Below, piece by piece: positions 1 to 64,000 of a stretch of 64,000 nucleotides of DNA (its first letter is position 1; the number at the start of each line of letters is the position of its first letter). The stretch covers positions 5,195-69,194 of the forward strand of contig JAFUAW010000037.1 of NCBI GenBank assembly GCA_017460485.1, in the 5' to 3' direction. The DNA is from Lachnospiraceae bacterium (GTDB lineage: Bacteria > Bacillota > Clostridia > Lachnospirales > Lachnospiraceae). The position numbers were made by a program, and so were the translations under genes. The notes under the pieces were generated by a model. The model saw only the letters and a program-made list of their open reading frames with translations, did no database searches and was not told where the DNA came from.

Positions 1-861
1 TCTTGCCAGCATTGCCATATTATGATCGAATACCGGCGCGAACCGAAGCACTTCGTAGGTCTCATTATTCACAATGAATCCAAAATTACCAAAATGCCGA
101 TCCGGGTTGAAGATGACCGCATCCAGAACGATCATGTTACGGAAATCATCCGCAAAGCCGTACGGTTCCAAGAACTCCAACACATCATTAATCCTATACC
201 TTTTGTTGTCATCCAAATACTTATAGATGGGAACAAAGCCCGCATTCTCATTTGTGAACATCCGGCATCTGGACACCAGACTGCCCTTGAACTTAACCAG
301 ATCATACTCCACATAATCCCGGCAAAGTACTTGAGCAAACTGTGTGGAATAGTATTCCGAATAGGCTTCCAGACCGGCATTTGCAAAGCCCGAGCTGCTT
401 TTCTTATAGAGGAATATTCCATCCGACTCCCGCATCCAGCACTTCTCAAAGGAGCCTTCTGATGTGAATTCCGGTGAAGTCGTCGATAATTTCAGTCCCT
501 GCAGCCCTTGTTCAAAGGCTGTCCTTGATACAACATCCGTGAATTCATTCGCATATAGATTCACCCGTTCCCAAGTCAGATTGGACTCTACTCCTTTCAC
601 CCACAGGGAATCATTCAGGCTTAGCGCATGCGTCATCTCAATAAATCCGATCGGATTATCAATCTGCCATTCCTTCAGCCATTTACGAAGGTGCTCCTTA
701 TGCTTAGCATAGTTTCTGTTATTAATCCATGTGTAGATATCAGAAAACTTCGGTGGAAATGCGTCCTCATCCGCATATGTCTCCAGACTCTCGCAATTGT
801 ACTCCCCCGTCGTTTCATCGAAAAAGACTGTAAACTGCATTAATGTATGATTCTTATTCAT
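1..861 (-). CDS. HipA-like Ser/Thr kinase domain protein (partial; 3' end runs off the window)
   Basis: The minus strand is open from about 861 to the window edge. It is absent from the ORF track because no stop lies in the window. My translation ends ...VIFNPDRHFGNFGFIVNNETYEVLRFAPVFDHNMAMLAR, which carries the D-R-H-x-x-N catalytic-loop signature of HipA-like kinases. The start (ATG at 861 or 840) is uncertain. Confidence 0.55.
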   Translation of the reverse strand, partial: MNKNHTLMQFTVFFDETTGEYNCESLETYADEDAFPPKFSDIYTWINNRNYAKHKEHLRKWLKEWQIDNPIGFIEMTHALSLNDSLWVKGVESNLTWERVNLYANEFTDVVSRTAFEQGLQGLKLSTTSPEFTSEGSFEKCWMRESDGIFLYKKSSSGFANAGLEAYSEYYSTQFAQVLCRDYVEYDLVKFKGSLVSRCRMFTNENAGFVPIYKYLDDNKRYRINDVLEFLEPYGFADDFRNMIVLDAVIFNPDRHFGNFGFIVNNETYEVLRFAPVFDHNMAMLAR

Positions 862-1020
862 CAAATAATATTCAGACAATGCATTTCCCTCCTTGTAACA
901 ATCGCAATATAACAAATCCCCGTATTCCCTATGCTATATCCGCAATAGCGTAGGCAGCCATTGATACTATTATATACTAATGTTTTCGAAAATGAAATGG
1001 TATATTAATTGCAAACCTTG

Positions 1021-1029
1021 TGATATAAT
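1021..1029 (+). promoter_or_regulatory. Extended -10 promoter candidate (TGATATAAT) for pseG
   Basis: TG-n-TATAAT lies about 32 nt upstream of the GAGGT RBS and the ATG at 1061. The -35 is poor. Confidence 0.35.
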
Positions 1030-1060
1030 TGTTTCAGCCAACATTACGAGGTACGAATCT

Positions 1061-2128
1061 ATGTCCAACCTAAAGCCAACCATCTATATCCGCGTCGACG
1101 GTAACGAAATCATTGCCACAGGGCATGTTATGCGCTGTCTGTCCATTGCTGTCCAACTTAAAAAAATGGGATGCAGTGTGGTGTTCCTGACTGCCGACAA
1201 TAAACCGGAAGAGCTAATTAAGTCTCGTGGATTCTCGATCGATGTTCTTCATACAGTATGGGATCAAATGGACGACGAGACGGAGATCCTATGCCGTTAT
1301 CTGAATGAGCACAATGCCAGTGTCCTTATGATCGACAGCTATCAGGTAACCCATAATTATCTGGATGCGCTGTCCCGGGTCACGAAAGTGATCTACATTG
1401 ATGATCTGAACCGCTTCCCGTATCCGGTTCACACTGTGATCAATTATAGCGTATGGGCAAGAGAAGAAGCCTACGCAAGGATCTATCCGAATCCGCTTCC
1501 ACGATTCCTGATCGGAGGCAGCTATATTCCTCTCCGTGAGGAATTCGCTCATATCAAACGGACGATCAACCCAGATGTTAATACTATTCTGATTACCATG
1601 GGAGGTACTGACTCTTATAATGTCATTGGGAAATTACTGTATAAATTCTTTGATCAGACAATCCCTTCAGATAATGAGCACAACCAAACACTTCCATCCA
1701 TGGAATATCATGTGATTGTTGGCATCTTCAATCAGAACAAAGAGGAATTATACGCTCTTGCCAAGCAATATCCGAATATTCATCTTCATGAAAATGTCAG
1801 CAATATGTCTGATTATATGCGGCAATGCGACATCGCCATATCCGCCGGCGGTTCCACACTCTATGAACTATGTGCCTGCGGGACACCGACCATCGTTATG
1901 GAAATTGCGGATAATCAGAATGGTGCCAAAACTTGGCAGGATCATGATTATATGCTGTATGCGGGGAATATCGCAAAAGAAGAAGAGACATGTCTTGCAG
2001 CATGTCTCTCCCATCTGAATGCGTATATCAATAATTATCAATTGCGCAGATCCTTCTCAGAACGTATGCAAAGCCTGGTTGACGGAAAAGGAGCCGGGCG
2101 GATTGCAGAATATTTATTGTCCATATAA
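1061..2128 (+). CDS. pseG: UDP-2,4-diacetamido-2,4,6-trideoxy-beta-L-altropyranose hydrolase (PseG family)
   Basis: The N-terminus IYIRVDGNEIIATGHVMRCLSIA and the GT28-like C-terminal half (ITMGGTDSYN, AISAGGSTLYEL) are typical of PseG. I prefer the ATG at 1061, which has a GAGGT RBS, over the track start at 980. Confidence 0.7.
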   Translation: MSNLKPTIYIRVDGNEIIATGHVMRCLSIAVQLKKMGCSVVFLTADNKPEELIKSRGFSIDVLHTVWDQMDDETEILCRYLNEHNASVLMIDSYQVTHNYLDALSRVTKVIYIDDLNRFPYPVHTVINYSVWAREEAYARIYPNPLPRFLIGGSYIPLREEFAHIKRTINPDVNTILITMGGTDSYNVIGKLLYKFFDQTIPSDNEHNQTLPSMEYHVIVGIFNQNKEELYALAKQYPNIHLHENVSNMSDYMRQCDIAISAGGSTLYELCACGTPTIVMEIADNQNGAKTWQDHDYMLYAGNIAKEEETCLAACLSHLNAYINNYQLRRSFSERMQSLVDGKGAGRIAEYLLSI

Positions 2129-3169
2129 CGATTCCAGATATGTCAACTTCACTTTCATCCATTGTTCCAAAGTAAGATCTTCGTCGATCTCTAACAGATC
2201 GATCAGATCCTTTCTTCGTCCAAGGCAGGCTCTCACATTGCTATTCTCCCTGTAATGCGGAAATTGCTCTACAACTGTTCTTCGCATATCATTCATCAAG
2301 TCCACCGGTATCATATCCAGCTTAGTAAAAATGGCATACATCGTTGCAAGGTAGTACTTGTTCACAAATCGCCACTCCAACTCACGATAGCATAGATCAA
2401 ACAGTCCCCGTTTCCTATATTCTTCTAATATCATGGTTTCGATCACAAGACGATCCAGCTGTCGCAGAGAATTACGCGAAGACACAGTAGAATGAGGATT
2501 CGTATAATAATGATACACAATCTTATCCATCAAATACAGATTCTTCGTATACAGATTCAAAACGGCACTCCAATAATTATCTTCAAATGCCAGACCTTCC
2601 GGAAAAAAAATCTGATGATCCATAATTAAACTTCGCCGATATATTGCAGTTGTAGTACATCCGTACTCACCGACTGTCCCCATATTATCAACCTGATGTT
2701 GATAATAATCTTCCGTCAAATGTTCAAAATGATATACATAATGATTACAGAAAGAAGAATCTGCATCCGGAAGAACCGGCACATGATACTCAGCATCTCT
2801 TTGAAATTTCCCCTGTACGATGTCATATTTTTCTTCTGATGCAATCCGGTACAAAGTCTCATACATATCCAGCTCCATCCAGTCATCCACTCCGGAAAAT
2901 GCAAGATATTCACCAGATGAATGCTGCATACCGATATTCATGGCACCACCCTGTCTCAGATTCTCATCGTAAGTAATTACCAAAACGGAATCCGGATATT
3001 TTTGTTCCCATTCACACAGCTTATCAAGTGTATGATCCGTTGAAGCATCATTAACCAGAACAATCTCCAAATTCTCAATTCCAATAGTCTGCCGGATGAT
3101 CGAATCCATGCAACGGTCTATATAATTTTCAGCATTATAACAGGGGACGATCACACTTACCTTTTTCAT
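2114..3169 (-). CDS. Family 2 glycosyltransferase with a conserved C-terminal extension (paralog 1 of 4)
   Basis: MKKVSVIVPCYNAENYIDRC...VNDASTDHT...DDW is the GT2 (GT-A, DxD) signature. It is about 60 percent identical by eye to the three other GT2 genes in the window. Confidence 0.8.
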   Translation of the reverse strand: MKKVSVIVPCYNAENYIDRCMDSIIRQTIGIENLEIVLVNDASTDHTLDKLCEWEQKYPDSVLVITYDENLRQGGAMNIGMQHSSGEYLAFSGVDDWMELDMYETLYRIASEEKYDIVQGKFQRDAEYHVPVLPDADSSFCNHYVYHFEHLTEDYYQHQVDNMGTVGEYGCTTTAIYRRSLIMDHQIFFPEGLAFEDNYWSAVLNLYTKNLYLMDKIVYHYYTNPHSTVSSRNSLRQLDRLVIETMILEEYRKRGLFDLCYRELEWRFVNKYYLATMYAIFTKLDMIPVDLMNDMRRTVVEQFPHYRENSNVRACLGRRKDLIDLLEIDEDLTLEQWMKVKLTYLESLYGQ

Positions 3170-3190
3170 CTCTATCCTCTTATTCTATTG

Positions 3191-4267
3191 TTATTCCTCA
3201 ATGGAACTTAAGAAATTCAGAAGCTCTTCCACATATGCTTTACGGATTTCCTCAATCTGTTCCATAGATAAGGTATGCCACTGACCTAATAATCCGATCA
3301 ATATCTCTTCAAAGGGGCTGTATTTACGATCCGGATTTCCATAGTATCTTTCCTTGCAATCCGGAAAATAATTAAAAACCTGTTCTTCCATCCATGTAAA
3401 AATATCCGGAAGCTGATCTAATTTAATAAAGAACAAATCTATAGAATTAATATAAAATCTTTCGAGAAACTCAATACATAATCGATTATAAAAATAGTCA
3501 AATACTCCTCTTTGTTTATATTCATCCAATATTCCTATCTCAATCGGCAGACGATCCAAATGATGCAAAGTATTTCTGCTTCTTACCGTTGAATTATTAT
3601 TCACAAAATAATGATATAATATCTTATCCACCACACATAAATTTGAAACATACAGATGCAATACAGCAGTCCAATAATTGTCTTCATATACAAGCTTTTC
3701 CGGAAACCATATTTCATTATTAATAATAATATCTTTTTTATAAATTGCTGACCAGATACCCCCGTTTTCGCCTTGTTCACCATAACTGCTCACGTTAAAA
3801 TCATAGATATCGTCCGTCACCAAACCAAAATTATATCGAATACAATTATATTCTTTTGAAATTACATCCGATGGCAGCAATTCCATATGATCAGATTCTA
3901 TATATTTGCACTGAACCATATCATAATTACCAACCACCGCCTCATGATATAAAATATCAAACATATCAGGTTCAATCCAATCATCCGAATCAACAAATCC
4001 AATATAATCAGCAGTTGCATACCTAATACCTTGATTTCTTGCGCCGCCCTGTCTCAAATTCTCGGAATAGGTTATCACGAGTATATTATCCGGATATTTC
4101 TGTTCCCATTCGCAGAGTTTATCAAGTGTATGGTCTGTAGAAGCGTCATTCACTACAATTACTTCAAGATTCTCGATGCCTATTGTCTGATTCTCGATTG
4201 AATGCAGACATCGATCAATGTATGGTTCAACATTATAACAAGGAATAATTACACTAATTTTTTTCAT
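3191..4267 (-). CDS. Family 2 glycosyltransferase with a conserved C-terminal extension (paralog 2 of 4)
   Basis: MKKISVIIPCYNVEPYIDRC...VNDASTDHTLDKLCEWEQKYPD...DSDDW. It sits in tandem with 2114..3169. Confidence 0.8.
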   Translation of the reverse strand: MKKISVIIPCYNVEPYIDRCLHSIENQTIGIENLEVIVVNDASTDHTLDKLCEWEQKYPDNILVITYSENLRQGGARNQGIRYATADYIGFVDSDDWIEPDMFDILYHEAVVGNYDMVQCKYIESDHMELLPSDVISKEYNCIRYNFGLVTDDIYDFNVSSYGEQGENGGIWSAIYKKDIIINNEIWFPEKLVYEDNYWTAVLHLYVSNLCVVDKILYHYFVNNNSTVRSRNTLHHLDRLPIEIGILDEYKQRGVFDYFYNRLCIEFLERFYINSIDLFFIKLDQLPDIFTWMEEQVFNYFPDCKERYYGNPDRKYSPFEEILIGLLGQWHTLSMEQIEEIRKAYVEELLNFLSSIEE

Positions 4268-4316
4268 CGAATATGATCCTTCACCTTAGTAAACAACGAT
4301 TCTATGCGAAATACGC

Positions 4317-5018
4317 TTAATGCTCAAGCAACTGATATTTTATCTCAGCCAGTTTCCAATCCGTTTCATTATCAATATCCTGAACCTCCAGTTCACTCAG
4401 GATTAACGGCTTAATCCCTTCTCTGATAATCCCTTTATTCTCCAGATATTCTTTCGTCCGCCAACAATAAAACTGTCCGGCATCATGATACATCGGTTCT
4501 AAATCTTGAGATCTTGCAGTAAAATTCTCCGGATGCGGCATAATTAACAGATCTCCATCCTGAACAAATCCACGCTGTGGGGGAAATGAAAAACGAACCA
4601 CCGGCTTAACCTCTATAACATCCTTGCCGCTTTTTTCCAGTTCTTCTATGCCTTCCCGAATACGGGTGGCCGTAACAAAGGGTGCCGTAGGATAGATGCA
4701 AACCGTAGTATCAAATACTTTTCCATATAATGTCTGATAGCGTTCCAATACCTCTAAAATAACATCAGCAGTAATTGCATAATCATCCGATGTCTTTTCG
4801 CTTCGCATAAAGGGAACCTTGGCCCCATATTTCTTCGCGATTTCCGCAATCTCTTCACTGTCGGTCGATACCATTATTTCATCAAACAAATCAGACCGGA
4901 CTGCCGCCTCAATAGAATAAGCTATGATCGGCTTTCCGCAGAATTCCTTAATATTCTTTTTCGGAATACGTTTACTGCCACCTCTTGCTGTAATTATTGC
5001 GATTCTTGAATTTGCCAT
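4317..5018 (-). CDS. pseF: Nonulosonic acid cytidylyltransferase, PseF-like
   Basis: IAIITARGGSKRIPKKNIKEFCGKPIIAYSIEAA is the CMP-N-acylneuraminate cytidylyltransferase family motif. The gene lies in an operon with the pseH and pseB homologs. Confidence 0.65.
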   Translation of the reverse strand: MANSRIAIITARGGSKRIPKKNIKEFCGKPIIAYSIEAAVRSDLFDEIMVSTDSEEIAEIAKKYGAKVPFMRSEKTSDDYAITADVILEVLERYQTLYGKVFDTTVCIYPTAPFVTATRIREGIEELEKSGKDVIEVKPVVRFSFPPQRGFVQDGDLLIMPHPENFTARSQDLEPMYHDAGQFYCWRTKEYLENKGIIREGIKPLILSELEVQDIDNETDWKLAEIKYQLLEH

Positions 5019-5042
5019 ATTATCCCCTTTTATTACTGCAAA

Positions 5043-5525
5043 TCATGCATTTAGTTTTTTAGTGTATTTAATCCATTTTTTTTGTTCTTCCCTTGTATAG
5101 CCAAGAGAATCGAATACATGACAAGAGACCAAATTCTCTTTCTTCACATATGCGACACAATACTCTCCGTCTTTTCTGCATTCAGTATCATCCCTAAGCA
5201 TTTCTTCTAACATAGACAACATATGTTTCCCCAAATGCTTTCCACGATGTTCTTTCGCAATGCTATATGAAATAACCATTTCATCATACCAAAATGCTAT
5301 TCGTACCTGACCCACAGGAATATCGCACTCCATCATGATAAAAATAGCCATATCCTCTCTTGTCATTGCTTTCTGATACCATAAAACGTGCTCCTCATAC
5401 TTAATAACGGACGACTGAAAAGAATTCCTTCTCACCTCTTCATCATTACGCCATCGAAATAAAATATCCATATCAGATTCATGCGCTCTACGCAGAACAT
5501 AGTTCGGCTGTTGATCATGTGACAT
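5043..5525 (-). CDS. pseH: GNAT N-acetyltransferase, PseH-like
   Basis: A 160-aa GNAT with the PseH-type N-terminus LRRAHESDMDILFRWRNDEEVRRNSF...YEEHVLWY, located between pseB and pseF. Confidence 0.6.
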   Translation of the reverse strand: MSHDQQPNYVLRRAHESDMDILFRWRNDEEVRRNSFQSSVIKYEEHVLWYQKAMTREDMAIFIMMECDIPVGQVRIAFWYDEMVISYSIAKEHRGKHLGKHMLSMLEEMLRDDTECRKDGEYCVAYVKKENLVSCHVFDSLGYTREEQKKWIKYTKKLNA

Positions 5526-5553
5526 CCGTCTACTCCTTATCTGTTAACATTTT

Positions 5554-6546
5554 TTATAATGCCTTTAGTGCTTCCCTCAATTCTTCCACACCCAGCCACT
5601 GGGTATTATTATCCGATGTATAACTAAAACCCTCCCTTACTTTAACGCCGCCGGGAAGTATATCCTGTGTATTCGCCCATGTATAATGTGGGTAGATAAT
5701 AAAATGTTTATCATACTCATAGGTTGTCCACGAGTCATCCTTGGTCACCATGATCTCATGAAGTTTCTCACCTTCACGTATTCCGAATTCGTTGATCACA
5801 CATCCCGGCAGCATTGCTTCTGCCAAGTCTCCGATATGAAATGATGGGATCTTGGAAATATATGTCTCACCACCCTTAGACTCCTCTAATGCCTTGAATA
5901 CCAATTCCACTCCCTGTTCCAAGGTAATCCAGAATCGGGTCATTCGCATATCAGTGACTCCAAGTGTCGTTCCGCCATTATCAATAATCTTCTTCCAAAT
6001 CGGAATTACCGATCCTCGACTTCCGGCAACATTTCCGTATCGAACAACAGAGAATACCGTTCGGTAATTCTCTCCGCGATAAGCATTCGCTGCTATAAAC
6101 AGCTTATCGGATACCAGCTTTGTCCCACCGTACAGATTAATTGGATTCACCGCCTTATCCGTAGATAACGCAACCACTTTTTTGACACCACAATCCAATG
6201 CAGCGTCAATTACATTCTGAGCGCCATGAATATTCGTCTTGATCGCTTCAAAAGGATTATATTCACACGTTGGTACTTGCTTCATTGCGGCTGCGTGAAT
6301 CACGTAATCTACCCCTGCAAACGCACGATGAAGCCGCTCACTATCCCGTACATCTCCGATAAAGAAACGTACCCTGCTCATATCTACCTGATCCTTAAAA
6401 TCTGTCTGGATCACACTCTGTTTATATTCGTCACGTGAATAGATAATCACCTTTTTAGGATTATATCTTTCAAATACCATCTTTAAAAACTTCTTACCAA
6501 AAGAACCCGTTCCACCGGTTACAAGAATTGTCTGATCATTTAACAT
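5554..6546 (-). CDS. pseB: UDP-N-acetylglucosamine 4,6-dehydratase (inverting), PseB
   Basis: ILVTGGTGSFGKKF...IIYSRDEYKQ...YGGTKLVSDKLF is the classical PseB/FlaA1 short-chain dehydratase pattern. Confidence 0.85.
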   Translation of the reverse strand: MLNDQTILVTGGTGSFGKKFLKMVFERYNPKKVIIYSRDEYKQSVIQTDFKDQVDMSRVRFFIGDVRDSERLHRAFAGVDYVIHAAAMKQVPTCEYNPFEAIKTNIHGAQNVIDAALDCGVKKVVALSTDKAVNPINLYGGTKLVSDKLFIAANAYRGENYRTVFSVVRYGNVAGSRGSVIPIWKKIIDNGGTTLGVTDMRMTRFWITLEQGVELVFKALEESKGGETYISKIPSFHIGDLAEAMLPGCVINEFGIREGEKLHEIMVTKDDSWTTYEYDKHFIIYPHYTWANTQDILPGGVKVREGFSYTSDNNTQWLGVEELREALKAL

Positions 6547-6704
6547 AATCTTCTCCCTTTCGTATTATAATTATAATATATTGGCAATTAGCACTCCAAT
6601 ACTAACCTGTTCAAAAACTCTTTATATATTATATAATCATATATTGTGAATTGCAAGAAATACGGAATTCACATATACTTTTTATCATGGCTGCTCCCTA
6701 CAAT

Positions 6705-7877
6705 TTACGGGAGACGAAGGACTCGTTTTACAAGCTGCCTTCCACGGCACTGCCATGTATGATTCTGCAAGGAGAATTGATAATTCTCCTCAATCCGGTT
6801 ATACAAAGAATCATATTCTTCAAGCGTAGACTGTATATGATGATTCATCTGATCCAAGTCCCGCAGATCAATATATCGTACCCGATCATCCAATTGCTCC
6901 TTTTGGTACGATGACCATGGTGTATATACAATTCCTTTATGTAACATCGATGTATATATTCGGTCATGAATACCTTCTTCAACCACGGGAGGCAGCGGAT
7001 TCATGATGATCTTAGAATATCTCATCATCTGCAGTACATCCAGCATATCCTTTGGGCCATATGAGACCAACCCCTTTTTATATCTGTTTTTTATGTTTTC
7101 CGGTATACTGCCAACCATATGTACCGTATGCCCGCCTGCAATCAATGCATCCAAAATATCCAATCTGGCCGACATTCGGATATAGGAATCAACATAGCGC
7201 ATGGAGCGGGACAATTCCTTGATCAGTTCCCCGGTTAAAGGTTCTCCGGTTTGCTCCCATACCTTCATAAAAAGAGGTCTGACCGCCATATTCGGATGTT
7301 GTTTCCATGCTTGTATCGTGCTTTCAATCAACCATTGTTCAATCGGCATCATATCTTCCAATTGATAAGCAATCGTCTGAGGATCATCAACACCTGCGGG
7401 AAACAGGATATCAATATCCTTATCTTCAAGACGAACCTCGCCTTCCGGAAGGAACCCTCCTATAAGCATATGCTCCGGTTCAATAATATCCGGAAACATT
7501 AGTTTTGACATCCGGCAATTCATCGCGTCTGCAAAAAATAAATGAAAATTCGGATTAAGAGCATTAGAAACTCGATTTATGTGATACAGAACATCATCTA
7601 ATATCCAACTCACATAGATATTGGGCTGCAGGTTCATGACCATCTCACCCTGATAAAATGATTCATACATAATACCTTGAAAATCAAATATAAAAGCATA
7701 CGGCTGGCTGATCACTTCCCATGCGTTCCCTACTTCATCCTCCGATGCAAGATCAAGAAATCTTACAGAATATCCTACCTCCACAAATCCCTTTGCAATT
7801 TCATCTGCCATATATCTGACAACATTATTGTTAGACTGCATTTTCAATACTAAAATCTCATTATTCAATCGTATCAC
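6705..7877 (-). CDS. Conserved hypothetical protein, possible GT-B-type glycosyltransferase
   Basis: A long ORF with no recognisable N-terminal motif. The C-terminal half (HTVHMVGS...IIMNPLPPVVEEGIHDRIYTSMLHKGIV) looks like the C-terminal Rossmann half of a GT-B enzyme. The start is uncertain (GTG 7877, TTG 7868 or ATG 7841). Confidence 0.4.
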   Translation of the reverse strand: MIRLNNEILVLKMQSNNNVVRYMADEIAKGFVEVGYSVRFLDLASEDEVGNAWEVISQPYAFIFDFQGIMYESFYQGEMVMNLQPNIYVSWILDDVLYHINRVSNALNPNFHLFFADAMNCRMSKLMFPDIIEPEHMLIGGFLPEGEVRLEDKDIDILFPAGVDDPQTIAYQLEDMMPIEQWLIESTIQAWKQHPNMAVRPLFMKVWEQTGEPLTGELIKELSRSMRYVDSYIRMSARLDILDALIAGGHTVHMVGSIPENIKNRYKKGLVSYGPKDMLDVLQMMRYSKIIMNPLPPVVEEGIHDRIYTSMLHKGIVYTPWSSYQKEQLDDRVRYIDLRDLDQMNHHIQSTLEEYDSLYNRIEENYQFSLQNHTWQCRGRQLVKRVLRLP

Positions 7878-7888
7878 CTTCTATTCAT

Positions 7889-9724
7889 TCAGAACTCATA
7901 TTGACATTCTATTTTTTTTAGCAATGTTTCCCATATGGTCAGTATTTCTGAGATGTTTTTATCCGCCTCCGATAAATATTGACTCATAACTTTCATCTTC
8001 TGTAAGTCATGGTCTCCTGAAATCCGGGGCAAATCCTGCATCTCATGTTGAAATTCCAGTTCCGCCTTAAACATACGCTTGTACAATAATATAGATGCCT
8101 CTCCCTCCATAATCTCGTCCATAATATCCTTCGCCTTCGCATTGAATCCTGCCGCATCTTTTTCTGTCAAATTGTTATGTCTATAAAGTATAATTGTCCT
8201 CTGACTATAGTCCAGTACCGATCGTACCCGACCGGAAAAGCTCTCAAGATAATCCCTCTGTTTTTTAAGACTTTCATACAGTTTCTTTTTTTTCTCCCTC
8301 GTATCCCATATATATGGCATCTTATTATAATTCTGTTTGAAATCAAATGAATGATGACAATATGCAGTAATTGCCTCGGATAATGGCATCTGGCAGGCTC
8401 CTCTGATTCTTGCTCCCCCCTCTGTCGCATTGATCACGCGACAATATTCCATCTGCGGAATTTCGGCTTCATACCAGTCCAAATACAATTTGAAATCAGA
8501 CAATGTAATTACATTATCGCCATAATAACCTTCGACCGATAATTTCTTCCACTTTGTAGTTTCATTTTGCTGTCCGTCTACGTGAATCTTATAACCTTGC
8601 AACGCCAAATCCTGTCCAATAAGAATAATTGTACGAAAGCCCAGATCTCTCGCCAAACTGAAACAATTCGTTGCAACAGAACCGCCTCCATAATAGTATG
8701 GCATATCAACCCCGGCCTCTTCAAATAATCCCTGATGATATGCATTTCCCGCCGAATAGCATAATACCTTCGGATTTGAAAGTGCCTCAATAACCGAATG
8801 ATCCGATTCCGGTGTTATTGCAATCGGAATATCGGCCAAGCGTTCATCCGATAAAGGAGATCCCCCCTTCTCCGGATCTACCGTACATACCATATCCGGC
8901 AGAATATCATGTCTGAGTAGTGTCTTTGCAGCGGAATCCACACAGAATATCATAGCTTTTCCCTGTGCCTTTTTTAATTCTGTCACATTCTTTTCCAAAG
9001 ATGGTCCGGCAGCGACAATAATACAGACATCCTGATCTGTTACATATTCTGATAAATCAAACAAATTCTTGCCGTCAATCAGCCATTGAAAAGATAAAAT
9101 CTCATTATCTGACCCCTGTTTTGCATAATAAATCAACGTATTCTGATCAACATTTCTATAATGATATACCTGATAATATCTTGAATATACTGACATTTCC
9201 TGTTCATAGAATAATTCCCGATACTTTGGAAGACACACATATTGATAATATTCCCAGTTTAGATAATCCATAGCGTTATCGAGATAAGGATAGAATTCCG
9301 AATCATTCACTCCTGCTGCAAATAATCGGAATCGTTTATCTTCTATAACAGTTGTCAAATCATAGGTCTCTAAAGCTTTTCGGAGAATCATCAAAGAAGG
9401 CTCATATACAATACAATCGTCAAACCGTTGATTATCTGCAAGAATTTGTCTAACCACTTCTCCCGAACCAAATCCAAACATAACTATATGAATTGGCTCT
9501 ACTGCTTCTTGAAACTGCAGCAAAAAACGTTCAACTGCATGTTCCGGACAATAAAGACTAGAGAGTGATATTATATTCTCTCCTGCCATTACCGCAAGAA
9601 ACTGTTCACCATTCGCCGCATCCCCGACCAATATGGTTCCGTCATCTTCACTGCTGAGCAGTGCCTGATAAAGAGCTTCATCTACACGTTTCAAAGCACT
9701 CAGATTATCTTCATAAAGTGACAT
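7889..9724 (-). CDS. Motility-associated factor (Maf, DUF115/MptE-like) flagellin nonulosonic-acid transferase family protein (paralog 1 of 5)
   Basis: N-terminus MSLYEDNLSALK, central IIVAAGPSLEKN...FCVDSA...GGSVATNCF...IILIGQDLA...NATEGGA, and a helical C-terminus. This is the Maf architecture. Confidence 0.85.
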   Translation of the reverse strand: MSLYEDNLSALKRVDEALYQALLSSEDDGTILVGDAANGEQFLAVMAGENIISLSSLYCPEHAVERFLLQFQEAVEPIHIVMFGFGSGEVVRQILADNQRFDDCIVYEPSLMILRKALETYDLTTVIEDKRFRLFAAGVNDSEFYPYLDNAMDYLNWEYYQYVCLPKYRELFYEQEMSVYSRYYQVYHYRNVDQNTLIYYAKQGSDNEILSFQWLIDGKNLFDLSEYVTDQDVCIIVAAGPSLEKNVTELKKAQGKAMIFCVDSAAKTLLRHDILPDMVCTVDPEKGGSPLSDERLADIPIAITPESDHSVIEALSNPKVLCYSAGNAYHQGLFEEAGVDMPYYYGGGSVATNCFSLARDLGFRTIILIGQDLALQGYKIHVDGQQNETTKWKKLSVEGYYGDNVITLSDFKLYLDWYEAEIPQMEYCRVINATEGGARIRGACQMPLSEAITAYCHHSFDFKQNYNKMPYIWDTREKKKKLYESLKKQRDYLESFSGRVRSVLDYSQRTIILYRHNNLTEKDAAGFNAKAKDIMDEIMEGEASILLYKRMFKAELEFQHEMQDLPRISGDHDLQKMKVMSQYLSEADKNISEILTIWETLLKKIECQYEF

Positions 9725-9750
9725 ATTGCTTTCCTTTCATGCACTCATAC

Positions 9751-10488
9751 TCAATTACTGGGATCCTTATCATCTCTTCCGGAGCCCGACTGCCTATTCA
9801 TTAACCATTCGACCAGAATCAGATCCTTCTCTTCATCAATATCAATTGAATGATCCGGCTGCATAACATAAGCAAGCGTATTGTCATTGAAGCTTGTATC
9901 TTCCGACAAATCTTCAATCCTATTAATATAGATACTTCCATTCACCCGGTAATAATCCGGCATATCCTGCCGCCTGACTGTACTGCTGCCCGCAAGAAGA
10001 TTCCGGACTGTCCCGTCACCATTAATCGTACGGATCAGTATTGGATGATCCTCTACCGGTGATACCGATACCAGTGCCTTCTCTCCTTTTTCTTCAAAGA
10101 GCTCCAATGCCGCGTCAAGATCTTCGGCAGTTCTGAGCGGAGAAGTCGGCTGTAACAATATAAGAATATCATACTCCATTCCGGCATTGTTTTCTTGCCG
10201 CAGCCATCTAACAGCATGAAGAACTGCATCTATCGTCCTCGCAGTATCTGAAGCAAGCCCTGCCGGACGCAGGAACGGAACATACGCGCCATATTCCCTA
10301 GCCACATCCGCAATCTCTTCACTGTCTGTCGTCACAAGAACGGTATCTACATATCGACTGCCCCCTGCCGCTTCAATGGTGTATGCTATCAACGGCTTGC
10401 CATTCAATGTTCGAATATTCTTATTTTTAATCCCCTTGCTTCCGCCGCGTGCCGGGATCAGAGCCAAGATCCGCTTTCCTTGTATCAT
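9751..10488 (-). CDS. neuA: N-acylneuraminate / legionaminate cytidylyltransferase (NeuA/LegF-like)
   Basis: RILALIPARGGSKGIKNKNIRTLNGKPLIAYTIEAA...LLQPTSPLR is the CMP-sugar synthetase motif set. It is the second such enzyme in the window. Confidence 0.7.
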   Translation of the reverse strand: MIQGKRILALIPARGGSKGIKNKNIRTLNGKPLIAYTIEAAGGSRYVDTVLVTTDSEEIADVAREYGAYVPFLRPAGLASDTARTIDAVLHAVRWLRQENNAGMEYDILILLQPTSPLRTAEDLDAALELFEEKGEKALVSVSPVEDHPILIRTINGDGTVRNLLAGSSTVRRQDMPDYYRVNGSIYINRIEDLSEDTSFNDNTLAYVMQPDHSIDIDEEKDLILVEWLMNRQSGSGRDDKDPSN

Positions 10489-10533
10489 AATGATTATTCA
10501 ACCTCTCATTGCATAATCCCTGTGGTAATCCTA

Positions 10534-11508
10534 TTATACGATATACTCTCGGTAATTCTCACTCTTTGGCGGGAGATCATTCGTATCCAGCCTCGGCAGA
10601 AGCATCGGATCATCCACGCCGATCCTTGCCATCCGTGCCTCCACTGTAATTCCCACTTTACATCCGATACTCCTTACATAATTCACAACCGCCTCATTAT
10701 ATCCGCCATACGGATAATTCATCACAAGATACTCTGGATCCATCACATCCGCAAAATAATCTTTGGAATGAGATATGTCCTGCATCATGTGTTCTTCCGT
10801 AACCTTATTGAGCCATATATGATCCGATCCATGAAGCCCGAAGAACATACCTTCCTTTTTCATCTCTCGTATCTCATCCATATTGATATACAATTCTTTT
10901 GCGAACGCTTCTTCCGAAAGATTCATAATATCTAGGAATAATCGATCAACAATCTCATGCCGTAATTTCTCCGGCAGATATGTCTGTAATAATCGTTTTA
11001 AAAATATCACTTCTGCAGGATCCCAGCGATTCGCCCGAGCCAGCTTCGCATATAATTCTTCATTTGGCTCTAATACATAATCATTCTCCCGATAACCATC
11101 CTGTCTGTAATCATCCAGCATTCCGTATAACTTAGACATCAGGCTATTAATATCCGCACCTGCGAGAATATAATGAATCTTATTCGTATCCAGAACTCTG
11201 TGATGCTCCACTACCGCAGACGGAACATAAAAAGATCCCTGCATTCCGCATTGTCTCAGTAATGGAAAGACATATTCATAATGGTCCCTGTATCCATCAT
11301 CAAATGTAAGCAGCATTGCCTGATTCGGAAGAACCGCTTTGCCGCTGACCGCCTCGATCACTTTCTCCACCGTGACTACCTTGAAATTCTTTCCTACAAA
11401 GTTTAACTGCTCCTTGAACAGATCAAGCTCCAATCCTTTGATTCCGGGATATCTGCTATTCTTAATCGGTCGTACATAATGATACATAACTATCGTTAAT
11501 TTCTGCAT
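10534..11508 (-). CDS. Polysaccharide deacetylase (NodB homology, CE4) family protein
   Basis: The LLTFDDGYRDHYEYVFPLL motif (TFDDG) and a later GLHGSDH match the NodB domain. The N-terminus IVMYHYV is typical of this family. Confidence 0.75.
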   Translation of the reverse strand: MQKLTIVMYHYVRPIKNSRYPGIKGLELDLFKEQLNFVGKNFKVVTVEKVIEAVSGKAVLPNQAMLLTFDDGYRDHYEYVFPLLRQCGMQGSFYVPSAVVEHHRVLDTNKIHYILAGADINSLMSKLYGMLDDYRQDGYRENDYVLEPNEELYAKLARANRWDPAEVIFLKRLLQTYLPEKLRHEIVDRLFLDIMNLSEEAFAKELYINMDEIREMKKEGMFFGLHGSDHIWLNKVTEEHMMQDISHSKDYFADVMDPEYLVMNYPYGGYNEAVVNYVRSIGCKVGITVEARMARIGVDDPMLLPRLDTNDLPPKSENYREYIV

Positions 11509-11664
11509 ACACCTATACCCTCATTACAATCCATGGATACAATATAATAATTATATATTTTTATCGTAGATTCGTCTACCTTGAATATAGAAATAGACAT
11601 ATGTTCCATACGAATTCTCGTTCCATTTTTGTCAGATATAACTTACAAATTTATAAATTATATG

Positions 11665-11693
11665 TTGATTGTCAGTTATAAAAGTTTTATAAT
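11665..11693 (+). promoter_or_regulatory. Sigma-A promoter TTGATT-N17-TATAAT
   Basis: Near-consensus -35 and -10 with a 17-nt spacer, about 34 nt upstream of the ATG at 11727. Confidence 0.6.
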
Positions 11694-11726
11694 GATGCCA
11701 TACTATAAACAAAGGCGGTGGTATTC

Positions 11727-12941
11727 ATGATCAAGCGCGAAAGATATATGGAAAAAATCAGACCCTTCATAGGAAATGAACTGATCAAGGTTCTGACCGG
11801 ACTGAGGCGTTCCGGAAAATCTGTAATGCTGGAACTAATAAAAACAGAGCTTTTGGAACAAGGCATTTCCGAGTCGCAGTTCGTCACGTTCAATTTTGAA
11901 TCTCTTGCTAACGAAAAATTCTGTACCTCCTCCGCCTTATACAAAGAATTGACCTCTCGAATTGCACAGATTGCCGGAAAAGCATACCTTTTCTTTGATG
12001 AGATCCAGGAGGTTACTGATTGGGAAAAATGTATCAATTCAGCTCGTGTTGACTTTGACTGCGACATCTATATCACAGGCTCCAACGCAAAATTACTCTC
12101 TGGCGAGCTTGCAACTTATCTCGGCGGCAGATATGTCGAATTTGTCATATATCCGTTCTCTTTTGAAGAGTATCTGGATAGTCGACACCAATCTGATGAT
12201 AATCTCAATACAACAGATGAATTCCGCAAATACCTTGCTTTCGGTGGAATGCCCTTTTTGACGAATCTGTCCGATAACAAGCCAGCGGCACTCCAATATC
12301 TTAAGGATGTGTACAGCTCCGTCATCCTCAAAGATGTAATCAGAAGAAACAGCATTCGTGATGTAGATCTTCTTGAACGAATCATCGCGTATATGATAGC
12401 AGGCATTGGACATTCTTTCAGCGCAAGAAGCATATCAAAATATTTTAAAAGTGAGAACCGAAAAGTCGCTCCTGAAACAATCTTGAATTACATTAAGGCC
12501 TGCTGCGACGCATATCTTCTTTACAAAATCAATCGCGAGGATCTGACCGGCAAAAAGGTTCTCTCCATCAACGAGAAATACTACATTGTCGATCACGGTC
12601 TAAGAGAAGCCGTTTATGGCAGCAATGCCCGGGATATGGATCAGCTTCTCGAGAATATCGTTTGTATGGAACTTCTGCGTCGCGGCTATGATGTCACAGT
12701 CGGAAAGACCGGAGAAAAAGAAATCGACTTCATCGCCAAGAAGGACAACCATAGGCTCTATATTCAGGTTGCTTATCTGCTTGCCTCCAAGGAAACAATC
12801 GAGCGCGAATTCGGAGTCTATAACAGCATTCGTGACAACTATCCCAAGTATGTTGTTTCTTTGGATAACTTCAATATGAGCCGTAATGGTATCCAACATC
12901 TGAATATCTGCGATTTTCTCCTGCAAAATGAATGGAGCTGA
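11727..12941 (+). CDS. AAA+ ATPase with DUF4143-type C-terminal domain
   Basis: Walker A GLRRSGKS, Walker B LFFDEIQ, and a C-terminal half typical of the widespread ATPase-plus-DUF4143 family. The ATG at 11727 has a GGCGGTGG RBS. Confidence 0.7.
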   Translation: MIKRERYMEKIRPFIGNELIKVLTGLRRSGKSVMLELIKTELLEQGISESQFVTFNFESLANEKFCTSSALYKELTSRIAQIAGKAYLFFDEIQEVTDWEKCINSARVDFDCDIYITGSNAKLLSGELATYLGGRYVEFVIYPFSFEEYLDSRHQSDDNLNTTDEFRKYLAFGGMPFLTNLSDNKPAALQYLKDVYSSVILKDVIRRNSIRDVDLLERIIAYMIAGIGHSFSARSISKYFKSENRKVAPETILNYIKACCDAYLLYKINREDLTGKKVLSINEKYYIVDHGLREAVYGSNARDMDQLLENIVCMELLRRGYDVTVGKTGEKEIDFIAKKDNHRLYIQVAYLLASKETIEREFGVYNSIRDNYPKYVVSLDNFNMSRNGIQHLNICDFLLQNEWS

Positions 12942-12984
12942 TCTGTCTAAAGCCCCTACCCTTACGTGATTTGTCTGATTCTTA

Positions 12985-13677
12985 CTATACGATCTCTAGT
13001 GTCTCGATCAGGCTCTCCATGCCGTGTCCCGGAAAGACTATCGTTCCCTCCGGAAACGCTTCCAGTATCGGTTTGGTAATATTCTTGTATGCCGCTTTAT
13101 CGCCGCTTGGAAGACGTGTGATCACCTTCGCTCCTTGTACCAGACTATCTCCGGAGAACAGATATGTCTTCTGATCCGACTTCACAACGATACAGATGCT
13201 CCCCGGTGAATGCCCCGGGGTCTCAATGAGTTCAAACTGAATCCCCTGCCAGACAAGCTCATATCTGCCCGTAAATCCGACATCCACCTCACAGCTGTAC
13301 TGACCGCCGAACAATTCCTGCGCCTGCTGAACTTCATCATCCGAGCGTCCTATAAAGATTGCCATAAAATATGCGGAAAGATTCTTATCCGGTATCGGAA
13401 CCATCTGTTTACAGGTATCACTGCCATACACCGTGCAATCGGTGATCAGCTCCCGAACCGCATTCACACCGGATATGTGGTCATAATGTTCATGTGTCAA
13501 GATCATTGTTACTCTTTGAATCCCCTGATCTTCCAACATGCGGAAAGCTTCCTCCGATACATGCGGATCAATGATCAGAGCTTCATTCCCACTAAGGATC
13601 ATATACATATTCGAATGAATGACCGGCATGTCATATTGGTAAACGATCCTATCATCCAGCTTATATTGACATATCAT
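12985..13677 (-). CDS. MBL-fold metallo-hydrolase
   Basis: The THEHYDHISG (HxHxDH) metal-binding motif and a later GHSPGS. The start overlaps the upstream stop in an ATGA junction. Confidence 0.8.
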   Translation of the reverse strand: MICQYKLDDRIVYQYDMPVIHSNMYMILSGNEALIIDPHVSEEAFRMLEDQGIQRVTMILTHEHYDHISGVNAVRELITDCTVYGSDTCKQMVPIPDKNLSAYFMAIFIGRSDDEVQQAQELFGGQYSCEVDVGFTGRYELVWQGIQFELIETPGHSPGSICIVVKSDQKTYLFSGDSLVQGAKVITRLPSGDKAAYKNITKPILEAFPEGTIVFPGHGMESLIETLEIV

Positions 13678-15260
13678 CTGATCTCTACCTTCTCAATCCT
13701 ACAGGTGTGTTGCTTCGTGTCCGCATCATAATTCACACCCACTAACAAAATATCCCCACCATAACCTTCCAATACAGACGGATACTTCTTTTCTTTGATC
13801 TGCGCGATTGCGCCGTCCTCTGTCTGGTTCCATTTCAGTTCGATCACGAAAACCGGATAGGCAGAATCCTTTTGGGGATAATAGACAAGATCTGCATATC
13901 CTTTTCCGGACGGTAATTCCTCAAACTTCAAAAAATGATCCCAATAACTGAAATATGCTAATTTGATCACACTTCTTAGTGCCTGCTCATTATTATAGAA
14001 TAACGATGTCGTCTCGTCATCATGAACCTTCTCGATTTGAGCAGCTACAGCCTGCTCATTCATATGAATGGTATTCTCGATCAGCTGATCGCTATCCTGT
14101 ACACGCTGTATCGTTTCCGAATGCTCCACTTCCCGAATCGTACGCGCAAATTCAACCCGAATCTCTTCATTCGGAATCCGAACCGTTGAGCTTGCCTCAT
14201 CGTATGCCAGATACCCAAAATGAATAAGCAGTGTAAGAACATCATCCTTACTTCGGAAGGATACCAGATCATTATCAAAACCATCCGGATCGATCTTAAT
14301 CCGAATTCCACCGATCAATTCCGCAACTGCCTTTGCCAATCCCTGATAATCCATACTTACATACTTAAGCAGTGATTCTGATGCCGAAGTCTTGCACCAA
14401 TATGATCTGTAATTCTTAGTACGCATCACTTCCATGATGGCAAATGGATTATAGATGGATCCCACCTGCGGGAAATAATAACCGTCATACCACCGCTTCG
14501 TCTCTTCAAAATCCATCTGATTCTTCTCGCAAAGATCCCGAACCTCTTCTTCGGTAAATCCGACAAATTCCTGATATTCGTCCGGATACAGCATGGTATA
14601 CTCCGTAAAATCAGACAGGGCGGACTGTGAGCCATCCTTCTTGATCGGCAGGATTCCTGTCATATAGACACCATCAAAGATCCGGTCGGTCGTACCGCTC
14701 CCCTTAAATAGCATTCGAAGGAAATCCAGATATTTTTTCTGGACAGAAAAGTCCGTCCTGCTATCACGTATCAAGGCATCCCATTCATCAATGATCGCGA
14801 TGAATTTGTTGCCCGTATACAGAGTTGTATTCAATAACGTCTCATCAAAGGAATGCCCCGCCTTAACATCCGGATAACTCTCCATCAACTCAGCTGTAAC
14901 AGTTTTCTGAATAAACGGGACGATATCTGCCCCGGAAGCCTTCCCCATAATATTAGTCATATCCAGATATATCACATCATAATGATTCAAATGCTCCAAA
15001 TATGTCGCAGAATATCTCTCATCCGTTGCAATCTTCAGATCATCAAATAACACATGAGAATCACAGGTCTTATCATAATAGGCGCATAACATCTTTGCCG
15101 CATATGATTTTCCAAATCTGCGAGGTCTGCTGATAAAGATCATCTTTCTCTTTGTCCCGATCGTCTTATTCATTACCCCCAGCATTCCTGTCTTATCGAT
15201 ATATGTTCCCTTACATATCGCAGAAAAGCCTTCATTCCCCGGGTTCAGATATACTCCCAT
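13674..15260 (-). CDS. Predicted AAA-ATPase fused to a PD-(D/E)XK nuclease-like domain
   Basis: MGVYLNPGNEGF...YIDKTG...SRPRRFGKSY (P-loop) at the N-terminus. The C-terminus ...GYADLVYYP...VFVIELKW resembles PD-(D/E)XK (DUF1703-like). I prefer the ATG at 15260 over the TTG at 15296. Confidence 0.65.
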   Translation of the reverse strand: MGVYLNPGNEGFSAICKGTYIDKTGMLGVMNKTIGTKRKMIFISRPRRFGKSYAAKMLCAYYDKTCDSHVLFDDLKIATDERYSATYLEHLNHYDVIYLDMTNIMGKASGADIVPFIQKTVTAELMESYPDVKAGHSFDETLLNTTLYTGNKFIAIIDEWDALIRDSRTDFSVQKKYLDFLRMLFKGSGTTDRIFDGVYMTGILPIKKDGSQSALSDFTEYTMLYPDEYQEFVGFTEEEVRDLCEKNQMDFEETKRWYDGYYFPQVGSIYNPFAIMEVMRTKNYRSYWCKTSASESLLKYVSMDYQGLAKAVAELIGGIRIKIDPDGFDNDLVSFRSKDDVLTLLIHFGYLAYDEASSTVRIPNEEIRVEFARTIREVEHSETIQRVQDSDQLIENTIHMNEQAVAAQIEKVHDDETTSLFYNNEQALRSVIKLAYFSYWDHFLKFEELPSGKGYADLVYYPQKDSAYPVFVIELKWNQTEDGAIAQIKEKKYPSVLEGYGGDILLVGVNYDADTKQHTCRIEKVEIR

Positions 15261-15285
15261 GTTCAAATCTCCCATAAGTATACAA

Positions 15286-15313
15286 AATGGTGTCAACCAA
15301 TGTTGACACCATT
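15286..15313 (-). terminator. Rho-independent terminator candidate ending the left transcription unit
   Basis: A perfect 12-bp stem AATGGTGTCAAC / GTTGACACCATT with a 4-nt loop, followed on the minus strand by TTTTGT. It lies about 235 nt downstream of the methyltransferase stop. Confidence 0.5.
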
Positions 15314-15546
15314 ATATACTACACATAAGAATATTGCAAAAAGGAATAATACCTCGATATAGATTCTCATTGGAATAACTTTTCTGCATATACCATAAAA
15401 GAATTCGTCATCGGGATTTAATTATACTACCATAATTTTTATGTCTTTTCATATATCTTAACTTCCTAAAATAGTTCCACACAAATCTATTTTCGAGCTT
15501 TCTTCCACGTCCTTTCTACGCACTTTTACTAGTTGTTCAAAAGGTC

Positions 15547-16761
15547 TCACTCTTTCTTAAAAACACATATATTTTGAGCCGCATATTTTGCTGGCAATGT
15601 TGCAATTATTTCTCGTTCAAATCTATGTAACACATCTGCCATTACTTTATCTTTACATGCTGCGTGTTCTGCATGACCTAACGCAAACATTTCTTCTCTC
15701 GTAAGATAATCCTTCCAAATTGCATTCTGATACAAGAAATCTACAGGTATCATCTTTTCTAACCTTACTCCTCCGACTTCTTCACATGCATGGACTAATT
15801 CCGTCTCTGTTATTGTTGAATACCACTTTCCAACTCCACCTGCTATATAACTCGCCGCCAGAATTCTATCCTCAGATATTCTTTTCAAATGTTCAGCATT
15901 ATACATATTATAAACTATATATCCACCTCTTTTTAATACTCTAACATGTTCCTCAAAAAATTTTTCCCAATCCATAAAATGAATCATTGCATCACACGAT
16001 ACTACCACATCAAAACTATCATCTGAAAAAGGAAGTTTCTCATCTTGGACTATCACTGTTTCAATTTCCGATGCCTTCTGTAACAGTACATCAAGCATGG
16101 ATTCACTAGTATCAACTGCAGTTACTTTAGCACCTTTATCATAGCATGCAATTGATAACCTACCAGTACCTGCTCCAATATCCAAGACCTTATCTCCCTG
16201 TCTGACATAATCCAGATAGTAGTATTTTGTTACCACATCAAAGAAATATTTTTCAACTTTTGTTTCATATATTGTACCTGACGCTGCATCTTTCCACCCA
16301 TTATACTTAGACTCATCTTTAATATGCACATCTTTGGTGAGTAAACCAGCAATTTTATTAGGATCAAGGTTTATTTCCACTTCAAAAAAAGGACATGTAT
16401 CATTATCATCATATAAAGAAATAATCTTCTTTTCTTTTATATCCACCATTTCTGAAATAAAAGCAATTATCTCTTTTCTTTTATAGAAACTAGAAACAAT
16501 CACAACATCTGCCCAGTCCAAAATCTCACGCGATGTTTTCTCGATTTCTATTTCATTAATACTACCGACAACATAGCTATCACATATTCTATATCTAAAA
16601 TCTGGAAGACAGCAATACGCAAATAAGCATTGTGTATGTATCCCCCCACCAAAGAATAATACTCTGTTCCTAATATCGATACTATCTAATTTTTTTTGAA
16701 CCATAACAGCCTTTTTAACTAAAGGAATATTATCATTATTAATTCGTATTATTTTATTCAT
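15547..16761 (-). CDS. Two-domain protein: N-terminal Rossmann-like domain plus class I SAM-dependent methyltransferase
   Basis: Motif I VLDIGAGTGRLS and downstream FDVVVSCDAMIHF. The N-terminal 130 aa (VLFFGGGIHT...DVVIVSSF) is a separate small alpha/beta domain. Confidence 0.7.
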   Translation of the reverse strand: MNKIIRINNDNIPLVKKAVMVQKKLDSIDIRNRVLFFGGGIHTQCLFAYCCLPDFRYRICDSYVVGSINEIEIEKTSREILDWADVVIVSSFYKRKEIIAFISEMVDIKEKKIISLYDDNDTCPFFEVEINLDPNKIAGLLTKDVHIKDESKYNGWKDAASGTIYETKVEKYFFDVVTKYYYLDYVRQGDKVLDIGAGTGRLSIACYDKGAKVTAVDTSESMLDVLLQKASEIETVIVQDEKLPFSDDSFDVVVSCDAMIHFMDWEKFFEEHVRVLKRGGYIVYNMYNAEHLKRISEDRILAASYIAGGVGKWYSTITETELVHACEEVGGVRLEKMIPVDFLYQNAIWKDYLTREEMFALGHAEHAACKDKVMADVLHRFEREIIATLPAKYAAQNICVFKKE

Positions 16762-17117
16762 TTTCCTTATCCCTTCTATACCAATTTTTCATATGCACCA
16801 GCTCAAATTAATTGTATAAATACTGAAAACAATTATTCATTCAAAAAAATATGAGTTTCAGTAAAACACTTTAATTGTATATTATGTCCACCAATTTCAT
16901 ATTCATGCCAACAGAATTAAAAATAAGCGGAAGTACTTTAAATCCTAAATTATTTTTTTTATGGCATTATTCATCCTACAAACAGGATTTTCTTGGTAGA
17001 TTTTTGTATCCAAATGAAAAGGGGGATCATTTTCAATCATTTTTTTTAACTCTTCAACATTTTCAAAACATCTACCAAATTTGAATATTAATTTTGACTC
17101 AGCATATTCGTCTTCCT

Positions 17118-18365
17118 TTAATCCCCCCTACAATACACATAAACTCTTCGATTAAGCTCCAAAGCCTCAATTAATGCTGTACTCTCAATCCCTACAACAC
17201 AATATGACCTTTGTATATAGTAATTGATATCATGATTCATATTAATTCCTTGTACAAATACTTTAGAAAAATTAAGCTTAGGATACTTTTTATTCCAAAT
17301 ATACCGTTCTTCGGGATGTAATCTAAAAGAAACACAATATTTTGTTTCATCAAGACTCTCAGAAAGAGATATTGCCAACTCCATCAAACCACTCGTAGAA
17401 ATTGCGTTAGAAATAATTAAGATTTCTTTCATATTATTGGGTAATTCATTTTTATTACCCATATGATTTAGCTCATGAATGCGTTTTTCATGAAAGGCAT
17501 TTCCAATAGGCATTATGTTTTCTCTAGGGATTGGAAGATAATGATAATATAATAAATCTAAAGAACTCAGCCCCCAAAAATAGTCAGGAAAAGTTGCGAT
17601 TTTTTTCTTGTAAGCAAAACACCGTTGTGTATTATGCGGAATATCCATCATGCCATGTTCGTATTCAATCGATTTCACACCACACATTTTCGCAGCTTCT
17701 ACTAAATAATTAACAGATAATTGCATTCTCATAGTTATAATCAAAACTTTGGGGCGAACAATTTTTAAGATGGCATAATATAGCTTAATATATCTTTCAT
17801 AATTTTGAACTATTGAATGTATCGCTTGACTGATTTCTTTTTTTTCAGAATCATCTAATTCAATCGAAAAATCTTTTTCCAATTTCTGACAAAAGCGATA
17901 AGTTTCTCTAGTAATATCGCTATCTTCATGTATTTTTACAGCTAGATGATTAGGGTCAAACAAAATCATGTTATCATGGGGTGGCACAACAATACAAGCG
18001 TTCCCAATAGGTTCTAGAACAAAAAAACTATAATTTAGTTCTGGCAAAAAATCGTCTAAATATGGAGAATGCCATTTCCCATCTATTTTTTGTCTTCTTC
18101 CCGAATTAAAAAAAAGAACATCCGCTTTTTTTAAAGATGACCAGTCAAAATATTTATAAATATCCCATTTAGAAGCATTCTCATTGGACTTTAAATAATG
18201 ATAATTAATGTAATATGGAATCTTTTCAATTTTCTTAAAAACTATTCTGCCAATTATATCACGTAAATATGGCCAAATATTAACCTTTGCAATTTTCCAT
18301 CCAAATAGATGATTATCATCCTCCCATTCTGCAAAACGTTTCACAAATTCAAATCCTTTATCCAT
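17118..18365 (-). CDS. Hypothetical protein, possible GT-B-like surface-carbohydrate enzyme
   Basis: A long ORF in a visibly A/T-rich stretch. The C-terminal part (ILIISNA...FRLHPEE...VVGIESTALIEAL) resembles the C-terminal half of a GT-B fold. I recognised no family securely. Confidence 0.3.
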   Translation of the reverse strand: MDKGFEFVKRFAEWEDDNHLFGWKIAKVNIWPYLRDIIGRIVFKKIEKIPYYINYHYLKSNENASKWDIYKYFDWSSLKKADVLFFNSGRRQKIDGKWHSPYLDDFLPELNYSFFVLEPIGNACIVVPPHDNMILFDPNHLAVKIHEDSDITRETYRFCQKLEKDFSIELDDSEKKEISQAIHSIVQNYERYIKLYYAILKIVRPKVLIITMRMQLSVNYLVEAAKMCGVKSIEYEHGMMDIPHNTQRCFAYKKKIATFPDYFWGLSSLDLLYYHYLPIPRENIMPIGNAFHEKRIHELNHMGNKNELPNNMKEILIISNAISTSGLMELAISLSESLDETKYCVSFRLHPEERYIWNKKYPKLNFSKVFVQGINMNHDINYYIQRSYCVVGIESTALIEALELNRRVYVYCRGD

Positions 18366-18400
18366 AAATCCTCTCCAAAGCTATTACAAATAATATGCTT

Positions 18401-18907
18401 TCATAAACTATTATCAATAAGTTCTTCCAAAGAAATAACATTGTATTTATTCGGCAATATTTTTTTTATTGAATCATAATCAAAAAAGGCCGTCACGATA
18501 ATTGCGTCCACTTTTTCCAGATCATCATTTGGCAAATATATCGGAACCCCAATATCATTCATTGAGATATTTGCATCTATTCCATATACTATATCTATCT
18601 TTTCTTCACCCATTAAATTATTATATCGAATATCTTCCACTAATCTATTTCCAACTCTACCCATTCCATAAATCGCGATCGAGCGAATTCCTCGTCTTGA
18701 CAACCGATAATTAAGAGAGATACCAGCATTCTTTAATTCCATCCAATTATTAAACACATCATACCATTGAAAATACTTTTCATATTCTTTTTGGAGAAAA
18801 TCGACCCTTTCTTTTATATATATATAATCAATTTTTTTAGAACAAAACTTGCCCAATACAACACCAATTATAAAAGAAAAAATCATTTTTAGACTCGTCT
18901 TCATCAT
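18401..18907 (-). CDS. Small membrane-anchored protein with a Rossmann-like domain
   Basis: An N-terminal hydrophobic helix (LKMIFSFIIGVVLGKF), then IAIYGMGRVGNRL...DAIIVTAFF. This resembles the N-terminal domain of the 15547..16761 protein. Confidence 0.35.
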   Translation of the reverse strand: MMKTSLKMIFSFIIGVVLGKFCSKKIDYIYIKERVDFLQKEYEKYFQWYDVFNNWMELKNAGISLNYRLSRRGIRSIAIYGMGRVGNRLVEDIRYNNLMGEEKIDIVYGIDANISMNDIGVPIYLPNDDLEKVDAIIVTAFFDYDSIKKILPNKYNVISLEELIDNSL

Positions 18908-18932
18908 GTACCTCTATATTTTTTCATTATAT

Positions 18933-19910
18933 CTATAAATCTAAACAGTATATCCCCAAGACAGTCTCTGGACAGATTGTCACAAAAACACTCCCCCATG
19001 AGAGGCCTACTCCAAATCCGCTCATAAACAAACTAAGCTTGTCTTTTTTCTGCAGCAACTCCCGATTATGGCACAAAGTCAGTGGGATGGAAGATCCTAT
19101 TGTATTACCGTATTCTTCAATCGAATACAATAGCTTTTCTTTTGGAACATCGCAGATCTCCGCAAGATTATCGATGATCATCTTTTGACCTTGATGAAAG
19201 ACATAATAATCAATATCTGATTCGGATATTCCAAATAATTCTCTTGCCTTGATAATACTTTGGGATACTTCATATAATGTAAATGCAAATACCGCATTAC
19301 CATTCATAATAGTTGACTGTCCATATTGCTTATGAATGACATCATACCGTGTTCCATCAGACTCCTGCATATAATACAGCTCATGTGCTTCTTCCACTTC
19401 CACAGCGATTGCACATCCGGCATCGCCAAATAGTATTTGATCTTCAATTTTTCTCTCTTCTCCATATCTTCCGTCAGCTATAAGAAGCAATCCTTTTCCC
19501 CCGGAATTGTGAAGAATTCCTGCAATGATCTGCATTCCGGCAACAAATCCCGAACATCCCAGATTAACATCAAACACAATACAATTCTTGCCGATTCCTA
19601 ACTTTTTTTGTATCAAAAATGCAGTTGCCGGCTTTTCCATATCCGGCACCTGAGTAACATAGATCAGTGCTTGAATATCATCCCTTCTCCACATAACATA
19701 TTCCAGTACCTTATCAGCTGCACATATAGCCAAATCCGATGCGTTCTGATGCTCAGACAATTTACGGCGTCGTTCCACGCCAGTCATACGAATATGTTTT
19801 GAAAGTCTTTTTTTACCTAATTCTTTCTCATATCCTTCATTATTGACAATCTGCTCCGGTACAGCAGCAGCGATTGCCTTAATAGCGATATTATTATATC
19901 TTCCCTGCAT
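18933..19910 (-). CDS. 3-oxoacyl-ACP synthase III (FabH-like, KAS III)
   Basis: The Cys-His-Asn triad context is present (NLGCSGF, FHQGQ, YGNTIGSS). The start MQGRYNN at 19910 aligns with paralog MHGRYDN and has a GGGAGA RBS. Confidence 0.8.
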   Translation of the reverse strand: MQGRYNNIAIKAIAAAVPEQIVNNEGYEKELGKKRLSKHIRMTGVERRRKLSEHQNASDLAICAADKVLEYVMWRRDDIQALIYVTQVPDMEKPATAFLIQKKLGIGKNCIVFDVNLGCSGFVAGMQIIAGILHNSGGKGLLLIADGRYGEERKIEDQILFGDAGCAIAVEVEEAHELYYMQESDGTRYDVIHKQYGQSTIMNGNAVFAFTLYEVSQSIIKARELFGISESDIDYYVFHQGQKMIIDNLAEICDVPKEKLLYSIEEYGNTIGSSIPLTLCHNRELLQKKDKLSLFMSGFGVGLSWGSVFVTICPETVLGIYCLDL

Positions 19911-21363
19911 GACCATTCTCCCATAAGCATTCTCTTAACCGATTTCTGTCCAACTTACCCATATAGTTTCTGGGAAGAACATCAACCTTAACTATTCTGC
20001 CCGGACGTTTATACTTTTCTATATGTTCTTTAATAAATAAAGAAAGTGCTTTTCCCTGATTATCCCCGGCATTTTTATATACTACATATAATACCGGAAT
20101 ATCCCCTAATACCTGTCTTTCATCTTTTTCCGCAAGACAGGCACATTCCTGTACCAGACCTGACCCTAGTACAACCTCTTCTATTTCTTGAGGAGATACT
20201 TTTTCTCCTCCTATATTCATAATATCTTGTTCACGTCCCAGAACATATATATATCCCGCTTCATCCATATATCCAAGATCGCCCATAAGTAATTCCGAAC
20301 CGACTATGACTTGACTACTGATATCCGGTCTTTGATAATATCCCGCCATGACCATGTCTCCCGATATCACAAGTCTGCCGACCTGATGGATTGCCAGAGT
20401 CTTTTCCGGACAATCGGGATCTGCTATTCGAACCTTAACACCTTCAACCGGTTTGCCAACTGCCTCACAACGATCCATATTTTCAGACACATTCATATAG
20501 ATTGATCTTGCTGCTTCCGTTGCACCATATGAGTTATAGACTGTAACTTTCGGGAGTATCTCATTCAATAACTTTCGGTAATGCGCATTCAAAGGAGCAG
20601 TACAGAATTCAAGCTTATTAAGTATCCCTAATAATGCCGGAAGATTATCCGCGGTCTGCCGGATCAACAACGGTATTGCCGCCGGGATAAGATATGCCCG
20701 TGTACATCTATTCTGATGAATATTCTTATGAGTCTTTTTCAGAGAGGCAAATCCATCTTGAAGAACAAGCGTAGCACCTATATAGAAAATTGCCCGCATA
20801 GTAGTGAGCCCATAAGCATGATGAAGCGGAACAGGAAGCAAACACACCTCTTCTTTCTGAACATTACCGCCATGAATGACATTTTTAGCCCCGGCGATCA
20901 TATTAGCATGGGTCAACATAACACCTTTGGCTTGTCCGGTCGTTCCAGTTGTATATATGATATCTGCAACACTCTTAGATTCAGGCAATTGAATATCATC
21001 ATGTTCAGCAGTTTCCTCATAATCAGAAGTACCTATTGATTCATTTAACATAATACATGACGGCTGAACATCTTCTATCACATCCGATATCGTTTGAATA
21101 GTTGCCGCTTTATCCACCGGAACCGCAATTGCTCCTATCAGATGAATTGCAAAATAGAAAGCCAAATAATCAATATTAGGGACTGCCGCGAGAATTACTC
21201 TATCTCCAATGACAACTCCCTTATCTTCCAATTCCTCTTTTTTTATGATAATCCGATCCACAAAAGATTTATAACTGATCTGATCATCTCCGATTACTAC
21301 AGCTGTCTTATCCGGATGATTCTGACTATTTTTTATAATTGCTTCAATAATAGATTGTCTCAT
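19894..21363 (-). CDS. Acyl-AMP / acyl-CoA ligase family adenylating enzyme
   Basis: AMP-binding motifs YTTGTTGQAKGV, GYYQRPD, GDLGY...GREQDIMNIGGEKV and PRNYMGKLDR. Confidence 0.8.
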   Translation of the reverse strand: MRQSIIEAIIKNSQNHPDKTAVVIGDDQISYKSFVDRIIIKKEELEDKGVVIGDRVILAAVPNIDYLAFYFAIHLIGAIAVPVDKAATIQTISDVIEDVQPSCIMLNESIGTSDYEETAEHDDIQLPESKSVADIIYTTGTTGQAKGVMLTHANMIAGAKNVIHGGNVQKEEVCLLPVPLHHAYGLTTMRAIFYIGATLVLQDGFASLKKTHKNIHQNRCTRAYLIPAAIPLLIRQTADNLPALLGILNKLEFCTAPLNAHYRKLLNEILPKVTVYNSYGATEAARSIYMNVSENMDRCEAVGKPVEGVKVRIADPDCPEKTLAIHQVGRLVISGDMVMAGYYQRPDISSQVIVGSELLMGDLGYMDEAGYIYVLGREQDIMNIGGEKVSPQEIEEVVLGSGLVQECACLAEKDERQVLGDIPVLYVVYKNAGDNQGKALSLFIKEHIEKYKRPGRIVKVDVLPRNYMGKLDRNRLRECLWENGHAGKI

Positions 21364-21368
21364 AATCT

Positions 21369-21599
21369 TTATGCCAGCTTATCTGCTACTATTCTTTTTA
21401 TATCGCCAATAGTATCCATATTAATGACTTCATCATAGACAAATTTGATGCTGAATTCCTTTTCCAACTGAAGAATCAAAGACATAGTAATTAACGAATC
21501 CCAATCCGTTACATTTTCAGGGCTCATATCATCCGTAACTTCTTCCGTTGTATCCCATTCCATTAACTCCCTGAATATCATCTCAATTTTTTCTTTCAT
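21369..21599 (-). CDS. Acyl carrier protein
   Basis: A 76-aa acidic protein with the phosphopantetheine-site context DWDSLITMSLI. Confidence 0.75.
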   Translation of the reverse strand: MKEKIEMIFRELMEWDTTEEVTDDMSPENVTDWDSLITMSLILQLEKEFSIKFVYDEVINMDTIGDIKRIVADKLA

Positions 21600-21618
21600 A
21601 ACATTCCCTCATCAATAA

Positions 21619-22350
21619 CTATTTTTTTTTACGCCCACCGGAAACAGGTATCAAAGCACCGGTAACAGAAGATGATTCTTCAGATATTAGATATCCTGCC
21701 AATGCTGCTATTTCCTGCGGCTTTATAATTCCTAACGGTTGTTTTTTTTCCAATTCTCCGATTATCTCATTACGATATTCCGGTATGATCGTCATCTCCG
21801 TATCAACATATGCCGGCATAACTGCATTTACTCGAATCTTGCGTTTCAAGAATTCCTTGGACATTGTTATGACAGCTGCATTCATCGCTGCCTTTGACAT
21901 CGAATATGCGCACATACCTTCTGTACAATCGAGTGCTGACATAGATGAGATTGCTACAATACTTGCACCATCCTTAGAGTATTTTTTTCTGGAAAAATGC
22001 TTGGCACATTCCACAAATCCGAATGCATTTGTTGCCATTGTCAGATTCAGATTCTCTCTGTCTATAATTTGAACTCCCTCCGAAACAGAAATTCCTGCGC
22101 AATATATCATTGCATCGTATTTGACCGCATGCTGTTCAGACCACTGAAATATAGTCTCTATCTGTTCTGATTCCATTAAGTCTGCAACAATATAATCTGC
22201 ATTTTCTCCCAAAGATGCAACTAACGATCTTAATCTCTTTTCATTTCTGGCAACTGCCACTATTCCGTATCCTTTATGATACAAGTATTCAACTATACTT
22301 TTTCCAATGCCTTGCGAAGCTCCCAGTACCAGACATGTTTTTTCTCTCAT
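21619..22350 (-). CDS. SDR family oxidoreductase (3-oxoacyl-ACP reductase-like)
   Basis: LVLGASQGIGKS (TGxxxGIG-type) and YSMSKAA (YxxxK). The ATG at 22350 has a GGGAGG RBS. Confidence 0.8.
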   Translation of the reverse strand: MREKTCLVLGASQGIGKSIVEYLYHKGYGIVAVARNEKRLRSLVASLGENADYIVADLMESEQIETIFQWSEQHAVKYDAMIYCAGISVSEGVQIIDRENLNLTMATNAFGFVECAKHFSRKKYSKDGASIVAISSMSALDCTEGMCAYSMSKAAMNAAVITMSKEFLKRKIRVNAVMPAYVDTEMTIIPEYRNEIIGELEKKQPLGIIKPQEIAALAGYLISEESSSVTGALIPVSGGRKKK

Positions 22351-22382
22351 ATCATGCCTCCCATGACACATCTTATCATCAC

Positions 22383-23411
22383 TTATATCTTATCTTCATC
22401 ATAATGATCACCCGTTTCCATTACAGGAAAAATATCACAAGTATCAATCGTTGTGTATATATATCCCCATGATAAACCAACGCCAAACCCGCTTATGAAA
22501 AATCGGCATGTATCTTTTGGTTGAAGCAGGTCCCTATTCACACATAGATTTAACAGTACTGAAGATCCTGATGTATTACCATACTCTTCAATCGAACGAA
22601 GTTCTTTTTCCGGTGGTATATTACACAGATCCACAATATTGTCCAGAATTAAGCCCTGTGCCTGATGAAAGGAGTAATAATCAATCATATCCTCCTGTAT
22701 GTTATACAGATTCTTAAATTGCTGAATCCCTTCTGTTACATCATTAATTGCGAATCTGAACACTTCCGGTCCATCCATAGAAGCCGGATTCCCCACGTAC
22801 TTGATAATTGCCTGAAACCCATTTCCGTCAGACATATTCATAAAATACAGATCATTATGTTCAACCTTTTCTAATAATATGGCCGTTGCCGCAGAACCAA
22901 AGAGCATATTATGGGTAATCATATCCTCTGTATAATTCTTCTCCGGATCAATTGCGCGTCCGGACGAATCTGACATAAGAAGCAGAGCCTGTGTATGGAC
23001 GTCACATGCCTGTAACAAAGCAGATACCGTCTGTACACCCACATTAAAGCTGGAACATCCAAGGTTCATATCATAGACAAGACAGTCCTTATCAAGACCT
23101 AATCTTTTATGTAGAAAGAACGCCGTAGATGGAAGCTGATAATTCGGAGCTTGTGTTATTAATATGCAGATTTTCACTTTATGAATATCTACACGTTTAT
23201 TCTCTATCAAATTAACCGCTGCAGCATATGCCAGGTCAGATGCTCGCTGTTCCTTTTTAACTACATGCCGCCTTTTAACACCGGTTAATTTAATCTGTTT
23301 TTTCACTCTTCTTGGATCCATTAAATCTGCATATTCCATATTGTCCTCTACCGTTGACGGAACAGCCGCAGTAATCCCCTGAATCTTTATGTTATCATAT
23401 CTTCCATGCAT
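22383..23411 (-). CDS. 3-oxoacyl-ACP synthase III-like (second copy in the left operon)
   Basis: NLGCSSF, FHQAQ and YGNTSGSS give an intact Cys-His-Asn context. Confidence 0.8.
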   Translation of the reverse strand: MHGRYDNIKIQGITAAVPSTVEDNMEYADLMDPRRVKKQIKLTGVKRRHVVKKEQRASDLAYAAAVNLIENKRVDIHKVKICILITQAPNYQLPSTAFFLHKRLGLDKDCLVYDMNLGCSSFNVGVQTVSALLQACDVHTQALLLMSDSSGRAIDPEKNYTEDMITHNMLFGSAATAILLEKVEHNDLYFMNMSDGNGFQAIIKYVGNPASMDGPEVFRFAINDVTEGIQQFKNLYNIQEDMIDYYSFHQAQGLILDNIVDLCNIPPEKELRSIEEYGNTSGSSVLLNLCVNRDLLQPKDTCRFFISGFGVGLSWGYIYTTIDTCDIFPVMETGDHYDEDKI

Positions 23412-23425
23412 AGAATTGCCATCTC

Positions 23426-23647
23426 CTATCTTAGAAAGTCAATCACATCCTGCACTGTCACAAAACTTGACAAGTCATTCCCCGTCAACATACGATTAAC
23501 CTTCTTTTTCACAATTGCCATCAAAGATAAACGGCTCAGAGAATCCCATTCCTCCAATTCTTCCAGGACCGTATCATTCGATATGGTACCCTCATCCAAA
23601 TCCATGGCATCCTCCAACCATTCAATTATTGTCTTTTCATCCATCTT
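23426..23647 (-). CDS. Acyl carrier protein (second copy in the left operon)
   Basis: MDEKTIIEWLEDAM...EEWDSLSRLSLMAIV. The ATG at 23647 sits 7 nt after a GGAGGA RBS. The longer track ORF (to 23752) overlaps the upstream SDR gene. Confidence 0.7.
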   Translation of the reverse strand, partial: KMDEKTIIEWLEDAMDLDEGTISNDTVLEELEEWDSLSRLSLMAIVKKKVNRMLTGNDLSSFVTVQDVIDFLR

Positions 23648-23648
23648 A

Positions 23649-24410
23649 TCATCCTCCATTCTTAATATGCCGTACATCACCAAGCATGCCACTTGACATC
23701 GGTATATGCGCTCCGGTGATATATTTCGCCTTATCTGAAAGTAAATATTCAATCAAATAAGCAACGTACTCCGGTTCAATCATTCCCATAGCATTTTCAT
23801 GTTCTATCTTCATCTCTTGGAGCATTGGCGTATTCACATAGGCAGGCATGATTGAGTTCACCCGAATTTCTCTGCGAACAAATTCCTTTGCCATTATCGT
23901 AGTATACGTATTGATCAAGGTCTTCGCTCCGGTATAAGCTGCCATTCCTCTTTTCTGGATTATTACTGACATGGAGGACATTCCCACTATACTTGCACCT
24001 CTGTTGGAATATTCTTTCCTTGCCATATATTTCCCTAGCATCAAATACGAGTTAGCGTGTACATCAATCATATCTTCCAGTATATCCGGCTCCATCTCTT
24101 TTACCGGAAGATTATTTGAATATCCTGCGCAATGCACCAGTCCGTCCAACATAAGATTACATTCCTTGCAATATATAAAGATATCTTCTATCCGATCCAG
24201 ATTCTTAAAATCGTAAATATAATATCTGGCATTCTCCCCCAATTCATTTACCAGCTTCTTTAATCTTTCTTCATTTCTTGCCACCAGAATTACATTATAG
24301 TGTTGTTCCGTCAAATATCTGGCTGCAGCTTCGCCAATTCCCGATGATGCACCTGTTATCAATACATTCTTACTCATATCCATATTCTTCCTTTGCCTTT
24401 TATCTATCAT
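23649..24410 (-). CDS. SDR family oxidoreductase
   Basis: VLITGASSGIGEAAA and YTGAKT (YxxxK). An ATGA overlap links it to the upstream gene. Confidence 0.8.
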   Translation of the reverse strand: MIDKRQRKNMDMSKNVLITGASSGIGEAAARYLTEQHYNVILVARNEERLKKLVNELGENARYYIYDFKNLDRIEDIFIYCKECNLMLDGLVHCAGYSNNLPVKEMEPDILEDMIDVHANSYLMLGKYMARKEYSNRGASIVGMSSMSVIIQKRGMAAYTGAKTLINTYTTIMAKEFVRREIRVNSIMPAYVNTPMLQEMKIEHENAMGMIEPEYVAYLIEYLLSDKAKYITGAHIPMSSGMLGDVRHIKNGG

Positions 24411-25408
24411 TTAATATAATTAGGACGATCTTGATCACTCATGCCGCGATATATATGAGCGGAAGATTTATGAAAACTATGGAAGTCCAAATCTACATTC
24501 TTCAGTTCATATGGTTCAAAATAATTCGGAATAATATTAGTATCATCCCTTTTTCTTAAGGTAAAGCCGGCTTTGCTCATAATCTCTCCAGATATACCAT
24601 GACAATAGATATCTGTATATTCGCAATTATGATCTTCCATAAAACGATCTATTGCTGTCCCAAATCCGCATAATGCCTGATCATCACCCAAATAATCCAC
24701 AATTCGAAAAACAATATGTCCATTAACAGCAATAAACCTGCCGATAACAGCCCCTTTATACTGTTCATTTCCTATTCGAAGCACTTCATATTGATAATAT
24801 GGATGTTCCTCATATCTGTGTTTGAGATATTCTTCACTCTCATACGGAACACGGTTCTGAAGAGAATCCCTATCCAACCATTCAAATATTTCATGAATAC
24901 AAGAAGATGTAATATAAGAACCTTGTTCGTTTGCAGGTATTATTATTTTATTTTCGATTTTTGCTACATAATATTTGTCCAGGTCTCTTAATCGATAGTA
25001 CTGCTGCAATTCGCCCATACAGTCTGGTGTCAGAATCTGCAATGCTTTTGCATAACGTTTTTCAAATCCAATACCAATAACATCCTGTACTCCCGGCATA
25101 TTTTCACAGTAATTGTCCAGTTCAAAGCTTAAATTGGAGAATTCACGATTCTTCTTAGTACATACCATTACAGTCGATATATATCTATTGGAAAGGTCAT
25201 AAGACATCGGGATATAACCAACGCTGCCATAGATTTGACCATCTTCTATATCCTCACCAAGGATATAGAAGACTTCTCCATTCCGTACGTGCTGCCACTC
25301 AAATAACTTACGGTCTCGTGCCAGAATATGATCCTTTTTCCAATAGATATCGATGAATTCCATAATCCTGGGAATATCTTCATATACTGCTCTTCGAATT
25401 GTAATCAT
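24407..25408 (-). CDS. GNAT-like N-acyltransferase-type two-domain protein (first gene of the left operon; paralog of 26989..27999)
   Basis: The N-terminus MITIRRAVYEDIPRIMEFIDIYWKKDHILA is GNAT-like. The protein is colinear with 26989..27999 down to the C-terminal DQDRP motif. The exact family was not recognised. Confidence 0.5.
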   Translation of the reverse strand: MITIRRAVYEDIPRIMEFIDIYWKKDHILARDRKLFEWQHVRNGEVFYILGEDIEDGQIYGSVGYIPMSYDLSNRYISTVMVCTKKNREFSNLSFELDNYCENMPGVQDVIGIGFEKRYAKALQILTPDCMGELQQYYRLRDLDKYYVAKIENKIIIPANEQGSYITSSCIHEIFEWLDRDSLQNRVPYESEEYLKHRYEEHPYYQYEVLRIGNEQYKGAVIGRFIAVNGHIVFRIVDYLGDDQALCGFGTAIDRFMEDHNCEYTDIYCHGISGEIMSKAGFTLRKRDDTNIIPNYFEPYELKNVDLDFHSFHKSSAHIYRGMSDQDRPNYIK

Positions 25409-25435
25409 ATATCCGCCTCAATTTCAGCTTTATAC

Positions 25436-25467
25436 AAAAAAAGCAGAAGAAATCTCTATCCTGCTTT
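25436..25467 (-). terminator. Terminator/attenuator-like hairpin in the left-operon leader
   Basis: On the minus strand, AAAGCAGGA-loop-TTCTGCTTT (9 bp including one G-U pair) is followed by a T7 run. It lies between IR-L and the start codon at 25408. The stem is weak. Confidence 0.3.
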
Positions 25468-25472
25468 AAAAA

Positions 25473-25498
25473 GAATCGCGCCTGTCCAAGGCGGACTT
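25473..25498. repeat. IR-L: left copy of the perfect 26-bp inverted repeat GAATCGCGCCTGTCCAAGGCGGACTT
   Basis: It is the exact reverse complement of 26908..26933. Identity ends abruptly on both sides. Confidence 0.9.
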
Positions 25499-25519
25499 TA
25501 AAAAATGATAAACAAAAAT

Positions 25520-25537
25520 AGTTATATCCATATAACT
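25520..25537. repeat. 18-bp palindrome AGTTATAT-CC-ATATAACT inside the switch
   Basis: A perfect 8-bp dyad with a 2-bp centre, about 22 nt inside IR-L and downstream of the outward promoters. Confidence 0.6.
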
Positions 25538-25614
25538 GAATACAACTTTCCCGAAAACTATTTTTGTCTACATCCCTGCACCATTTTGTCGTCCTCCTTG
25601 ACTAACTACATAAT

Positions 25615-25641
25615 ATATCGGCATTCCTTTTAAAATACTTA
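25615..25641 (-). promoter_or_regulatory. Sigma-28 (SigD/FliA)-type promoter TAAG-N15-GCCGATAT facing the left operon
   Basis: The -10 element matches the Bacillus SigD consensus GCCGATAT at 8 of 8 positions. The -35 is TAAG, as at the fliC and flaG promoters in this window. Confidence 0.6.
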
Positions 25642-25654
25642 ATCTAATAAAAAA

Positions 25655-25684
25655 AGAATAGCACATAAAATAAGTGTATGTCAA
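25655..25684 (-). promoter_or_regulatory. Sigma-A-like promoter TTGACA-N18-(TGC)TATTCT facing the left operon
   Basis: A consensus -35, an 18-nt spacer and a TG extended -10 with a 4-of-6 hexamer. It lies immediately upstream of the sigma-28 motif. Confidence 0.4.
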
Positions 25685-25817
25685 TGAATTGAACATATTG
25701 TTAAAGGCAAACGTGCACAATAAACGCTGATTCTATTTCCTTTTCGGAAATTGAAGTGTTAAATATAGTATTTGGTTCACAGCAGCCATAATACAATAGA
25801 AGAAAAGAGGAATAATC

Positions 25818-26909
25818 ATGAATAATCAATCAACTAATCTATCTATCCAACTTCAATTTTTGAAAGACCCGACATGCATGACGTTGTCAGATTATGCCGA
25901 GCAATGGCTTACCATTTATGCCGCCAAACATTTGGAGCGAACGTCCTATATCCGATATGAACAGGTTATCCATTATAATATTCTTCCATATCTGGGGGAC
26001 ATGTCGATCTCAGAGATTAAGCCTTATCACTTGGAATGCTTTTTTTCAACACTTTCCGAACAGGACCTCAGATATGACGGTCATACCGGCGGATATTCTC
26101 ACGGTACGCTATGTAAAATAAAGACTGTTTTATCATCTATGTTTTCAACAGCAGTACAATGGGAATTGATAGAGCATAATCCCTGCAGTAAAATCAAGCT
26201 TCCAAAACGCACAGACATTAAATCTATTAAGTGCTATACAGCAGAACAAATGAAAAGCTTTATCGAATTTCTGTATGATATATATTCCTGCTCGAATGCC
26301 ATGCAATATCAATATTTGGTACTTTATTTGATTGCAATTTACGGCGGCCTCAGAAGAGGCGAATTACTGGGACTGACATGGGAAAAAGTAGATTATACAA
26401 CCGGTACCATCTATATTAATCAGACAATCAATCGAGTGGATGGAAGTTATCTGATCAAATCTCCCAAAACAAAAAGTTCCGTTCGAATAGTAACTTTGCC
26501 TCTTTCTGTTATGAATATTCTTCGCATATATCAGATAAAGCAGGATAATTATCGAATTCAAATGGCAGATGGCTGGCAGGGAAACAATTGGTTATTTATT
26601 CAGAAAAACGGCACTAATATGAGCATCGGAACTCCCTATGCTAAATTCCGTCAATTGATCAAATTATATAATCAGCAAACCAACGCTACTATATATCTTC
26701 CAGAGCTCGGACTACATAGTTTAAGACATACAAACGCATCTCTGCTTATAAGTTCCAATCTCGTTGATGCCCAGACTGTCGCACACAAGTTAGGGCATTC
26801 AAATGTAACAACTACTATGAAATATTACATTCATGCGTATGAGGAAAACGAGAGGAAGACAGCTGCGGTGTTGGAAGAAGTATTACATTTGCCGGGGAGT
26901 AATATATAA
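25818..26909 (+). CDS. Tyrosine site-specific recombinase (phage-integrase family)
   Basis: An N-terminal SAM-like core-binding domain and a catalytic domain with all signature residues in context: GGLRRGE (Arg), HSLRHT (His-x-x-Arg), LGHSN (His) and MKYYIH (Tyr). Confidence 0.85.
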   Translation: MNNQSTNLSIQLQFLKDPTCMTLSDYAEQWLTIYAAKHLERTSYIRYEQVIHYNILPYLGDMSISEIKPYHLECFFSTLSEQDLRYDGHTGGYSHGTLCKIKTVLSSMFSTAVQWELIEHNPCSKIKLPKRTDIKSIKCYTAEQMKSFIEFLYDIYSCSNAMQYQYLVLYLIAIYGGLRRGELLGLTWEKVDYTTGTIYINQTINRVDGSYLIKSPKTKSSVRIVTLPLSVMNILRIYQIKQDNYRIQMADGWQGNNWLFIQKNGTNMSIGTPYAKFRQLIKLYNQQTNATIYLPELGLHSLRHTNASLLISSNLVDAQTVAHKLGHSNVTTTMKYYIHAYEENERKTAAVLEEVLHLPGSNI

Positions 26910-26933
26910 GTCCGCCTTGGACAGGCGCGATTC
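26908..26933. repeat. IR-R: right copy of the 26-bp inverted repeat
   Basis: AAGTCCGCCTTGGACAGGCGCGATTC overlaps the recombinase stop codon by 2 nt. Confidence 0.9.
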
Positions 26934-26988
26934 AATATCTTGTATAAAGAAAGCTGTTTTGTGTACCGGTTTTGGTTGGAACAAATAT

Positions 26989-27999
26989 ATGATTACAATT
27001 CGAAGAGCAGAATTTGAAGATATTCCACGAATAATGGAATTCATAGATACTTACTGGAAAAAAGGGCATATTTTGGCAACGAACCGCTCTTTTTTCGAGT
27101 GGCAGTTCGCAGATGAAGGTATGGTTAATTTAGTTCTGGCAGAAGATAAAACAGCTCAACACATTTATGGAATAAATGGTTATATAAGATATAATCAATC
27201 AGCAACACCCGATATAACAGGTTGTATGTGGAAAGCTCTTAAGACCATTGAATATCCTATGCTCGGATTGAATTTTGGAGAGATTTTATATCAAACTACA
27301 CATGCCAGATATAACATAGGCATAGGATTGAATTCCAGGTCACGACAATACGAAAAACTCAATGGTGCATATGTTGCAAAAATGAATCATGCATACAGAT
27401 TAGGTAATTCAAAAGATTTTCATATTGCTGATATCAAGGATTTTAAAAATAATCCTTATAAAAAAACAGAAAGCAAACTGGAATCAATCACATCTATAGA
27501 ACAATTCAAAAAAAGAATTCCTGTTAGTTTGTTGAGCAGTATTATCCCATACAAAGATTATTATTATATAGAACATAGATACTTCAAACATCCTATATAC
27601 AACTATAATTTATATTCACTAATAATATCCGGGAAACCGATTCCAGCAGTTTTTGTTGTTCGGGAAATCACCGCCCTCGGAAGAAAATGCGCTAAAATCG
27701 TTGATTATTTTGGTGAAGAAAAATGGATCGGACATTCAGGAAAAGCAATTGATGAACTTATTTCTCTTAATAATTATGAATTCATCAGTTTTTACTGTTT
27801 GGGGATCGACAACTCTTACCTGAAAGAAAGCGGCTTCTCTTTCATTGAGGAAAACGATATAAATATCATACCATGTTATTTTGAACCTTTTGAAAAGAAA
27901 AATATTGATATTTATGCTGTTATGATTCCTGAAATCAAGGAAAAAACAAGATTGTTCCTTGGGGATGGTGATCAAGACAGGCCAAGCAAAATTACATAG
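26989..27999 (+). CDS. GNAT-like N-acyltransferase-type two-domain protein (first gene of the right operon; paralog of 24407..25408)
   Basis: MITIRRAEFEDIPRIMEFIDTYWKKGHILA. The first 22 nt are identical to the left paralog. The track start at 26833 would run through IR-R and the recombinase 3' end, so I rejected it. Confidence 0.5.
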   Translation: MITIRRAEFEDIPRIMEFIDTYWKKGHILATNRSFFEWQFADEGMVNLVLAEDKTAQHIYGINGYIRYNQSATPDITGCMWKALKTIEYPMLGLNFGEILYQTTHARYNIGIGLNSRSRQYEKLNGAYVAKMNHAYRLGNSKDFHIADIKDFKNNPYKKTESKLESITSIEQFKKRIPVSLLSSIIPYKDYYYIEHRYFKHPIYNYNLYSLIISGKPIPAVFVVREITALGRKCAKIVDYFGEEKWIGHSGKAIDELISLNNYEFISFYCLGIDNSYLKESGFSFIEENDINIIPCYFEPFEKKNIDIYAVMIPEIKEKTRLFLGDGDQDRPSKIT

Positions 28000-28015
28000 A
28001 AGGGGAGATAATAAA

Positions 28016-28819
28016 ATGAAAATTGCTGAAATTTTGGAATTATGTAATTCAATTAAACGAGAGAAAAAAAAATATTATACCAATTATTATATGACCTATA
28101 ATTCTTCTGACAGTGACTTCATAGTAATACAGAATGAGGGGACAATTGTGTTTCTTGTTAAAGAAGAGTTTTTTTACAGATGCTTTTTCTTAAGCAATAA
28201 TCTAGAAACCCTGATAAAGTGTTTATCAGAAGTTCCCCAAGACTCAATTCTGGATTTTATCGAAAAAGCAGAGAATTGTTCTTTACTGAATACATTTCAG
28301 AAATCAGGATTTAATTCCTACGCGACATACCTAAGGGTATCATCCCCTATCCCACCGAAACCTTATAAAAAAGATAAAATTGAACTATTGTGTGAGAAAC
28401 TATATAACGATAAGCTTGGACAGCGCGCCACGGAATCAGACATTCCTCAATTACGTCAGATATTTCTGGATGTATTTGATGTGAACTGTGATGGAATTTT
28501 AACGGTAGAAAAACTAAGGCGCTCTATACAAAACGGGACAGTTTGGATTTATAAAGCAGATGAAAAAATCTGTACAGTATACATATATCAGGTAGAGGGT
28601 AAAAAGCGCTATGGTAATTTAACTTATAATTGTCTCAGTGCAGATTATTTATATAGTGTATGCAGAAAAGCAAATGAATTATCAGCCAAAGAGCACGATT
28701 TTATTCTTCACTACGGATGGGTTAATGAAAAAAATAAAAAAATAGGACGTACATTAAACACAACCAGTGCGCAGGGATACGACGGTGTCCGCAACTATAT
28801 CTTTCGAAAGGAGAATTAA
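28016..28819 (+). CDS. Hypothetical protein (possibly an acyltransferase-fold protein)
   Basis: MKIAEILELC follows a GGGGAG RBS. I recognised no secure motif. Confidence 0.3.
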   Translation: MKIAEILELCNSIKREKKKYYTNYYMTYNSSDSDFIVIQNEGTIVFLVKEEFFYRCFFLSNNLETLIKCLSEVPQDSILDFIEKAENCSLLNTFQKSGFNSYATYLRVSSPIPPKPYKKDKIELLCEKLYNDKLGQRATESDIPQLRQIFLDVFDVNCDGILTVEKLRRSIQNGTVWIYKADEKICTVYIYQVEGKKRYGNLTYNCLSADYLYSVCRKANELSAKEHDFILHYGWVNEKNKKIGRTLNTTSAQGYDGVRNYIFRKEN

Positions 28820-28821
28820 AA

Positions 28822-29040
28822 ATGAACGAAAAGGAAAAACTGGAAATCATCGCAGAAAGTGTTGAAATGGAGACAGAGGAATTATCAAAGGAGATGGTTC
28901 TGGAAGATCTGGAAAACTGGGATTCTGTTGCAGTATTAACAATAATTGCAGCCATTAGCGACCGACTAGGCCGTTATCCCAGTGCTCAAGATATACTGGC
29001 ATTCAGAACAGTTGGCGATTTGATGAATTACATGGACTAA
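28822..29040 (+). CDS. Acyl carrier protein
   Basis: A 72-aa acidic protein with LENWDSVAVLTIIA (Ser attachment context). Confidence 0.7.
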   Translation: MNEKEKLEIIAESVEMETEELSKEMVLEDLENWDSVAVLTIIAAISDRLGRYPSAQDILAFRTVGDLMNYMD

Positions 29041-29088
29041 ATGCTGATTGGCAGTTGCAAAAAGGTAATTGGATTTAAGGTGATACGT

Positions 29089-29838
29089 ATGGAACTTTTA
29101 AAAGACAAAGCTATTATTGTGACAGGCGCATCTTCCGGACTGGGAAGATCAACTGCTATTGCAATCAGCAAAGAAGGCGGTCGCTTAATTCTGATCGGTC
29201 GAGACGAAACAAGGCTGTCCGAAACTAAAAACATGCTCGAATATTCTGATAACCATATTGCCATTCCTTTTGATTTATTAGAATTCGAAAAATATGACCA
29301 ATTATTTCAGAGAATCAAAGAAGAAAATATTATATTAAATGGAATGGTTCATTGTGCCGGTTTTACAAGAATACTGCCTATTAGGGCTTTAACCACACAG
29401 AATATGAATGAATTACTTGCCATTCATTATATTTCCTTTGTAAATCTTGTCAAATTCTATTCTAAAAAAGGAATGAATGCTGGAGGAAGTATTGTTGGAA
29501 TTTCTGCAATCAATGCTCACATACCGCAGAAATGCATGACTGCATATGCCTCTGCAAAGGCAGCTATGGAGACTGCATGCCGTACAATGTCCATTGAATT
29601 AATCGAAAAAAATATTCGGATTAACTCTGTCGTTGTTGGCAGCATGAGTACGGAAATGTCTAAAGATGTAGCCAGTTCAATAGAAGGAGTATCTTCTTCT
29701 TATGTCAATCCTGTTTCAAGACAGCTGATTCCAACTGTAACTGCAGACGTGATTTCCGGATCAATTATGTTTTTGTTAAGCGATTTGTCATCTTATATGA
29801 CCGGAAGAGAATTATATGCGGATGGAGGTTTATTATAA
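29089..29838 (+). CDS. SDR family oxidoreductase
   Basis: AIIVTGASSGLGRS and YASAKAA (YxxxK). The ATG at 29089 follows an AAGGTG RBS. Confidence 0.8.
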   Translation: MELLKDKAIIVTGASSGLGRSTAIAISKEGGRLILIGRDETRLSETKNMLEYSDNHIAIPFDLLEFEKYDQLFQRIKEENIILNGMVHCAGFTRILPIRALTTQNMNELLAIHYISFVNLVKFYSKKGMNAGGSIVGISAINAHIPQKCMTAYASAKAAMETACRTMSIELIEKNIRINSVVVGSMSTEMSKDVASSIEGVSSSYVNPVSRQLIPTVTADVISGSIMFLLSDLSSYMTGRELYADGGLL

Positions 29839-30689
29839 TGAAACACGATGGAAACAAAGTTATTTTTCATACGAACAAAGGTGTCATTACATATAATGAT
29901 ATAGTTTCTGCATTATATAGGCTTGGGGCCGATCAATGCGATGTATTATTTGTTCATTCAGATATTTCATTTGGACAATTAGATCCTTCTGTCAAAAGGA
30001 AAGAGTTAAAAGAACTACTGCTGGATGCGTTAATGGAAATGAATGTAAAAACTCTTATGTTTCCTACATTTACTTTTAGTTTTTGCAACAAAGAAGACTA
30101 TGATGTTGAACATTCTGTTACTGCCATGGGCATGCTGCCTGAATATGTCAGGAACCGAGAGGATGCATATCGAACCGATGATCCCATTCTTTCTGTAGCA
30201 ATAATCGGAGACCGCTCAGGCTTTGAAAAAATGATAGGACGCTCTTCTTGCGGAACAGGAGGAATCTTTCATCAACTTCATATCAGCGGCAAGAAAGTAA
30301 AATTTCTATTCTTTGGAACTTTGGTAACTCACTGCTTCACTTTTATGCATTATATTGAAGAAATAAAACAAGTGCCCTATCGATATGCACGCCCATTTGA
30401 TGGAACCATTATTCAAAATGGCATTCAAACTCCGAAAACCGTGGATGTATATGTTCGGTATAAGGATGTAGGAGCAACATTACCTAAAGATTTTACATCC
30501 TATATGTTAGAACATGAGATCATGAAGAAAGAGGAATTGGGTATGTCCTCCATTTCAATTGTAGATGAAAGAAGCAGTTATGAGTATATTTGTTCATTAA
30601 TTGATCATGATCCATATGTATTTTCTGTTTTACCTGAAGACGGAGAATTAGTAAAAGAATATAAATATGGCAATATCGTTTCAATGTGA
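29838..30689 (+). CDS. AAC(3)-family N-acyltransferase-like protein
   Basis: The N-terminus (ITYNDIVSALYRLGADQCDVLFVHSDISFGQL) and length match my recollection of the aminoglycoside 3-N-acetyltransferase fold family. The context suggests an amino-sugar N-acyltransferase. Confidence 0.5.
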   Translation: MKHDGNKVIFHTNKGVITYNDIVSALYRLGADQCDVLFVHSDISFGQLDPSVKRKELKELLLDALMEMNVKTLMFPTFTFSFCNKEDYDVEHSVTAMGMLPEYVRNREDAYRTDDPILSVAIIGDRSGFEKMIGRSSCGTGGIFHQLHISGKKVKFLFFGTLVTHCFTFMHYIEEIKQVPYRYARPFDGTIIQNGIQTPKTVDVYVRYKDVGATLPKDFTSYMLEHEIMKKEELGMSSISIVDERSSYEYICSLIDHDPYVFSVLPEDGELVKEYKYGNIVSM

Positions 30690-30702
30690 GAAAGGAAAAA
30701 TA

Positions 30703-30933
30703 ATGAGAGAAACAATACTTAATATATTAAAAGATATCAGACCTGAATTTGATTTTGAAAGCAGTAATAACTTTATTGAAGACGGCTTTTTGGATTCATT
30801 TGATGTCGTTACAGTCATTTCAGAATTAGAATTAAAATACAATATTGTAATTGATGGTCTAGCAGTTATTCCCGAAAACTTCGAATCATTAGATTCCATT
30901 TGTGAGCTGGTAAAAAAGAGTGGTGAAAAATAA
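30703..30933 (+). CDS. Carrier protein, DltC-like
   Basis: A 76-aa protein with EDGFLDSFDVVTVISELE. The LDS(F/L)D context is typical of D-alanyl and peptidyl carrier proteins. Confidence 0.65.
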   Translation: MRETILNILKDIRPEFDFESSNNFIEDGFLDSFDVVTVISELELKYNIVIDGLAVIPENFESLDSICELVKKSGEK

Positions 30934-31991
30934 TGGATTTTCATTTTCAAAACAAACAGATTACCGGTGTATTATCAATTCTTCCGGAAACAGAATACCG
31001 CATGGAAGATGAAGTTATAGATCCCAACGACAGCAAGGTAAAAAGATTGCAGAAGGTGATCGGATACGGTTCTCGCCGCCGGGTAAAAGGCAATACCTGT
31101 ATGTCTGATTTATTATTATATGGACTACGGCATTTAATCAGCTCCCAGCAACTCAATCCGGATGATATAGGTGCTATTATTGTATCCACTCTCTGCGAAG
31201 ACTATTTGTTACCGTCCCTTGGTTGTATATTGCAAGGCGAGCTGGGTTTAGAAAATGATGTATATTGTATGGATACACCACAGGCTTGTGCCGGATATGT
31301 AACAGGATTAATTCATGCCTTTTTACTGCTAGATCATATGCCTAATAAAAAGGTCATTGTATGTACAGGAGAAATCTTAAACCGTAAATCCGATCCAAAT
31401 GAAGCAAAATATGAACATCCATCCTTTGGAGGTGATATTGCTAATATTACCATAGTAGAGAATTGCCATTCTTCTCGGGATATCTATGCAAATTATTTCA
31501 CAGACGGAAGCAGACGTAATGCCTTAATTATTGAAGACGGTGGTTTTCGTAATCCAATGACAGCAGAAAAACTTAAAATGCAGACAAATAATCTTCCATG
31601 TATGGGAGTATCTATGGATGGTTCCGGGGTGTTTAATTTTGTTCAGAAAGAAGTTCCTCCCTCTATCTTTGAACTTTCAAAACAAGCCGGTGTCACAGTA
31701 GATGACATCGATTGGTTTTTATTCCATCAGCCGAACAAATTTATGCTCCAAAAATTGGCAGGTGCATTAGGAGTTCCTTTCAGAAAAGTACCTATGAAAC
31801 TGACAGAAACACTTGGCAATTCCGACTCAGGTACAATTCCTGCTATTATGACTACTGAAGCGGCAGATTCTTTGTTATCCCATAATAACTTATGTTGTCT
31901 ATCCGGATTTGGAGGCGGTCTTACGTGGACCTCTATTATTATGGACATCGGCAATTTAGACTTTTGTGAATGTATCACATCCGACTTATAA
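30933..31991 (+). CDS. 3-oxoacyl-ACP synthase III-like
   Basis: PQACAGY, FHQPNK and LGNSDSGT give an intact Cys-His-Asn context. A TAATG junction links it to the upstream gene. Confidence 0.75.
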   Translation: MDFHFQNKQITGVLSILPETEYRMEDEVIDPNDSKVKRLQKVIGYGSRRRVKGNTCMSDLLLYGLRHLISSQQLNPDDIGAIIVSTLCEDYLLPSLGCILQGELGLENDVYCMDTPQACAGYVTGLIHAFLLLDHMPNKKVIVCTGEILNRKSDPNEAKYEHPSFGGDIANITIVENCHSSRDIYANYFTDGSRRNALIIEDGGFRNPMTAEKLKMQTNNLPCMGVSMDGSGVFNFVQKEVPPSIFELSKQAGVTVDDIDWFLFHQPNKFMLQKLAGALGVPFRKVPMKLTETLGNSDSGTIPAIMTTEAADSLLSHNNLCCLSGFGGGLTWTSIIMDIGNLDFCECITSDL

Positions 31992-32037
31992 ATATCATTA
32001 TTACTATATTAAGCAACACATATCAAGGGAGCTAATT

Positions 32038-33564
32038 ATGAAAAAAAATTGGATTGATGTTTTTCAAAAAACAGTAGAAAAATATAAGGATGCCATCGCG
32101 GTAGTGCACAATAACAAGTCTGCAACTTTTGGAGAAATCCGGCATCGCGCATTATGTATTGCAGCCGAGTTAAACAGCAGGGCAGACGAAATTAACCGCC
32201 CTATAGTAGTACTTCTGCCCAAATCAATAGAAGTAATTTATGCAAATATTGGTATTATGTATAATCATAATATCTTTTCCAATTTAGATGTAAAAATGCC
32301 CAAGGAACGTCTAGGTAATATTTTGAACTGCCTAAAGCCAATTGGCATCATTACAGATACGAATGGATTAAACTTAGTCGATATTAATCCCGACATGTTT
32401 GTTATAAACTTAGACCACATGGATTGGAATTATAATTATGATATTAACTCTATTCTCTGTAAGTTAGAAAAACAAATTGATACTGATCCCTTTTGTATCA
32501 TTAATACATCCGGCTCAACCGGGACGCCAAAAGGCGTGGTACTGAATCACAAAAGTTTTTTCGATTTTATGGACTGGTCTTTAGATGTATTCCATTTCAC
32601 ATCTCAGGACATTATTGGCTCTCTCTCTCCCGTAATATTTGATATATATGAATATGAACTAACCTTAATGATGACAGTCGGTGCAAAAATCGTTTTATTA
32701 GATGCGGGATTGGCAGTTTTTCCGGCTAAACTTATATCAGCTGTAGCTGAACATAAAGTTACATTCATGTTCTGGGTTCCTACGATTATGGTTAATATTG
32801 CCAATATGGATATACTGTCAAGAATACCTCTCCCTTCTGTCCGTACCATCTGGTTTGCCGGAGAAGTATTTCCTACAAAACAATTTAACTATTGGAAATG
32901 TAACTTACCGGAAACTGTATTTGCCAACCTATATGGTCCCATTGAAATCACTCTTGACTGTATCTATTATATTGTCGATCGTGATTTTAATGATCAGGAT
33001 ACATTACCAATCGGTATACCATGCAAAAATACTGACATTTTACTCTTAAATGACTCTGATCAGATATGTCAATCTGACGAAGAAGGCGAAATCTGTGTTA
33101 GAGGAACTTCCCTTGCAATGGGATACTACAATAATCCAGAAAAAACATCTGCAGCATTCGTTCAAAATCCATTAAACAATTCGTACCCTGAATTAATCTA
33201 CCGAACAGGAGATATAGGAGTAAAGTCTTCCACAGACAATCTTATTTATTTCAAGGGAAGAAAAGATAGCCTAATCAAACACATGGGATATAGAATTGAA
33301 CTGTCGGAAATAGAACATATTATGGTAAATGAATTGAAAATTGTAAAAAACTGTTGTGTTATCTACAATTCTTCTAAAAAGGAGATACATGTTTTTTATG
33401 AAAAGAAAGAATTAAGCACTAGAGAAATGCGGGATAAGCTTTTATCAGTTCTTCCTAAATATATGATCCCGACAGTTTGGACAGAGTTAGATGAATTACC
33501 AAGAAATACGAATGGTAAAATTGACCGGCATAAACTCAGTTGTATATCAAATAACAAAGAATAA
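32038..33564 (+). CDS. Adenylation enzyme, DltA / NRPS A-domain-like (amino acid or aryl acid--carrier protein ligase)
   Basis: NTSGSTGTPKGV, GYYNNPEKT, YRTGD, GRKDSLIKHMGYRIELSEIE and PRNTNGKIDR. The ATG at 32038 follows an AAGGGAG RBS. Confidence 0.75.
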   Translation: MKKNWIDVFQKTVEKYKDAIAVVHNNKSATFGEIRHRALCIAAELNSRADEINRPIVVLLPKSIEVIYANIGIMYNHNIFSNLDVKMPKERLGNILNCLKPIGIITDTNGLNLVDINPDMFVINLDHMDWNYNYDINSILCKLEKQIDTDPFCIINTSGSTGTPKGVVLNHKSFFDFMDWSLDVFHFTSQDIIGSLSPVIFDIYEYELTLMMTVGAKIVLLDAGLAVFPAKLISAVAEHKVTFMFWVPTIMVNIANMDILSRIPLPSVRTIWFAGEVFPTKQFNYWKCNLPETVFANLYGPIEITLDCIYYIVDRDFNDQDTLPIGIPCKNTDILLLNDSDQICQSDEEGEICVRGTSLAMGYYNNPEKTSAAFVQNPLNNSYPELIYRTGDIGVKSSTDNLIYFKGRKDSLIKHMGYRIELSEIEHIMVNELKIVKNCCVIYNSSKKEIHVFYEKKELSTREMRDKLLSVLPKYMIPTVWTELDELPRNTNGKIDRHKLSCISNNKE

Positions 33565-33584
33565 TATTGGCAATAGGAATTACT

Positions 33585-34448
33585 ATGCGTTTTGAAAAAA
33601 TAATTGTTATCGGAACCGGAAAAATAGCATGCAGCTGTATAGAATCATTGGTTTCTATCCTATCTAAGGAGAGGCTGTGTGCGCTTGAAGTATATAAGCA
33701 GTCATTATCCATGTTAAACAAAATATGCGCCATGCACAGTATTGAGTATTTGGAGCTAATCCAAAGAAATGATATTCATGCATGGCTTAAAGAGTATACC
33801 CGTAACTGTAGTGTATTAATTATCAGCGCAAATAACCGTTATATATTTCCTCCGGAGTTTATTAATGAGAAAAATATAGAAATAGTTAATTTTCATTACT
33901 CATTGCTCCCGGCATATAGAGGAATGAATATACCAACATGGGTTATTTTCAATAATGAAAGCCAGACAGGGATAACCTGGCATTATATTACACAGCACAT
34001 TGATCAGGGAAAAATAATATCCCAAAAATCTATAGATATTAATCCTACAACAACTGCGTTCGATATTACAAGAATGGGGATGCAGTTAGGCGCGGATTCT
34101 TTCCGTGAGTTTATTGGAGAACTTCTGAACCATCATATCAACGGTATCGAGATAAACAGCACAAACAACGATAGAATATACTATAAATCGGATCTTCCAA
34201 TGAATGGATTTTTAGATATAAATGCTTCAATGGATCATATCGACAGATTACTCCGCAGTTTTGATTATGGGGGGCTTCCTTTAGTACCCAGATTACAAAC
34301 TGTTGTTAATGATATGCTTTATTGCGTAAACAAATATCAAATAAAGAGTACTACTCTCTTCGTTCAGCGTCAAATTACAGTATCTGACTGTATTTTCTCA
34401 ATTTCTGAAGGAAACAAAACAATTATTCTTTTCTGCAGCCATATATAA
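33585..34448 (+). CDS. Formyltransferase-domain protein (Fmt/ArnA N-terminal-like)
   Basis: VNFHYSLLPAYRGMN plus a later HIDQGKII give the Asn-His...Asp formyltransferase signature. Confidence 0.65.
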   Translation: MRFEKIIVIGTGKIACSCIESLVSILSKERLCALEVYKQSLSMLNKICAMHSIEYLELIQRNDIHAWLKEYTRNCSVLIISANNRYIFPPEFINEKNIEIVNFHYSLLPAYRGMNIPTWVIFNNESQTGITWHYITQHIDQGKIISQKSIDINPTTTAFDITRMGMQLGADSFREFIGELLNHHINGIEINSTNNDRIYYKSDLPMNGFLDINASMDHIDRLLRSFDYGGLPLVPRLQTVVNDMLYCVNKYQIKSTTLFVQRQITVSDCIFSISEGNKTIILFCSHI

Positions 34449-34555
34449 TGATCATGTAACTCTTACAAACGCAAATTTGCAAATCTCTCCAAAATAGACT
34501 AAAATAGATATGTAAATATAGAACCAATTATAAAGTACTAATTGAGGATAAGACC

Positions 34556-35605
34556 ATGCAGATTGAACACCGTAAAATTGGACCCGAATATCCTCCTCTT
34601 GTCATTGCCGAGATCGGCATTAATCATGAGGGATCCTTGGATACTGCCAAGAAAATGGTAGATGCTGCCGCGCGCTCCGGCGCAGAGATCATCAAGCATC
34701 AGACACATATTGTTGAAGATGAGATGTCACCTGCTGCAAAAAAAGTAATTCCGGGCAATGCAGATGTATCCATCTATGATATTATGGCTCGATGCGCACT
34801 TTCTGAAGAAGAGGAAATGGAATTAAAACAATATACGGAATCTAAGGGACTCATTTTTTTAAGTACTCCTTTTTCCCGTGCTGCTGCCGACCGTTTGGAG
34901 CGAATGAATGTATCCGCATATAAGATTGGATCAGGGGAGTGTAACAACTATCCCTTGATCGAACATATTGCAAAGTTTGGCAAACCAATGATCGTATCAA
35001 CCGGTATGAACAATATTGCCAGCATTCGAAAAACCGTTGATATTCTCAAACAATACCATATAGATTTTGCTCTCATGCACTGTACTAACCTATACCCCAC
35101 CAAACCGGAATTCATTCGTCTCGGTGCTATGATAGAGCTGATGAAGGAATTCCCGGATGTTCCGGTCGGTTTGTCTGATCATAGTCTGAATAACAATGCC
35201 TGCCTTGCGGCAACCGCACTGGGAGCAAGTATTCTAGAGCGGCATTTTACGGACAGTATGTACCGGCCGGGACCGGACATCATATGTTCGATGGATCCTG
35301 TTGCTTTAAGCGAACTGATCCATGGTTCCGAAGAAATCTTCCTTATGCGTGGAGGCAGCAAATCTGCGCTCCCTGAAGAACAGGTTACGATTGATTTTGC
35401 CTTTGCTACTGTCGTTGCTATTCAGAATATTACAAAAGGGGAACCTTTCACTGAACAGAATCTATGGGTAAAGCGTCCCGGAACAGGCGAGATCTTAGCA
35501 GAATTCTATCCGCAATGTCTCGGGCAGACAGCCAGACGGAACATCCATGCCGGAGAGCATTTGTCAGCTTCTGATGTTGTCATCTGTTCACCAGCTAATA
35601 TCTGA
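34556..35605 (+). CDS. neuB: N-acylneuraminate-type nonulosonic acid synthase (NeuB/LegI/PseI family)
   Basis: [36 protein letters not shown] and a C-terminal SAF-like tail. I cannot assign sub-specificity by eye. Confidence 0.8.
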
Positions 35606-35655
35606 TCCTTATATCTCAAGATTAAGATCTATTATGAAACACAGGAGAGATTACA

Positions 35656-36810
35656 TTGAATATAAAGACTACAAATAAAAGAATCATTTTTCTGACCGGG
35701 ACACGTGCTGACTACGGTAAGATGAAGTCTTTGATCCTGGCCTTATCTGAGAATCCGGAATTTGAAGTGTATATTTTTGCTACCGGAATGCACATGCTGG
35801 CGACCTATGGTTCTACCTATAAAGAGATCATTAAGGATGGCTTTCCGAACATCTATACCTATGTGAATCAGAATACCAATACCGGTATGGATCTGGCTCT
35901 ATCCAACACAATTACCGGATTCAGCAATTATATATCTGAACTGCATCCTGATGGAATTGTTGTACACGGAGACCGGCTTGAAGCACTTGCAGGTGCAATT
36001 GTTGGTGCATTTCATAACATTCGCGTATTTCATATCGAGGGCGGTGAGATTTCAGGGACAATAGATGAATCCATCCGCCATGCAATTACAAAGTTCTCAC
36101 ATTTCCATTTTGTAGCAAATGAAAGTGCCAAAAGACGAATTCAACAGCTTGGAGAACCGGCATCACACATCTTTGTGATCGGATCTCCCGATATTGATAT
36201 CATGTATTCCAAGAATCTGCCAACATTGTCAACTGTAACGGACTACTATGAGATTCCTTATTCACAATACATCATTTTTATGTATCATCCAGTTACAACA
36301 GAATATGAACAGATTGCGTCTCATATCCAATCTGTATTGAATAGTCTGATAGAATCTGGGAAGGACTATGTTATTATCTATCCAAACAATGATCCGGGAA
36401 GCAAAGAAATCATTCAGGCATATCATAATATAGAAGCCACGGGCAATCCTCATTTTCGAATCATTCCATCTATGCGGTTTGAATATTTTTTGGCTCTGCT
36501 TAAAAATGCCGACTGCATAATCGGCAATTCCAGCGCAGGAATCCGGGAAGCCAGTATATACGGAATTCCGGCAATAGATATCGGAAGCAGGCAACAGGGA
36601 CGTTACAATCCGGAAACCACTCCACATATCATCCATATTGATGAAACAGACGATATTGTAACTACTATAAGGGAAGCATGTTCTCTATCAATTGCTCCTT
36701 TTTCCGATTACGGAAAAGGCAATAGCAATCAGCTTTTCGCTGATATTATTTCAGATGATACCATATGGAACATGGATATTCAAAAACACTTTATTGATAT
36801 GGATTATTGA
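35656..36810 (+). CDS. neuC: UDP-N-acetylglucosamine 2-epimerase (hydrolysing), NeuC/LegG-like
   Basis: RIIFLTGTRADYGKMKSL...VHGDRLEALAGA...HIEGGEISGTIDE is the NeuC signature. A TTG start follows a GGAGAG RBS. Confidence 0.8.
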   Translation: MNIKTTNKRIIFLTGTRADYGKMKSLILALSENPEFEVYIFATGMHMLATYGSTYKEIIKDGFPNIYTYVNQNTNTGMDLALSNTITGFSNYISELHPDGIVVHGDRLEALAGAIVGAFHNIRVFHIEGGEISGTIDESIRHAITKFSHFHFVANESAKRRIQQLGEPASHIFVIGSPDIDIMYSKNLPTLSTVTDYYEIPYSQYIIFMYHPVTTEYEQIASHIQSVLNSLIESGKDYVIIYPNNDPGSKEIIQAYHNIEATGNPHFRIIPSMRFEYFLALLKNADCIIGNSSAGIREASIYGIPAIDIGSRQQGRYNPETTPHIIHIDETDDIVTTIREACSLSIAPFSDYGKGNSNQLFADIISDDTIWNMDIQKHFIDMDY

Positions 36811-36811
36811 C

Positions 36812-37906
36812 TTATTTTTCCTGATCGTTTTCATGAACCTTGTTCAACAGCCATTGAACATATGCTCTTCGCATAGCCTCAATTTGTTCCATTGTGCAGC
36901 CTTTCCACTTTCCGATCATATCAATAAATAATATTTCAAAATCATTGTATTCATCATTTTCTGATGATGCTATAATATTCCGGTAATCCGGAAAATACTC
37001 TAATATTTTATCCTCCATCCATCCAAAAATATCAGGAAGGCTCTGGTATCGGACAAAAAACATATTAATTGAATTAAGGTAGAATCTTTGTACAAAATCT
37101 ATACACAAATTATTATAAAACAAGTCAAATACACCGCGCTGCCTATATTCTTCCAGAATACCGATTTCAATTGCGAGACGATCCATATGATGCGCGGAAT
37201 TAATTGATCTGACCGTAGATTCAGGATTTACATAATAATGATATATTATCTTATCAACTACACACAGATTGCTCAAATACAGATGAAGCACAGCCGACCA
37301 ATAATTATCTTCATATACCATTTTCTCCGGAAACCAGATTTCATTATCAATTATTATGGATCTTTTATAAATCGCCGACCAGACTCCACCATATTCTCCA
37401 ACATTTCCGTAATCTTCCACTCTGAAATCATGATATAATTCACTTACTGTCTCAAATTGATATTCAAGACAGTCATATCGGTCTGTCTTATAAGTGTTCT
37501 CCTGCTTTTCCTTTGATTGTACGAACTTTCCCTGAACCATATCATAATCGCCACGCATGGCCTCTCGATACAAAGTCTCATACATATCAAGTTCAATCCA
37601 ATCATCCGAATCCACAAAACCAATATACTCTCCAGAGGCACATTTCATGCCTTTATTTCTTGCGCCCCCCTGTCGGATATTTTCAGTATAGGTAATGACC
37701 TTAATATGATCCTGATATCGTTGTTCCCACTCTTCTAACTTCTCAAGTGTATTATCTGTTGAAGCATCATTAACCAATATTATTTCAAGCGCATCCAGAC
37801 CGATCGTTTGATTCACAAGAGTATCAAGGCATCGCTCAATATATTTCTCAACATTATAGCATGGAATAATTACACTGATTTGTTTCACTTCTTTACACTC
37901 TCCCAC
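36812..37906 (-). CDS. Family 2 glycosyltransferase (paralog 3 of 4)
   Basis: ISVIIPCYNVEKYIERC...VNDASTDNT...DSDDW. The start is GTG at 37906 or GTG at 37888. Confidence 0.8.
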   Translation of the reverse strand: MGECKEVKQISVIIPCYNVEKYIERCLDTLVNQTIGLDALEIILVNDASTDNTLEKLEEWEQRYQDHIKVITYTENIRQGGARNKGMKCASGEYIGFVDSDDWIELDMYETLYREAMRGDYDMVQGKFVQSKEKQENTYKTDRYDCLEYQFETVSELYHDFRVEDYGNVGEYGGVWSAIYKRSIIIDNEIWFPEKMVYEDNYWSAVLHLYLSNLCVVDKIIYHYYVNPESTVRSINSAHHMDRLAIEIGILEEYRQRGVFDLFYNNLCIDFVQRFYLNSINMFFVRYQSLPDIFGWMEDKILEYFPDYRNIIASSENDEYNDFEILFIDMIGKWKGCTMEQIEAMRRAYVQWLLNKVHENDQEK

Positions 37907-37936
37907 TGATTAACTACCGGATGCTATCTTACTTAT

Positions 37937-38995
37937 TCAGGATCTTAGTTCTTGTAAATAAACATCCTGAATTGCATTCCATTCGTCATCTGTCAAACTA
38001 TCAAACTGCTGCAGCATACTAATCAAGACAAGGTCTCCTTGCGTATACTCATCCGATGTCAGATAATCTTCATAGTCCGGAAAATTATTCACCACAATAT
38101 GCTTCAAATCTTCAAACAAATTTGGAGCAGGATAGAATCTCACGAATAATGTATGCACTGTATTACAATAGAGTCTTTTAAGAAAACCGATGCACAGCTT
38201 TCCATAAAAAACATTCATAATCTTACGTTCTCTGCAGACATCAAGTAAATAAAGTTCTACCCGGATCCTGTCCAGATGGTTTTGATCATTCAAGGCATGC
38301 ACAGTAGAATCCGCTCTGTAATAATAATTATAAATCACCTTATTGATAACACATCCGCATGAAAGGTAGAATTCCAGTAAGTTTCCCCAATAATTATCTT
38401 CATATAATACCCGCTCAGGGAAACGAATATCATGTTCTTCTATAATGCTTCGTCTGTATATAGCAGTACATGTGCTGCCCCATTCTCCCGGACCTTCTCT
38501 TTTTATATCTTGCGGAATTCTGAAGTCATAAAAACAATCTCCGACCTTGTCAAAATAAAAGTCGTATTTATTAATTACTTCTGAATCTATATTCATTTTC
38601 GGTTCTGCATACTCATACACGGTACGGAACTTGGCACGCACAAAATCGAAATCCGGATTTCTGAGAATCTCATTATAAAGAGATTCGTATGCATCTAATT
38701 CCAACCAATCATCAGCACCCGCAAAGGTCAGATATTCACCAGTTGCATATTGCATTCCAATATTCATAGCTCCGCCTTGTCTAAGATTTTCATCATAAGT
38801 AATGATTTTAATATCATCCGGATATCGATCTCCCCACTCTATTAATTTATCTAAGGTATGATCCGTCGACGCATCATTTACCACAATAATCTCCAAATCA
38901 GCAATACCAATCGTCTGACGAACCATAGAGTCCAAGCATCGATCAATATAGTCTTCCATATTATAGCAAGGAATTATCACACTAATCTTCTTCAT
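37937..38995 (-). CDS. Family 2 glycosyltransferase (paralog 4 of 4)
   Basis: MKKISVIIPCYNMEDYIDRC...VNDASTDHT...ADDW. The ATG at 38995 follows a GGAGAAG RBS. Confidence 0.8.
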   Translation of the reverse strand: MKKISVIIPCYNMEDYIDRCLDSMVRQTIGIADLEIIVVNDASTDHTLDKLIEWGDRYPDDIKIITYDENLRQGGAMNIGMQYATGEYLTFAGADDWLELDAYESLYNEILRNPDFDFVRAKFRTVYEYAEPKMNIDSEVINKYDFYFDKVGDCFYDFRIPQDIKREGPGEWGSTCTAIYRRSIIEEHDIRFPERVLYEDNYWGNLLEFYLSCGCVINKVIYNYYYRADSTVHALNDQNHLDRIRVELYLLDVCRERKIMNVFYGKLCIGFLKRLYCNTVHTLFVRFYPAPNLFEDLKHIVVNNFPDYEDYLTSDEYTQGDLVLISMLQQFDSLTDDEWNAIQDVYLQELRS

Positions 38996-39011
38996 ACTAT
39001 CTTCTCCACTT

Positions 39012-40874
39012 TCATAAATTACCCAAACCATTAGCCATCTTTTCCAGGGTTCTTAATGACTCTTCCCACATTGGAATAGCTTCTTCCAACGCAAGACCAA
39101 TTTCCTTCATGTGTTCATGAATCATATGATATAAATGAATCCTCATTTTCAAAGAATCTTCTTCTTTCTCATCCAGTCCATCAGCCATATTTATATTGGT
39201 TTCTGCAGCGCGTTCCAGCATCATTTCATATAGTTTCATAGACTCAATTTCATTCAAAAGGTGATCTATCCTTCTCTCAATTTGAGCAAATTCACTCTCA
39301 GAATAATTCGCTCGCTGCGCTAATTTCAATGCCCGGTCAGAGCTCATGATCGCCTCGTCTACCAAACGTTTCATATTTTTCAGATCTCTCAGACCTTCTT
39401 TTAGATCCTGATAATACTCTTTTCTGGCATCCTCTGTTTCCCATAATCGCGGAAGAGACTGCCAAACTTTATCGCAATCAAATTCGTGTGTACAATACTT
39501 CATTACCGCCTCTTGAAATGGCATTTGTACTGCTCCGGCAAGTTTAGCGCCACCCTCTGTCGCATTAATAATTGTATGATTCTTAGAGAATTGCTCTATT
39601 GTTCTGGCATACCAATCGATATATAATCGAAAATCTCCCGATGCCCATACTTTATCTCCATAGTATCCTTCTACTTCGTAAAGAGTATAGCGCATCAGAT
39701 CTTCTTCCGTAGCTTTGCCCCGGCCTGCATGGAACTCCATATTGGTAAATGCCAGATCCTGCCCTATAATGATAATTGTTCGGAATCCGAGTTCTATCGC
39801 CAACCGGAATAATACTGTAGCCACAGATCCGCCAACATCCAAGTTTAAAAAATGATGTCCCGTCTTAGATATTAGATAATCATAATAACTGGCTGTATTC
39901 ATAAAATATAATGGTTCAAATACATCCAACGCTTCCAGCATAGATGCACTGGAGATGGTTGAAAGAAAAACCGGCAGCCCTTTGATTCGCTCATCTTGGA
40001 AATGTATCGCACTTTTTTCAGCATCCACAGTACATGTATAATCCGGTCGTATTCCTTGATCCAGCAAATACTTCAATGCCGAATCAACGGCAAATATGCA
40101 TGATTTCCCCTTCGCTTCATGCAGATATTTTACATTCTTTTCCAATGACGGTCCATTCGCAACCAGAATACATGGGATATCTTCTGGAAAACGCCCAACC
40201 ATTTCATCAACAGCATAACTATTCAAAAGCCACCTCTGCGCCTTGATCTCATTACGCAATCCGCTTTGAGCAAAATCAATCACTGTCTGCATAGAACCTT
40301 TCCCCGAAAGCAGGCAGTTCATATACCATTCATAAGATCTCTGCAGCTGTTCCGGGAATATACGGTTATAGACAGGCAGGGAAATTATTGCAAACGTTTT
40401 CCAATTCATATAGTTCACTCTGCTCTGAATAATATTATCGGCATTACGATCATTGAGATCCTGAATGATCAGAGAAATATTAGGAGAATCAAGAATATCC
40501 CTGACATCATATTCACGAAGGACTGTCAGAAATATATCTTTACTTGGCTCATAAATAATGCATTGCCGTATCGGACAATCTTCTGAAAGAATTCTTCGTA
40601 CAATCTGACCATCGCCAAAGCCAAACAATAGAATTGTTGTAGATTCGGGTAAATGATTAAATGCCTCCACATATCTCTCCGCTGCATGCTGAGGATGATA
40701 CATACTGGTCAAAGATATAATATTCTCACCTTCTGCTTTAGCTATAAACTTTTCTCCATCCAATGCATCACCAATCATTATGGAATCACAATTCGTGTTC
40801 TCTTCCGAAAGCGACCGATACAAATTCACATCATGTTTTTGGATTACCTGCATATTATCTTCGTATATTGCCAT
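39012..40874 (-). CDS. Maf (DUF115) family protein (paralog 2 of 5)
   Basis: MAIYEDNMQVIQ..., ILVANGPSLEKN, FAVDSA, GGSVATVLF, IIIIGQDLA and NATEGGA. Confidence 0.85.
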   Translation of the reverse strand: MAIYEDNMQVIQKHDVNLYRSLSEENTNCDSIMIGDALDGEKFIAKAEGENIISLTSMYHPQHAAERYVEAFNHLPESTTILLFGFGDGQIVRRILSEDCPIRQCIIYEPSKDIFLTVLREYDVRDILDSPNISLIIQDLNDRNADNIIQSRVNYMNWKTFAIISLPVYNRIFPEQLQRSYEWYMNCLLSGKGSMQTVIDFAQSGLRNEIKAQRWLLNSYAVDEMVGRFPEDIPCILVANGPSLEKNVKYLHEAKGKSCIFAVDSALKYLLDQGIRPDYTCTVDAEKSAIHFQDERIKGLPVFLSTISSASMLEALDVFEPLYFMNTASYYDYLISKTGHHFLNLDVGGSVATVLFRLAIELGFRTIIIIGQDLAFTNMEFHAGRGKATEEDLMRYTLYEVEGYYGDKVWASGDFRLYIDWYARTIEQFSKNHTIINATEGGAKLAGAVQMPFQEAVMKYCTHEFDCDKVWQSLPRLWETEDARKEYYQDLKEGLRDLKNMKRLVDEAIMSSDRALKLAQRANYSESEFAQIERRIDHLLNEIESMKLYEMMLERAAETNINMADGLDEKEEDSLKMRIHLYHMIHEHMKEIGLALEEAIPMWEESLRTLEKMANGLGNL

Positions 40875-40899
40875 TTAGTTTCCCTTCTTTTATTCACTA

Positions 40900-42561
40900 T
40901 CAGTTAATATAATCGTGCAGTGTAATTAGAACGGTATTATCAATTCTCGCTCCGCCCTCCGATGCGTCATAGATAGTCATAGTTACATCATTTTGAATAA
41001 TACGTTCCTCTATCCACTGTTTATACTGAATGAAATTATAATCTGTACAAAGCGTCTCTCCATGTAATCCGCTAACAGTATAATCCCCAACTGATTTCGA
41101 CACCTCATATTGAGTATCAGCCGCATGGAATCGATCACCATCATATGCCAAATCCAATCCGATAAAAGCGATACTTTCCGCTTCCATACGAATTGCAAGA
41201 TCAAGGGCAAGTGTTGTAACAGAACCTCCGCTGTCATATACCTGATAGCCATGTTCTACTGCATAATCGGCTGCTTCTCCATAATCTGTATGACATATCA
41301 AATATTTTTTTCCCTGATAATTCTGAGCAATTCTCCTATCCGCAGTCGATAACAGCAGCACTGGAATCTGTTCTGTCAGATTGTGTTCAAATTGATGATA
41401 CGCATTCACATCTGATGCTATCACATAATCCGGTCGAATTCCAAGGTTCAATAATTTTCCGAAAACAGTACCCACAGCAATCACGCAATATGATTCCGAA
41501 ATATTATGCAGCTGCTTTATATTATTATCCAAGGATGGACCTCCGGCTGCAATAATGACCTTTTTTCCTTTTATACTGCTTCCTATTGTATCAATATAAT
41601 TATCACAGCATCGCAGATTAGACCGGTGATTTTGGTAAAACGTCGATTCATGTCTACGAATACCGTTCTTCCGGTTCATCATATCCTCAAATCTTCTTCG
41701 AAGACTTTTATCACGAACTCTGCTTAATGTCGGAGGATATAGGATCAATTCTGCTCCCTGTGCCAGTTCCTTTCGAACTTCCGACCATATTTCATCACCA
41801 TATATAAAGCGAATATTCGGGATGATACCTGTCAAATCCTGACACAGGCATGCACAATATAAAATATTTAAATCCGGTTCTGCAGCAACTAATTCAATGT
41901 CACTGAATAATTCTTTAAAGGCAAATGCGGAATAACCCAATCCCATTCCCACTGCCAAATAACATTCTTTTTCAATTCGATAATTATAACCTGCAAATTT
42001 CCGCGCCTCCTGCATTGGATCTATATTACTATGCAGAAAGGTTTTATGGTCGGATTCTATAATTGACAATGTATAATAACCTGCATTCGATGGCTCCATG
42101 CAATATTGATATCTTATCGTGCTATAATCTAAAGAGACTAATTGGGCATATAATGATTCGTCCTGTTGTCTTATTAGATTCAGATTCTTTTCCAGCCAAT
42201 CAATATGATATAATGGTTCATCCTTCATTACATCAGTAATTCTGCTCTGCATCTGATACAATAACGGCAGAATTTCCCACTCATAATAATCTCCCATCAA
42301 GATATAGTCTTTTTGTTCCTGAGCAGTATATATATGCTGTAAAACCTGCATAAGCTGGTCAAGATCAATGATTGTAATTCCTTCCGAACTCTGGAACTGA
42401 TAATACCGATTAATATTCTGAGCCAAACCGGTTGAAATTGTCTTAACTTTAGTCCATATTCCACCGAGATCATGAATCCTTACCGAATCTAAAAGTCTGT
42501 TAATATCCGTAATTAGATATGCGTTATCCCAATAAATATTCCGCAACAAATCTATATTCAT
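40900..42561 (-). CDS. Maf (DUF115) family variant with an N-terminal extension and no C-terminal helical domain (paralog 3 of 5)
   Basis: The central IIAAGGPSLDNN, IAVGTV, GGSVTTLAL, FIGLDLA and ASEGGA are present. A roughly 110-aa extra N-terminal domain precedes them. The protein ends right after the catalytic core. Confidence 0.75.
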   Translation of the reverse strand: MNIDLLRNIYWDNAYLITDINRLLDSVRIHDLGGIWTKVKTISTGLAQNINRYYQFQSSEGITIIDLDQLMQVLQHIYTAQEQKDYILMGDYYEWEILPLLYQMQSRITDVMKDEPLYHIDWLEKNLNLIRQQDESLYAQLVSLDYSTIRYQYCMEPSNAGYYTLSIIESDHKTFLHSNIDPMQEARKFAGYNYRIEKECYLAVGMGLGYSAFAFKELFSDIELVAAEPDLNILYCACLCQDLTGIIPNIRFIYGDEIWSEVRKELAQGAELILYPPTLSRVRDKSLRRRFEDMMNRKNGIRRHESTFYQNHRSNLRCCDNYIDTIGSSIKGKKVIIAAGGPSLDNNIKQLHNISESYCVIAVGTVFGKLLNLGIRPDYVIASDVNAYHQFEHNLTEQIPVLLLSTADRRIAQNYQGKKYLICHTDYGEAADYAVEHGYQVYDSGGSVTTLALDLAIRMEAESIAFIGLDLAYDGDRFHAADTQYEVSKSVGDYTVSGLHGETLCTDYNFIQYKQWIEERIIQNDVTMTIYDASEGGARIDNTVLITLHDYIN

Positions 42562-44400
42562 CTATAACTCCTTTTTTATCACGTCGAGCACAGCTGTCCA
42601 TTCAGGAAGCTGATAATCAATGGCATCTATCAGTTCATCCATGTATCGGATTATTCTGGAATATAGTATCATTGTTTCCTGAAGGGGTGATCTATCATCT
42701 CTCCCCAGACCATCTGTAAGAGAGTTCTCGGTCTGTACCATATATCGATATAACATATCAGACGCATCGCTCAATGCCATTCGATCCAATATCTTTGTAT
42801 TCTTTTGATTTACCCGCTCTAATTCCTTGGAATTCACATATCCGCTGTCTATATGCTTACATGCCCGATCCGTATCCATTCTCGCCTGTACAACATCACG
42901 TTTAAGATTATCAAGCATTTTATAATGCTTCTCCAGCATCTGATATACCAGCGACTTTTGCTCATCGTTTTGAATAATATAAGATATTTTGGCATATGTC
43001 GTCATAAAATCAAATTCAGAAATACAGTATTGTTTAACCGCTTCTTCAAAGGGCATCTGTTTAGTTCCTTTTAATGCGGCTCCTCCTTCTGTCGCATTGA
43101 CAACTGTAATGTCTGTAAGCTCCGGAATTCTTGAATTATACCACTGTATATAGAACAAAAAATCACTTCTTGTTATCACCGGATCACCATAATAACCATC
43201 CACTTGGCATAATGAGTATGAATGAAGATCTGACTCAACCAGCCCACCCTTTCCAGCATGTGCCATATTGTTTGTAAGTGCAAGATCCTGCCCAATCATT
43301 ATAATTGTGCGAAATCCCAGCTTCAAAGCAATCTCGAATATATTAAGAGCCACCGATCCTCCACCATACACACACGGCATTTCAACACCTAATTCACGAA
43401 AGACCTTCTCATGAATAATGGATTGACTACTGAAGTACATTACCTCAGGTGTTGCGATCTTATCTATTTGAGCATAGCTGGATGTAGTCGTTATCGCGAT
43501 CGGAATCGAGTGAAGAATCGGATTCGCAAAGCATACACCTTGCTTGTCAGAATCAACTGTACATATCATATCAGGCATAATTCCTTGTGATGCAAGATAA
43601 TCGGCTGCAGAATCTACACAGATTATAAATGATTTTCCTTTGGCTTTGCGCAAATGCTCTGCATTCTTTTCCAAAGAAGGACCGGCTGCAACCAAAATGC
43701 ATGGTATATCCGAATTAATATATGATTTAAGGTCATACAAATTCTTCGCATGCATCATATACCGAAAAGTATGGATCTCACATTTTGTAATAGACTTTCC
43801 AAAATGCACCATTGTATTGTAGTCCGCTTCTTTTCGTTCAAGTATGGATAGATATCTTTGTCGGATATTTTCTTCGGATTCCGGAAATAATTGTTTGTAC
43901 TGTGAAAGGCATCCATAGTGATAGCTGCGGAAATTATGGTCTTCGATGATTTGATCTAAGTACTCCTCAAATAAACTCACATCATTGTTGCCAAGAAATA
44001 ATCTCAGCCTATCATTTTCAAATATGTTACTAAGATCCTTCTCGTGGATTAATTTCAAAAACAAATCTATGCATGGTTCAAATACAATTATCCTTCCAAA
44101 TTCTGCACTGCGTTCCAACAAGACTTTTACTATACTGCCTGATCCAAATCCGTATAATACGATATTTTGAGGATCCATACCTGTTTCAAACTGCATAATA
44201 TACCTTTCCGCCTCATGTGCAGGCGAATAGGTACTGCCGATCACCTTGAGTTTATCTCCCCGGCATACCGCAAGAAATTGTCCCTCTATATATGCATCTC
44301 CTATAAATACTTCTTCACTCGGAATACTTTCTTGTAATTGATCGGCCGTGACGCGATTCCATTTTTTTATACTGTTTATATTTTTTTCAAATACAGACAT
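42562..44400 (-). CDS. Maf (DUF115) family protein (paralog 4 of 5)
   Basis: MSVFEKNINSIK..., ILVAAGPSLEKN, ICVDSA, GGSVALNIF, IIMIGQDLA and NATEGGA. Its stop abuts the next start (TAGATG). Confidence 0.85.
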   Translation of the reverse strand: MSVFEKNINSIKKWNRVTADQLQESIPSEEVFIGDAYIEGQFLAVCRGDKLKVIGSTYSPAHEAERYIMQFETGMDPQNIVLYGFGSGSIVKVLLERSAEFGRIIVFEPCIDLFLKLIHEKDLSNIFENDRLRLFLGNNDVSLFEEYLDQIIEDHNFRSYHYGCLSQYKQLFPESEENIRQRYLSILERKEADYNTMVHFGKSITKCEIHTFRYMMHAKNLYDLKSYINSDIPCILVAAGPSLEKNAEHLRKAKGKSFIICVDSAADYLASQGIMPDMICTVDSDKQGVCFANPILHSIPIAITTTSSYAQIDKIATPEVMYFSSQSIIHEKVFRELGVEMPCVYGGGSVALNIFEIALKLGFRTIIMIGQDLALTNNMAHAGKGGLVESDLHSYSLCQVDGYYGDPVITRSDFLFYIQWYNSRIPELTDITVVNATEGGAALKGTKQMPFEEAVKQYCISEFDFMTTYAKISYIIQNDEQKSLVYQMLEKHYKMLDNLKRDVVQARMDTDRACKHIDSGYVNSKELERVNQKNTKILDRMALSDASDMLYRYMVQTENSLTDGLGRDDRSPLQETMILYSRIIRYMDELIDAIDYQLPEWTAVLDVIKKEL

Positions 44401-46130
44401 TCTATTTCCTCCATCATTTGCTGCCAGGTCTCTTTAATAAACTTACCCGTTTGCTTTAAACTCTCAATGTAATGATCAGAATTTGAGGTATTCAGATATT
44501 CTATTTCAGCCTCTATCATATTCCGATGAAACAGATCGGAGAAATCCCCATATTGTACCTGATCAATTATCTGCTGAATATTATGGTCATTACTGGTCAG
44601 TCTGCTAATCCTATCACATAGAACAACCAGCTTTTTGTGATAAGTCTGTAATCGCATCATGTAACTATCTATATCTCTTGCCGGATCGACCATATATGGC
44701 AATTCATGATATACCTTGGAGAAATCAAATTCCGTAATACAATACTTATCAATTGCTTCTTCAGCAGTCATTTGCAATGCACCCGGAATCCTGGCTCCTC
44801 CTTCCGTTGAATTAATAATATTCCGATCTTCCAGCCGTGATATATAATCAGCATACCATTCAATATATGCATAAAAATCTCCTGTCGTATATACTGTCCC
44901 CCCATCATATCCTTCAGCTTCATATAATCCCCATGCCTCTATCGTTGATTTTAATTTGTTAAGTATTGATTCATTATTCTCACCGACATACATCTGATTG
45001 CCTGAATATGCCAGATCCTGTCCCATCATTATGATAGTATGAAACCCCAGCTCTACTGCCAGTTGAAAAGCACTAATGGCTACAGACCCCATTTTATCAT
45101 TATATGGTAATTGATATTCATATTCTTGAAGAATCTGATTATGTATTTTACAATCTATAGAAAAGTACATAATCTCCGGCATGCCTATTTTATTTAAATA
45201 TCTATGATCAGCTGCTGTACATACAAGTATTGGAATTTTATGCAATCGTTCATCCAATGAAAAGAAATCACCTTTAACCGGATCCACTATGCAGATTGCA
45301 TCCGGTATAATCCCTTCTTCTATACAAAAATTGGCAGCCGAATCAACACATATCAAAAAGGATTTGCCCTTTGCCCGTTTGATCTGCTGAATATTTTTGT
45401 GTAAAGAAGGACCTGCCGAAATAATAAAACAGGGGATGTCAGATCTTAGATATGGCTTAATCCCATATACATTCTTAGCATGTAAAAAATATCGAAATGC
45501 AAAAATAGAATTCGTCGGTCCTCTAAATGCAAATCGAACCATGGTATTGTAATTAGCCTGCATATAGTCACATACCCATTCAAAGTTCTGACGTATATTT
45601 TTTTCCTTATCCGAAAATAATTCCGAATATTTAGAGAGTACATGGTATCTGAACGACTTATAATTATATAAAGAGACTTTTTGATACATTATTTCTTTAC
45701 AAGCATCATCATCTTCACCTACAATACATATATCAAACCGTGGATTACCCAAGATGTCCTCAATTTCATAGTTATGAAGAACCATATTAAAAATATCAAT
45801 TGATGGTTCAAAAACAATACACTCAGTGCAGAATTCCTCACGTGACAACAGCCTTCTCACAATCTCTCCGTCTCCAAAGCCGAATAATACGATATTCGCT
45901 GATTCTTTTATCTTGGAGAACTGCCTTATATATGCATCTGCCTCATGTTCGGGATCATATGTGCTCTGCATGGCAACCATTTGCCCTTCACGCTCTATCG
46001 CCATGAATTGCCCATTATATAACGCATCCCCTAAGTAAATCTGTTCTTTAGGGTTATAACTCATGATAACACTATATAATAGCGGTCTGTCTTCCTGTAT
46101 TATTTTCAGATTCTTTTCGAATATCGTCAT
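44376..46130 (-). CDS. Maf (DUF115) family protein (paralog 5 of 5)
   Basis: MTIFEKNLKIIQ..., FIISAGPSLHKN, ICVDSA, MGSVAISAF, IIMMGQDLA and NSTEGGA. It overlaps the next maf by 25 nt. Confidence 0.85.
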   Translation of the reverse strand: MTIFEKNLKIIQEDRPLLYSVIMSYNPKEQIYLGDALYNGQFMAIEREGQMVAMQSTYDPEHEADAYIRQFSKIKESANIVLFGFGDGEIVRRLLSREEFCTECIVFEPSIDIFNMVLHNYEIEDILGNPRFDICIVGEDDDACKEIMYQKVSLYNYKSFRYHVLSKYSELFSDKEKNIRQNFEWVCDYMQANYNTMVRFAFRGPTNSIFAFRYFLHAKNVYGIKPYLRSDIPCFIISAGPSLHKNIQQIKRAKGKSFLICVDSAANFCIEEGIIPDAICIVDPVKGDFFSLDERLHKIPILVCTAADHRYLNKIGMPEIMYFSIDCKIHNQILQEYEYQLPYNDKMGSVAISAFQLAVELGFHTIIMMGQDLAYSGNQMYVGENNESILNKLKSTIEAWGLYEAEGYDGGTVYTTGDFYAYIEWYADYISRLEDRNIINSTEGGARIPGALQMTAEEAIDKYCITEFDFSKVYHELPYMVDPARDIDSYMMRLQTYHKKLVVLCDRISRLTSNDHNIQQIIDQVQYGDFSDLFHRNMIEAEIEYLNTSNSDHYIESLKQTGKFIKETWQQMMEEIECLYLKKI

Positions 46131-46150
46131 AATTATTCCCCATCAACTAA

Positions 46151-47182
46151 TCAACTAATAATCTTTTCCCGCTGTAGACATGGTATATCATTTTTCATCG
46201 TTATATGATATATATAGTTCTCCGTTTGAATATCGCGCTCCGTGAAATGTAAACCGGTATCATTACCAGTCAGGTCATACTTATTCATGACATAGTCAAA
46301 CATTTTAATAAAATCCGCACGCAGTCCATGTTTGGCTGATTGAAATATCTCGCCATCAACAGTATCCTCCGTAATTATTTCATATACAGCATTAGGAATA
46401 GAATTCAGGAAACTGCATTTGTCTTCGATTTTTGTCATATGATCCAAAACACCGTTAAAAGATATAATCTTTGCCCGATTGTGAAATCTACTATAGAGCA
46501 ACGGTAATTTATAGATTTCATAATCATCTATAATATTATGGAGAAGATATATATATACCTGCTTAATGGTATGACCGCTATCAAGATATTGTTCAAGAGT
46601 TCTCCCATACTCTATATATGTTGGAAGCAAATAAGAACTATTATCTATTAATCCCGTAAACACATCCGGCATAAAAGCATTGCACAAATAATTAATATAT
46701 GCTCCATGACTGAATCCGTATGCATGAATACGACGCGGATTAATGTGATAGTTATTATCTCTTAATATATCAACAACCACTTTCATAGCAATCAGCTGGT
46801 CTAAAGCCTGTACCGGTCCCATATCATTCATATATGCTTCTGTTTCACCAAGAGCAAGTTCAACAGGAATAGGAGAATCCGTAACCTCTCCTAAAGGTAC
46901 TCCCTTCAATTGATCCGGTGTCAATTCTATATCTTGCATATACTCCCAGCCAAAATAATTACATTGTACAACAACATAATTATATTTATCCGCAAACTGT
47001 TCTCTCATTTTATGAAACACATTGCTGTTTGCCTGACCCCCATAGCCGGATGAAAGCAGCAATATTCCTGTATCATTATTGATTCCTGTTTCCGGTTCCG
47101 AAAAATATATATCAAGATTTCTTGGACAAGGGGCATACAGACTAGGCTGGGAATTAACTGTAATACTATATTGGTTAGCCAT
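46151..47182 (-). CDS. Alpha/beta-hydrolase-like protein (possibly DUF2920-type)
   Basis: A GFSHG nucleophile-elbow motif (AYGFSHGAY). From memory, the overall layout resembles the DUF2920 proteins of Campylobacter flagellar glycosylation loci. This needs an HMM check. Confidence 0.4.
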   Translation of the reverse strand: MANQYSITVNSQPSLYAPCPRNLDIYFSEPETGINNDTGILLLSSGYGGQANSNVFHKMREQFADKYNYVVVQCNYFGWEYMQDIELTPDQLKGVPLGEVTDSPIPVELALGETEAYMNDMGPVQALDQLIAMKVVVDILRDNNYHINPRRIHAYGFSHGAYINYLCNAFMPDVFTGLIDNSSYLLPTYIEYGRTLEQYLDSGHTIKQVYIYLLHNIIDDYEIYKLPLLYSRFHNRAKIISFNGVLDHMTKIEDKCSFLNSIPNAVYEIITEDTVDGEIFQSAKHGLRADFIKMFDYVMNKYDLTGNDTGLHFTERDIQTENYIYHITMKNDIPCLQREKIIS

Positions 47183-47200
47183 TTTTATTTCCTTTTGCAA

Positions 47201-47470
47201 TTAATAATTATCCAAAATCGGATTCACTTCAAATATCAGCAAATCCGCTAACAGAACATAGTCTTTTAATTCCATCGACTCCATAATATTTTTCATAATA
47301 TTTGTATAAGCCGGAATATCTTCCTGTGCTAATTCCGAAGAAAACCCTGCTAATTTTTGAATCAGTGAGGGGAGTGCCTTAACACCCTCTCCCAAATTGT
47401 TTTGATATAACAAATCAGATACGGTAAGAATCTCTTGTTGAAGCCCTGATTTCAAAGTATTATCACTCAT
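47201..47470 (-). CDS. Small helical protein homologous to the N-terminal extension of the Maf variant
   Basis: An 89-aa protein. ...SSELAQ...IMESMELKDYVLLADLLIFEVNPILDN aligns by eye with ...STGLAQ...IYTAQEQKDYILMGDYYEWEILPLLYQ of 40900..42561. Confidence 0.45.
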   Translation of the reverse strand: MSDNTLKSGLQQEILTVSDLLYQNNLGEGVKALPSLIQKLAGFSSELAQEDIPAYTNIMKNIMESMELKDYVLLADLLIFEVNPILDNY

Positions 47471-47494
47471 AATTTCCCTTCTTTCTTTTTTTGA

Positions 47495-49057
47495 TTATTG
47501 AAAGTCTTCTCTTGACATTGCTTCTTCAATCACTCTGATAAATTCCTTCTTCCCATCAGTCAGCATCTCCGCTCTTTCATAAGCCTTTTTCTGCATTTCA
47601 TGGTAAAAGTCCGGATCAGACTTATATCTCAATACAGTATCATACATATCATCATAATCTTTTACATGAAAATTAGGACCCGCTCCCAATCCTCCATCTC
47701 CATGATCCATAGTTACAACAGGGACTCCCTTATATAAAGCTTCCGCTACCGATGTGCCGCCGCCCACACGTCTTGGATTAATATACAGATCACAACATTC
47801 CAGGGCGGCCAATACATCCGCTTGAAATCCCAGATCAATTGCATATTTCCGAAAAACAGCATACTCATCCCTGAGCTTATTATATCTTTCAAAATAACCC
47901 ATAAATGCTACATAAATGTCTTGTTCCATTAGTTTTAATAATAGCTTTAGGCAATCCTCATCTATTTCCTTATTAAGCCTTCCTCCGACTAATACTACTA
48001 CAAAACCTTCTTCAGGTAGCCCAAGCTCTTCTCTTGACAGAGCACTTTCCTGATCTTTGAACGAGGAGGTAAATAAACTCTCTATAAAATGATCTTTTGT
48101 CAAACCATGTTTTTCTGCCCATTTCAAATGATCTTCATTCACTCTGCATCCAATGGTCTGAAACTGACCATATGTCTGTGTTCTGTTAGATGGAACTGTT
48201 CCAATAGTAACAGTAGGAACAATCTGCTTACATAAATCAGCAACTATGCTGCTTCCTCCAATGGAAAGAATATAGAATGGTTTTTCTGATTGAACAACAT
48301 TTAAAATCTCTTGTAATACAGGAGGATCTATCATAGTTTCCGGGCATTGATAGTAGGCAAATTCGCAATCTTTATAAAGAATATAATCAGAATTTGATAA
48401 TTCATCCATATAATTCCCATAAGACTGATTAAACAATGGATACTCGCATTCCTGACATACCATTTCTGCAGTATTTATAATATATACTTTTTTATTCATA
48501 TATTTTTGGATAATATAACAGCGATCCATCAATGTCTTTGTCGGACCGTGCGATAAAGACAGAACTTGTCCTGTAAGTATGATTACCAAATTCTGATTCC
48601 TATCCGAACAGGGTATGTAATGATATTCTTGACTCAATAACGCTTCATAGATATCTAAGATCATCTGATACAAATCGTCAAGCAGATCAGTTGCCTCATA
48701 ATCCGGAGATACCACTCCCAGAAATATCATTTTATTCAATTGCCCCAAAATATGTCTTCTGCCTTTAGGAGATATTGATGTATCATTTAAACAATGCCTG
48801 ATTACTTTTTTATACAGTATCAAATCATTCGAAGCATATATCAAAAAACTTGCAAAATAATAATAATAACCTGTATCTTCAAGCACATCCATTATATCCT
48901 GAAATACATCCAATAACAAAGGTATATCTTTTCTTCTATAATCCAATTCATATTCGAGGTATAAATGATAATAATCATCCAAATCTTGAATCGTTATTTT
49001 ATCATATGCAAAGTCAACTGTACGATTATAAAGATCTTTCACCGTAATCTTATCCAT
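47495..49057 (-). CDS. Two-domain protein with a C-terminal GT-B-type glycosyltransferase half
   Basis: The C-terminal VVLVGGRLNKE...DLYINPRRVGGGTSVAEALYKGVPVVT resembles GT1/GT41-type sugar transferases. The N-terminal half is unassigned. The ATG at 49057 follows a GTGAGGA RBS. Confidence 0.5.
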   Translation of the reverse strand: MDKITVKDLYNRTVDFAYDKITIQDLDDYYHLYLEYELDYRRKDIPLLLDVFQDIMDVLEDTGYYYYFASFLIYASNDLILYKKVIRHCLNDTSISPKGRRHILGQLNKMIFLGVVSPDYEATDLLDDLYQMILDIYEALLSQEYHYIPCSDRNQNLVIILTGQVLSLSHGPTKTLMDRCYIIQKYMNKKVYIINTAEMVCQECEYPLFNQSYGNYMDELSNSDYILYKDCEFAYYQCPETMIDPPVLQEILNVVQSEKPFYILSIGGSSIVADLCKQIVPTVTIGTVPSNRTQTYGQFQTIGCRVNEDHLKWAEKHGLTKDHFIESLFTSSFKDQESALSREELGLPEEGFVVVLVGGRLNKEIDEDCLKLLLKLMEQDIYVAFMGYFERYNKLRDEYAVFRKYAIDLGFQADVLAALECCDLYINPRRVGGGTSVAEALYKGVPVVTMDHGDGGLGAGPNFHVKDYDDMYDTVLRYKSDPDFYHEMQKKAYERAEMLTDGKKEFIRVIEEAMSREDFQ

Positions 49058-49080
49058 ACCCAATCCTCACTTTTCTTAAC

Positions 49081-49114
49081 ATATACAAATAAAGCCGGTC
49101 AATATGACCGGCTT
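49081..49114 (-). terminator. Rho-independent terminator downstream of fliC
   Basis: AAGCCGGTC-ATATT-GACCGGCTT (9-bp GC-rich stem) followed by TATTTGTATAT on the minus strand. It lies 20 nt after the fliC stop and about 25 nt before the next start codon. Confidence 0.7.
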
Positions 49115-49133
49115 ATTTGTCGTAATCCGAAGA

Positions 49134-49937
49134 TTACTGAAGTAATGATAATACACCCTGATTAGACTGGTTAGCCTGAGCCAACATTGACTGAGAAGCC
49201 TGCTGTACAATGTTAGACTTGCTGTAGTTAACCATCTCAGTAGCCATATCTGTATCACGGATACGAGATTCAGCCTCTGTTAAGTTCTCAGAGTAGTTCT
49301 TGATGTTATTTACAGTGTACTCCAAACGGTTCTGAACTGCACCTAACTTAGCTCTCTGCTCAGATACATCTTTGATCTTCTTCTGAACTGCAGAAAGTAC
49401 CTTCTGTGCGTTGCTATGAGTACCAACAGATCCGCCAACCTTACCGATAGATACCTTAATGGTGATCTTCAGTTCGTCAGTCTTACCTGCATTAGCACCA
49501 ATCTGAAGATATCCAGAGAATGCATTCAACTTCTTGCCATTGAACTTAGCACGGCTAGCAATAGCTGCGAGCTCAGAATCTAACTGATTCAGCTCCTTGT
49601 TGATAGCTTCACGATCTTCAGTAGCATTAACATCGTTAGCACCCTTGTCTGCCAGCTCTTCCATTCTCTGAAGAATAGCATGCATCTCATTCATGTTACC
49701 TTCTGCTGTCTGGATCATTGAGATACCATCTTCAGCATTGTTAACTGCCTGATTCAGACCTCTGATCTGTGCACGCATCTTCTCAGAAATACTAAGACCT
49801 GCTGCATCATCTGCCGCTCTGTTAACCTTGTAGCCGGAAGCCAACTTCTCAGAAGACTTCTTTACTACTGCTACATTTGCGCCCAGCATTCTGTTTGTGT
49901 TGTTTGCCTGTAAATTGTGTTGTACTACCATTCCCAT
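49134..49937 (-). CDS. fliC: Flagellin (short, D0/D1-only type)
   Basis: MVVQHNLQANNTNRMLG...SGYKVNRAADDAAGLSISEKMRAQIRGLNQA...GAVQNRLEYT...SMLAQANQSNQGVLSLLQ are the canonical flagellin N- and C-terminal domains. Confidence 0.95.
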   Translation of the reverse strand: MGMVVQHNLQANNTNRMLGANVAVVKKSSEKLASGYKVNRAADDAAGLSISEKMRAQIRGLNQAVNNAEDGISMIQTAEGNMNEMHAILQRMEELADKGANDVNATEDREAINKELNQLDSELAAIASRAKFNGKKLNAFSGYLQIGANAGKTDELKITIKVSIGKVGGSVGTHSNAQKVLSAVQKKIKDVSEQRAKLGAVQNRLEYTVNNIKNYSENLTEAESRIRDTDMATEMVNYSKSNIVQQASQSMLAQANQSNQGVLSLLQ

Positions 49938-50001
49938 AATAATTCCTCCTTGAATATACTGTCGCGTCCTTGCGACATTTACTAGAAGTCCTTTGGACTT
50001 C
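49938..50001 (-). promoter_or_regulatory. fliC 5' leader with CsrA-type binding sites
   Basis: The minus-strand hairpin TGTCGC-AAGGAC-GCGACA (49960..49977) presents GGA in its loop. The SD AAGGAGG (49946..49952) offers a second GGA site. A third hairpin, GAAGTCC-AAA-GGACTTC, lies at 49985..50001. Confidence 0.55.
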
Positions 50002-50041
50002 CGTTAAATGGTTTTTGGGGTTTTTCACCCTTGTATTATAT

Positions 50042-50067
50042 ATATCGGATGTTTTATCCGATACTTA
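50042..50067 (-). promoter_or_regulatory. Sigma-28-type promoter of fliC (TAAG-N14-TCCGATAT)
   Basis: The -10 matches GCCGATAT at 7 of 8 positions, about 100 nt upstream of the fliC start. Confidence 0.6.
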
Positions 50068-50103
50068 ATACCTAAATTTAATTTTTTTAAAATTTTTTCA
50101 AAT

Positions 50104-50583
50104 TTATTTTTTTTGATCCATAAAAATGGAATCCACGTTCTGAGACGGTCTCATGGAATTATAATAACTGCTCACAACCTTCGAATTCGCCTTAACCTGT
50201 CGCAGTTCCTTCTGTTCCCTTGCAAATATTAATTCCAAACGATTGCGATTCCTTGCCTCTAAAGCCTGAATCTCAACCTCCAAATCTGTACATTTACGAA
50301 TCAATTCCTGTATTTTCTTGATATCATCCTTATATAATTCCTTTTTAGCAGTTAATTCTGACCGAATCTGAGTGAATACCGACTCAAATCCTTCATCCAA
50401 CTCATCAATCTGTCCCAGCAGTACATCTTTCTGATCCATATTCTCTTCAAATGCTTCAAGAACAAAATCCTCTTGAATAGCAATTTGTTCCTGACGCCGA
50501 GTTGCTTCTAACAATGCCTGTAATATAGATATTTTCTTCTCCATCGTTTCCGCCAATATCAATAAATACTTTTTTATATCCAT
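50104..50583 (-). CDS. Flagellar export chaperone-like coiled-coil protein (FliT/FlgN-like)
   Basis: A 159-aa helical protein placed between fliS and fliC, where Firmicutes carry fliT. I recognised no strong motif. Confidence 0.4.
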   Translation of the reverse strand: MDIKKYLLILAETMEKKISILQALLEATRRQEQIAIQEDFVLEAFEENMDQKDVLLGQIDELDEGFESVFTQIRSELTAKKELYKDDIKKIQELIRKCTDLEVEIQALEARNRNRLELIFAREQKELRQVKANSKVVSSYYNSMRPSQNVDSIFMDQKK

Positions 50584-50643
50584 ATTACAAACCTCACATG
50601 TAAGATGATACCATAATCATTTTATATAGAAACTTATCAAAGC

Positions 50644-51042
50644 TTAATGCGTATCAGTTGCTGTTCCTTGAGGCTGCTTTGCTGTCCGCATAACGATCTT
50701 CCAATTATCCCGCATATCACGAATCTCACTTAATGCCTCATTCAGGATATCAGGATCCTTCTTAATATTAGCATCTACTAATTTATTAAATATGTAGTCG
50801 TACACAATATCAAAATCCTTCGCAACTGCATATCGATGATCAAGAGTAGTCTGTAATTCTACGATAATATTTCTGGCTTTTTGTATATTGATATTAGCCT
50901 TTTCATAATCTTTATTTTCAATACCTGCCATGGCTATATTGCAGAACTTAATTGCACCATCATATAACATCAATACTAATTCAGCTGGAGATGCTGTTTC
51001 AACTTTTCTAGCCCCATATGCCTGTGCCGCATTACGAACCAT
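50644..51042 (-). CDS. fliS: Flagellar export chaperone FliS
   Basis: AQAYGARKVETASPAELVLMLYDGAIKF...KARNIIVELQTTLD is the FliS signature. The ATG at 51042 follows a GAGAGGT RBS. Confidence 0.85.
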   Translation of the reverse strand: MVRNAAQAYGARKVETASPAELVLMLYDGAIKFCNIAMAGIENKDYEKANINIQKARNIIVELQTTLDHRYAVAKDFDIVYDYIFNKLVDANIKKDPDILNEALSEIRDMRDNWKIVMRTAKQPQGTATDTH

Positions 51043-51155
51043 AACATTACCTCTCTTCATGTATATATCAGAGAACCATCTTGCGGACTCTGCCAATTGC
51101 AGAATCCACAAGATCATTCAATTAACTATAATAATACACCATCTTTTTCCAAGAA

Positions 51156-53189
51156 TCAAGAACCAAAGAATCCTGCGAAACTACTCTGCTGAGACTGCAG
51201 CTGTGCCATCAAAGTCTCCATTCTTGCAAACTGCTTGTAATAACGATCTTCAACATCATTCATCTTATCTGTCAACTTATCGATCTTATCGTCATATTTC
51301 TTAATATCGCTATCCATTTGCTTATCTGCATAGAATGTTAATGCACTACTTGTAGAAGATCCTTTCATAGCTTTTTGGAAGCTGTCATAAAGTCCGTTTC
51401 CAAGCTCACTTAATGTCTTGATCAAGGCATCCGGATTGTCTGCAATAGCTGCTTTCAATTTATTGGTCTTTCCACTATAAGCAGCATCATCCTCATCACC
51501 TTCTATATGAAGCTGACCATATTCATTCCAATTACCGGTAGTGATTCCAAAGCTTGATAAACTATACCGTTTTTCAATGCCATCCGAACCTGTATAGGAT
51601 ACACCCTTATTTAAGCTGCTTCTCATGGTTGATAAGAGAGAATTAACAGTAGAATCTCGGCGAAGAAGTGAAGCTTTAATTTTATTCTCCCATTCTTCCA
51701 CTTCCTTATCTGACATGGCATCCTTCTTTTCATCCGTCAGCATAGCATAATCCTTGGCACTTTCGGCATTGTAAAGAGTATTCATTTCTTTAATCAATGC
51801 ATTATACTCTTTTACAAAATCTTTTACTGCATTGTAAATTGCATCTGTATCTGTGGACACCGTCATCTTAATCGGTTCATCTGAGATTTCATTACCTTCT
51901 TCATCCAGCTTCATCGTCACATCATTTACTGTGAAGTTCAATCCATTCAAACTGAATTCATTAGAAGACTGTCGGAACTCAGCCCCATTATACCGAACAA
52001 TTGCGTCTTTTCCGTCAATCTTTGTAGCATGATCAGAATCTAATCCGATCAATGATAATCCCATATCAGATTCTTCCGTCTTGGAAACATCCGTATACGC
52101 TTTTAATTCAAAATCAAACGCTTCACCGGACTCAGTAGAATTCACAAAGAATGTACCCATTTTCTCATCATAATTTGCTTTTACACCCATCTTGGAGAAT
52201 TCATTTGCAAGACCGGACAGTGTTGTATTCTGATCAATCGTAAACGAATAGGTCTTGGCATCAGTACCCTTTCCTACTGTAATCTCATACGTAGTACCAT
52301 TTGCAATTCCCATATCCGTCAGCTTCGTACTTCCGGTTACTGCTGCTGGAGTATCTGATACAGACACCTTGTTAAATGCATTACCTGCGGTAACGATATT
52401 ATCGCCTGCATCACTGGTCTGCTTGCTGGCAACAATACCACTAGCACTAATACCCAACGCTTTTGCAGACTCATCGTCAGAGCCTTTAATGGTAAAGTTC
52501 GTTCCACCGGAATATACCGTTTGTGATGGATCATCCGGGTTAGGAGAAGATGTTGCGGTAGTATTCTTGAATTCGAATCCACCCATAGAAGTATTATAGC
52601 TGACTTCTAATCCGATATCTCCAAGATCCGCATTCATGTTGTCGATCACACTCTGCAAAGTTCCGTCATCGCTCCTAGTTGTAATCGTCTTAGTCTGCTC
52701 ATTGCCATCAGCATCGGTATAGGTCACACTAAAACTTTTGCCAAGAACATCCACCTGATTACCCTTTGAGTCAACCAGATCAGACAATTGCTTTCCGGCA
52801 GCATTCTCATCTGCAACATAAGAAGTTGTGTTAAAAGCCTTACCTTTCAAACTCGCACTTGTTAAATAAGCAGAACTGGCCACCTGTTTTACAGATAAGG
52901 TATGCGAACCTGTTACCGCATTATTGCTGGCATTCACAGTTACCGCCTTATCATTGGTTGTTGCTACCTTCTTTGCCTTATAAGTCCCAACAGATTTGAA
53001 CTTACTAAGAGCACCTGTATAGAAGCTATACAACTTTGTATTCAAGGAAGCCCATGCTTCTTTTTTCCATTTTAATTTCGTCTGATCACCTTTGGCTGTA
53101 TCAACCTTAGCTTGATGACCAGTCATCATACTCTTAATAATTGATTCTGTATCCAATCCGGATGCCAGACCTGTTACTCTTGTTGGCAT
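51156..53189 (-). CDS. fliD: Flagellar filament cap protein FliD
   Basis: The N-terminus RVTGLASGLDTESIIKSMM and the C-terminus YYKQFARMETLMAQLQSQQS are typical of FliD. Confidence 0.9.
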   Translation of the reverse strand: MPTRVTGLASGLDTESIIKSMMTGHQAKVDTAKGDQTKLKWKKEAWASLNTKLYSFYTGALSKFKSVGTYKAKKVATTNDKAVTVNASNNAVTGSHTLSVKQVASSAYLTSASLKGKAFNTTSYVADENAAGKQLSDLVDSKGNQVDVLGKSFSVTYTDADGNEQTKTITTRSDDGTLQSVIDNMNADLGDIGLEVSYNTSMGGFEFKNTTATSSPNPDDPSQTVYSGGTNFTIKGSDDESAKALGISASGIVASKQTSDAGDNIVTAGNAFNKVSVSDTPAAVTGSTKLTDMGIANGTTYEITVGKGTDAKTYSFTIDQNTTLSGLANEFSKMGVKANYDEKMGTFFVNSTESGEAFDFELKAYTDVSKTEESDMGLSLIGLDSDHATKIDGKDAIVRYNGAEFRQSSNEFSLNGLNFTVNDVTMKLDEEGNEISDEPIKMTVSTDTDAIYNAVKDFVKEYNALIKEMNTLYNAESAKDYAMLTDEKKDAMSDKEVEEWENKIKASLLRRDSTVNSLLSTMRSSLNKGVSYTGSDGIEKRYSLSSFGITTGNWNEYGQLHIEGDEDDAAYSGKTNKLKAAIADNPDALIKTLSELGNGLYDSFQKAMKGSSTSSALTFYADKQMDSDIKKYDDKIDKLTDKMNDVEDRYYKQFARMETLMAQLQSQQSSFAGFFGS

Positions 53190-53205
53190 AGCATGTTCCT
53201 CCTTT

Positions 53206-53646
53206 CTATCGTTTTTCGTCTACTAAGATTCCTGCCAGTTCCAACGTCTTCGCGATCATATCCAATGTCTTCTCAGGCGGGATCTCACGGATAACTTCAC
53301 CGGAATCCTGATCCATAACCTTAATAGAGATTCTCTTCGTCTTCTCATGATAAGAGAACTGACACTCTGTATGCGTCGGCTTAATCTTCGAGTTGATATC
53401 TCGAAGGGCACTCTCTACCTTCTCTTTGGATACTTCATGAATTGGAATTCCTACATCTTGACCCGGCTGTTCCTGTTCATTCGGATACTGTTGACCGCTC
53501 TCTGCAGAACTCTCAGATACGTTTGCAACCTTTACATAATTATCAGCGACAGGGGCTGCTGCCTGTACGGGTGTTACATCCGGTGTAGTTGTATTGTAAT
53601 TCCGCATTCCGGACGCTACACTTGATTCAATACCACCGATTCCCAT
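53206..53646 (-). CDS. flaG: Flagellar protein FlaG
   Basis: The C-terminal FSYHEKTKRISIKVMDQDSGEVIREIPPEKTLDM is the FlaG family motif. The ATG at 53646 follows a GGAGGTG RBS. Confidence 0.8.
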   Translation of the reverse strand: MGIGGIESSVASGMRNYNTTTPDVTPVQAAAPVADNYVKVANVSESSAESGQQYPNEQEQPGQDVGIPIHEVSKEKVESALRDINSKIKPTHTECQFSYHEKTKRISIKVMDQDSGEVIREIPPEKTLDMIAKTLELAGILVDEKR

Positions 53647-53785
53647 ATCTTTCACCTCCATGTGATCGTTTTGCGTGTTCATCACACATTATATAGATAC
53701 CTGCCTGTTCCTCCATGATTCGCAGGCACCAAATAGGCTTCTAAGACATCTTTCCTGTCAGTCTTGAAACCTACTCTTAACTACT

Positions 53786-53812
53786 GTATCGACAGACCAC
53801 CTTAATATCTTA
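53786..53812 (-). promoter_or_regulatory. Sigma-28-type promoter candidate for flaG-fliD-fliS (TAAG-N15-GTCGATAC)
   Basis: A 6-of-8 match in the -10 element with correct spacing, in the csrA-flaG intergenic region. Confidence 0.45.
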
Positions 53813-53837
53813 ACACTTATTTTATATTTTTTTGTCA

Positions 53838-54056
53838 TTATAGGATATCATTTAATTCTTTTACAACATTTGCCTGTTCTACCGTTTCCTTATTTGTCTC
53901 TTTGATCTGAAGGTACAGTTCTTTACGGTATACTGGGACGGATTTTGGTGCGCTGATGCCGATCTTGACCTGATCTCCTTTCACTTCCAGGATTGTAACC
54001 TCTATATCATTGCCGATCACAATAGCTTCATTTTCTTTTCTGGATAATGCTAGCAT
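53838..54056 (-). CDS. csrA: Carbon storage regulator CsrA
   Basis: [46 protein letters not shown] is a near-canonical CsrA sequence. Confidence 0.95.
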
Positions 54057-54517
54057 GTGCCTTCACCCGCCTTCCGACTCTGAACTGCGTCATATACATT
54101 GAATTTGGAATCATAATCCGGATTCTCTACAATAATCTGTCCACCCTTGCAGGTTGCGGAATTAATGATGATCGGAGCCTTCAAATTCGCAGTTACCTTA
54201 GTAACATCTGAAGAAGTGATCAATGTCAGCAATACCACCATATCCTCATCGCTCGGATTGCCAAGAGGCTCCAGCAGACTATCTTCGATCATCGGATTAT
54301 ACTCATCCAAGACCGCAAACGGTTCCAGAACAGGAAAAGCCATATATGGATCTTCCATGCATTGCAGCCAGCGGATTGCCGTATCCTCACCCTTTTCCAG
54401 ATCATAGATGATCGCAAATTTATGTTTGTCCTCGAATCCTATAATTCCATTTGGAAAATCAAGAATCTTGTCATCATCAATTGTAACTTCCCCAAAAAAT
54501 CTTGTCTGTGCTACCAT
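54050..54517 (-). CDS. fliW: Flagellar assembly factor FliW
   Basis: [25 protein letters not shown]...NLKAPIIIN is the FliW family pattern. The gene overlaps csrA by 7 nt, as in Bacillus. Confidence 0.9.
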
Positions 54518-54620
54518 ATACCTTTCCTCCTTATAATTAATACAACCCCTAATCTAATCTATGATTCACATATAGATAGATTCAATATATATTGTTATGC
54601 CGAACCTATTACCCGTATAC

Positions 54621-54654
54621 AACGAAAGACCCAGACTGCACATTGCCCCGGGTC
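54621..54654 (-). terminator. Terminator candidate after flgL
   Basis: GACCCGG-loop-CTGGGTC (7 bp including one G-U pair) followed by TTTCGTT on the minus strand. Confidence 0.35.
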
Positions 54655-54825
54655 ATTCGTAATCGTTAGATAGCGTATTCCACACTATTTGCAAACGGAT
54701 AATTATGATTCGTAACCCATACTTAATAATACCATAGTCTTACCTTTGGATTCAACCGCCAATTACAATCTCAGCATAGTATATCACTTAACTGATACGA
54801 AAAAGTAATCACAATACAGATAATC

Positions 54826-56334
54826 CTACAGATAATCAAGCAATGTCTGCTGAATAATCCGACTGGTAACCTGAAGTGCTGCGCTATATACGGTATTGGC
54901 TGATGCATACCGGATTGCCGCATCCTCGTAATCCACTTCTTCATTGGTAGACAATAGGTCTGTAAAATTCACATACTGATCCGATACACGCGTTTCAATC
55001 ATTTCCAGCTTTTTCGCTCTCGCGCCGGAATCAGACTGCAGGGTAGTAACATCTGTCTGGTATCCTTCAAATACAGTGATATGCTGATTGAACAGTTCAC
55101 GCATCTCCGCATTTTTTAATTTAATTTCATTATCCGCATCGGTGATCATATAATTAATCTGCTCAATTGCTGCCTTATCATTGGAATACTTTGGATTCGA
55201 AAGCAATCCTTTTAGCTCGGAAAGCCGCTTCTCAGCTTTGGCCACCTCTTCTACTTTATTGGCAAGATCATCAATATCCCGACCAACATTCGGTGACATC
55301 AGATCCCTGCCTAAGGTATTTACCCGGATCTTCTGATTGAAATTCACTTCATATTCAATCTGTTGATCTTCATCCGTTACTTCGTACACCGTCTGCTCTC
55401 CGGTTGCTTTTGTAGTCTGCACGCAGTTAAAATAATGCTCTGGGCGCAGATCACTGGTATCAAATGAATCCTTATCATAAGTCACTTTAATCGAATCTGA
55501 ATTCTGCATCTGTGTATAGATATTCTCTCCGAAAACCACCTCGCCGGTTTCCGGAATATACCGAACCTCATCCGCTCCGATATTCTTATAATAATCAGCA
55601 GATTGGGTACCGTTCATCGTAGTTGTGACCGCTACATTCATATCCACACCGTTGCTGTCCTTATAGGTGATCGTTGGTGCCTTTCCTTCTGTCAGATTGT
55701 CATAGGCAAGCCGAAGACGATAGAATTCCTGTTGTTCCGGATATGCTGCTGTACCGTATGTCTTGCTTCCGTTCAAATACTGATCCAGATCTGCCGGATC
55801 CACAGAATTCACAGTTGCTTTCTTCACTTCAATATTCGAATGATCCAATTCTTCCGTAATCTGATAGGAATATCTCGGAGCCTCCGTTGCCGTAAATGTC
55901 ATGGCAGTGCTGGTCTTATATCCGGAGAAAATATACCGTCCCGCATAGGTCGTATTACCCTCGGAATAGATCATATCTTTATAAGCCCGGATCGTCTCGG
56001 CAATCGCATTCCGGTCATCATTATTAAAGGAATCCGTTGCGCCCTGATTGCAGTATCCAACCATATATTCCATATAATTCGATACATTGGTAATGGAATT
56101 CTCCGTCAGCTCGATCCAGGAGTCCGCATCCTTAATATTCTTTTCTTTATATTGATACAACTGATTCACAGTATTACGAAGCTTCAATGCCCGGACAGCG
56201 ACTACAGGATCTTCGCTGGCACGCTGAATCTGCTGACCACTGGTAAGCTGCTCCGTCAGATTATCCAGCTTGCGGGTACTGGTCTGCATATGTCGTAATG
56301 AATTATTCGTGATCATCTGATTCGTAACACGCAT
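54826..56334 (-). CDS. flgL: Flagellar hook-associated protein 3, FlgL
   Basis: MRVTNQMITNNSLRHMQ...LTSGQQIQRASEDPVVAVRAL and a flagellin-like C-terminus. Confidence 0.85.
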   Translation of the reverse strand: MRVTNQMITNNSLRHMQTSTRKLDNLTEQLTSGQQIQRASEDPVVAVRALKLRNTVNQLYQYKEKNIKDADSWIELTENSITNVSNYMEYMVGYCNQGATDSFNNDDRNAIAETIRAYKDMIYSEGNTTYAGRYIFSGYKTSTAMTFTATEAPRYSYQITEELDHSNIEVKKATVNSVDPADLDQYLNGSKTYGTAAYPEQQEFYRLRLAYDNLTEGKAPTITYKDSNGVDMNVAVTTTMNGTQSADYYKNIGADEVRYIPETGEVVFGENIYTQMQNSDSIKVTYDKDSFDTSDLRPEHYFNCVQTTKATGEQTVYEVTDEDQQIEYEVNFNQKIRVNTLGRDLMSPNVGRDIDDLANKVEEVAKAEKRLSELKGLLSNPKYSNDKAAIEQINYMITDADNEIKLKNAEMRELFNQHITVFEGYQTDVTTLQSDSGARAKKLEMIETRVSDQYVNFTDLLSTNEEVDYEDAAIRYASANTVYSAALQVTSRIIQQTLLDYL

Positions 56335-56374
56335 ATGATCTTCCTCCTTTATCTATCCTATCATTATTCTATCA

Positions 56375-58249
56375 TTATACTCCGGTATTATTGATCAATC
56401 GATCATAGATCTCATCCAGCACCGACATTACCTTACATGCCAGATTATATCCGTTACGCTGGATCATCAGGGTTGTTGCTTCTTCATTCTGGTCTACACT
56501 GGATTCCGACATCCGCTGCTGACTGATACTGTATGCGATATTCTCCTGATGCTCGCTGGAGATTTTACATTTATTAGTCTGAACACCCAAGGTTGCGATA
56601 ATGGATTCCAGATACTGACTTGGACTTCCCTGATTAAAGATCTCAGTATTATTGAAGCTTTCCCGAATCTTATTCAGAATAGAGATATCTTCTACATTCC
56701 CCTGCTCGATCGCCCGTGCATCAGATACTACAACCCGCTTCGGCTCCTGCATTACCGTCTCATTGACATCCCAGTTCAATGCGGTCAAGCGATAGTACGA
56801 TACCTCTTTGGAAGTAAAGCTGGTATTGCCGACGGTTGCCGCCAGATTCATGCCCTGTCCGTTGGTATCAAGTGTCGTCAGCATATCGAGTCCCGGTTCA
56901 CCGTTCGAATCCACCCCCGACGTTGTGAGATCATTGATATACCGTGAAAATGTACGAACAAATTCGTTCATCTTGGACATATAATACGGAACGCCTTCAA
57001 AATTCACATTTGTACCGACTTTGGCGGTATCGCCTACTGACAGATCCGATACATTCACCGGTATCCGATGGTCGCCGTCTTCCGAAAGCTGCTTCAATCC
57101 ATAGAATGTATAATCCGTGATCTCTCCGGTTTCATTATCGTAATTCGCTTCAAAATAATCATAATAATAATTTTTGCTGGCGATCGTGATCTTGCCTTCA
57201 TCCGCAACATTCAATGTAGATAACGTAAACGGACGATCGGTTGTCATCTTCACGGATACTCCGGAAGCATCCGCAATAATATCCGTGGCTTTTCCCACAA
57301 ATCCATAATTGTGGTTGCCGTCTCTTACAGCAATCAGTCCAGCCAGCTTACCGGTCAAAGAAGGACTGTAGATATTGAACGTATCACCGGCGGTTCCGTC
57401 GGAATTCTTCCACGCCAGTTCATACAGACCATCAATATCGGTCGCATTTACCTTCTCATCTCTTGGGATTACCATCAGTTCCCGGCACTGAAGGTCATCT
57501 AACAGCAGTTCACCATTAATCCAGATATTGAACTTGGTAGCACCGGAATCATGACCGTCTGCAGCTAAGATTGGCACCTCTTTGGTCGTTATATTAACCA
57601 GCTCGGATAGTTGATCCAGCAGCACAACTCTCTGATCCCGAAGATCATTGGCATTGCCTTCCCGAAGTTCAATGTTCCGGATCTGATCATTTAAGGTAAA
57701 GATCTGTTTTGCAAGAGAATTGATCTCAGATGTACGGATCTGCACCTCATCATTTAAGCTTTCCTGAGAAGTCTGAAGATCATTGGATAATTCGTTAAAT
57801 AACTCCGTATAGCTTTCAAATTGGTTCAAATATTGTACTCGTGTGGTATCATCGGACGGATTGTCACAGATATCCTGAATTGCCTTCTCCAGATTCGACA
57901 CCAGAGATGTAATACCGGTCTCGGAATTCATTTCGTTAAAATAAGATTCGATCTCGTAGGAATAATCATATTTGGCTGTATATTCGCCTTTGGTACTGGT
58001 ACTGTTCCAGAACTTAACATCATAATACGGATTCCGGATCTGTTCGATCCCCGTAACGCTGACACCGGTACCCTGCATACCTGCCGAAGTGTAGAGCCGG
58101 AGTGCGGAAGATGCCTGACTGGTTACCTTCTGCCTGGAATAGCCTTCTGTCTCGGCATTAGAGATGTTATGTGCAGTTGTATTGATCCCAGCCTGATAAT
58201 AATGAAGTCCGGATCTTGCTGTGTTCAATCCCAAAAATGTAGATGCCAT
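56375..58249 (-). CDS. flgK: Flagellar hook-associated protein 1, FlgK
   Basis: FLGLNTARSGLHYYQAGINTTAHNISNAETEGYSRQKV at the N-terminus and the C-terminal MIQRNGYNLACKVMSVLDEIY. Confidence 0.85.
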   Translation of the reverse strand: MASTFLGLNTARSGLHYYQAGINTTAHNISNAETEGYSRQKVTSQASSALRLYTSAGMQGTGVSVTGIEQIRNPYYDVKFWNSTSTKGEYTAKYDYSYEIESYFNEMNSETGITSLVSNLEKAIQDICDNPSDDTTRVQYLNQFESYTELFNELSNDLQTSQESLNDEVQIRTSEINSLAKQIFTLNDQIRNIELREGNANDLRDQRVVLLDQLSELVNITTKEVPILAADGHDSGATKFNIWINGELLLDDLQCRELMVIPRDEKVNATDIDGLYELAWKNSDGTAGDTFNIYSPSLTGKLAGLIAVRDGNHNYGFVGKATDIIADASGVSVKMTTDRPFTLSTLNVADEGKITIASKNYYYDYFEANYDNETGEITDYTFYGLKQLSEDGDHRIPVNVSDLSVGDTAKVGTNVNFEGVPYYMSKMNEFVRTFSRYINDLTTSGVDSNGEPGLDMLTTLDTNGQGMNLAATVGNTSFTSKEVSYYRLTALNWDVNETVMQEPKRVVVSDARAIEQGNVEDISILNKIRESFNNTEIFNQGSPSQYLESIIATLGVQTNKCKISSEHQENIAYSISQQRMSESSVDQNEEATTLMIQRNGYNLACKVMSVLDEIYDRLINNTGV

Positions 58250-58394
58250 ATTCTTTCACCACCTGTACTGATTATTACTATTTGTTATTACTGATACTTA
58301 TCACTCACTACTATTTATTTCGTATGCGCAAAGCCATTACTTAATATGATATTTCGCGTTTTTGTTCCATTTTACGGTCGGATCGTACCCGGAA

Positions 58395-60167
58395 TCAGGA
58401 TCCAAGACGTTCGATCAAATGCTCGATCATTTCCGATACAACCGTTATATAGCGGGAATTCGCGTTATATGCATGCTGATATTTGATCAGATTGGTCAAT
58501 TCATCATCGGAAGATACACCCAGAACCTCTTGACGCTGATTATCTACTTCTCCCACCAGTGTCTCCTGTGTCAGCCCGATGTTGGTGTAGGTGTGCCCAC
58601 GGTCTGCGTAATCGCCAACCAAGGCAGCATAATAGTTATTGTAGGTATTCATTACCAGAGAATTCGGATCCAATGTTGAGAAATCCTCGTTCCACATATC
58701 GATCAGCTGATTGGCAACTTCCTGATACTCTTCATCGTCCGTAGTTGTCAGCGGCAATAATGCAGGATTCTGCAGCAATGCATCATTGACCTCTACCTGT
58801 CCGGTCGTATACAGTGAATAGTAATCATTGGCATCTTCCGGATTAAAGATCCAAGCTCCGGTCTGCAGATCTCCGTTCTCATCCACATACTGGATCGTAC
58901 CATCATAGGTATACCGGTCATAGCCCTTACGTGTAAAGAGTTCTGTTCCCTGTGCCTCATTACCCGCTCCGAATCCTCGGCCTGCATTCGCTGTATCCAA
59001 TATGGTATAGGTATTTCCGTTTGTTACCGTGATTTCCGTATTCGGGCACAGGATATCATTCATTTTCGTCACAATTCCATGGATCAGATTATCGAATTGC
59101 GAGATCAGATTCGCGACATCCCGATTATTCAATGTACGATTATAATCGGTCAGAAGCTGCTGATATTCAGAATCCGTCAGATCCATATGATCTCTTCGGA
59201 AAGGAATATCCGTATAATTCGGAGTATAATCTCCTCTGGCAGAAAGCAGTCCTTTCAATGATCCGGTATCCAGATTATCTCCTGCCACCATAGGACGTTC
59301 CAGATTGAAGACCTTTGCCGTAGAATAATCCACGGTACCGTCCGGACGGACAACCGTATCATTTTCCCAGAACACCGTCAAGAGATCGGAGCCCGGTTCT
59401 ACCGGAACCGTACCAATCACAAAGGTACGATCCTCCGATACCAGAGAATGCTGCTCTGCATAGACATTTACCGTACCGTTTGACTGTTCTTTAATTTCAA
59501 TGGAAATGAGCCCCGACAGTTCATCCAATGCCTGATTTCTGGCATCCCGATAATCATTAGCCGCCTCAACACCGGATGATTCCAGCTTCAGTATCTTGTC
59601 ATTAATATTCATAATGGTCTGAGACAGTTCATTGATACGGTCTACCTGATCCTGAATCGTCTCATTCAGATTCTTCTGATAATCCACCAGTTGATCATGA
59701 ATCTCCGTCGCACGGTCAATAAACGCGGACGCGGTAGAAACCAGTGCTGTACGCTGAGTATAACCGTTCGGGGTCTTCTGAAGTTCCTGAATCGAATTCC
59801 ACATATTCTTCAGATAAGTCTCAAATGTATTGCCTTCTGTCTCTCCGAAGAATTCGCCAACTTCATCGATAATGCCGGCCTTCGTATTGTAGAATTCCTT
59901 TCTTGCATTCTGTGTTCTGTATTTATTATCTAAAAATATATCTCTGGTAGTCCTGGTCTGGGAAACCTTGGTCCCGAGTCCGGTCTGCTTAATGGAGACC
60001 TTGGTAAAACCCAACTTCTGATAACCCAGATCTGACTGAATTACCTGCTGACGAGAATATCCTTCCGTATCTAGATTTGTTAAATTGTGAGCGGTTGTAT
60101 TGATCGCGTTCTGGCTTGCCTGCAAACCGGAAGCACCAATATACATTCTACCCATTGTACCCGACAT
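58395..60167 (-). CDS. flgK: FlgK-like hook-associated protein (second tandem copy)
   Basis: IGASGLQASQNAINTTAHNLTNLDTEGYSRQQV and the C-terminal LIKYQHAYNANSRYITVVSEMIE. Confidence 0.8.
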   Translation of the reverse strand: MSGTMGRMYIGASGLQASQNAINTTAHNLTNLDTEGYSRQQVIQSDLGYQKLGFTKVSIKQTGLGTKVSQTRTTRDIFLDNKYRTQNARKEFYNTKAGIIDEVGEFFGETEGNTFETYLKNMWNSIQELQKTPNGYTQRTALVSTASAFIDRATEIHDQLVDYQKNLNETIQDQVDRINELSQTIMNINDKILKLESSGVEAANDYRDARNQALDELSGLISIEIKEQSNGTVNVYAEQHSLVSEDRTFVIGTVPVEPGSDLLTVFWENDTVVRPDGTVDYSTAKVFNLERPMVAGDNLDTGSLKGLLSARGDYTPNYTDIPFRRDHMDLTDSEYQQLLTDYNRTLNNRDVANLISQFDNLIHGIVTKMNDILCPNTEITVTNGNTYTILDTANAGRGFGAGNEAQGTELFTRKGYDRYTYDGTIQYVDENGDLQTGAWIFNPEDANDYYSLYTTGQVEVNDALLQNPALLPLTTTDDEEYQEVANQLIDMWNEDFSTLDPNSLVMNTYNNYYAALVGDYADRGHTYTNIGLTQETLVGEVDNQRQEVLGVSSDDELTNLIKYQHAYNANSRYITVVSEMIEHLIERLGS

Positions 60168-60277
60168 ATTCTCATCTCCTTCTGATCTATATGCTGCCGA
60201 TTATTTCCTTTAATCTAACTCCATTTGATCCTTACTACTCCAAATGGATGTCTCTATATTACTTAGTCAAGAAACTA

Positions 60278-60793
60278 TTACGACTTACTGTCAAATTGAT
60301 TCGTTGCAACCCCAAGCAGGTCGCCACTGTAAGAGCCTTTATCATAATTTGCTGTTTCCGGAGCCTGCCCTGCCGTCTGCAGAATATTGATATTGAATTC
60401 TGTCATTTCCAAGGCATTCTCCAAAAGCTCCCGATTCCATACATTCGTCTGCTGCAGCTTCTGAACCGTAGCCCGAAGTCTTTGATGAAGCTCACTTAAC
60501 GGCTTCTGGAACTCCGGCTGCTTCTCCATGATCCGGACAATGTCCGCGATCGTCAAAGTCTTTGCATTCTGATTTAACACAACCGCTATATTCGATACAA
60601 TATTCTGACGTCTCTTCTCAAGCACCAGAATATCATCAATCACATTCTGCTCATGTTCTGTTATCCTCTGGAGTTCTTCAATATCTGCTTTGACAATGAT
60701 TTCCGTCTTCTTATTGGAAACCTCATACAGATTATCGTATACTTCGCACTCCTGTGACAGAACATCAATCAGTTCTTCAATCAAACTGGCCAT
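60278..60793 (-). CDS. flgN: Flagellar protein FlgN-like chaperone
   Basis: A 171-aa helical protein between flgM and flgK (the yvyG position). LIEELIDVLSQECEVYDNLYEVSNKK is FlgN-like. Confidence 0.65.
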   Translation of the reverse strand: MASLIEELIDVLSQECEVYDNLYEVSNKKTEIIVKADIEELQRITEHEQNVIDDILVLEKRRQNIVSNIAVVLNQNAKTLTIADIVRIMEKQPEFQKPLSELHQRLRATVQKLQQTNVWNRELLENALEMTEFNINILQTAGQAPETANYDKGSYSGDLLGVATNQFDSKS

Positions 60794-60913
60794 AGAATAT
60801 ATTCCTTTCCATGAAAAAATACCGATAAGAACAATGATGGATTGGGAATTCTATAGGTCTGTACCACACACCTATAGTCAGACGTCCATGTCTGAGATCA
60901 GAATTCCCAATCC

Positions 60914-61201
60914 TTAGATTGCATACTGTTCATAGGTTGATAACAATTTTTCGGCAAAGCTTTCATTGCTGACATTGTAATTACCGCTCTGAATCTTTGC
61001 CTTCAGCTCAGCTACACGGTCCTCGCGGATATCCGGAACATTCTGAAGCGCAGTCTTCGCAATATGCATATCCTTACCAATAGAAGAAAAAGATACTTGA
61101 TCTGTACTGGAAACACCGCTGGTATAACCTGTCTTCCCTGACTTGTTCGTTCTACCGACGCCGTATATCTGGTTGATCTGATTATAAGCATCTATACGCA
61201 T
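60914..61201 (-). CDS. flgM: Anti-sigma-28 factor FlgM
   Basis: ...DQVSFSS...REDRVAELKAKIQSGNYNVSNESFAEKLL is the FlgM C-terminal signature. The ATG at 61201 follows an AAGGAGGAAGG RBS. Confidence 0.85.
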   Translation of the reverse strand: MRIDAYNQINQIYGVGRTNKSGKTGYTSGVSSTDQVSFSSIGKDMHIAKTALQNVPDIREDRVAELKAKIQSGNYNVSNESFAEKLLSTYEQYAI

Positions 61202-61245
61202 AACAGCCACCTTCCTCCTTGAAATAATATTCTTCTATACAATAT

Positions 61246-61272
61246 TTATCGTCAGATTTCAGTTTTACTTTA
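61246..61272 (-). promoter_or_regulatory. Sigma-28-type promoter candidate for flgM (TAAA-N15-GACGATAA)
   Basis: A consensus -35 TAAA, a 15-nt spacer and a 6-of-8 match in the -10 element, about 45 nt upstream of the flgM start. Confidence 0.45.
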
Positions 61273-61381
61273 GAGACGTTGTCAAAAACTTCCCATATAC
61301 GGAATTATATATACTAAAGTTACGCAACATCAAAGGGCTTGCTATTTTCTTTATTTATATATTATTTGATTCAGTTGATAG

Positions 61382-61590
61382 GACACGGGCGAGCCGGAGA
61401 ATTCCTAAGGAACGCATTCTGTTGATTTTGTGATAATTCCATCAAACGAATATCCAATTATCATAAAAGCATTCGCTGTTTGAGCTTTAGCGAGTTAGAA
61501 TGCTTTTATAGATAATTGCCATGAGTGAGATGTGAATTATCCAAAATCGTGACAGCAGCGTTACGTGGAATTCTCCGGCTCGTCCGTGTC
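61382..61590. repeat. About 209-bp long imperfect palindrome (MITE-like or long-hairpin element)
   Basis: Outer arms GACACGGGCGAGCCGGAGAATTCC (61382..61405) and GGAATTCTCCGGCTCGTCCGTGTC (61567..61590) match at 23 of 24 positions. Inner arms ATAAAAGCATTC and GAATGCTTTTAT (61463..61474 and 61498..61509) are perfect. The sequence between is partially complementary. Confidence 0.75.
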
Positions 61591-61629
61591 AATAAAGATG
61601 ATTATAACCCCGCATATAGAAAGCGCAGT

Positions 61630-63177
61630 CTACGACTCTCCCAGCGATGTCTTTTCGGATACAGTTACCTTCTGGTCGTAGCATGTAAAGATCTCGTCTA
61701 CCTTCTTCGCATCCATCTTAGGCGTGATCAGACTGACAAGCGGAACTACGATCAGACTTGCTACCATGGACACCGCACCGGCATTGATCGGAGACGCGAT
61801 GATCGGATGTCCGGCAAGCGACAGGATCATATTAAGCACCGTAAATCCAACACCTACAATAAAGCTTGCCCATACGGATGCTTTGGTAACCTTCTTTGAA
61901 TACAGACCGTACATAAATGGTGCCAGAAATGCTCCGGCCAGGGCTCCCCATGATATACCCATGAGCTGCGCAATGAATGTCGGCGGCTTTAAGGCAATAA
62001 CTACGGAGAGAATTATGAAAAACGCGATCAGGCACCGCATGATAATCATCTGTGTCTTATCCTTCATATCCTTCACAAAAGTACCTTTCATCAGATCCAG
62101 AGTCAGTGTAGAACTTGATGTCAATACCAGAGAAGACAAGGTTGACATAGATGCCGATAATACTAACACAATTACGATTCCGATCATGATATCTGGAAGT
62201 GTAGATAACATCTGAGGAACGATGGCATCATACATTACAGAGCCATCCGCCTTATAAATAGCCGGGTCAGAAGAATATAATCTTGCAAATCCGCCTAAGA
62301 AATAACATCCTCCGGATACAATAACAGCAAATACGGTTGATACAACCGTACCTGTCTTAACCGCGCGTTCATCCTTGATCGCATAGAATTTGTGTACCAT
62401 CTGTGGCAGGCCCCAGGTTCCGAGCGAAGTCAGAACAACGACACCGAACAGATTGGCAACATCCGGTCCCAGGAAAGAGGTAAATGCTCCTACCTGACCG
62501 GCAGATACAGCCACATCATTTTCAATCAACGAAAGTTCCCGAACGGAATCATAGAATCCTCCGTGATTGCTGAGAACAGCCACAATGACCGCTACGATTC
62601 CGGCAAGCATGATCAGTCCCTGAATGAAATCATTGATCGCCGTTGCCATATAACCGCCAAGGATTACATATACACCGGTCAATACCGCCATTACAATAAT
62701 GCAGACTGCATACGGAATGTCAAATGCCATAGCGAAAAGTCTGGACAATCCATTATAGATAGAAGCCGTATACGGAATCAAAAATACAAATACGATAATA
62801 GAAGCCGCAATCTTCAGCGCGTTGCTTTCATATCGTTTTCCAAAATAATCCGGCATGGTTGCGGAGTTCAACTTCTGTGTCATAACACGGGTTCTTCTAC
62901 CAAGGATTACCCATGCAAGCAAGCTTCCGATAAATGCGTTGCCAAGCCCGATCCAAGTAGAAGCCATACCATACTTCCAGCCGAACTGCCCGGCGTATCC
63001 GACAAATACTACGGAAGAAAAATAGGAGGTACCAAATGCAAAAGCTGTCATCCATGGTCCGACACTTCTTCCTCCCAATACAAAATCATTCACGTTGGTC
63101 GCTTTCTTTCTGGAATAGATACCTACAGCGATCATGATTCCAAAGAACACAACCAATAATGCAATCTTAACTGCCAT
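61630..63177 (-). CDS. Sodium:solute symporter (SSS) family transporter
   Basis: A 515-aa polytopic membrane protein. The N-terminus ...FVLGGRSVGPWMTAFAFGTSYFSSVVFVGYAG is typical of SSS (PutP/PanF-like) carriers. The substrate is not assignable. Confidence 0.75.
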   Translation of the reverse strand: MAVKIALLVVFFGIMIAVGIYSRKKATNVNDFVLGGRSVGPWMTAFAFGTSYFSSVVFVGYAGQFGWKYGMASTWIGLGNAFIGSLLAWVILGRRTRVMTQKLNSATMPDYFGKRYESNALKIAASIIVFVFLIPYTASIYNGLSRLFAMAFDIPYAVCIIVMAVLTGVYVILGGYMATAINDFIQGLIMLAGIVAVIVAVLSNHGGFYDSVRELSLIENDVAVSAGQVGAFTSFLGPDVANLFGVVVLTSLGTWGLPQMVHKFYAIKDERAVKTGTVVSTVFAVIVSGGCYFLGGFARLYSSDPAIYKADGSVMYDAIVPQMLSTLPDIMIGIVIVLVLSASMSTLSSLVLTSSSTLTLDLMKGTFVKDMKDKTQMIIMRCLIAFFIILSVVIALKPPTFIAQLMGISWGALAGAFLAPFMYGLYSKKVTKASVWASFIVGVGFTVLNMILSLAGHPIIASPINAGAVSMVASLIVVPLVSLITPKMDAKKVDEIFTCYDQKVTVSEKTSLGES

Positions 63178-63325
63178 CTTTCTATGCTCCTTCTATTGTG
63201 ATTCTCTGCATATAAGATCTATATCCGTAAGTATCGGAAACAGATCTCATATGCAGAACATTTGCATCATATCACATTTGCTTTAATAATGCAACGCTTT
63301 ATCGCAAAAAAGTGTTGGAACAGAA

Positions 63326-63353
63326 CAAAAACCATGTTACACATAACATGGTT
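63326..63353 (-). terminator. Rho-independent terminator after the yvyF-like gene
   Basis: AACCATGTTA-TGTG-TAACATGGTT (10-bp stem) followed by TTTTGTTC on the minus strand. Confidence 0.55.
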
Positions 63354-63412
63354 CTTATTCTGATTATACGGTTATTTAATTGCATATCTACCCATATAAA
63401 AACCGGTAATGC

Positions 63413-63823
63413 TTACATATTGTCAAGGAAACGCATTCTTGCGCCTTCCTTCTTCTTCTTTTCAGGCTCTACCGGCTTAGGCTTATTGATCACACTATTC
63501 AAAGAATTACCTAATTTCTGTTTGCAGGCTTCACAGAAACGACCGGTCCGGATCATGGTTCCGCAGCTTTCGCATTCTAAGCCTACCATAGATGCTTCGG
63601 AGAATGTCAGACGTTCTTCTCTTACCCAACGCTTGATCTGGTTAACGGATACCTCGTTCTCCTCCGCCACTTCATTAATAGAAGCATTCGGATTATCCTT
63701 AATGAACTGCTTCACTTCCTGGAACTTATCTTCTAATACCTTTTCGCAGCCCGGGCAGATCGGTTTGCCGATATAATTGAACATCTTACCACAATTCTTA
63801 CAATTTCTGACTTCCATAATCAT
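63413..63823 (-). CDS. Flagellar operon zinc-ribbon protein (YvyF-like, TIGR03826-type)
   Basis: CKNCGKMF...CPGCEK plus a second CESCG...CEAC pair and a helix-turn-helix-like middle. It occupies the yvyF position upstream of flgM. Confidence 0.6.
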   Translation of the reverse strand: MIMEVRNCKNCGKMFNYIGKPICPGCEKVLEDKFQEVKQFIKDNPNASINEVAEENEVSVNQIKRWVREERLTFSEASMVGLECESCGTMIRTGRFCEACKQKLGNSLNSVINKPKPVEPEKKKKEGARMRFLDNM

Positions 63824-63911
63824 TCCTCCTAAACAAATATCTTGTTAAATACTTATATCCTTTCATGCTCAAATACTTACATAAAACACATGCAATTACA
63901 TATTATATGTC

Positions 63912-64000
63912 TCACTGCGTCATCCCACGACCTATACATACGCTGGTATAACTGACTTCCCGAACTCCTGCCTGAAGCAGAACCGTTGTACACGCTTCGA
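63912..64000 (-). CDS. 3' end of a ComF-like phosphoribosyltransferase-family gene (partial)
   Basis: An open frame to the window edge ending ...TTVLLQAGVREVSYTSVCIGRGMTQ. The call rests mainly on Bacillus comF-yvyF-flgM synteny. Only 29 codons are visible. Confidence 0.3.
   Translation of the reverse strand, partial: EACTTVLLQAGVREVSYTSVCIGRGMTQ

Follow-up and report, generated by a model that had tools for sequence, protein, structure and literature searches.

The Salmonella hin/fljBA (H2) switch carries its recombinase gene inside the invertible segment, has an outward promoter at one end, and controls a flagellar surface antigen such that two flagellar forms alternate. The Lachnospiraceae locus described here shares this layout and, by prediction, this alternation. 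However, Hin is a serine invertase, an enzyme that needs an enhancer and Fis, whereas the present segment encodes a tyrosine recombinase. The hin system turns a single operon on or off and achieves alternation through the FljA repressor, whereas here one promoter appears to be aimed at either of two operons. What varies is the flagellin protein in Salmonella and, by inference, a glycan decoration in our system.

The C. difficile flgB “flagellar switch,” which is inverted by RecV (PMC5386303, PMC7446863), likewise combines a host from the Clostridia, a tyrosine recombinase, short inverted repeats, and the flagellar regulon. It lies in a long leader and its outcome is decided after transcription start, which is a further, putative likeness. 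In contrast to our locus, it is a short leader element that holds no recombinase gene, RecV being produced from another locus and acting on several switches, and it turns flagellum synthesis on or off via Rho-dependent termination. The Lachnospiraceae segment has an on-board recombinase and a moving promoter, with two alternating operons and glycan modification as the predicted target. E. coli fimS, with FimB and FimE, and the related ipuS and hyxS switches (PMC6083910) provide another comparison. Like our segment, fimS is an invertible element that bears a promoter, and the genes for its dedicated tyrosine recombinases are part of the same locus. The recombinase genes of fimS-type switches are located outside the invertible element. 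Moreover, these switches use 9 bp repeats, turn one operon on or off from a sigma-70-type promoter, and have fimbriae as their cargo, and in all of these respects the present locus differs.

Bacteroides capsular-polysaccharide invertible promoters (PMC10403206) also vary the surface glycans of a gut commensal through promoter inversion, but they are many separate on/off promoters with a recombinase encoded elsewhere and a capsule cargo, and no two-operon toggle is formed. The sap system of Campylobacter fetus, whose cargo is the S-layer, relies on RecA-dependent homologous inversion between conserved 5′ gene ends. There, as proposed here, one invertible promoter serves either of two opposed alternative surface-structure genes; our crossover nevertheless falls in a 26-bp site-specific core, even though the first genes share conserved 5′ ends. 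The predicted phenotype matches that of Campylobacter jejuni, in which flagellin glycan genes are phase-variable (PMC3068675, PMC13130089). Modifications on the nonulosonic-acid glycan of flagellin vary heritably and reversibly in that species, and the island contains multiple maf genes, but the mechanism is slipped-strand mispairing in homopolymeric tracts within single genes rather than promoter inversion. In the literature searched, we found no paper that connects flagellin glycosylation with DNA inversion.

The window, by which we mean the whole 64-kb stretch of DNA analyzed, comes from a Lachnospiraceae genome whose source habitat is given as gut/rumen. Its features (Table 1) are likely to be explained by a phase-variation switch within a flagellin glycosylation island, the genes of which include those for flagellin, FliD, FlaG, FlgK, FlgL, five Maf-like proteins, NeuB, and NeuC. 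The evidence base contains no transcript, read-level, or biochemical data.

Table 1. Features of the invertible locus and its surroundings (positions in the window; “.” indicates no strand)
Feature	Position	Strand	Remarks
Invertible segment, repeat to repeat	25473..26933	.	1461 bp; inverted in L001; stand-alone as L002
IR-L, left inverted repeat	25473..25498	.	GAATCGCGCCTGTCCAAGGCGGACTT; perfect 26 bp; inversion breakpoints inside
IR-R, right inverted repeat	26908..26933	.	Exact reverse complement of IR-L
Tyrosine recombinase	25818..26909	+	363 aa; Pfam PF00589 and PF14659
Sigma-28/SigD-type promoter (motif match)	25615..25642	-	TTAAGT-N14-GCCGATAT = TAAG-N15-GCCGATAT; points outward through IR-L
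Candidate sigma-70-type promoter	25655..25684	-	TTGACA-N18-TATTCT with TG; directly upstream of SigD-type promoter
Conserved leader inside segment	25501..25584	-	Mini-ORF and long hairpin, then U run
Left-operon leader outside repeat	25409..25472	-	Hairpin (25467 to 25440), then U7
Right-operon leader outside repeat	26934..26988	+	No hairpin, no recognizable promoter
5′ end of left first gene	25292..25412	.	Half of a 121-nt, 80% inverted repeat with 26985-27105
Left acyl-modification operon	17118..25408	-	Predicted ON in window orientation
Right acyl-modification operon	26989..34448	+	Predicted ON in L001 orientation
Flagellin gene promoter	50042..50068	-	TTAAGT-N14-CCGATAT; internal reference for SigD-type motif

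Two divergent operons flank the segment, and both encode ACP, KAS III, SDR, and AMP-ligase enzymes. The left operon reads tandem-GNAT N-acyltransferase-like, SDR, ACP, KAS III, SDR, ACP, AMP-ligase, KAS III, and two unknowns. The right operon begins with a paralogous N-acyltransferase-like gene, followed by an unknown, ACP, SDR, and an aminoglycoside-N-acetyltransferase-like gene, and continues with ACP-like, KAS III, AMP-ligase, and formyltransferase-like genes. The paralogous first genes encode proteins that are 34% identical overall but share 31 of their first 38 residues, and this common N-terminal coding sequence constitutes the 121-nt inverted repeat. A structure model of the first-gene product (pLDDT 93.7) finds its best fold matches among N-myristoyltransferases. 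The link between these operons and flagellin is inferred and depends on gene neighborhood and promoter type.

The first-pass annotation had described paralogue-led divergent units with this enzyme set inside a flagellin glycosylation island, and both claims held. Its portrayal of them as mirror-image units of about 10 kb failed, because the mirror symmetry is inexact and it is not clear that each unit measures 10 kb. In the left unit, said to run to 15547, a 356-bp gap precedes the methyltransferase gene (15547-16761). The strong hairpin described at its end was not confirmed as a terminator at 15547, since the sole hairpin lies ∼240 nt further (∼15290-15309). Extension of the right unit to 36810 is doubtful. 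The switchable part probably stops at 34448; NeuB and NeuC (34556-36810) come after a gap of 107 bp and occur on their own in a relative, although their membership is possible either way.

The 26-bp repeats are perfect, their identity ends abruptly at the repeat boundaries, and the right copy shares 2 nt with the stop codon of the recombinase gene, all as first annotated. No third copy occurs in the window even when up to three mismatches are allowed, and the chance expectation for such a perfect 26-mer is 0.00. We propose a core recombination site in which imperfect dyad arms flank a 7-bp asymmetric spacer, TGTCCAA; this parsing of arms and spacer is inferred. In a relative (L003/L004), the repeat differs from ours at two positions, one of them in the spacer, and the changes are identical in both arms.

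The recombinase, previously noted as intact with its catalytic motifs, indeed has an undisrupted open reading frame with Phage_integrase and Phage_int_SAM_3 domains. Its closest solved-structure relative is the Tn1549 integrase (6EN0), with whose active-site motifs the segments GLRRGE, PKTKSSVR, HSLRHT, GHSN, and KYYIH align. Both the catalytic and core-binding domains resemble those of Tn916/Tn1549 Int, but the N-terminal arm-binding region is missing. The closest longer homologues, which reside in mobile elements, are 427-440 aa in length with ∼52 extra N-terminal residues and adjoin Xis-like genes, whereas no Xis gene accompanies the window recombinase. The protein descends from mobile-element integrases and is the most likely agent of inversion, although its catalysis is inferred. 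Among 5.8 billion proteins, only one close relative of this exact recombinase was found, and therefore comparative support within the lineage rests on three sequences.

Both orientations of the segment exist in nature, with the crossover inside the repeats. The segment is flipped in a 129.6 kb metagenome contig (L001; ENA ERZ27256833) whose flanks match window positions 15497-25498 and 26908-36588 at 100%, or 19.7 kb in all. Its junctions (right leader/IR/promoter end and recombinase stop/IR/left leader) are exactly those predicted, and a gene call specific to this orientation is present in two contigs. The search for the opposite orientation elsewhere, which had been proposed as the main refutation test, was therefore passed. 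The window orientation is found in the NCBI MAG and in a contig that is 99.89% identical (L013). A diverged strain thus shares the window orientation while an identical one is flipped, which means that orientation is independent of strain divergence. In addition, a stand-alone contig of exactly the segment, 100% identical, occurs in four samples (L002), and a repeat-to-repeat contig of the same kind comes from a relative (L004). Such contigs are what assemblers yield when reads hold both orientations, and the recurrence of L002 in four samples points to the presence of the two kinds of junction inside individual samples.

These data bear on two rival explanations, each of which we consider very unlikely. 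The first is a fixed polymorphism, in which one old inversion separates two strains and no switching is ongoing. In its favor, the orientations come from different assemblies without read-level counts. Against it stand the identical flanks of oppositely oriented contigs, the window orientation of the 0.11% diverged strain, the single-sample junctions, and the intact recombinase and sites with co-varying arms. The second treats the segment as a small IS-like or integrative mobile element bounded by terminal inverted repeats, or else attributes the difference in orientation to an assembly artifact. Indeed, contigs stop precisely where the repeats end, as occurs with multi-copy insertion sequences, and the ancestry of the recombinase is consistent with this view. 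However, the same site is occupied in both orientations, no further copy or context appears in the window or in the public collections searched, positions 25473-25690 are native chromosomal sequence in a switch-less relative, and an independent second family behaves alike (both described below). The 26-bp repeat is also shorter than assembler k-mer sizes (31 for Logan unitigs, 141 in “k141_” contig names) and than read length, and assembly would therefore not put the segment the wrong way round.

In the preferred reading of a genuine switch, the segment carries the promoter. A motif there fits the published SigD consensus, TAAA-N15-GCCGATAT (PMC5200910), with three of four matches at −35; its activity is inferred. 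The window holds just two copies of the motif (0.03 expected), the other being upstream of the flagellin gene, and the segment copy is conserved in L003 and in the switch-less relative L015. A candidate sigma-70-type promoter facing the same way is kept in L003 and has a degraded −10 in L015. This candidate remains merely possible because the generic sigma-70 scan of the region gave 10 matches versus 8.0 expected, which is not above chance. No SigD-type or good sigma-70 motif was found on the plus strand near the recombinase 3′ end or upstream of the recombinase. Thus, the earlier claim of outward-facing promoters held only in part, since a recognizable one exists only at the end lying 5′ of the recombinase gene, and it is oriented divergently to that gene. 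The companion claim, that the leaders outside the repeats lack recognizable promoters, held: they span only 55-64 nt and contain no good promoter in the scan.

The polarity of the switch can be inferred from L015, which lacks the recombinase and right operon (the whole block 25691-34555 is missing) and is collinear with window positions 25690-22386 at 96.8%. Here the promoter and leader form a fixed upstream region of a left-type operon, with the site as a decayed single copy, and upstream of that operon L015 and the window have nothing else in common. Collinearity therefore identifies them as the native upstream region of a left-type operon, and by inference the window orientation is left operon ON and the flipped form right operon ON. 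Consistent with this assignment, conservation relative to L003 is 86.5% in the promoter/leader half, 76.5% in the recombinase coding sequence, and lowest (57.6%) in the recombinase-proximal upstream region.

In the mechanism we propose, the segment would be inverted by conservative site-specific recombination, with the two 26-bp sites as partners. A single outward module at the end upstream of the recombinase gene, comprising the SigD-type promoter, possibly the sigma-70-type promoter, and a ∼110-nt structured leader, would read through IR-L into the left operon and, after inversion, through the same site into the right one. The operon beside the recombinase 3′ end would see no transcription beyond read-through from the recombinase gene. 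Each operon would supply its tandem-GNAT (N-myristoyltransferase-like) acyltransferase and then a differing ACP/KAS III/SDR/ligase set. Each cell lineage would therefore decorate the nonulosonic-acid glycan of its flagellin with one of two different acyl groups, in step with the expression of late flagellar genes. The bacterium most likely alternates between two chemical decorations of its flagella. The originally suggested promoter toggle is supported by the internal promoter and by L015, with mutually exclusive expression, dependence on the recombinase, and glycan products remaining inferences. The hin/fim-like label is only partly apt, in that a tyrosine recombinase implies fim/RecV-like chemistry and the likeness to hin is confined to layout.

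In the leader inside the segment, a strong Shine-Dalgarno sequence precedes an 8-codon mini-ORF (25584 to 25558), which overlaps a hairpin (25577 to 25501; −21.8 kcal/mol, z = −5.0), and all four substitutions in relatives retain its pairing only as G-U on minus-strand RNA. The left-operon leader is preserved in both L003 and L015, including one compensatory pair, and its hairpin is a putative terminator or attenuator. Conceivably, these two hairpins with their U runs could terminate transcription between promoter and left operon, and output may therefore need an unidentified anti-termination step.

A second switch family was recognized among 79 loci with a first-gene homologue. Ten of these carry a recombinase that is 24% identical to ours and bracketed by perfect repeat arms of 24-60 nt; such repeats are absent from the other 69. 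The hosts are Roseburia, Eubacterium, Lachnoclostridium, and other Lachnospiraceae MAGs, and the core site, TATCCTTAAG-N7-CTTAAGGATA, is unrelated to that of the window. As in the window, the recombinase-containing segment adjoins or lies between divergent paralogues of acyltransferase-led ACP/KAS III/SDR operons (paralogues on both sides in 4 of 10), and a SigD-type promoter points outward through one repeat. Specifically, TAAG-N15-TCCGATAT is located ∼15 nt inside one repeat in 8 of the 10 loci. Both orientations were again observed (L042 and L098), with the crossover inside the core. The segment is ∼1.1 kb versus 1461 bp, and its promoter lies at the recombinase 3′ end, co-directional with the gene, rather than at the 5′ end and divergent.

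This last difference is relevant to a rival reading that accepts the inversion and reverses its polarity. According to this view, the recombinase's own promoter switches on the operon beyond the recombinase 3′ end by read-through, so that the window orientation has its right operon ON, in the manner of hin-fljBA and the second family. It is favored by the second-family promoter position and by the lack of a terminator separating the right operon from the recombinase stop codon, a lack that also means the OFF operon may be leaky. We nevertheless regard it as unlikely given the missing plus-strand motifs, the poor conservation of the recombinase-proximal upstream region, and the native minus-strand promoter and leader of L015.

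Also unlikely is an inversion that is real but without regulatory effect, in which each operon relies on a promoter of its own, located in its leader or beyond it, and the flip merely alters the surroundings of the recombinase or fine-tunes expression levels. Part of the left leader is covered by a weak promoter-like match (25427 to 25398), and TTGTATAAAG is common to both leaders; read-through into the OFF operon is also possible. Countering this view are the short leaders without good promoters, the restriction of upstream sequence shared with L015 to promoter and leader, and a conserved SigD-type promoter just inside one repeat in nine independent switches representing two recombinase lineages. 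A recombinase-bearing promoter switch beside such operons is a recurrent design in Lachnospiraceae-type genomes. Extended repeats like the 121-nt pair are also present in the second family.

The segment is bounded by a perfect inverted repeat, 26 bp in length, whose identity ends at the repeat edges, such that the sequences immediately outside the two copies differ. The right copy shares 2 nt with the stop codon of the recombinase gene. The encoded protein matches the Phage_integrase family (PF00589) as well as a SAM-like core-binding domain, and among solved structures the Tn1549 integrase (6EN0/6EMZ) is most closely related to it. The GLRRGE, PKTKSSVR, HSLRHT, GHSN, and KYYIH motifs of the protein align with the R, K, HxxR, H, and Y counterparts of Tn1549 Int (6EN0). 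A first-pass annotation had described an intact recombinase gene bracketed by such repeats, and this description held in full: the 26-bp copies, the stop codon overlap, and the catalytic motifs were all found again.

These characteristics rule out two known types of inversion system. The only recombinase in the window belongs to the tyrosine family, and any resemblance to serine invertases of the Hin/Gin/Cin group is therefore one of layout only. A shufflon, or another multiple-inversion system, is excluded because the repeat has just two copies in 64 kb even when three mismatches are allowed (0.00 expected by chance).

Positions of the features discussed
Feature	Sequence	Position	Strand	Details
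Invertible segment	window	25473-26933		1461 bp
IR-L	window	25473-25498		GAATCGCGCCTGTCCAAGGCGGACTT
IR-R	window	26908-26933		exact reverse complement of IR-L
Recombinase gene	window	25818-26909		363 aa
SigD-type promoter	window	25642 to 25615	-	TTAAGTATTTTAAAAGGAATGCCGATAT
Leader hairpin	window	25577 to 25501		-21.8 kcal/mol, z = -5.0
Mini-ORF with its Shine-Dalgarno sequence	window	25558-25599	-	8 codons, MVQGCRQK
Left-leader hairpin, then U7	window	25440-25467	-	between repeat and gene
Left operon	window	17118-25408	-	
Right operon	window	26989-34448	+	nine genes
Similar 5' ends of first genes	window	25292-25412; 26985-27105		121 nt, 80%
Methyltransferase gene	window	15547-16761		356 bp from left operon
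NeuB/NeuC genes	window	34556-36810		
Repeat, promoter, and leader	window	25473-25690		
Extra sequence relative to L015	window	25691-34555		~8.9 kb
Flagellin gene	window	49134-49937		
Maf/MptE-like genes	window	7889-9724; 39012-46130		five paralogues, four in tandem
ATPase genes	window	11718-15296		
FlgK-like genes	window	56375-60167		624 and 590 aa
Split AMP-ligase gene	L013	4085-5546		364 + 130 aa
Regions of note, switch-less relative	L015	9553-10000; 16616-19781		
Widely spaced second-family repeats	L052	5705-8310		
Widely spaced second-family repeats	L061	3571-5876		
Widely spaced second-family repeats	L068	2059-5900		
Second-family GTDB loci	L016, L017, L018, L019, L021, L042, L046, L052, L061, L068			
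Second-family metagenome contigs	L095-L098			

Inverted copies of the segment were sought by looking up the exact recombinase protein in public assemblies. In a 129.6-kb ENA contig (L001), the recombinase faces the left-type operon. This contig is a 100% nucleotide match to window positions 15497-25498 and 26908-36588, with the piece between them reversed. Its junctions are those predicted for an inversion with breakpoints inside the repeats, wherein the right-operon leader is joined through one repeat to the promoter end, and the recombinase stop codon is joined through the other to the left-operon leader. The gene call specific to the inverted form is present on two contigs. Natural inversion of the segment is thus demonstrated from public assemblies, as is the opposite orientation, for which the first-pass annotation had proposed a search.

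Two other explanations for these arrangements are that an old inversion became fixed in one lineage or that an assembly artefact is responsible. Both are argued against by L001 and by a second public contig (L002) that is exactly 1461 bp long, is equal to the segment, and is present in four samples. Because L002 begins and ends at the outer repeat edges, both junction types were likely present in the reads, as expected from assembly-graph output. The k-mers used by the assemblers, 31 for Logan unitigs and 141 for contigs named "k141_", both exceed the repeat length. A 26-bp repeat is shorter than the reads and these k-mers, and therefore cannot break an assembly graph alone. Both explanations are also countered by strain evidence. 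The window orientation is found in an NCBI MAG labelled Lachnospiraceae bacterium, to which exact protein matches (IJ079_02070 to IJ079_02080) trace the window, and in a strain that has diverged by 0.11% (L013), and orientation is uncoupled from strain divergence. Switch loci of this kind fragment metagenome assemblies and are readily misannotated as "phage integrase". That inversion is catalyzed by the segment's own recombinase is an inference, for which there are no genetic or in vitro data.

Exact-pattern scans of GTDB species genomes and JGI metagenomes yielded no match to the core of the window's repeat, and of the collections searched, only the ENA, Logan, and NCBI MAG data contain the window lineage. 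In L013, which is 99.89% identical, gene calling splits the AMP-ligase of the left operon into two pieces, as a result of either a frameshift that inactivates the operon or a sequencing error.

Among 5.8 billion proteins, the recombinase has a sole near homologue (P0002, 78% identical), which is encoded on two contigs. One of these (L003, 1760 bp) is bounded on either side by the starts of divergent paralogous genes, and the other (L004, 1471 bp) runs exactly from repeat to repeat. The repeat of this relative, AGTCGCGCCTATCCAAGGCGGACTTTAAA, differs from that of the window at two positions, with the same changes in both arms. We infer that the site comprises a 7-bp asymmetric spacer between imperfect dyad arms ending in CGCC/GGCG, and one of the two changes falls within the spacer parsed in this way (TGTCCAA to TATCCAA). 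Tyrosine recombinases require identical overlap regions in partner sites, and such covariation of the spacer is therefore expected of a working site.

More distant homologues, of 52% identity or less (P0003, P0006, P0011, P0013, and P0016), are integrases of 427-440 aa whose genes adjoin Xis-like HTH_17 or HTH genes, toxin-antitoxin pairs, or replication genes. Because of these neighbors, we assign them to mobile elements rather than to switches. In the alignment, residue 21 of the switch recombinase pairs with residue 73 of the longer integrase, leaving ~52 N-terminal residues missing. Thus, the N-terminal arm-binding part is absent from the switch enzyme. The possibility that the locus is an integrase module of the Tn916/Tn1549 or phage type is ruled out by this missing N-terminus and by the absence of an Xis gene or mobile-element genes around the switch. 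It is also countered by the inverted sites and by the observed event, which is inversion. The switch recombinase may instead be a conjugative-transposon or phage-type integrase that has been pared down to a simple invertase, although this remains an inference.

The 320-bp non-coding part of the segment includes a sequence that resembles a promoter for late flagellar genes. Relative to the published SigD consensus, TAAA-N15-GCCGATAT (PMC5200910), it reads TAAG-N15-GCCGATAT and therefore matches three of four positions at -35 and all eight at -10. Upstream of the flagellin gene lies TTAAGTATCGGATAAAACATCCGATAT, which reads TAAG-N14-TCCGATAT. These are the only two matches to the two-box pattern in the window (0.03 expected). 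Only the two-box motif is specific, as GCCGATAT alone is not enriched in the window (4 matches vs. 2.9 expected). The promoter faces away from the recombinase gene and points outward through IR-L, as does a TTGACA-N18-TATTCT element with a TG that immediately precedes it. Results of generic scans for promoters and terminators were at chance level and were not counted as evidence.

The repeat, promoter, and leader are 86.5% identical between the window and L003, compared to 76.5% for the recombinase coding sequence, 57.6% for the recombinase-proximal upstream region, and 47% for the right leader. The leader inside the segment carries a long hairpin in which all four substitutions found in relatives preserve pairing only as G-U on minus-strand RNA. 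This fits transcription of the minus strand, but with only three sequences it is suggestive rather than proof.

A further line of evidence that the promoter end is the functional output comes from a relative that lacks the switch (L015). In its gene order, NeuC-NeuB is separated by 448 bp from a left-type operon, and both the recombinase and a right acyl operon are missing. L015 is collinear with window positions 25690-22386 at 96.8% identity, and the collinear stretch spans the SigD-type promoter and leader together with one decayed site copy (GGTCAGCTTTGGATAGGTGCGACTC). The native upstream region of the left-type operon, in the window orientation, therefore forms the promoter half of the segment. 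The extra sequence in the window comprises the recombinase gene, IR-R, and the right operon. An insertion sequence was also considered as an identity for the segment. This is ruled out because it occurs at a single locus, its promoter half is native upstream DNA in L015, and the sequences flanking the repeats differ. Beyond the second KAS III gene, the left-type operon of L015 encodes LicD, a nucleotidyltransferase, an ACP, and DUF1919, where the window instead has its 168-aa, 415-aa, and methyltransferase genes. We read this difference as an exchange of cassettes by the glycosylation island.

From the conservation in L003, the comparison with L015, and the strand-specific RNA pairing, we conclude that the window most plausibly represents the left-operon-ON state and L001 the right-operon-ON state. 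This assignment is inferred in the absence of transcript data, and dependence on the sigma factor is likewise inferred. The first-pass proposal that a promoter-bearing segment toggles between two flagellin-glycan operons is thus supported and now has a polarity, whereas transcription, recombinase dependence, and chemistry are inferred.

Two leader hairpins resemble attenuators and could modulate output, and among the features of the locus itself they are the chief reservation about a model of simple promoter flipping. The 5' arm of the first is overlapped by a mini-ORF, located behind a strong AAGGAGG Shine-Dalgarno sequence, and a U run follows the hairpin. The mini-ORF is 100% conserved in L003 and shortened (MQGCR) in L015. 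Leader-peptide attenuation is one possibility for this arrangement. The second hairpin, which precedes the left-operon start codon by ~30 nt, is conserved in the L003 and L015 equivalents with one compensatory pair. The right leader has no such hairpin, and regulation of the two switch outputs might therefore differ. An Rfam scan of positions 25200-27200 at E values up to 1 revealed no known RNA family, which rules out a known riboswitch, for example the c-di-GMP one, as the leader. No terminator follows the recombinase gene, which could allow low-level expression of the operon adjoining its 3' end.

The window is a late-flagellar and flagellin-glycosylation island. In addition to flagellin, it encodes FliD, FlaG, two FlgK paralogues, and an FlgL-like protein. 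Its glycosylation genes code for five Maf/MptE-like transferases, several GT2 proteins, NeuB, a NeuC-like epimerase, a PseB-like dehydratase, and two cytidylyltransferases. The switch is flanked by two divergent gene strings that are rich in ACP, KAS III, SDR, and AMP-ligase genes. The NeuB/NeuC genes are separated from the right operon by a 107-bp gap that includes a weak sigma-70-like match. Given this gap and the stand-alone arrangement in L015, these genes may be expressed in both switch states. The strong hairpin that had been reported to end the left unit could not be confirmed.

The products of the first genes of the two operons (333 and 336 aa) match no Pfam or NCBIfam family, and sequence searches of PDB, Pfam, and NCBIfam with a first-gene protein and two other unknown operon proteins returned nothing useful. 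Among the unknown operon proteins, a predicted fold was informative only for the first gene. Its AlphaFold model (35 homologues, pLDDT 93.7) matches N-myristoyltransferases, which have a tandem-GNAT fold (E 5e-11, TM 0.45-0.48). Because of this match, we predict from the model that the first genes encode N-acyltransferases, which would use an acyl donor made by the other enzymes of their own operons. The two proteins are only 34% identical overall despite sharing 31 of their first 38 residues and the similarity of their 5' ends. Comparable 5'-end similarity is evident in L003 (69 nt at 88%) and in the second-family locus L061 (309 nt at 71%). These ends could derive from a duplicated module consisting of site, leader, and 5' end, or from gene conversion beside the switch.

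A search of GTDB species genomes with the first-gene family revealed relatives at no fewer than 454 loci. Most of these belong to Lachnospiraceae, Roseburia, and Eubacterium, and others to Lacrimispora, Lysinibacillus, and Helicobacter cinaedi. At 10 of the 79 best loci, a tyrosine recombinase of ~331 aa, only 24% identical to that of the window, resides beside the family gene. Near-perfect repeats, whose perfect arms span 24-60 nt, flank the recombinase at all 10 of these second-family loci. Nine of the 10 loci carry the core TATCCTTAAG-N7-CTTAAGGATA, a variant of which is present in L018, and variants of the spacer match between both arms. Perfect repeats of at least 18 bp, separated by 100-4500 bp, were found at all 10 loci with the recombinase and at none of the other 69, which provides indirect support for recombinase dependence. 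In eight of the 10, TAAG-N15-TCCGATAT is positioned ~15 nt inside one repeat, at the 3' end of the recombinase gene, and faces outward. Four loci have divergent family-gene paralogues on both sides, and in L019 both flanks are ACP/SDR/KAS III/ligase operons.

Scanning JGI metagenomes for the second-family core yielded four contigs and one inversion pair, which is too few for frequencies. This pair comprises the genomic locus L042 and the JGI contig L098, which have one flank in common at 99.5% identity and whose segments are 97.8% identical but in opposite orientations. A variant base in the outer arm remains with the flank, whereas the inner arm remains with the segment, and the crossover therefore took place inside the core. 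Because the second family exhibits the same logic with a different recombinase and site, we conclude that one design, consisting of an on-board tyrosine recombinase, an outward sigma-28 promoter, and alternative acyltransferase-led operons, has been assembled at least twice from different parts. No relic of the second-family core exists in the window, and so there is no evidence that its switch arose by recombinase replacement in a family-2 switch.

At three second-family loci (L052, L061, and L068), the recombinase is not the only content between the repeats, which are separated by 2.2-3.7 kb and continue on their outer sides into shared leader sequence. The repeats of L052 enclose the acyltransferase-like gene as well. 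Nested or larger cassette inversions are possible at these loci.

The window locus has three features of an inverton, namely a repeat-bounded segment, both orientations in nature, and complete tyrosine-recombinase catalytic residues. That its promoter drives a flanking gene in one orientation only is inferred from the conserved, outward SigD-type motif and its identity with native upstream sequence in L015. In layout, the locus resembles the hin-fljBA system of Salmonella, which likewise carries its recombinase gene within the segment, has a promoter facing outward, and controls a flagellar antigen, but the window enzyme is a tyrosine recombinase and hence not of the Hin family. The fim switch and the RecV switches of C. 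difficile are closest in chemistry and host group, yet these are short ON/OFF elements without an on-board recombinase. The sap inversion of Campylobacter fetus, which is RecA-dependent, also toggles between two opposed targets. Phase variation of flagellin glycans in Campylobacter jejuni is alike in predicted outcome and works through homopolymeric tracts (PMC3068675). In the full-text literature searched, no paper links invertons or invertible promoters to flagellin glycosylation, or to the flagella of Roseburia or Lachnospiraceae, and a large inverton survey noted merely a general enrichment of flagellar functions (PMC11602134).

A bolder reading is that self-contained switches, in which a tyrosine recombinase and a sigma-28 promoter lie between inverted core sites, are common in Lachnospiraceae of the gut and rumen, Roseburia and Eubacterium lineages among them. 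Such switches would direct late-flagellar transcription to one of two acyl-modification operons, generating two antigenically distinct flagellin glycoforms in each clonal population, and would have arisen at least two times with unrelated recombinases and sites. Taken as a single claim, we lean toward this view by a narrow margin. If true, it would represent the first inversion-based system for flagellin glycan variation, and would add a hitherto unrecognized layer of antigenic variation to the flagella of commensals whose flagellins the host immune system targets prominently. For the gut immune system, Lachnospiraceae flagellins rank among the dominant bacterial antigens, and flagella also serve as phage receptors. 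Recurrence in at least ten other public genomes with a different recombinase suggests that bistable decoration of flagella is under selection in gut commensals. The locus is a concrete example through which phase variation of flagellar glycans can be tested directly in abundant gut commensals, and its two states are already documented in nature. With one enzyme and two 26-bp sites in 1.46 kb, and two defined biosynthetic operons as outputs, the switch is compact, and a tyrosine-recombinase toggle that connects one promoter to two outputs is a potential genetic part.

Several other characteristics of the island were observed. Its Maf/MptE-like putative flagellin glycosyltransferase paralogues might accommodate several distinct glycans or acceptor specificities. 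The two mid-island ATPase genes code for an AAA_14/DUF4143 protein and an AAA-ATPase_like protein with a PD-(D/E)XK nuclease domain, and are separated by a metallo-beta-lactamase-fold gene; this group may be an insertion unrelated to glycosylation. Lastly, the two FlgK-like hook-associated protein genes are adjacent to each other.

What the first reader, a model, noticed from the sequence alone, without database searches (positions are those of the whole stretch)
25615..25684. A consensus sigma-28 promoter, plus a sigma-A-like promoter, lies inside the invertible segment and points outward
On the minus strand I read TAAG-N15-GCCGATAT (25641..25615). The -10 element matches the Bacillus SigD / sigma-28 consensus (TAAA-N15-GCCGATAT) at 8 of 8 positions. 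That is a better match than the promoters I can find for fliC (TAAG-N14-TCCGATAT), flaG (TAAG-N15-GTCGATAC) or flgM (TAAA-N15-GACGATAA) in this window. Immediately upstream is TTGACA-N18-TATTCT with a TG extended -10 (25684..25655). Both fire leftward across IR-L into the left operon in the orientation sequenced. After inversion they would fire across IR-R into the right operon. Whichever modification operon is selected would therefore be wired into the late (class III) flagellar regulon and co-expressed with flagellin. No comparable motif faces the other way, so the recombinase has at best a weak promoter of its own.
Basis: partly seen in the sequence, partly recalled or inferred. Interest (0 to 1): 0.8.

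Follow-up and report, generated by a model that had tools for sequence, protein, structure and literature searches.

The report
Flagellar-sigma promoter on a flip switch
A gut or rumen Lachnospiraceae bacterium carries a 1.4-kb DNA segment that flips, and it appears to point a flagellum-specific (sigma-28) promoter at one or the other of two operons that probably decorate flagellin sugars, a design that recurs in an unrelated set of flip cassettes.

Summary
On the minus strand, TAAG-N15-GCCGATAT lies at 25641-25615 and TTGACA-N18-(TGc)TATTCT at 25684-25655. Both sit in the 319-bp non-coding part of a 1,409-bp segment bounded by perfect 26-bp inverted repeats. The segment also encodes a catalytically complete tyrosine recombinase.

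The segment really inverts. Public assemblies hold it in both orientations with 100% identical flanks. Contigs that run exactly from repeat to repeat occur in four samples. One variant is locked by an IS insertion in the recombinase gene.

The sigma-28 motif is the best match in the window, ahead of the fliC, flaG and flgM promoters. It is conserved, with a diverged spacer, in the only orthologous switch (recombinase 78% identical). It is intact in a relative that lacks the recombinase, where the repeat and the sigma-A -10 have decayed.

A second, non-orthologous recombinase cassette family (23% identity) has the same motif (TAAG or TAAT, N15, NCCGATAT) just inside one repeat in all six cassettes examined. 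All six face outward toward acyl/ACP or glycan-modification operons.

There are no transcript data. Terminator-like hairpins lie in the path to the left operon. Verdict: a new variant of the Hin/fljBA logic, not found in the searched literature.

The parts
25615..25641 (-). Sigma-28 (SigD/FliA)-type promoter: TAAG, N15, GCCGATAT. The predicted start is near 25607, reading leftward.
   Evidence: Sequence. Best match in the window. Conserved in L003, L086 and L087.
25655..25684 (-). Sigma-A-like promoter: TTGACA, N18 with TGTGc, TATTCT. It lies in tandem upstream of the sigma-28 site.
   Evidence: Conserved in L003. Its -10 has decayed in the recombinase-less L086.
25473..25498 (.). IR-L, a perfect 26-bp inverted repeat (recombination site).
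   Evidence: It is the inversion breakpoint.
26908..26933 (.). IR-R, a perfect 26-bp inverted repeat. It overlaps the recombinase stop codon by 2 nt.
25499..26907 (.). Invertible segment of 1,409 bp.
   Evidence: Found in both orientations with 100% identical flanks (window vs L001). Contigs that run exactly repeat to repeat occur in 4 samples (L002).
25818..26909 (+). Tyrosine recombinase, 363 aa, with catalytic residues R179, K214, H300, R303, H327 and Y337.
   Evidence: Pfam PF00589 and PF14659. Residues checked.
25499..25614 (-). Conserved leader inside the segment. It holds an SD-like AAGGAGG (25599-25593), an 8-codon sORF (25584-25558) and a long hairpin (25577-25499).
   Evidence: 89% identical to L003, against 47% upstream of the promoters. 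Hairpin -21.8 kcal/mol, z = -5.2. No Rfam family.
25436..25467 (-). Terminator-like hairpin followed by U7, between IR-L and the left operon. The right side has no counterpart.
   Evidence: -8.6 kcal/mol here and -12.1 in L003, with an A-U to G-C compensatory change.
24407..25408 (-). First gene of the left operon (333 aa, no known family). The operon continues to about 17118 with SDRs, KAS III enzymes, ACPs and an AMP-binding ligase.
26989..27999 (+). First gene of the right operon (336 aa), a paralogue of the left one. The operon continues to 36810 with an SDR, an N-acetyltransferase, KAS III, an AMP-binding enzyme, a formyltransferase, NeuB and a 2-epimerase.
50042..50067 (-). Comparator: fliC sigma-28 promoter, TAAG-N14-TCCGATAT.
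60914..61210 (-). flgM (anti-sigma-28 factor). It implies a sigma-28 regulon in this genome.
   Evidence: TIGR03824, 53.4 bits against a cutoff of 40.75. Its own promoter is TAAA-N15-GACGATAA at 61272-61246.

Best explanation
This is a recombinase-borne invertible promoter that toggles between two divergent operons.

**Structure.** A 1,409-bp segment is bounded by perfect 26-bp inverted repeats. It carries its own tyrosine recombinase and, back to back with that gene, two tandem outward-facing promoters: a sigma-A-like one and a near-consensus sigma-28 one.

**Sequenced orientation.** RNA polymerase with sigma-28 is inferred to start near 25607. It would read through a roughly 200-nt leader and IR-L into the left operon.

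**After inversion.** The same promoters read across IR-R into the right operon.

**Dependence.** Neither operon has a detectable promoter of its own next to the repeats. Only one should therefore be strongly expressed per cell.

**Timing.** Expression should be tied to the FlgM/sigma-28 checkpoint, that is, to the time flagellin is made.

**Likely function.** Both operons encode ACP-dependent acyl-building enzymes. They sit in a flagellin glycosylation island with five Maf proteins, NeuB, PseB-like and CMP-transferase genes, next to fliC. The likely outcome is phase-variable, mutually exclusive acyl decoration of the nonulosonic acid on flagellin.

**What is shown in silico:** the anatomy, the inversion, the motif quality, its conservation and its convergent recurrence.

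**What is inferred:** the transcription start, sigma-28 dependence, read-through of the leader hairpins, and the biochemical function.
For: **Motif**
- Coordinates are as stated, and this is the best sigma-28 match in the window.
- The genome uses the same motif at fliC, flaG and flgM, and it encodes FlgM.

**Inversion**
- L001 has 100% identical 1-kb flanks with the segment flipped exactly at the repeats.
- L002 (4 samples) and L004 are contigs that run exactly repeat to repeat.
- L087 is in the flipped orientation, with an IS cutting off the recombinase before H327 and Y337.

**Conservation**
- In L003 (recombinase 78% identical) both promoters keep their hexamers and spacing while the spacers diverge.
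- Identity drops to 47% upstream of TTGACA.
- Motif positions are 24/26 identical against 30/44 for non-motif positions (Fisher p = 0.018).
- L086 lacks the recombinase and the first seven right-operon genes (window 26989-34448). It keeps TAAG-N15-TCCGATAT intact, while the repeat has 4 changes, the sigma-A -10 is lost and the sORF is broken.

**Convergent recurrence**
- A non-orthologous cassette family (23% identity, different repeats) has the motif just inside one repeat, facing outward, in 6 of 6 cassettes: L105, L139-142, L143, L147, L153 and L155.
- Both orientations were seen for one of these cassettes (L139 vs L140).
- The related hsdS-shufflon clade lacks the motif.
- The background rate is 6 hits in 2.08 Mb.

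**Precedents**
- C. difficile flagellar glycosylation genes fall 11- to 50-fold in a sigD mutant (PMC3865298).
- The Lachnospiraceae sigma-28 consensus, and dual sigma-28/sigma-43 fliC promoters in Butyrivibrio, are described in PMC3720852.
Against: - There are no transcript or 5'-end data.
- The sigma-28 gene itself is not in the window; only FlgM is.
- The -35 is TAAG rather than TAAA, as at fliC and flaG here.
- The window-wide count is only modestly above chance (0.40 expected, 2 seen).
- The whole leader down to IR-L is conserved, so conservation of the motif is not very specific (p = 0.018).
- Only two other lineages share this cassette (L003/L004 and L086).
- Three hairpins with U-rich tails lie in the path to the left operon: the leader hairpin, the IR-L hairpin and the 25436-25467 hairpin plus U7. 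They may attenuate transcription.
- The cassettes of the second family are homologous to each other, so they count as about one further independent origin, not six.
- The function of the operons in flagellin glycan modification is inferred from context only.
Confidence: 0.75

Rival explanations
1. The switch is real, but the sigma-A-like promoter (TTGACA-N18-TGnTATTCT) does the work. The sigma-28-like motif would then be non-functional or only a minor contributor.
For: - A perfect -35 with a TRTG/extended -10, conserved in L003.
- Tandem sigma-A and sigma-28 promoters are known for Butyrivibrio fliC (PMC3720852).
- A sigma-A-like TTGACT-N17-GATAAT also sits between the two sigma-28 motifs in L140.
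Against: - The -10 is only 4/6 and the spacer is a long 18 nt.
- Matches of this quality are at chance frequency.
- In the fixed relative L086 the sigma-A -10 has decayed to T-TTTT while the sigma-28 motif is intact.
- The sigma-28 motif, not a sigma-A site, is the element shared by all the independent cassettes.
Confidence: 0.12
2. The promoters mainly make a short leader RNA or an 8-codon peptide that ends at the hairpins with U tracts inside or next to IR-L. Operon expression would then be set by conditional read-through (attenuation, possibly through CsrA or a ribosome) rather than simply by orientation.
For: - Strong SD-like AAGGAGG with ATG and an 8-codon sORF, 100% conserved in L003.
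- Leader hairpin with z = -5.2.
- Terminator-like hits at IR-L and at 25436-25467, the latter with a compensatory change.
- The same TCAAGGAGGA as at the fliC SD.
Against: - The sORF is broken in L086.
- L086 keeps the same leader and hairpin in front of its only copy of the operon, so transcripts must pass them.
- The right-hand junction has no terminator.
- The second cassette family has no such leader.
- There is no Rfam family.
- This modifies rather than replaces the toggle model.
Confidence: 0.1
3. The motif is a chance match or a recombinase accessory site in A/T-rich intergenic DNA, and the operons are driven from elsewhere.
For: - The family pattern is expected 0.4 times per window by chance.
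- There are no expression data.
Against: - Expectation of about 0.001 for this region and strand.
- Conserved across three lineages.
- Recurs in a non-orthologous cassette family with different repeats and a different position relative to the recombinase gene.
- No other promoter lies between the repeats and the start codons.
Confidence: 0.03

Closest known systems
Salmonella Hin / H-segment control of fljBA
   Same: - An invertible segment that carries its own recombinase gene plus an outward-facing promoter of a late flagellar (class 3) operon. fljB is listed among class 3 genes in PMC3372961; that this class is sigma-28-dependent is from my own knowledge.
- Inversion changes the flagellar surface antigen.
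   Different: - Hin is a serine invertase with a Fis-bound enhancer; this one is a tyrosine recombinase.
- Hin gives ON/OFF plus a repressor (FljA) to swap flagellins.
- Here one promoter alternately serves two divergent operons, and the cargo is probably glycan-modification enzymes, not flagellin.
- The host is a Firmicute.
Campylobacter fetus sap invertible element (from my own knowledge; not checked in papers here)
   Same: A single promoter on an invertible segment is flanked by opposed alternative surface-layer genes, so inversion chooses which one is expressed.
   Different: - The C. fetus inversion uses long homologous cassettes and is largely RecA-dependent.
- There is no dedicated recombinase in the segment and no sigma-28 wiring.
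- It selects S-layer proteins rather than flagellar glycan genes.
Clostridioides difficile flagellar switch (RecV) and other Cdi invertons
   Same: A Firmicute tyrosine-recombinase inversion that affects flagellar gene expression. In that species the flagellar glycosylation genes are SigD-dependent (PMC5386303, listed; PMC3865298).
   Different: From my own knowledge of the C. difficile literature (not read here):
- The C. difficile switch is a 154-bp element in the flgB leader.
- It acts after transcription initiation.
- It is flipped by a recombinase encoded elsewhere.
- It is ON/OFF for the whole regulon.

Here, by contrast, the recombinase sits inside the segment, the sigma-28 promoter itself moves, and the switch is A/B.
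Bacteroides capsular-polysaccharide invertible promoters (Mpi)
   Same: Promoter inversion gives stochastic switching among surface-glycan operons in gut commensals (PMC12355684).
   Different: From my own knowledge (not checked here):
- These are small promoter-only invertons.
- They are flipped by a global serine recombinase acting in trans.
- Each locus is ON/OFF.
- There is no alternative sigma factor link to flagella.
Campylobacter jejuni phase-variable flagellin glycosylation genes (maf, ptm)
   Same: Phase variation of nonulosonic-acid decoration of flagellin in an island rich in Maf paralogues (from my own knowledge).
   Different: C. jejuni uses slipped-strand mispairing at homopolymer tracts (its SSR-mediated phase variation is the subject of PMC13317227), not DNA inversion of a promoter.
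Type I R-M hsdS shufflon invertases
   Same: The second cassette family is about 40% identical to recombinases that sit between opposed hsdS genes (L149).
   Different: The hsdS systems recombine coding sequence and carry no sigma-28 motif.

Membership tests
Sigma-28 (FliA/SigD)-dependent promoter | -35 TAAA and -10 GCCGATAT/W separated by about 15 nt | tested here: met
   TAAG-N15-GCCGATAT, 11 of 12 positions. The consensus is as quoted in PMC3865298 and PMC3720852.
Sigma-28 (FliA/SigD)-dependent promoter | The organism has a sigma-28/FlgM regulon and uses the motif at late flagellar genes | tested here: inconclusive
   FlgM is present, and the motif lies upstream of fliC, flaG and flgM. The fliA/sigD gene itself is outside the window and was not seen.
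Sigma-28 (FliA/SigD)-dependent promoter | Transcription start 6-9 nt after the -10, and loss of transcription in a sigma-28 mutant | not testable with these tools
   Needs 5'-RACE or dRNA-seq, and genetics.
Sigma-28 (FliA/SigD)-dependent promoter | Promoter elements conserved in relatives while the spacer varies | tested here: met
   L003, L086 and L087, and the second cassette family.
Invertible promoter switch (inverton) | Segment bounded by inverted repeats | tested here: met
   Perfect 26-bp repeats.
Invertible promoter switch (inverton) | Both orientations exist in natural populations | tested here: met
   Window vs L001 and L087. Repeat-to-repeat contigs L002 and L004.
Invertible promoter switch (inverton) | A site-specific recombinase with intact catalytic residues | tested here: met
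   PF00589; R179, K214, H300, R303, H327, Y337. That this enzyme catalyses the inversion is inferred.
Invertible promoter switch (inverton) | Orientation changes expression of the adjacent genes | not testable with these tools
   Inferred from the lack of any other promoter next to the repeats.
Hin/Gin-type serine invertase system | Serine recombinase (resolvase/invertase fold) with a Fis-dependent enhancer | tested here: not met
   The recombinase is of the tyrosine type, Phage_integrase. The system works like Hin/fljBA but is not a member.
Flagellin nonulosonic-acid glycosylation island | Maf transferases, NeuB/PseB-type synthesis genes and CMP-transferases next to fliC | tested here: met
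   Five MptE-like (Maf) proteins, NeuB, a 2-epimerase, Polysacc_synt_2 and two CTP_transf_3 proteins, with fliC at 49134-49937.
Flagellin nonulosonic-acid glycosylation island | The products of the two switched operons modify the flagellin glycan | not testable with these tools
   Context only. Needs mass spectrometry of flagellin from locked variants.

The most novel reading that the evidence does not exclude
Gut and rumen Clostridia may carry a widespread class of self-contained invertible cassettes not found in the searched literature. Each cassette holds a recombinase and a sigma-28 promoter and toggles between alternative ACP-dependent acyl-modification operons for flagellin nonulosonic acids. 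The result would be phase-variable flagellar glycan antigens timed by the FlgM checkpoint. The design appears to have arisen at least twice: once with a divergent, integrase-derived recombinase (this window), and once in a large family related to hsdS invertases, with the promoter after the recombinase stop codon.
Probability: 0.55. Interest if true: 0.85.

Novelty: new variant of a known kind. Interest (0 to 1): 0.78.

Why it matters
**Immune relevance.** Flagellins of Lachnospiraceae are prominent immune targets in the gut; antibody responses to bacterial flagellins in Crohn's disease are the subject of PMC13641668, and the pro-inflammatory activity of Roseburia and Eubacterium flagellins is shown in PMC3720852 (both listed). 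If commensals flip a sigma-28 promoter between alternative glycan-decoration operons, flagellar surface chemistry is phase-variable within clonal populations. That could affect immune recognition, phage adsorption and serology.

**Mechanism.** It extends the century-old Salmonella phase-variation logic to Firmicutes, to tyrosine recombinases, and to post-translational decoration rather than the flagellin gene. It also shows an A/B toggle in which an alternative sigma factor promoter is the mobile part.

**Practical points.**
- These switches break metagenome assemblies at the repeats. The many 1.1-1.5-kb repeat-to-repeat contigs show this, so the switches are probably under-represented in MAGs.
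- Natural locked variants (the IS-disrupted recombinase and the recombinase-less relative) give ready-made material for testing.

Tried and rejected
- **Rfam** scan of 25300-27100 at E <= 10 gave only noise (let-7, tsr24). There is no known riboswitch or leader.
- **GTDB genome scan** with an alignment of the recombinase and its relatives. The best hit was 44% identical, and none of 80 loci had flanking repeats. These relatives are ordinary integrases, and the species' own switch is absent from the species representatives.
- **P0003 (52% identity, L005)** has no flanking repeats, so it is not a switch.
- **Exact-pattern scan of JGI metagenomes** for the conserved leader found nothing.
- **Distant homologues of the first operon gene** (51 loci) mostly have no sigma-28 motif upstream. 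The motif is therefore not a general feature of that gene family. A candidate repeat pair in L104 enclosed no recombinase.
- **First operon gene:** no Pfam, NCBIfam or PDB relative.
- **Sigma-70 pattern scan** cannot validate the sigma-A-like site, because such matches occur at chance frequency.
- **Literature searches** for inverton or invertible promoter together with flagellin glycosylation, Lachnospiraceae or nonulosonic acid found no prior description.
- **Mobile-element reading** (that the segment is a mobile-element integrase) was rejected, because the inversion is precise and the flanks are identical.

Full report
**1. The observation**

On the minus strand the sequence reads TAAG (25641-25638), 15 nt, GCCGATAT (25622-25615). 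Immediately upstream it reads TTGACA (25684-25679), 18 nt ending in TGTGc, then TATTCT (25660-25655).

- Allowing up to two mismatches to TAAA-N14-16-GCCGATAT, this site is the best in 64 kb, with one mismatch.
- A broader family pattern, TAAR-N14-16-[GT]CCGATA[TA], hits twice: the fliC promoter at 50067-50042 and this site.
- First-order Markov simulations give 0.40 hits per window and P(>=2) = 0.06. The window-wide count alone is therefore not compelling.
- For the 319-nt non-coding part of the segment on the outward strand, the expectation is about 0.001.
- The sigma-A-like site is no better than chance as a pattern: 10 sigma-70-like sites against 8.0 +/- 2.9 expected in 2 kb.

**2. Context**

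The window comes from a Lachnospiraceae MAG (NCBI proteins MBQ8982348 and MBQ8982350, locus tags IJ079_02070 and IJ079_02080).

It holds the late flagellar genes:
- flgM (60914-61210) and flgN;
- two FlgK-like genes and flgL;
- fliW, flaG, fliD and fliS;
- fliC (49134-49937).

It also holds a very large flagellin glycosylation island:
- five Maf (MptE-like) proteins;
- GT2 glycosyltransferases;
- NeuB and a UDP-GlcNAc 2-epimerase;
- a PseB-like dehydratase;
- two CMP-sugar synthetases.

Perfect 26-bp inverted repeats lie at 25473-25498 and 26908-26933. They bound a 1,409-bp segment that holds two things:
- a 363-aa tyrosine recombinase gene (25818-26909, plus strand), with Pfam PF00589/PF14659 and all catalytic residues R179, K214, H300, R303, H327 and Y337;
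- a 319-bp non-coding stretch that carries the two promoters, back to back with the recombinase gene.

Two operons diverge from the repeats.
- The left one starts at ATG 25408 and encodes SDRs, KAS III enzymes, ACPs and an AMP-binding ligase.
- The right one starts at ATG 26989 and encodes an SDR, an N-acetyltransferase, KAS III, an AMP-binding enzyme, a formyltransferase, NeuB and the epimerase.
- Their first genes are paralogues, 35% identical overall but nearly identical over the first ~40 codons.
- Only 64 nt and 55 nt separate the repeats from the two start codons, and no promoter-like site lies there.

**3. The segment inverts**

- A 129.6-kb ENA contig (L001) carries the identical recombinase. 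One kb of each flank is 100% identical to the window but reverse-complemented relative to the repeat-to-repeat segment. This is a precise inversion at the repeats.
- A 1,461-bp contig seen in four samples (L002) is exactly repeat to repeat. That is the usual assembly break when both orientations coexist.
- A third sample (L087) has the flipped orientation with the promoters facing the right operon. An IS (DDE transposase) is inserted in the recombinase gene before H327 and Y337, which makes a natural locked variant.

**4. Is the sigma-28 motif functional? Comparative evidence**

Among 5.8 billion proteins the recombinase has only one close relative (P0002, 78% identity). Its contigs again break at the repeats: L004 is exactly repeat to repeat, and L003 ends in the homologous 5' ends of the flanking genes.

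The alignment of the window with L003 shows the following.
- Identity is 47% between the recombinase ATG and the -35 of the sigma-A-like site.
- It rises abruptly at GAATTCATTGACA.
- TTGACA and TGnTATTCT are kept.
- TAAG becomes TAAA, which is closer to the consensus.
- GCCGATAT becomes TCCGATAT.
- Both spacer lengths are kept, while the spacer sequences diverge (10/15 and 13/18 identical).
- Motif positions are 24/26 identical against 30/44 for the rest (Fisher p = 0.018).
- This is supportive but not specific, because the whole leader down to IR-L is also 89% conserved.

A third lineage (L086, a 24-kb Logan contig) lacks the recombinase and the first seven right-operon genes (window 26989-34448). 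Its left-type operon lies fixed next to NeuB, behind the same promoter region. There TAAG-N15-TCCGATAT is intact. The repeat relic carries four substitutions, the sigma-A -10 has decayed (TATTCT to T-TTTT), and the small leader ORF is broken. Where the switch is gone, the sigma-28 promoter is what has been kept.

**5. Convergent recurrence**

I searched metagenomes with the first operon gene. This found L105, where a tyrosine recombinase only 23% identical to the one in the window is flanked by 31-nt repeats of unrelated sequence (CCTTAAG...CTTAAGG). It lies between an SDR-led operon and a homologue of the first gene. Between the recombinase stop codon and the repeat, facing outward, lies TAAG-N15-TCCGATAT.

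This recombinase family is large, and dozens of its members sit on contigs of ~1.1-1.2 kb. I did not check which clade each of these short contigs belongs to. The one short contig I did examine, L152 (1,115 bp), carries P0254 and so belongs to the hsdS clade.

Every cassette of this family that I examined next to acyl/ACP or glycan operons has the motif just inside one repeat, facing outward.

| Locus | Recombinase | Motif | Note |
|---|---|---|---|
| L105 | founding member of this family (23% identical to the window's recombinase) | TAAG-N15-TCCGATAT | lies between the recombinase stop codon and the repeat |
| L139-L142 | P0145 | two copies of TAAG-N15-TCCGATAT | a TTGACT-N17-GATAAT lies between them; L139 and L140 are opposite orientations between the same two operons |
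| L143 | P0174 | TAAG-N15-TCCGATAT | the cassette also carries a first-gene homologue |
| L153 | P0160 | TAAG-N15-ACCGATAT | |
| L155 | P0149 | TAAG-N15-TCCGATAT | the operon it faces ends in NeuB |
| L147/L148 | P0203, 50% identical | TAAT-N15-GCCGATAT | lies between two glycan operons |

- The spacers differ throughout, and TTAAG...CCGATATA is constant.
- The related clade that sits between hsdS genes (P0254) has no such motif.
- In 2.08 Mb of unrelated loci the pattern occurs six times.
- These cassettes are homologous to each other, so they add roughly one independent origin. That origin differs in recombinase, repeats and promoter placement (after the recombinase and co-directional, rather than before it and divergent).

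**6. Mechanism**

Best reading (confidence about 0.75): the segment is an A/B toggle.
- Sigma-28 holoenzyme starts near 25607, with the sigma-A-like promoter possibly adding a basal level.
- It transcribes a ~200-nt leader across the repeat into whichever operon the promoter faces.
- The choice is thereby tied to the FlgM checkpoint and co-expressed with flagellin.

Precedents:
- C. difficile flagellar glycosylation genes fall 11- to 50-fold in a sigD mutant (PMC3865298).
- Lachnospiraceae fliC genes use TAAA-N16-17-MCGATAa, and Butyrivibrio fliC has dual sigma-28/sigma-43 promoters (PMC3720852).

Still inferred: the start site, sigma dependence, read-through, and the biochemical role of the operons.

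**7. Complications**

The leader contains three notable features.
- An SD-like AAGGAGG with an 8-codon ORF (25584-25558), which is 100% conserved in L003 but broken in L086.
- A long hairpin (25577-25499; -21.8 kcal/mol, z = -5.2).
- The IR-L hairpin with a U-rich tail.

Between IR-L and the left ATG lies a hairpin plus U7 (25467-25436). It is conserved, with an A-U to G-C compensatory change. The right junction has nothing comparable.

These features may attenuate left-operon transcription. They may also terminate recombinase read-through when the segment is flipped. L086 keeps them in front of its only operon copy, so they cannot be absolute terminators.

The recombinase's own promoter is undefined. 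There is only a 9/12 match, and the region is poorly conserved. In contrast, the second family has a clear TGtTATAAT in front of its recombinase.

**8. Comparison with known systems, and novelty**

- The closest analogue is Salmonella Hin/fljBA: a recombinase-bearing invertible segment carrying the promoter of a late flagellar operon. fljB is listed among class 3 genes in PMC3372961.
- It is not a member of that family, because the recombinase is of the tyrosine type.
- The A/B choice by a single moving promoter resembles the Campylobacter fetus sap element (from my own knowledge).
- It differs from the C. difficile flagellar switch and from Bacteroides capsule invertons.
- Ten full-text searches found no description of an invertible sigma-28 promoter that controls flagellin-glycan operons.

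I rate it a new variant of a known kind, with interest 0.78.

Noticed in passing
L087:1-1500 (ENA ERZ1029112), corresponding to window ~26762: An IS (DDE transposase, 429 aa) is inserted in the recombinase gene after LRHTNASLL, which removes H327 and Y337. The switch is thereby locked with the promoters facing the right operon.
   Followed up: partly
L086:7553-8000 (Logan SRR33674965): A related strain lacks the recombinase and the first seven right-operon genes. Its left-type operon sits fixed next to NeuB, behind the same promoter and leader. The repeat relic has 4 substitutions and the sigma-A -10 is lost, but the sigma-28 motif is intact.
   Followed up: yes
window 25436-25467 (-): A terminator-like hairpin plus U7 lies between IR-L and the left operon. 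It is conserved, with a compensatory A-U to G-C change in L003. The right junction (26934-26988) has nothing comparable. It may be an insulator against recombinase read-through or an attenuator.
   Followed up: partly
window 25499-25614 (-): The leader has a GUC-AAGGAG-GAC mini-hairpin, an 8-codon sORF (MVQGCRQK) and a 79-nt hairpin (z = -5.2). The 10-mer TCAAGGAGGA is identical to the fliC Shine-Dalgarno region (49945-49960), and fliW lies in the window. It could be a CsrA site or a 5' stabiliser. This is speculative.
   Followed up: partly
window 25292-25412 and 26985-27105: The first ~40 codons of the two flanking paralogues are 80% identical at the DNA level, although the proteins are only 35% identical overall. 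This forms a second, outer inverted repeat. It suggests gene conversion, and it causes assembly breaks (L003 ends there).
   Followed up: partly
L105, L139-L148, L153-L155: A large family of ~1.1-kb invertible cassettes: repeat CCTTAAG-N-CTTAAGG, a TGtTATAAT promoter, a 326-aa tyrosine recombinase, a sigma-28 motif overlapping the stop codon, then the second repeat. They sit between divergent ACP/KAS III/SDR operons. Some also carry the first-gene homologue as cargo.
   Followed up: partly
L149-L152 (P0254): The second cassette family is about 40% identical to recombinases that sit between opposed hsdS genes of Type I R-M systems. This suggests the flagellar-glycan cassettes and the epigenetic shufflons share an invertase ancestry.
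   Followed up: no
L153:2590-2790: A relic 3' end of a second recombinase gene, followed by TAAA-N14-GTCGATAT and a degenerate repeat, lies in front of the 330-aa first-gene homologue. It looks like a decayed tandem cassette.
   Followed up: no
L155:1965-1991 (-): A second sigma-28 motif (TAAGAAAAAACAATTTCTGTCCGATAT) lies in an internal intergenic gap of the left operon. It is homologous to the cassette's own promoter and may be a fixed relic promoter.
   Followed up: no
window 13674-15296 (-): A gene for a predicted AAA-ATPase with a PD-(D/E)XK nuclease domain sits within the glycosylation island. It looks like an insertion unrelated to glycan synthesis.
   Followed up: no
window 49063-49134: A G+C-rich hairpin with a T run directly follows fliC. 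It leaves no room for a promoter before the downstream GT/Maf gene block (47495 down to 36812), which may therefore depend on read-through from the fliC sigma-28 promoter.
   Followed up: no
window 7889-9724 and 39012-46130: There are five Maf (MptE-like) paralogues, both Pse-type and Neu/Leg-type synthesis genes, duplicated FlgN-like genes (50104-50583, 60278-60793) and duplicated FlgK-like genes (56375-58249, 58395-60167).
   Followed up: no

Follow-up and report, generated by a model that had tools for sequence, protein, structure and literature searches.

The nine plus-strand genes at 26989-34448 of the 64,000-nt stretch analysed here (the window; forward-strand positions 5,195-69,194 of contig JAFUAW010000037.1, assembly GCA_017460485.1, from an uncultured gut Lachnospiraceae bacterium) may form a phase-variable tailoring module, one of an alternative pair, in a Maf-type flagellin nonulosonic-acid glycosylation island. 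Together with the mechanism proposed below, this assignment is given an about even chance of being correct. The operon, termed right operon, probably decorates the flagellin sugar with an amino-acid-derived acyl group; its chemistry would consist in transferring an amino-acid-primed, ketoreduced acyl group to a nonulosonic-acid amine. The tyrosine-recombinase inverton separating it from the left operon occurs in both orientations in nature.

Invertible segment and promoter

The switch comprises the following features.

25473-25498, no strand: left inverted repeat (IRL), GAATCGCGCCTGTCCAAGGCGGACTT, 26 bp, with a perfect inverted copy at 26908-26933
25499-26907, no strand: invertible segment, 1409 bp, exactly reverse-complemented in ENA contig L001
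25613-25643, minus strand: putative sigma-28/SigD-type promoter (ATTAAGTAT-N13-CCGATATAT) by motif identity, within the invertible segment
25818-26909, plus strand: tyrosine recombinase gene, 363 aa (Phage_integrase E 4.7e-22; Phage_int_SAM_3 E 1.8e-12)
26908-26933, no strand: right inverted repeat (IRR), pairing with 25473-25498

The 26-bp repeat is present in only two copies in the window, with none expected by chance, and the stop codon of the recombinase gene overlaps IRR. Metagenome contig L001 matches the window at 100% identity in its flanks and carries the 1409-bp core flipped. Furthermore, the stretch from repeat to repeat (25473-26933, 1461 bp) was found as a stand-alone contig in four samples, and Logan contig L002 begins exactly at 26908, that is, breaks at the repeat. 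The inversion observed in both orientations agrees with the initial annotation, which regarded the two operons as the two states of an antigenic switch; as also proposed there, the two may yield chemically distinct glycans. Transcription of the recombinase gene proceeds in the other direction, toward the operon that the sigma-28-like promoter does not face, and read-through could express this operon.

The in-segment promoter is directed toward the left operon in the window and toward the right operon when flipped; the right operon is thus probably OFF in the window orientation. We infer that the flip selects which module is co-transcribed with the late flagellar genes. The -35 and -10 elements are identical to those of the flagellin-gene promoter (ATTAAGTAT-N12-CCGATATAT, about 50042-50071, minus strand), and a loose motif TAAG-N14-18-CCGATA matches these two sites only in 64 kb. 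The gene of anti-sigma-28, flgM, is also encoded in the window.

It is improbable that the inversion, although real, does not select between the operons, each being transcribed from a constitutive promoter of its own, with the segment controlling the recombinase gene only or being a mobile-element remnant. Such an arrangement would be compatible with a sigma-28-type promoter assigned by motif identity only and with the direction of the recombinase gene, by which both operons may receive some transcription. However, neither of the short gaps separating a repeat from the nearest start codon (IRR to the right operon, 55 nt; IRL to the left operon, 64 nt) contains a promoter-like sequence, and the in-segment promoter copies that of flagellin. 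A homologous unswitched operon (L010) also carries a SigD-consensus site, TAAA-N16-GCCGATAT, at the equivalent place about 130 nt upstream.

Gene content and transcription unit

The right operon and the two genes that follow it are listed below, with start codons adjusted to orthologue lengths.

26989-27999, plus strand: tandem-GNAT-fold acyltransferase, 336 aa (predicted structure and Foldseek; no Pfam hit)
28016-28819, plus strand: divergent GNAT-like protein, 267 aa (homology to a Treponema GNAT; family HMM)
28822-29040, plus strand: acyl carrier protein (ACP), 72 aa (PP-binding E 1.9e-6; NCBIfam ACP models match)
29089-29838, plus strand: FabG-like SDR of ketoreductase type, 249 aa (adh_short_C2 E 1.6e-41; KR E 9e-12)
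29838-30689, plus strand: AAC(3)-fold acyltransferase, 283 aa (Antibiotic_NAT, PF02522, E 1.4e-20, 74 bits)
30703-30933, plus strand: second carrier protein, 76 aa (FLDSFD phosphopantetheine-site motif; weak NCBIfam matches)
30933-31991, plus strand: dedicated KAS III, 352 aa (ACP_syn_III_C E 1.3e-20)
32038-33564, plus strand: stand-alone NRPS-type adenylation (A) domain, 508 aa (AMP-binding E 9e-54)
33585-34448, plus strand: sugar-type N-formyltransferase, 287 aa (Formyl_trans_N E 5.6e-18)
34556-35605, plus strand: NeuB/LegI-type nonulosonic acid synthase (NeuB_NnaB 389 bits versus PseI 229)
35656-36810, plus strand: NeuC/LegG-type hydrolysing UDP-sugar 2-epimerase (NeuC_NnaA 412 bits), last gene of the plus-strand block

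Domain calls bore out the order and domain content of the nine genes as first described. The genes are closely packed in one direction, and the 0-48 nt between them together with two overlaps of 1 nt each fit a single operon. Paralogues in the left operon are only 25-34% identical and stand in a different order, consistent with the earlier view of shared parts as rearranged and strongly diverged. The proposed limits held for the nine genes and probably not for the end at 34448: as the 107-bp gap ahead of neuB contains no terminator, the transcription unit probably includes neuB and runs through neuC to 36810, where the neuC stop abuts that of a convergent GT2 gene at 36812. Dependence of neuB on the switch would leave the left-ON state without a synthase, a shortage that a sigma-70-like site upstream of neuB, within the gap, may solve.

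The operon lies between maf genes, followed by neuB-neuC. The window contains five Maf genes and those for PseB, PseF, a PseH-like GNAT, NeuB, NeuC and a second CMP-transferase, as well as flagellin and fliD, fliS, flgK and flgM, so that the flagellin glycosylation setting proposed initially stands. No DegT-type aminotransferase, PPTase or second NulO synthase was found in the window, which counts against the assignment.

Candidate acyl- and formyltransferases

The first protein had been called GNAT-like, which holds and can be refined to a tandem-GNAT fold: its AF2 model (pLDDT 95) matched tandem GNATs 7q3a, N-myristoyltransferase and Eis2 in Foldseek (E ~5e-9, TM ~0.5). The first gene of the left operon encodes a paralogue (34% identity), and the protein belongs to a family of >275 members, none with a Pfam domain. 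The 267-aa protein, left as unknown in the initial annotation, appears to be a very divergent GNAT. It is homologous to a 282-aa GNAT from Treponema (E 2e-11), and its family HMM finds members in six of the seven related loci, one carrying Pfam Acetyltransf_1 and one fused to an MBL domain. Its model is poor (pLDDT 61), and the Foldseek matches are weak, every one of them a GNAT. The candidate transferases thus number four rather than three.

The family profile of the AAC(3)-like protein matched only AAC(3), YokD and FrbF among structures (E 1e-4 to 5e-3), and orthologues that are about 40% identical are spread over four phyla. Its assignment as a resistance enzyme was rejected at 28 bits against the NCBIfam AAC_3 cut-off of 270. 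The formyltransferase is nearest to nucleotide-sugar N-formyltransferases; its best solved relatives are WbkC (GDP-perosamine N-formyltransferase, 2e-22), QdtF, WlaRD and ArnA, compared with 9e-8 for PseJ, and the catalytic motifs NFHYSLLP and IDQG are retained. This supports the sugar-amine role suggested for it earlier.

Adenylation, carrier and condensing proteins

Alignment of the A-domain motifs to LgrA A domains revealed Asp235 and Lys517, a pair which is a feature of alpha-amino-acid-activating A domains, and the specificity code DIYFWALLDK. The left-operon ligase lacks Asp235. The pocket residues, proposed as a check in the initial annotation, thus favour the activation of an amino acid, which was suggested there beside a small carboxylic acid. 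The code is kept in locus L006, Lysinibacillus and Treponema, across three phyla; we know of no specificity code matching it. The domain scored 275 bits with TIGR01733 (amino-acid adenylation domain) and 241 bits with the DltA subfamily model, both under the cut-off.

The description of the adenylase and the 76-aa carrier as DltA/DltC-like is correct as to resemblance and not as to identity, since both fall far under the curated cut-offs and neither DltB nor DltD is encoded in the window. DltA orthology was rejected on this score in favour of a stand-alone NRPS-type A domain. The carrier gave weak NCBIfam matches to DltC (1.4e-5), AmcB and other ACP models; its orthologues have PF00550.

The SDR shows TGASSGLG and YASAK motifs; its longest ORF begins at 29041, and orthologues have 249 aa. 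When the KAS III is aligned to the FabH-like structure 4efi, its Cys, His and Asn coincide with those of the structure (QACAG/GCSG, FHQPN/FHQAN and GNSDS/GNTSC), leaving the triad intact. PqsD and a BioZ-type 3-oxopimeloyl-ACP synthase are among its solved relatives, and its identity to the KAS III enzymes of the left operon is only 25-27%.

Proposed pathway

Each chemical step of the right-operon module is deduced here from the encoded proteins. The A domain, with its Asp235/Lys517 pair and bulky DIYFWALLDK pocket, would activate a small alpha-amino acid and load it onto the 76-aa carrier. The dedicated KAS III would then use the aminoacyl thioester as a primer for condensation with malonyl-ACP on the 72-aa ACP, and the FabG-like SDR would reduce the beta-keto group. 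The product, a gamma-amino-beta-hydroxyacyl group on the ACP, could be transferred by the AAC(3)-fold enzyme to an amine of a nucleotide-sugar or nonulosonate precursor. The N-formyltransferase would formylate a remaining amino group, on the sugar or the new acyl chain, and the tandem GNAT and the 267-aa GNAT may perform additional N-acylation or capping. Against this scheme, a free gamma-aminoacyl thioester would be prone to lactamise, and an N-capping step must therefore be assumed. NeuC and NeuB would complete the nine-carbon sugar, which Maf paralogues would transfer to flagellin.

A less probable, still serious alternative, to which roughly one chance in four is assigned, is that two separate N-acyl groups are made instead of one hybrid chain. 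ACP, KAS III and SDR would then run an ordinary FabH/FabG cycle from acetyl-CoA and malonyl-ACP to 3-hydroxybutyryl-ACP, from which the AAC(3)-like enzyme would acylate one sugar amine. An aminoacyl group furnished by the A domain and second carrier would be passed by a GNAT to another amine or to the hydroxybutyryl, and the formyltransferase would cap the amino group. Four transferases suffice for several separate transfers, the genes fall into two sub-blocks, ACP-SDR-AAC(3) and carrier-KAS-A, and pseudaminic acid is established to carry both 3-hydroxybutyryl and formyl as natural N-acyl groups (Pse5Ac7Hb, Pse5Hb7Fm, Pse5Ac7Fm; PMC13576459). The R-type KAS III, however, is a distinct clade, 25-27% identical to L-type enzymes of the same loci, and goes in every case with the A domain and second carrier, not with ACP-SDR; all genes also stay together as one unit in eight loci.

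The KAS III-like protein might also be a non-condensing transacylase that takes the aminoacyl group off the 76-aa carrier and passes it to the 72-aa ACP or directly to the sugar, which is considered unlikely. It would then resemble the KAS III-like acyltransferases that occur in aminocoumarin and other natural-product pathways. Two carriers beside one KAS III-like enzyme would suit this role, as would the unusual primers taken by the family, including PqsD and BioZ-type relatives. Against it, the full decarboxylative triad is retained, the invariable ketoreductase-type SDR would have no substrate, and a related locus (L011) includes an acetyl-CoA carboxylase carboxyltransferase, which fits the requirement of the hybrid-chain pathway for a malonyl extender.

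Occurrence of the cassette

The core set of ACP, SDR, AAC(3)-like protein, A domain, second carrier and dedicated KAS III recurs in Lachnospiraceae, Lysinibacillus, Aliarcobacter and Treponema, usually joined by an MBL hydrolase and the GNAT of 267 aa. Chance does not explain the gene set, since its six-gene core occurs in seven further loci of three phyla, each, like the window, holding it as a single unit. ACP-SDR-AAC(3) are adjacent in the same order in all eight loci, and the second carrier adjoins the A domain or KAS III in 8/8. R-type KAS III always accompanies the A domain and second carrier, even beside an L-type KAS III.

The homologue search also upheld recurrence beside maf genes: three of the seven related loci adjoin maf, pse or fli genes, namely maf/neuB/pseBCF in Aliarcobacter, flaG/fliD/fliS in Lysinibacillus and pseB/pseC/pseH-like genes in Treponema. 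No maf or neuB was found within 10 kb of L004/L011, L005 and L006; L005 sits among phosphonate genes (PEP mutase, phosphonopyruvate decarboxylase, aminotransferase), and L011 contains a TagF-like Glyphos_transf gene. These loci would suit a capsule, wall polymer or secreted small molecule as the target, the flagellar-island position being incidental, to which we attach little probability. Against this, the window operon lies between maf genes and ahead of neuB-neuC under a flagellin-type promoter, with no DltB/DltD or Wzx/Wzy-type genes in the window; elsewhere, in three other phyla or orders, the cassette has maf, pse or fli genes as direct neighbours, and csrA is directly upstream in L011.

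A further gene of the window is encoded apart from the cassette.

12985-13677, minus strand: MBL-fold hydrolase with homologues within cassettes elsewhere

Lysinibacillus (39% identity, E 4e-50), Aliarcobacter, Treponema and L011 have such homologues as part of the cassette itself, and the hydrolase is possibly a shared partner of the cassette.

Organization of the island

In the window, a flagellar locus is joined to a flagellin glycosylation island. The source is an uncultured Lachnospiraceae bacterium, as assigned by cluster mates and related loci bearing that family name. The maf genes, the genes of nonulosonic acid (NulO) biosynthesis (PseB, PseF, NeuB, NeuC), the flagellin gene and fliD/fliS are clustered, which places the island among those of the Maf type.

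Features of the island (window positions)
Minus strand: flgM, flgN, flgK, flgL-like, fliW, flaG, fliD, fliS
49134-49937, minus: flagellin, 267 aa, with Flagellin_N and Flagellin_C domains
Minus strand: glycosyltransferases and four Maf (MptE-like) paralogues, a fifth Maf lying further left
7889-9724, 39012-40874, 40900-42561, 42562-44400, 44376-46130, all minus: the five Maf (MptE-like) genes
Minus strand: PseB, PseH-like GNAT, PseF, a second CMP-transferase, polysaccharide deacetylase
11718-12941, plus: AAA_14/DUF4143 gene
13674-15296, minus: AAA-ATPase_like/PDDEXK_9 gene
15547-25408, minus: left operon (tandem GNAT, two SDRs, two KAS III, AMP-ligase, 404-aa methyltransferase)
23426-23644 and 21369-21599, minus: two small carrier proteins of the left operon
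25818-26909, plus: tyrosine recombinase gene
26989-34448, plus: nine genes of the right operon
34556-36810, plus: neuB and neuC, closing the plus-strand block

The spacing of the right-operon genes is that of an operon, with gaps of 0-48 nt and 1-nt overlaps in two pairs. The nine-gene co-directional cluster at 26989-34448 described in the initial annotation is confirmed, and all nine of its domain assignments were reproduced by Pfam and NCBIfam. The start codons of the SDR (29089), second carrier (30703), adenylase (32038) and formyltransferase (33585) were refined by orthologue lengths. Positive GC skew is confined to the plus-strand block from the recombinase to neuC (26000-36000), the rest of the window having negative skew. 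The coding strand of the block accounts for this, and the skew may in addition be the trace of an old event in which the whole block was inverted or inserted.

No terminator was found in the gap between the formyltransferase gene and neuB, and neuB-neuC may therefore share the transcription of the right operon. A sigma-70-like site in the same gap could give these two genes independent expression. The neuB gene (34556-35605) encodes the only nonulosonate synthase of the window, where PseB, PseF, the PseH-like GNAT and a PseG-like GT28 protein (980-2128) are also present. Genes for a DegT-type aminotransferase, PseI and a PPTase were not found in positions 1-64000, so that either the rest of the sugar pathway is encoded elsewhere or the pathway is a hybrid one. 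Between the left operon and the genes for the deacetylase and CMP-transferase, the island is interrupted by the AAA_14/DUF4143 and AAA-ATPase_like/PDDEXK_9 genes. An Rfam scan of the whole window returned no family.

The invertible segment between the operons

A segment of 1409 bp with the recombinase gene lies between perfect 26-bp inverted repeats (left repeat IRL, 25473-25498; right repeat IRR, 26908-26933). In the ENA contig L001, which is 100% identical to the window for 5.7 kb to the left of the segment and 13.8 kb to its right, these 1409 bp are exactly reverse-complemented. A Logan contig begins precisely at the first base of IRR. The stretch from repeat to repeat (1461 bp) was assembled as a contig of its own (L014) in four samples, as is usual where the two orientations coexist within a sample. 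According to these three assembly observations, the inversion happens in natural populations.

The minus strand of the segment contains ATTAAGTAT-N13-CCGATATAT at 25613-25643, and ATTAAGTAT-N12-CCGATATAT stands about 105 nt ahead of the start codon of the flagellin gene. In a relaxed form, the motif matches only these two sites in 64 kb. The ATTAAGTAT-N13-CCGATATAT arrangement is presumably of the SigD/sigma-28 type, and flgM is present in the window. The unswitched homologous operon of the Lachnospiraceae locus L010 is preceded, at a distance of about 130 nt, by TAAA-N16-GCCGATAT. The strict SigD pattern TAAA-N13-17-GCCGATAT had no match in the window, the sites with the sigma-28-type motif carrying TAAG at -35. 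A sigma-70 scan around the switch gave nothing better than shuffled sequence. From the identity of the motif with that of the flagellin promoter, a functional promoter reading outward is predicted inside the segment. In the window orientation the candidate promoter is directed across IRL at the left operon, and in L001 across IRR at the right one. As it faces the left operon here, the right operon is most likely OFF in this window, save for possible read-through from the recombinase gene. As to the flip-operated switch claimed earlier, its two orientations are thus observed, and its promoter is assigned by motif.

A mini-ORF of 8 codons (MVQGCRQK; 25558-25584, minus strand) with a strong AAGGAGG ribosome-binding site lies inside the segment just 3' of the sigma-28-like promoter. 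It would lead whichever operon is on, possibly as a leader peptide or by chance. Each 26-bp repeat also holds a small hairpin, CGCCT-TGGAC-AGGCG (25479-25493 and 26912-26926), which on the left side has a T-run after it and was there marked as terminator-like. The hairpin could be the core site of the recombinase or an attenuator of read-out.

Invertible promoter switches are also represented by the capsule invertons of Bacteroides. The flagellar switch of Clostridioides difficile (RecV) is an invertible ON/OFF promoter switch (PMC5386303). The window switch resembles both in its short inverted repeats, tyrosine recombinase, mixed orientations in populations and, as predicted here, a promoter in the flipped DNA. 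Unlike them, it has the recombinase gene inside the segment and a promoter of the putative sigma-28 type, and it would toggle two divergent glycan-tailoring operons in an either/or manner rather than turn one operon ON and OFF. No report of an inverton toggling two flagellin-glycan tailoring operons, or controlling flagellin glycosylation, was found in the open-access literature.

Occurrence of the right-operon gene set in other genomes

The genes for the ACP, SDR, AAC(3)-like protein, A domain, 76-aa carrier and R-type KAS III (the clade of the right operon) were found together in seven further loci. ACP, SDR and AAC(3) genes are always adjacent, and the carrier gene adjoins that of the A domain or KAS III in every locus. 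A homologue of the MBL hydrolase encoded at 12985-13677 of the window is a member of the cassette in four loci. Eight genes make up the cassette found across phyla, namely those for the A domain, carrier, dedicated KAS III, ACP, ketoreductase, AAC(3)-fold transferase, a putative novel GNAT and the MBL hydrolase. The open-access literature yielded no report of an A-domain/KAS III/AAC(3) cassette.

Surroundings of the cassette in related loci
L007, Aliarcobacter cryaerophilus: maf, neuB, pseB, pseC and pseF nearby
L008, Lysinibacillus: DegT, PglD, formyltransferase orthologue, MBL hydrolase, PPTase and flaG-fliD-fliT-fliS nearby
L009, Treponema: pseB, pseC-like and pseH-like genes nearby
L010, Lachnospiraceae: left-type and right-type genes fused in one long operon led by a tandem GNAT
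L011, Lachnospiraceae: acetyl-CoA carboxylase carboxyltransferase within the cluster, csrA upstream

The recurrence of this combination next to maf genes, which had been proposed as a check, was found, next to both maf and flagellar genes and across phyla. A non-flagellar role had been a serious option before the Aliarcobacter, Lysinibacillus and Treponema contexts, which represent a maf/pse/fli setting. In three Lachnospiraceae loci, one of which (L005) lies among phosphonate genes, a scan of the genome contigs detected no maf or neuB within 10 kb, and other acceptors are therefore possible.

Several loci show features of their own. The Aliarcobacter locus contains a fusion of the MBL hydrolase with a GNAT domain of the 267-aa family (L007, 2086-3450), which links these two cassette parts functionally. 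In Lachnoclostridium UBA6475 (L005, 917-5621 and 17050-18885), the cassette is flanked by genes for a PEP mutase, a phosphonopyruvate decarboxylase-like protein, an aminotransferase and a nucleotidyltransferase; these surroundings suggest a glycan that also carries phosphonate. In L011, a 28-nt inverted repeat (3945-3972 and 5488-5515; 93% complementary) surrounds a tyrosine recombinase gene directly upstream of csrA and the cassette. It is possibly a second inverton, and no sigma-28 motif was seen inside the repeat-flanked segment. Members or fragments of the AAA-ATPase/PDDEXK_9 family adjoin the homologous cassettes in L009, L010 and L011.

Predicted activation of an amino acid and the dedicated KAS III

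The adenylase is a stand-alone A domain of the NRPS type, whose FDIYEYE and NGKIDR align with FDxS and NGKVDR of the LgrA A domains. The same alignment gave the specificity code D235 I236 Y239 F278 W299 A301 L322 L330 D331 K517 (DIYFWALLDK), in GrsA numbering. Since Asp235 binds the alpha-amino group, Asp235 and Lys517 indicate that an alpha-amino acid would be activated, probably one with a small side chain, given that the pocket is aromatic and aliphatic. A second Lachnospiraceae locus, Lysinibacillus and Treponema have almost the same code (DI[YFH]FWALLDK); two further variants are DIQYMGVVNK and DIQFMAAVDK. The prediction of specificity from pocket residues, suggested earlier, went as far as an alpha-amino-acid code, and no particular amino acid could be assigned from it. 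Glycine, implied by LgrA as the top PDB match (301 bits), was dropped, this score being the sum of two A domains (144 and 155 bits). The AMP-ligase of the left operon lacks Asp235 and is therefore not of the amino-acid type. The left operon also encodes two proteins (168 and 415 aa) to which no Pfam domain was confidently assigned. It resembles the right operon in its logic, but seemingly with two rounds and a carboxylic acid as primer.

The adenylase scored close to but below the curated cut-off of TIGR01733 (275 vs 317 bits). The initial annotation had labelled the adenylase and carrier DltA/DltC-like, and the pair does resemble that system as a stand-alone adenylating enzyme with a small dedicated carrier having the DS(F/L)D motif. 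However, the scores of the adenylase were well under the cut-offs of the DltA models (TIGR01734, 220 vs 560 bits; PRK04813, 242 vs 476 bits), and so was that of the 76-aa carrier for DltC (25 vs 68 bits). Neither dltB (MBOAT) nor dltD occurred in the Pfam annotation of the window ORFs, and the pair, unlike the Dlt system, is embedded among KAS III, SDR and AAC(3)-like genes. The label is thus an analogy and not a membership, and teichoic-acid D-alanylation, an alternative raised earlier for this pair, was rejected on the cut-offs together with the missing dltB and dltD.

The KAS III of the right operon has ACP_syn_III and ACP_syn_III_C domains and a Cys-His-Asn triad conserved relative to 4efi. 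It scored below the cut-offs of the housekeeping FabH equivalogs (PRK09352, 152 vs 249; TIGR00747, 124 vs 292). The FabH fold and the triad are shared with PqsD, the 3-oxopimeloyl-ACP synthase BioZ and the starter-unit KAS III of type II PKS, and a special primer is likewise predicted here. This primer would be an aminoacyl carrier, and the identity of the window enzyme to any characterised one is low.

Acyltransferases and the formyltransferase

The 336-aa product of the first gene has no Pfam match. Its family counts more than 275 members, most of which come from metagenome-assembled genomes of Lachnospiraceae and Eubacterium. The AF2 model of this product (pLDDT 95) was matched by Foldseek to the tandem GNATs MAB_4324, Eis2 and VipF and to N-myristoyltransferases. 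The top matches (tandem GNATs, N-myristoyltransferase, Eis) had a probability of 1.0 and a TM of about 0.5, and the model indicates a GNAT fold duplicated in tandem.

The 267-aa protein, previously described as unknown, is by homology probably a very divergent GNAT. It is homologous to a Treponema protein carrying Acetyltransf_1, and its family HMM has members in six of the seven related loci, one with a GNAT Pfam match and one (Aliarcobacter) fused to MBL. Family members match GNAT Pfam families weakly, in 5 cases out of 69. The AF2 model, built from 7 sequences, is poor (pLDDT 61), so that the Foldseek matches, all of them GNATs at E 5e-3 or weaker, lend weak support.

Single-sequence PDB searches with the 336-aa, 267-aa and AAC(3)-like proteins gave nothing useful (for the last, nothing at E<0.01), and structure prediction or profiles were needed. 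The assignment of the AAC(3)-like protein to its family was borne out by PF02522 (Antibiotic_NAT; 74 bits against a cut-off of 25). Structure matches of its family profile were to AAC(3), YokD and FrbF only (E 1e-4 to 5e-3), which makes it, on profile evidence, a deep branch of the Antibiotic_NAT fold. With 28 bits against the cut-off of 270 for the equivalog NF033082, it is not a resistance enzyme, and a role in aminoglycoside resistance was ruled out by this curated cut-off.

The formyltransferase matches PF00551 (Formyl_trans_N, 66 bits) and contains the catalytic motifs NFHYSLLP and IDQG. Its nearest solved relatives are sugar N-formyltransferases (WbkC, 2e-22), with PseJ and the LgrA F domain more distant. 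The Formyl_trans_N fold with HxSLLP and Asp motifs is common to WbkC, QdtF, WlaRD, the ArnA N-terminal domain, PseJ and the window enzyme. The putative substrate, an NDP-amino sugar, would fit the acylation of a sugar amine proposed earlier. Similarity is limited, the bit scores being about 83 for WbkC and 35 for PseJ. Formylated Pse, Pse5Ac7Fm, is a known natural product (PMC13576459). In Lysinibacillus, the formyltransferase orthologue lies between the A domain and carrier genes, and formylation of a carrier-bound amino acid is accordingly also possible, as in the LgrA F domain (E 3e-7).

Proposed chemistry

In the arrangement preferred here, the A domain would load a small amino acid onto the 76-aa carrier, and the dedicated KAS III would condense the aminoacyl-carrier with malonyl-ACP. 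The SDR would reduce the beta-keto group, after which the AAC(3)-fold enzyme would move the gamma-amino-beta-hydroxyacyl group to the sugar amine. The formyltransferase and GNATs might cap or acylate the remaining amines, and NeuC, NeuB, the CMP-transferase and Maf would complete the sugar and attach it to flagellin. Every conserved part has a use in this arrangement. The main alternative is that two separate acyl groups, e.g., 3-hydroxybutyryl and aminoacyl, are made in place of one hybrid chain; 3-hydroxybutyryl and formyl count among the known N-acyl groups of pseudaminic acid (PMC13576459). In favour of the preferred arrangement, the R-type KAS III is linked exclusively to the A domain and carrier, even where an ordinary KAS III is present, and a ketoreductase occurs in every cassette locus. 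The carboxyltransferase of L011 was likewise counted in its support.

The transfer of an amino-acid-primed acyl group to a nonulosonate amine is what we infer from these gene sets. The complete reading is that a sigma-28 inverton switches the flagellin glycan of this gut Lachnospiraceae bacterium between two chemically different carrier-protein-built N-acyl decorations, that the right module is the founding example of an uncharacterised cross-phyla cassette, and that an amino-acid-primed, polyketide-like acyl group is passed from acyl-ACP to nonulosonic acid by an enzyme of the AAC(3) fold. All of this together is held tentatively, as a possibility rather than an expectation. The initial view of the right operon as a switchable module for flagellin sugar acylation is supported, with corrections, as far as sequence can show.

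Relation to known systems and significance

The N-acyl group of the Leg derivative on Clostridium botulinum flagellin is reportedly amino-acid derived (the work is said to be that of Twine et al. 2008). This flagellin is O-glycosylated in a Maf-dependent manner with the Leg derivative (PMC11339370). The likeness to the window consists in the Maf-dependent O-glycosylation of flagellin, which is predicted here.

Genes resembling those of fatty acid synthesis have been described in other flagellin islands. These include orfB-D of P. aeruginosa PAK (ACP, 3-oxoacyl-ACP synthase, reductase), the Aeromonas group II islands (ACP, 3-oxoacyl-ACP reductase, AMP-dependent synthetase, LuxE, LuxC), the islands of Enterobacteriaceae (Acp, FabG, CaiC, LuxC/E, Fmt) and acpP2 and Cj1308 of C. 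jejuni (PMC4020848; PMC7874193; PMC4875605; PMC6338021). No function has been assigned to the ACP/FabG/FabH/AMP-ligase genes of the Pseudomonas, Aeromonas, Enterobacteriaceae and Campylobacter islands, apart from the speculation on a "liposugar" (PMC4020848; PMC7874193; PMC4875605; PMC6338021). Like the right operon, these sets combine an ACP, a ketoreductase and a KAS III or AMP-ligase with maf, pse and flagellin genes; the likeness is one of gene content. Beyond these parts, the right operon encodes an A domain of the amino-acid type together with a carrier for it, a KAS III from a dedicated clade, a transferase of the AAC(3) fold and two unusual GNATs, one of them putative. In contrast to those sets, it lacks LuxC/LuxE, and two alternative versions stand here under an inverton. 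The cassette thus offers a testable hypothesis for the "fatty-acid-like" genes of many bacterial flagellin islands, which have never been explained. If confirmed, priming of a KAS III by an aminoacyl carrier and acyl-ACP sugar acylation by an AAC(3)-fold enzyme would be new activities.

In the gut microbiota, the flagellins of Lachnospiraceae are dominant as antigens and as TLR5 ligands. If true, a reversible switch of the flagellin acyl decoration would give a commensal its equivalent of the phase variation of flagellin glycans in Campylobacter and could affect antibody and innate recognition.

The flagellin of the window (49134-49937, minus strand) is almost without a variable domain, and the exposed surface available to any glycan would be minimal. 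The number of Maf paralogues in the island, five, could match several nonulosonate donors, including those of the two switch states.
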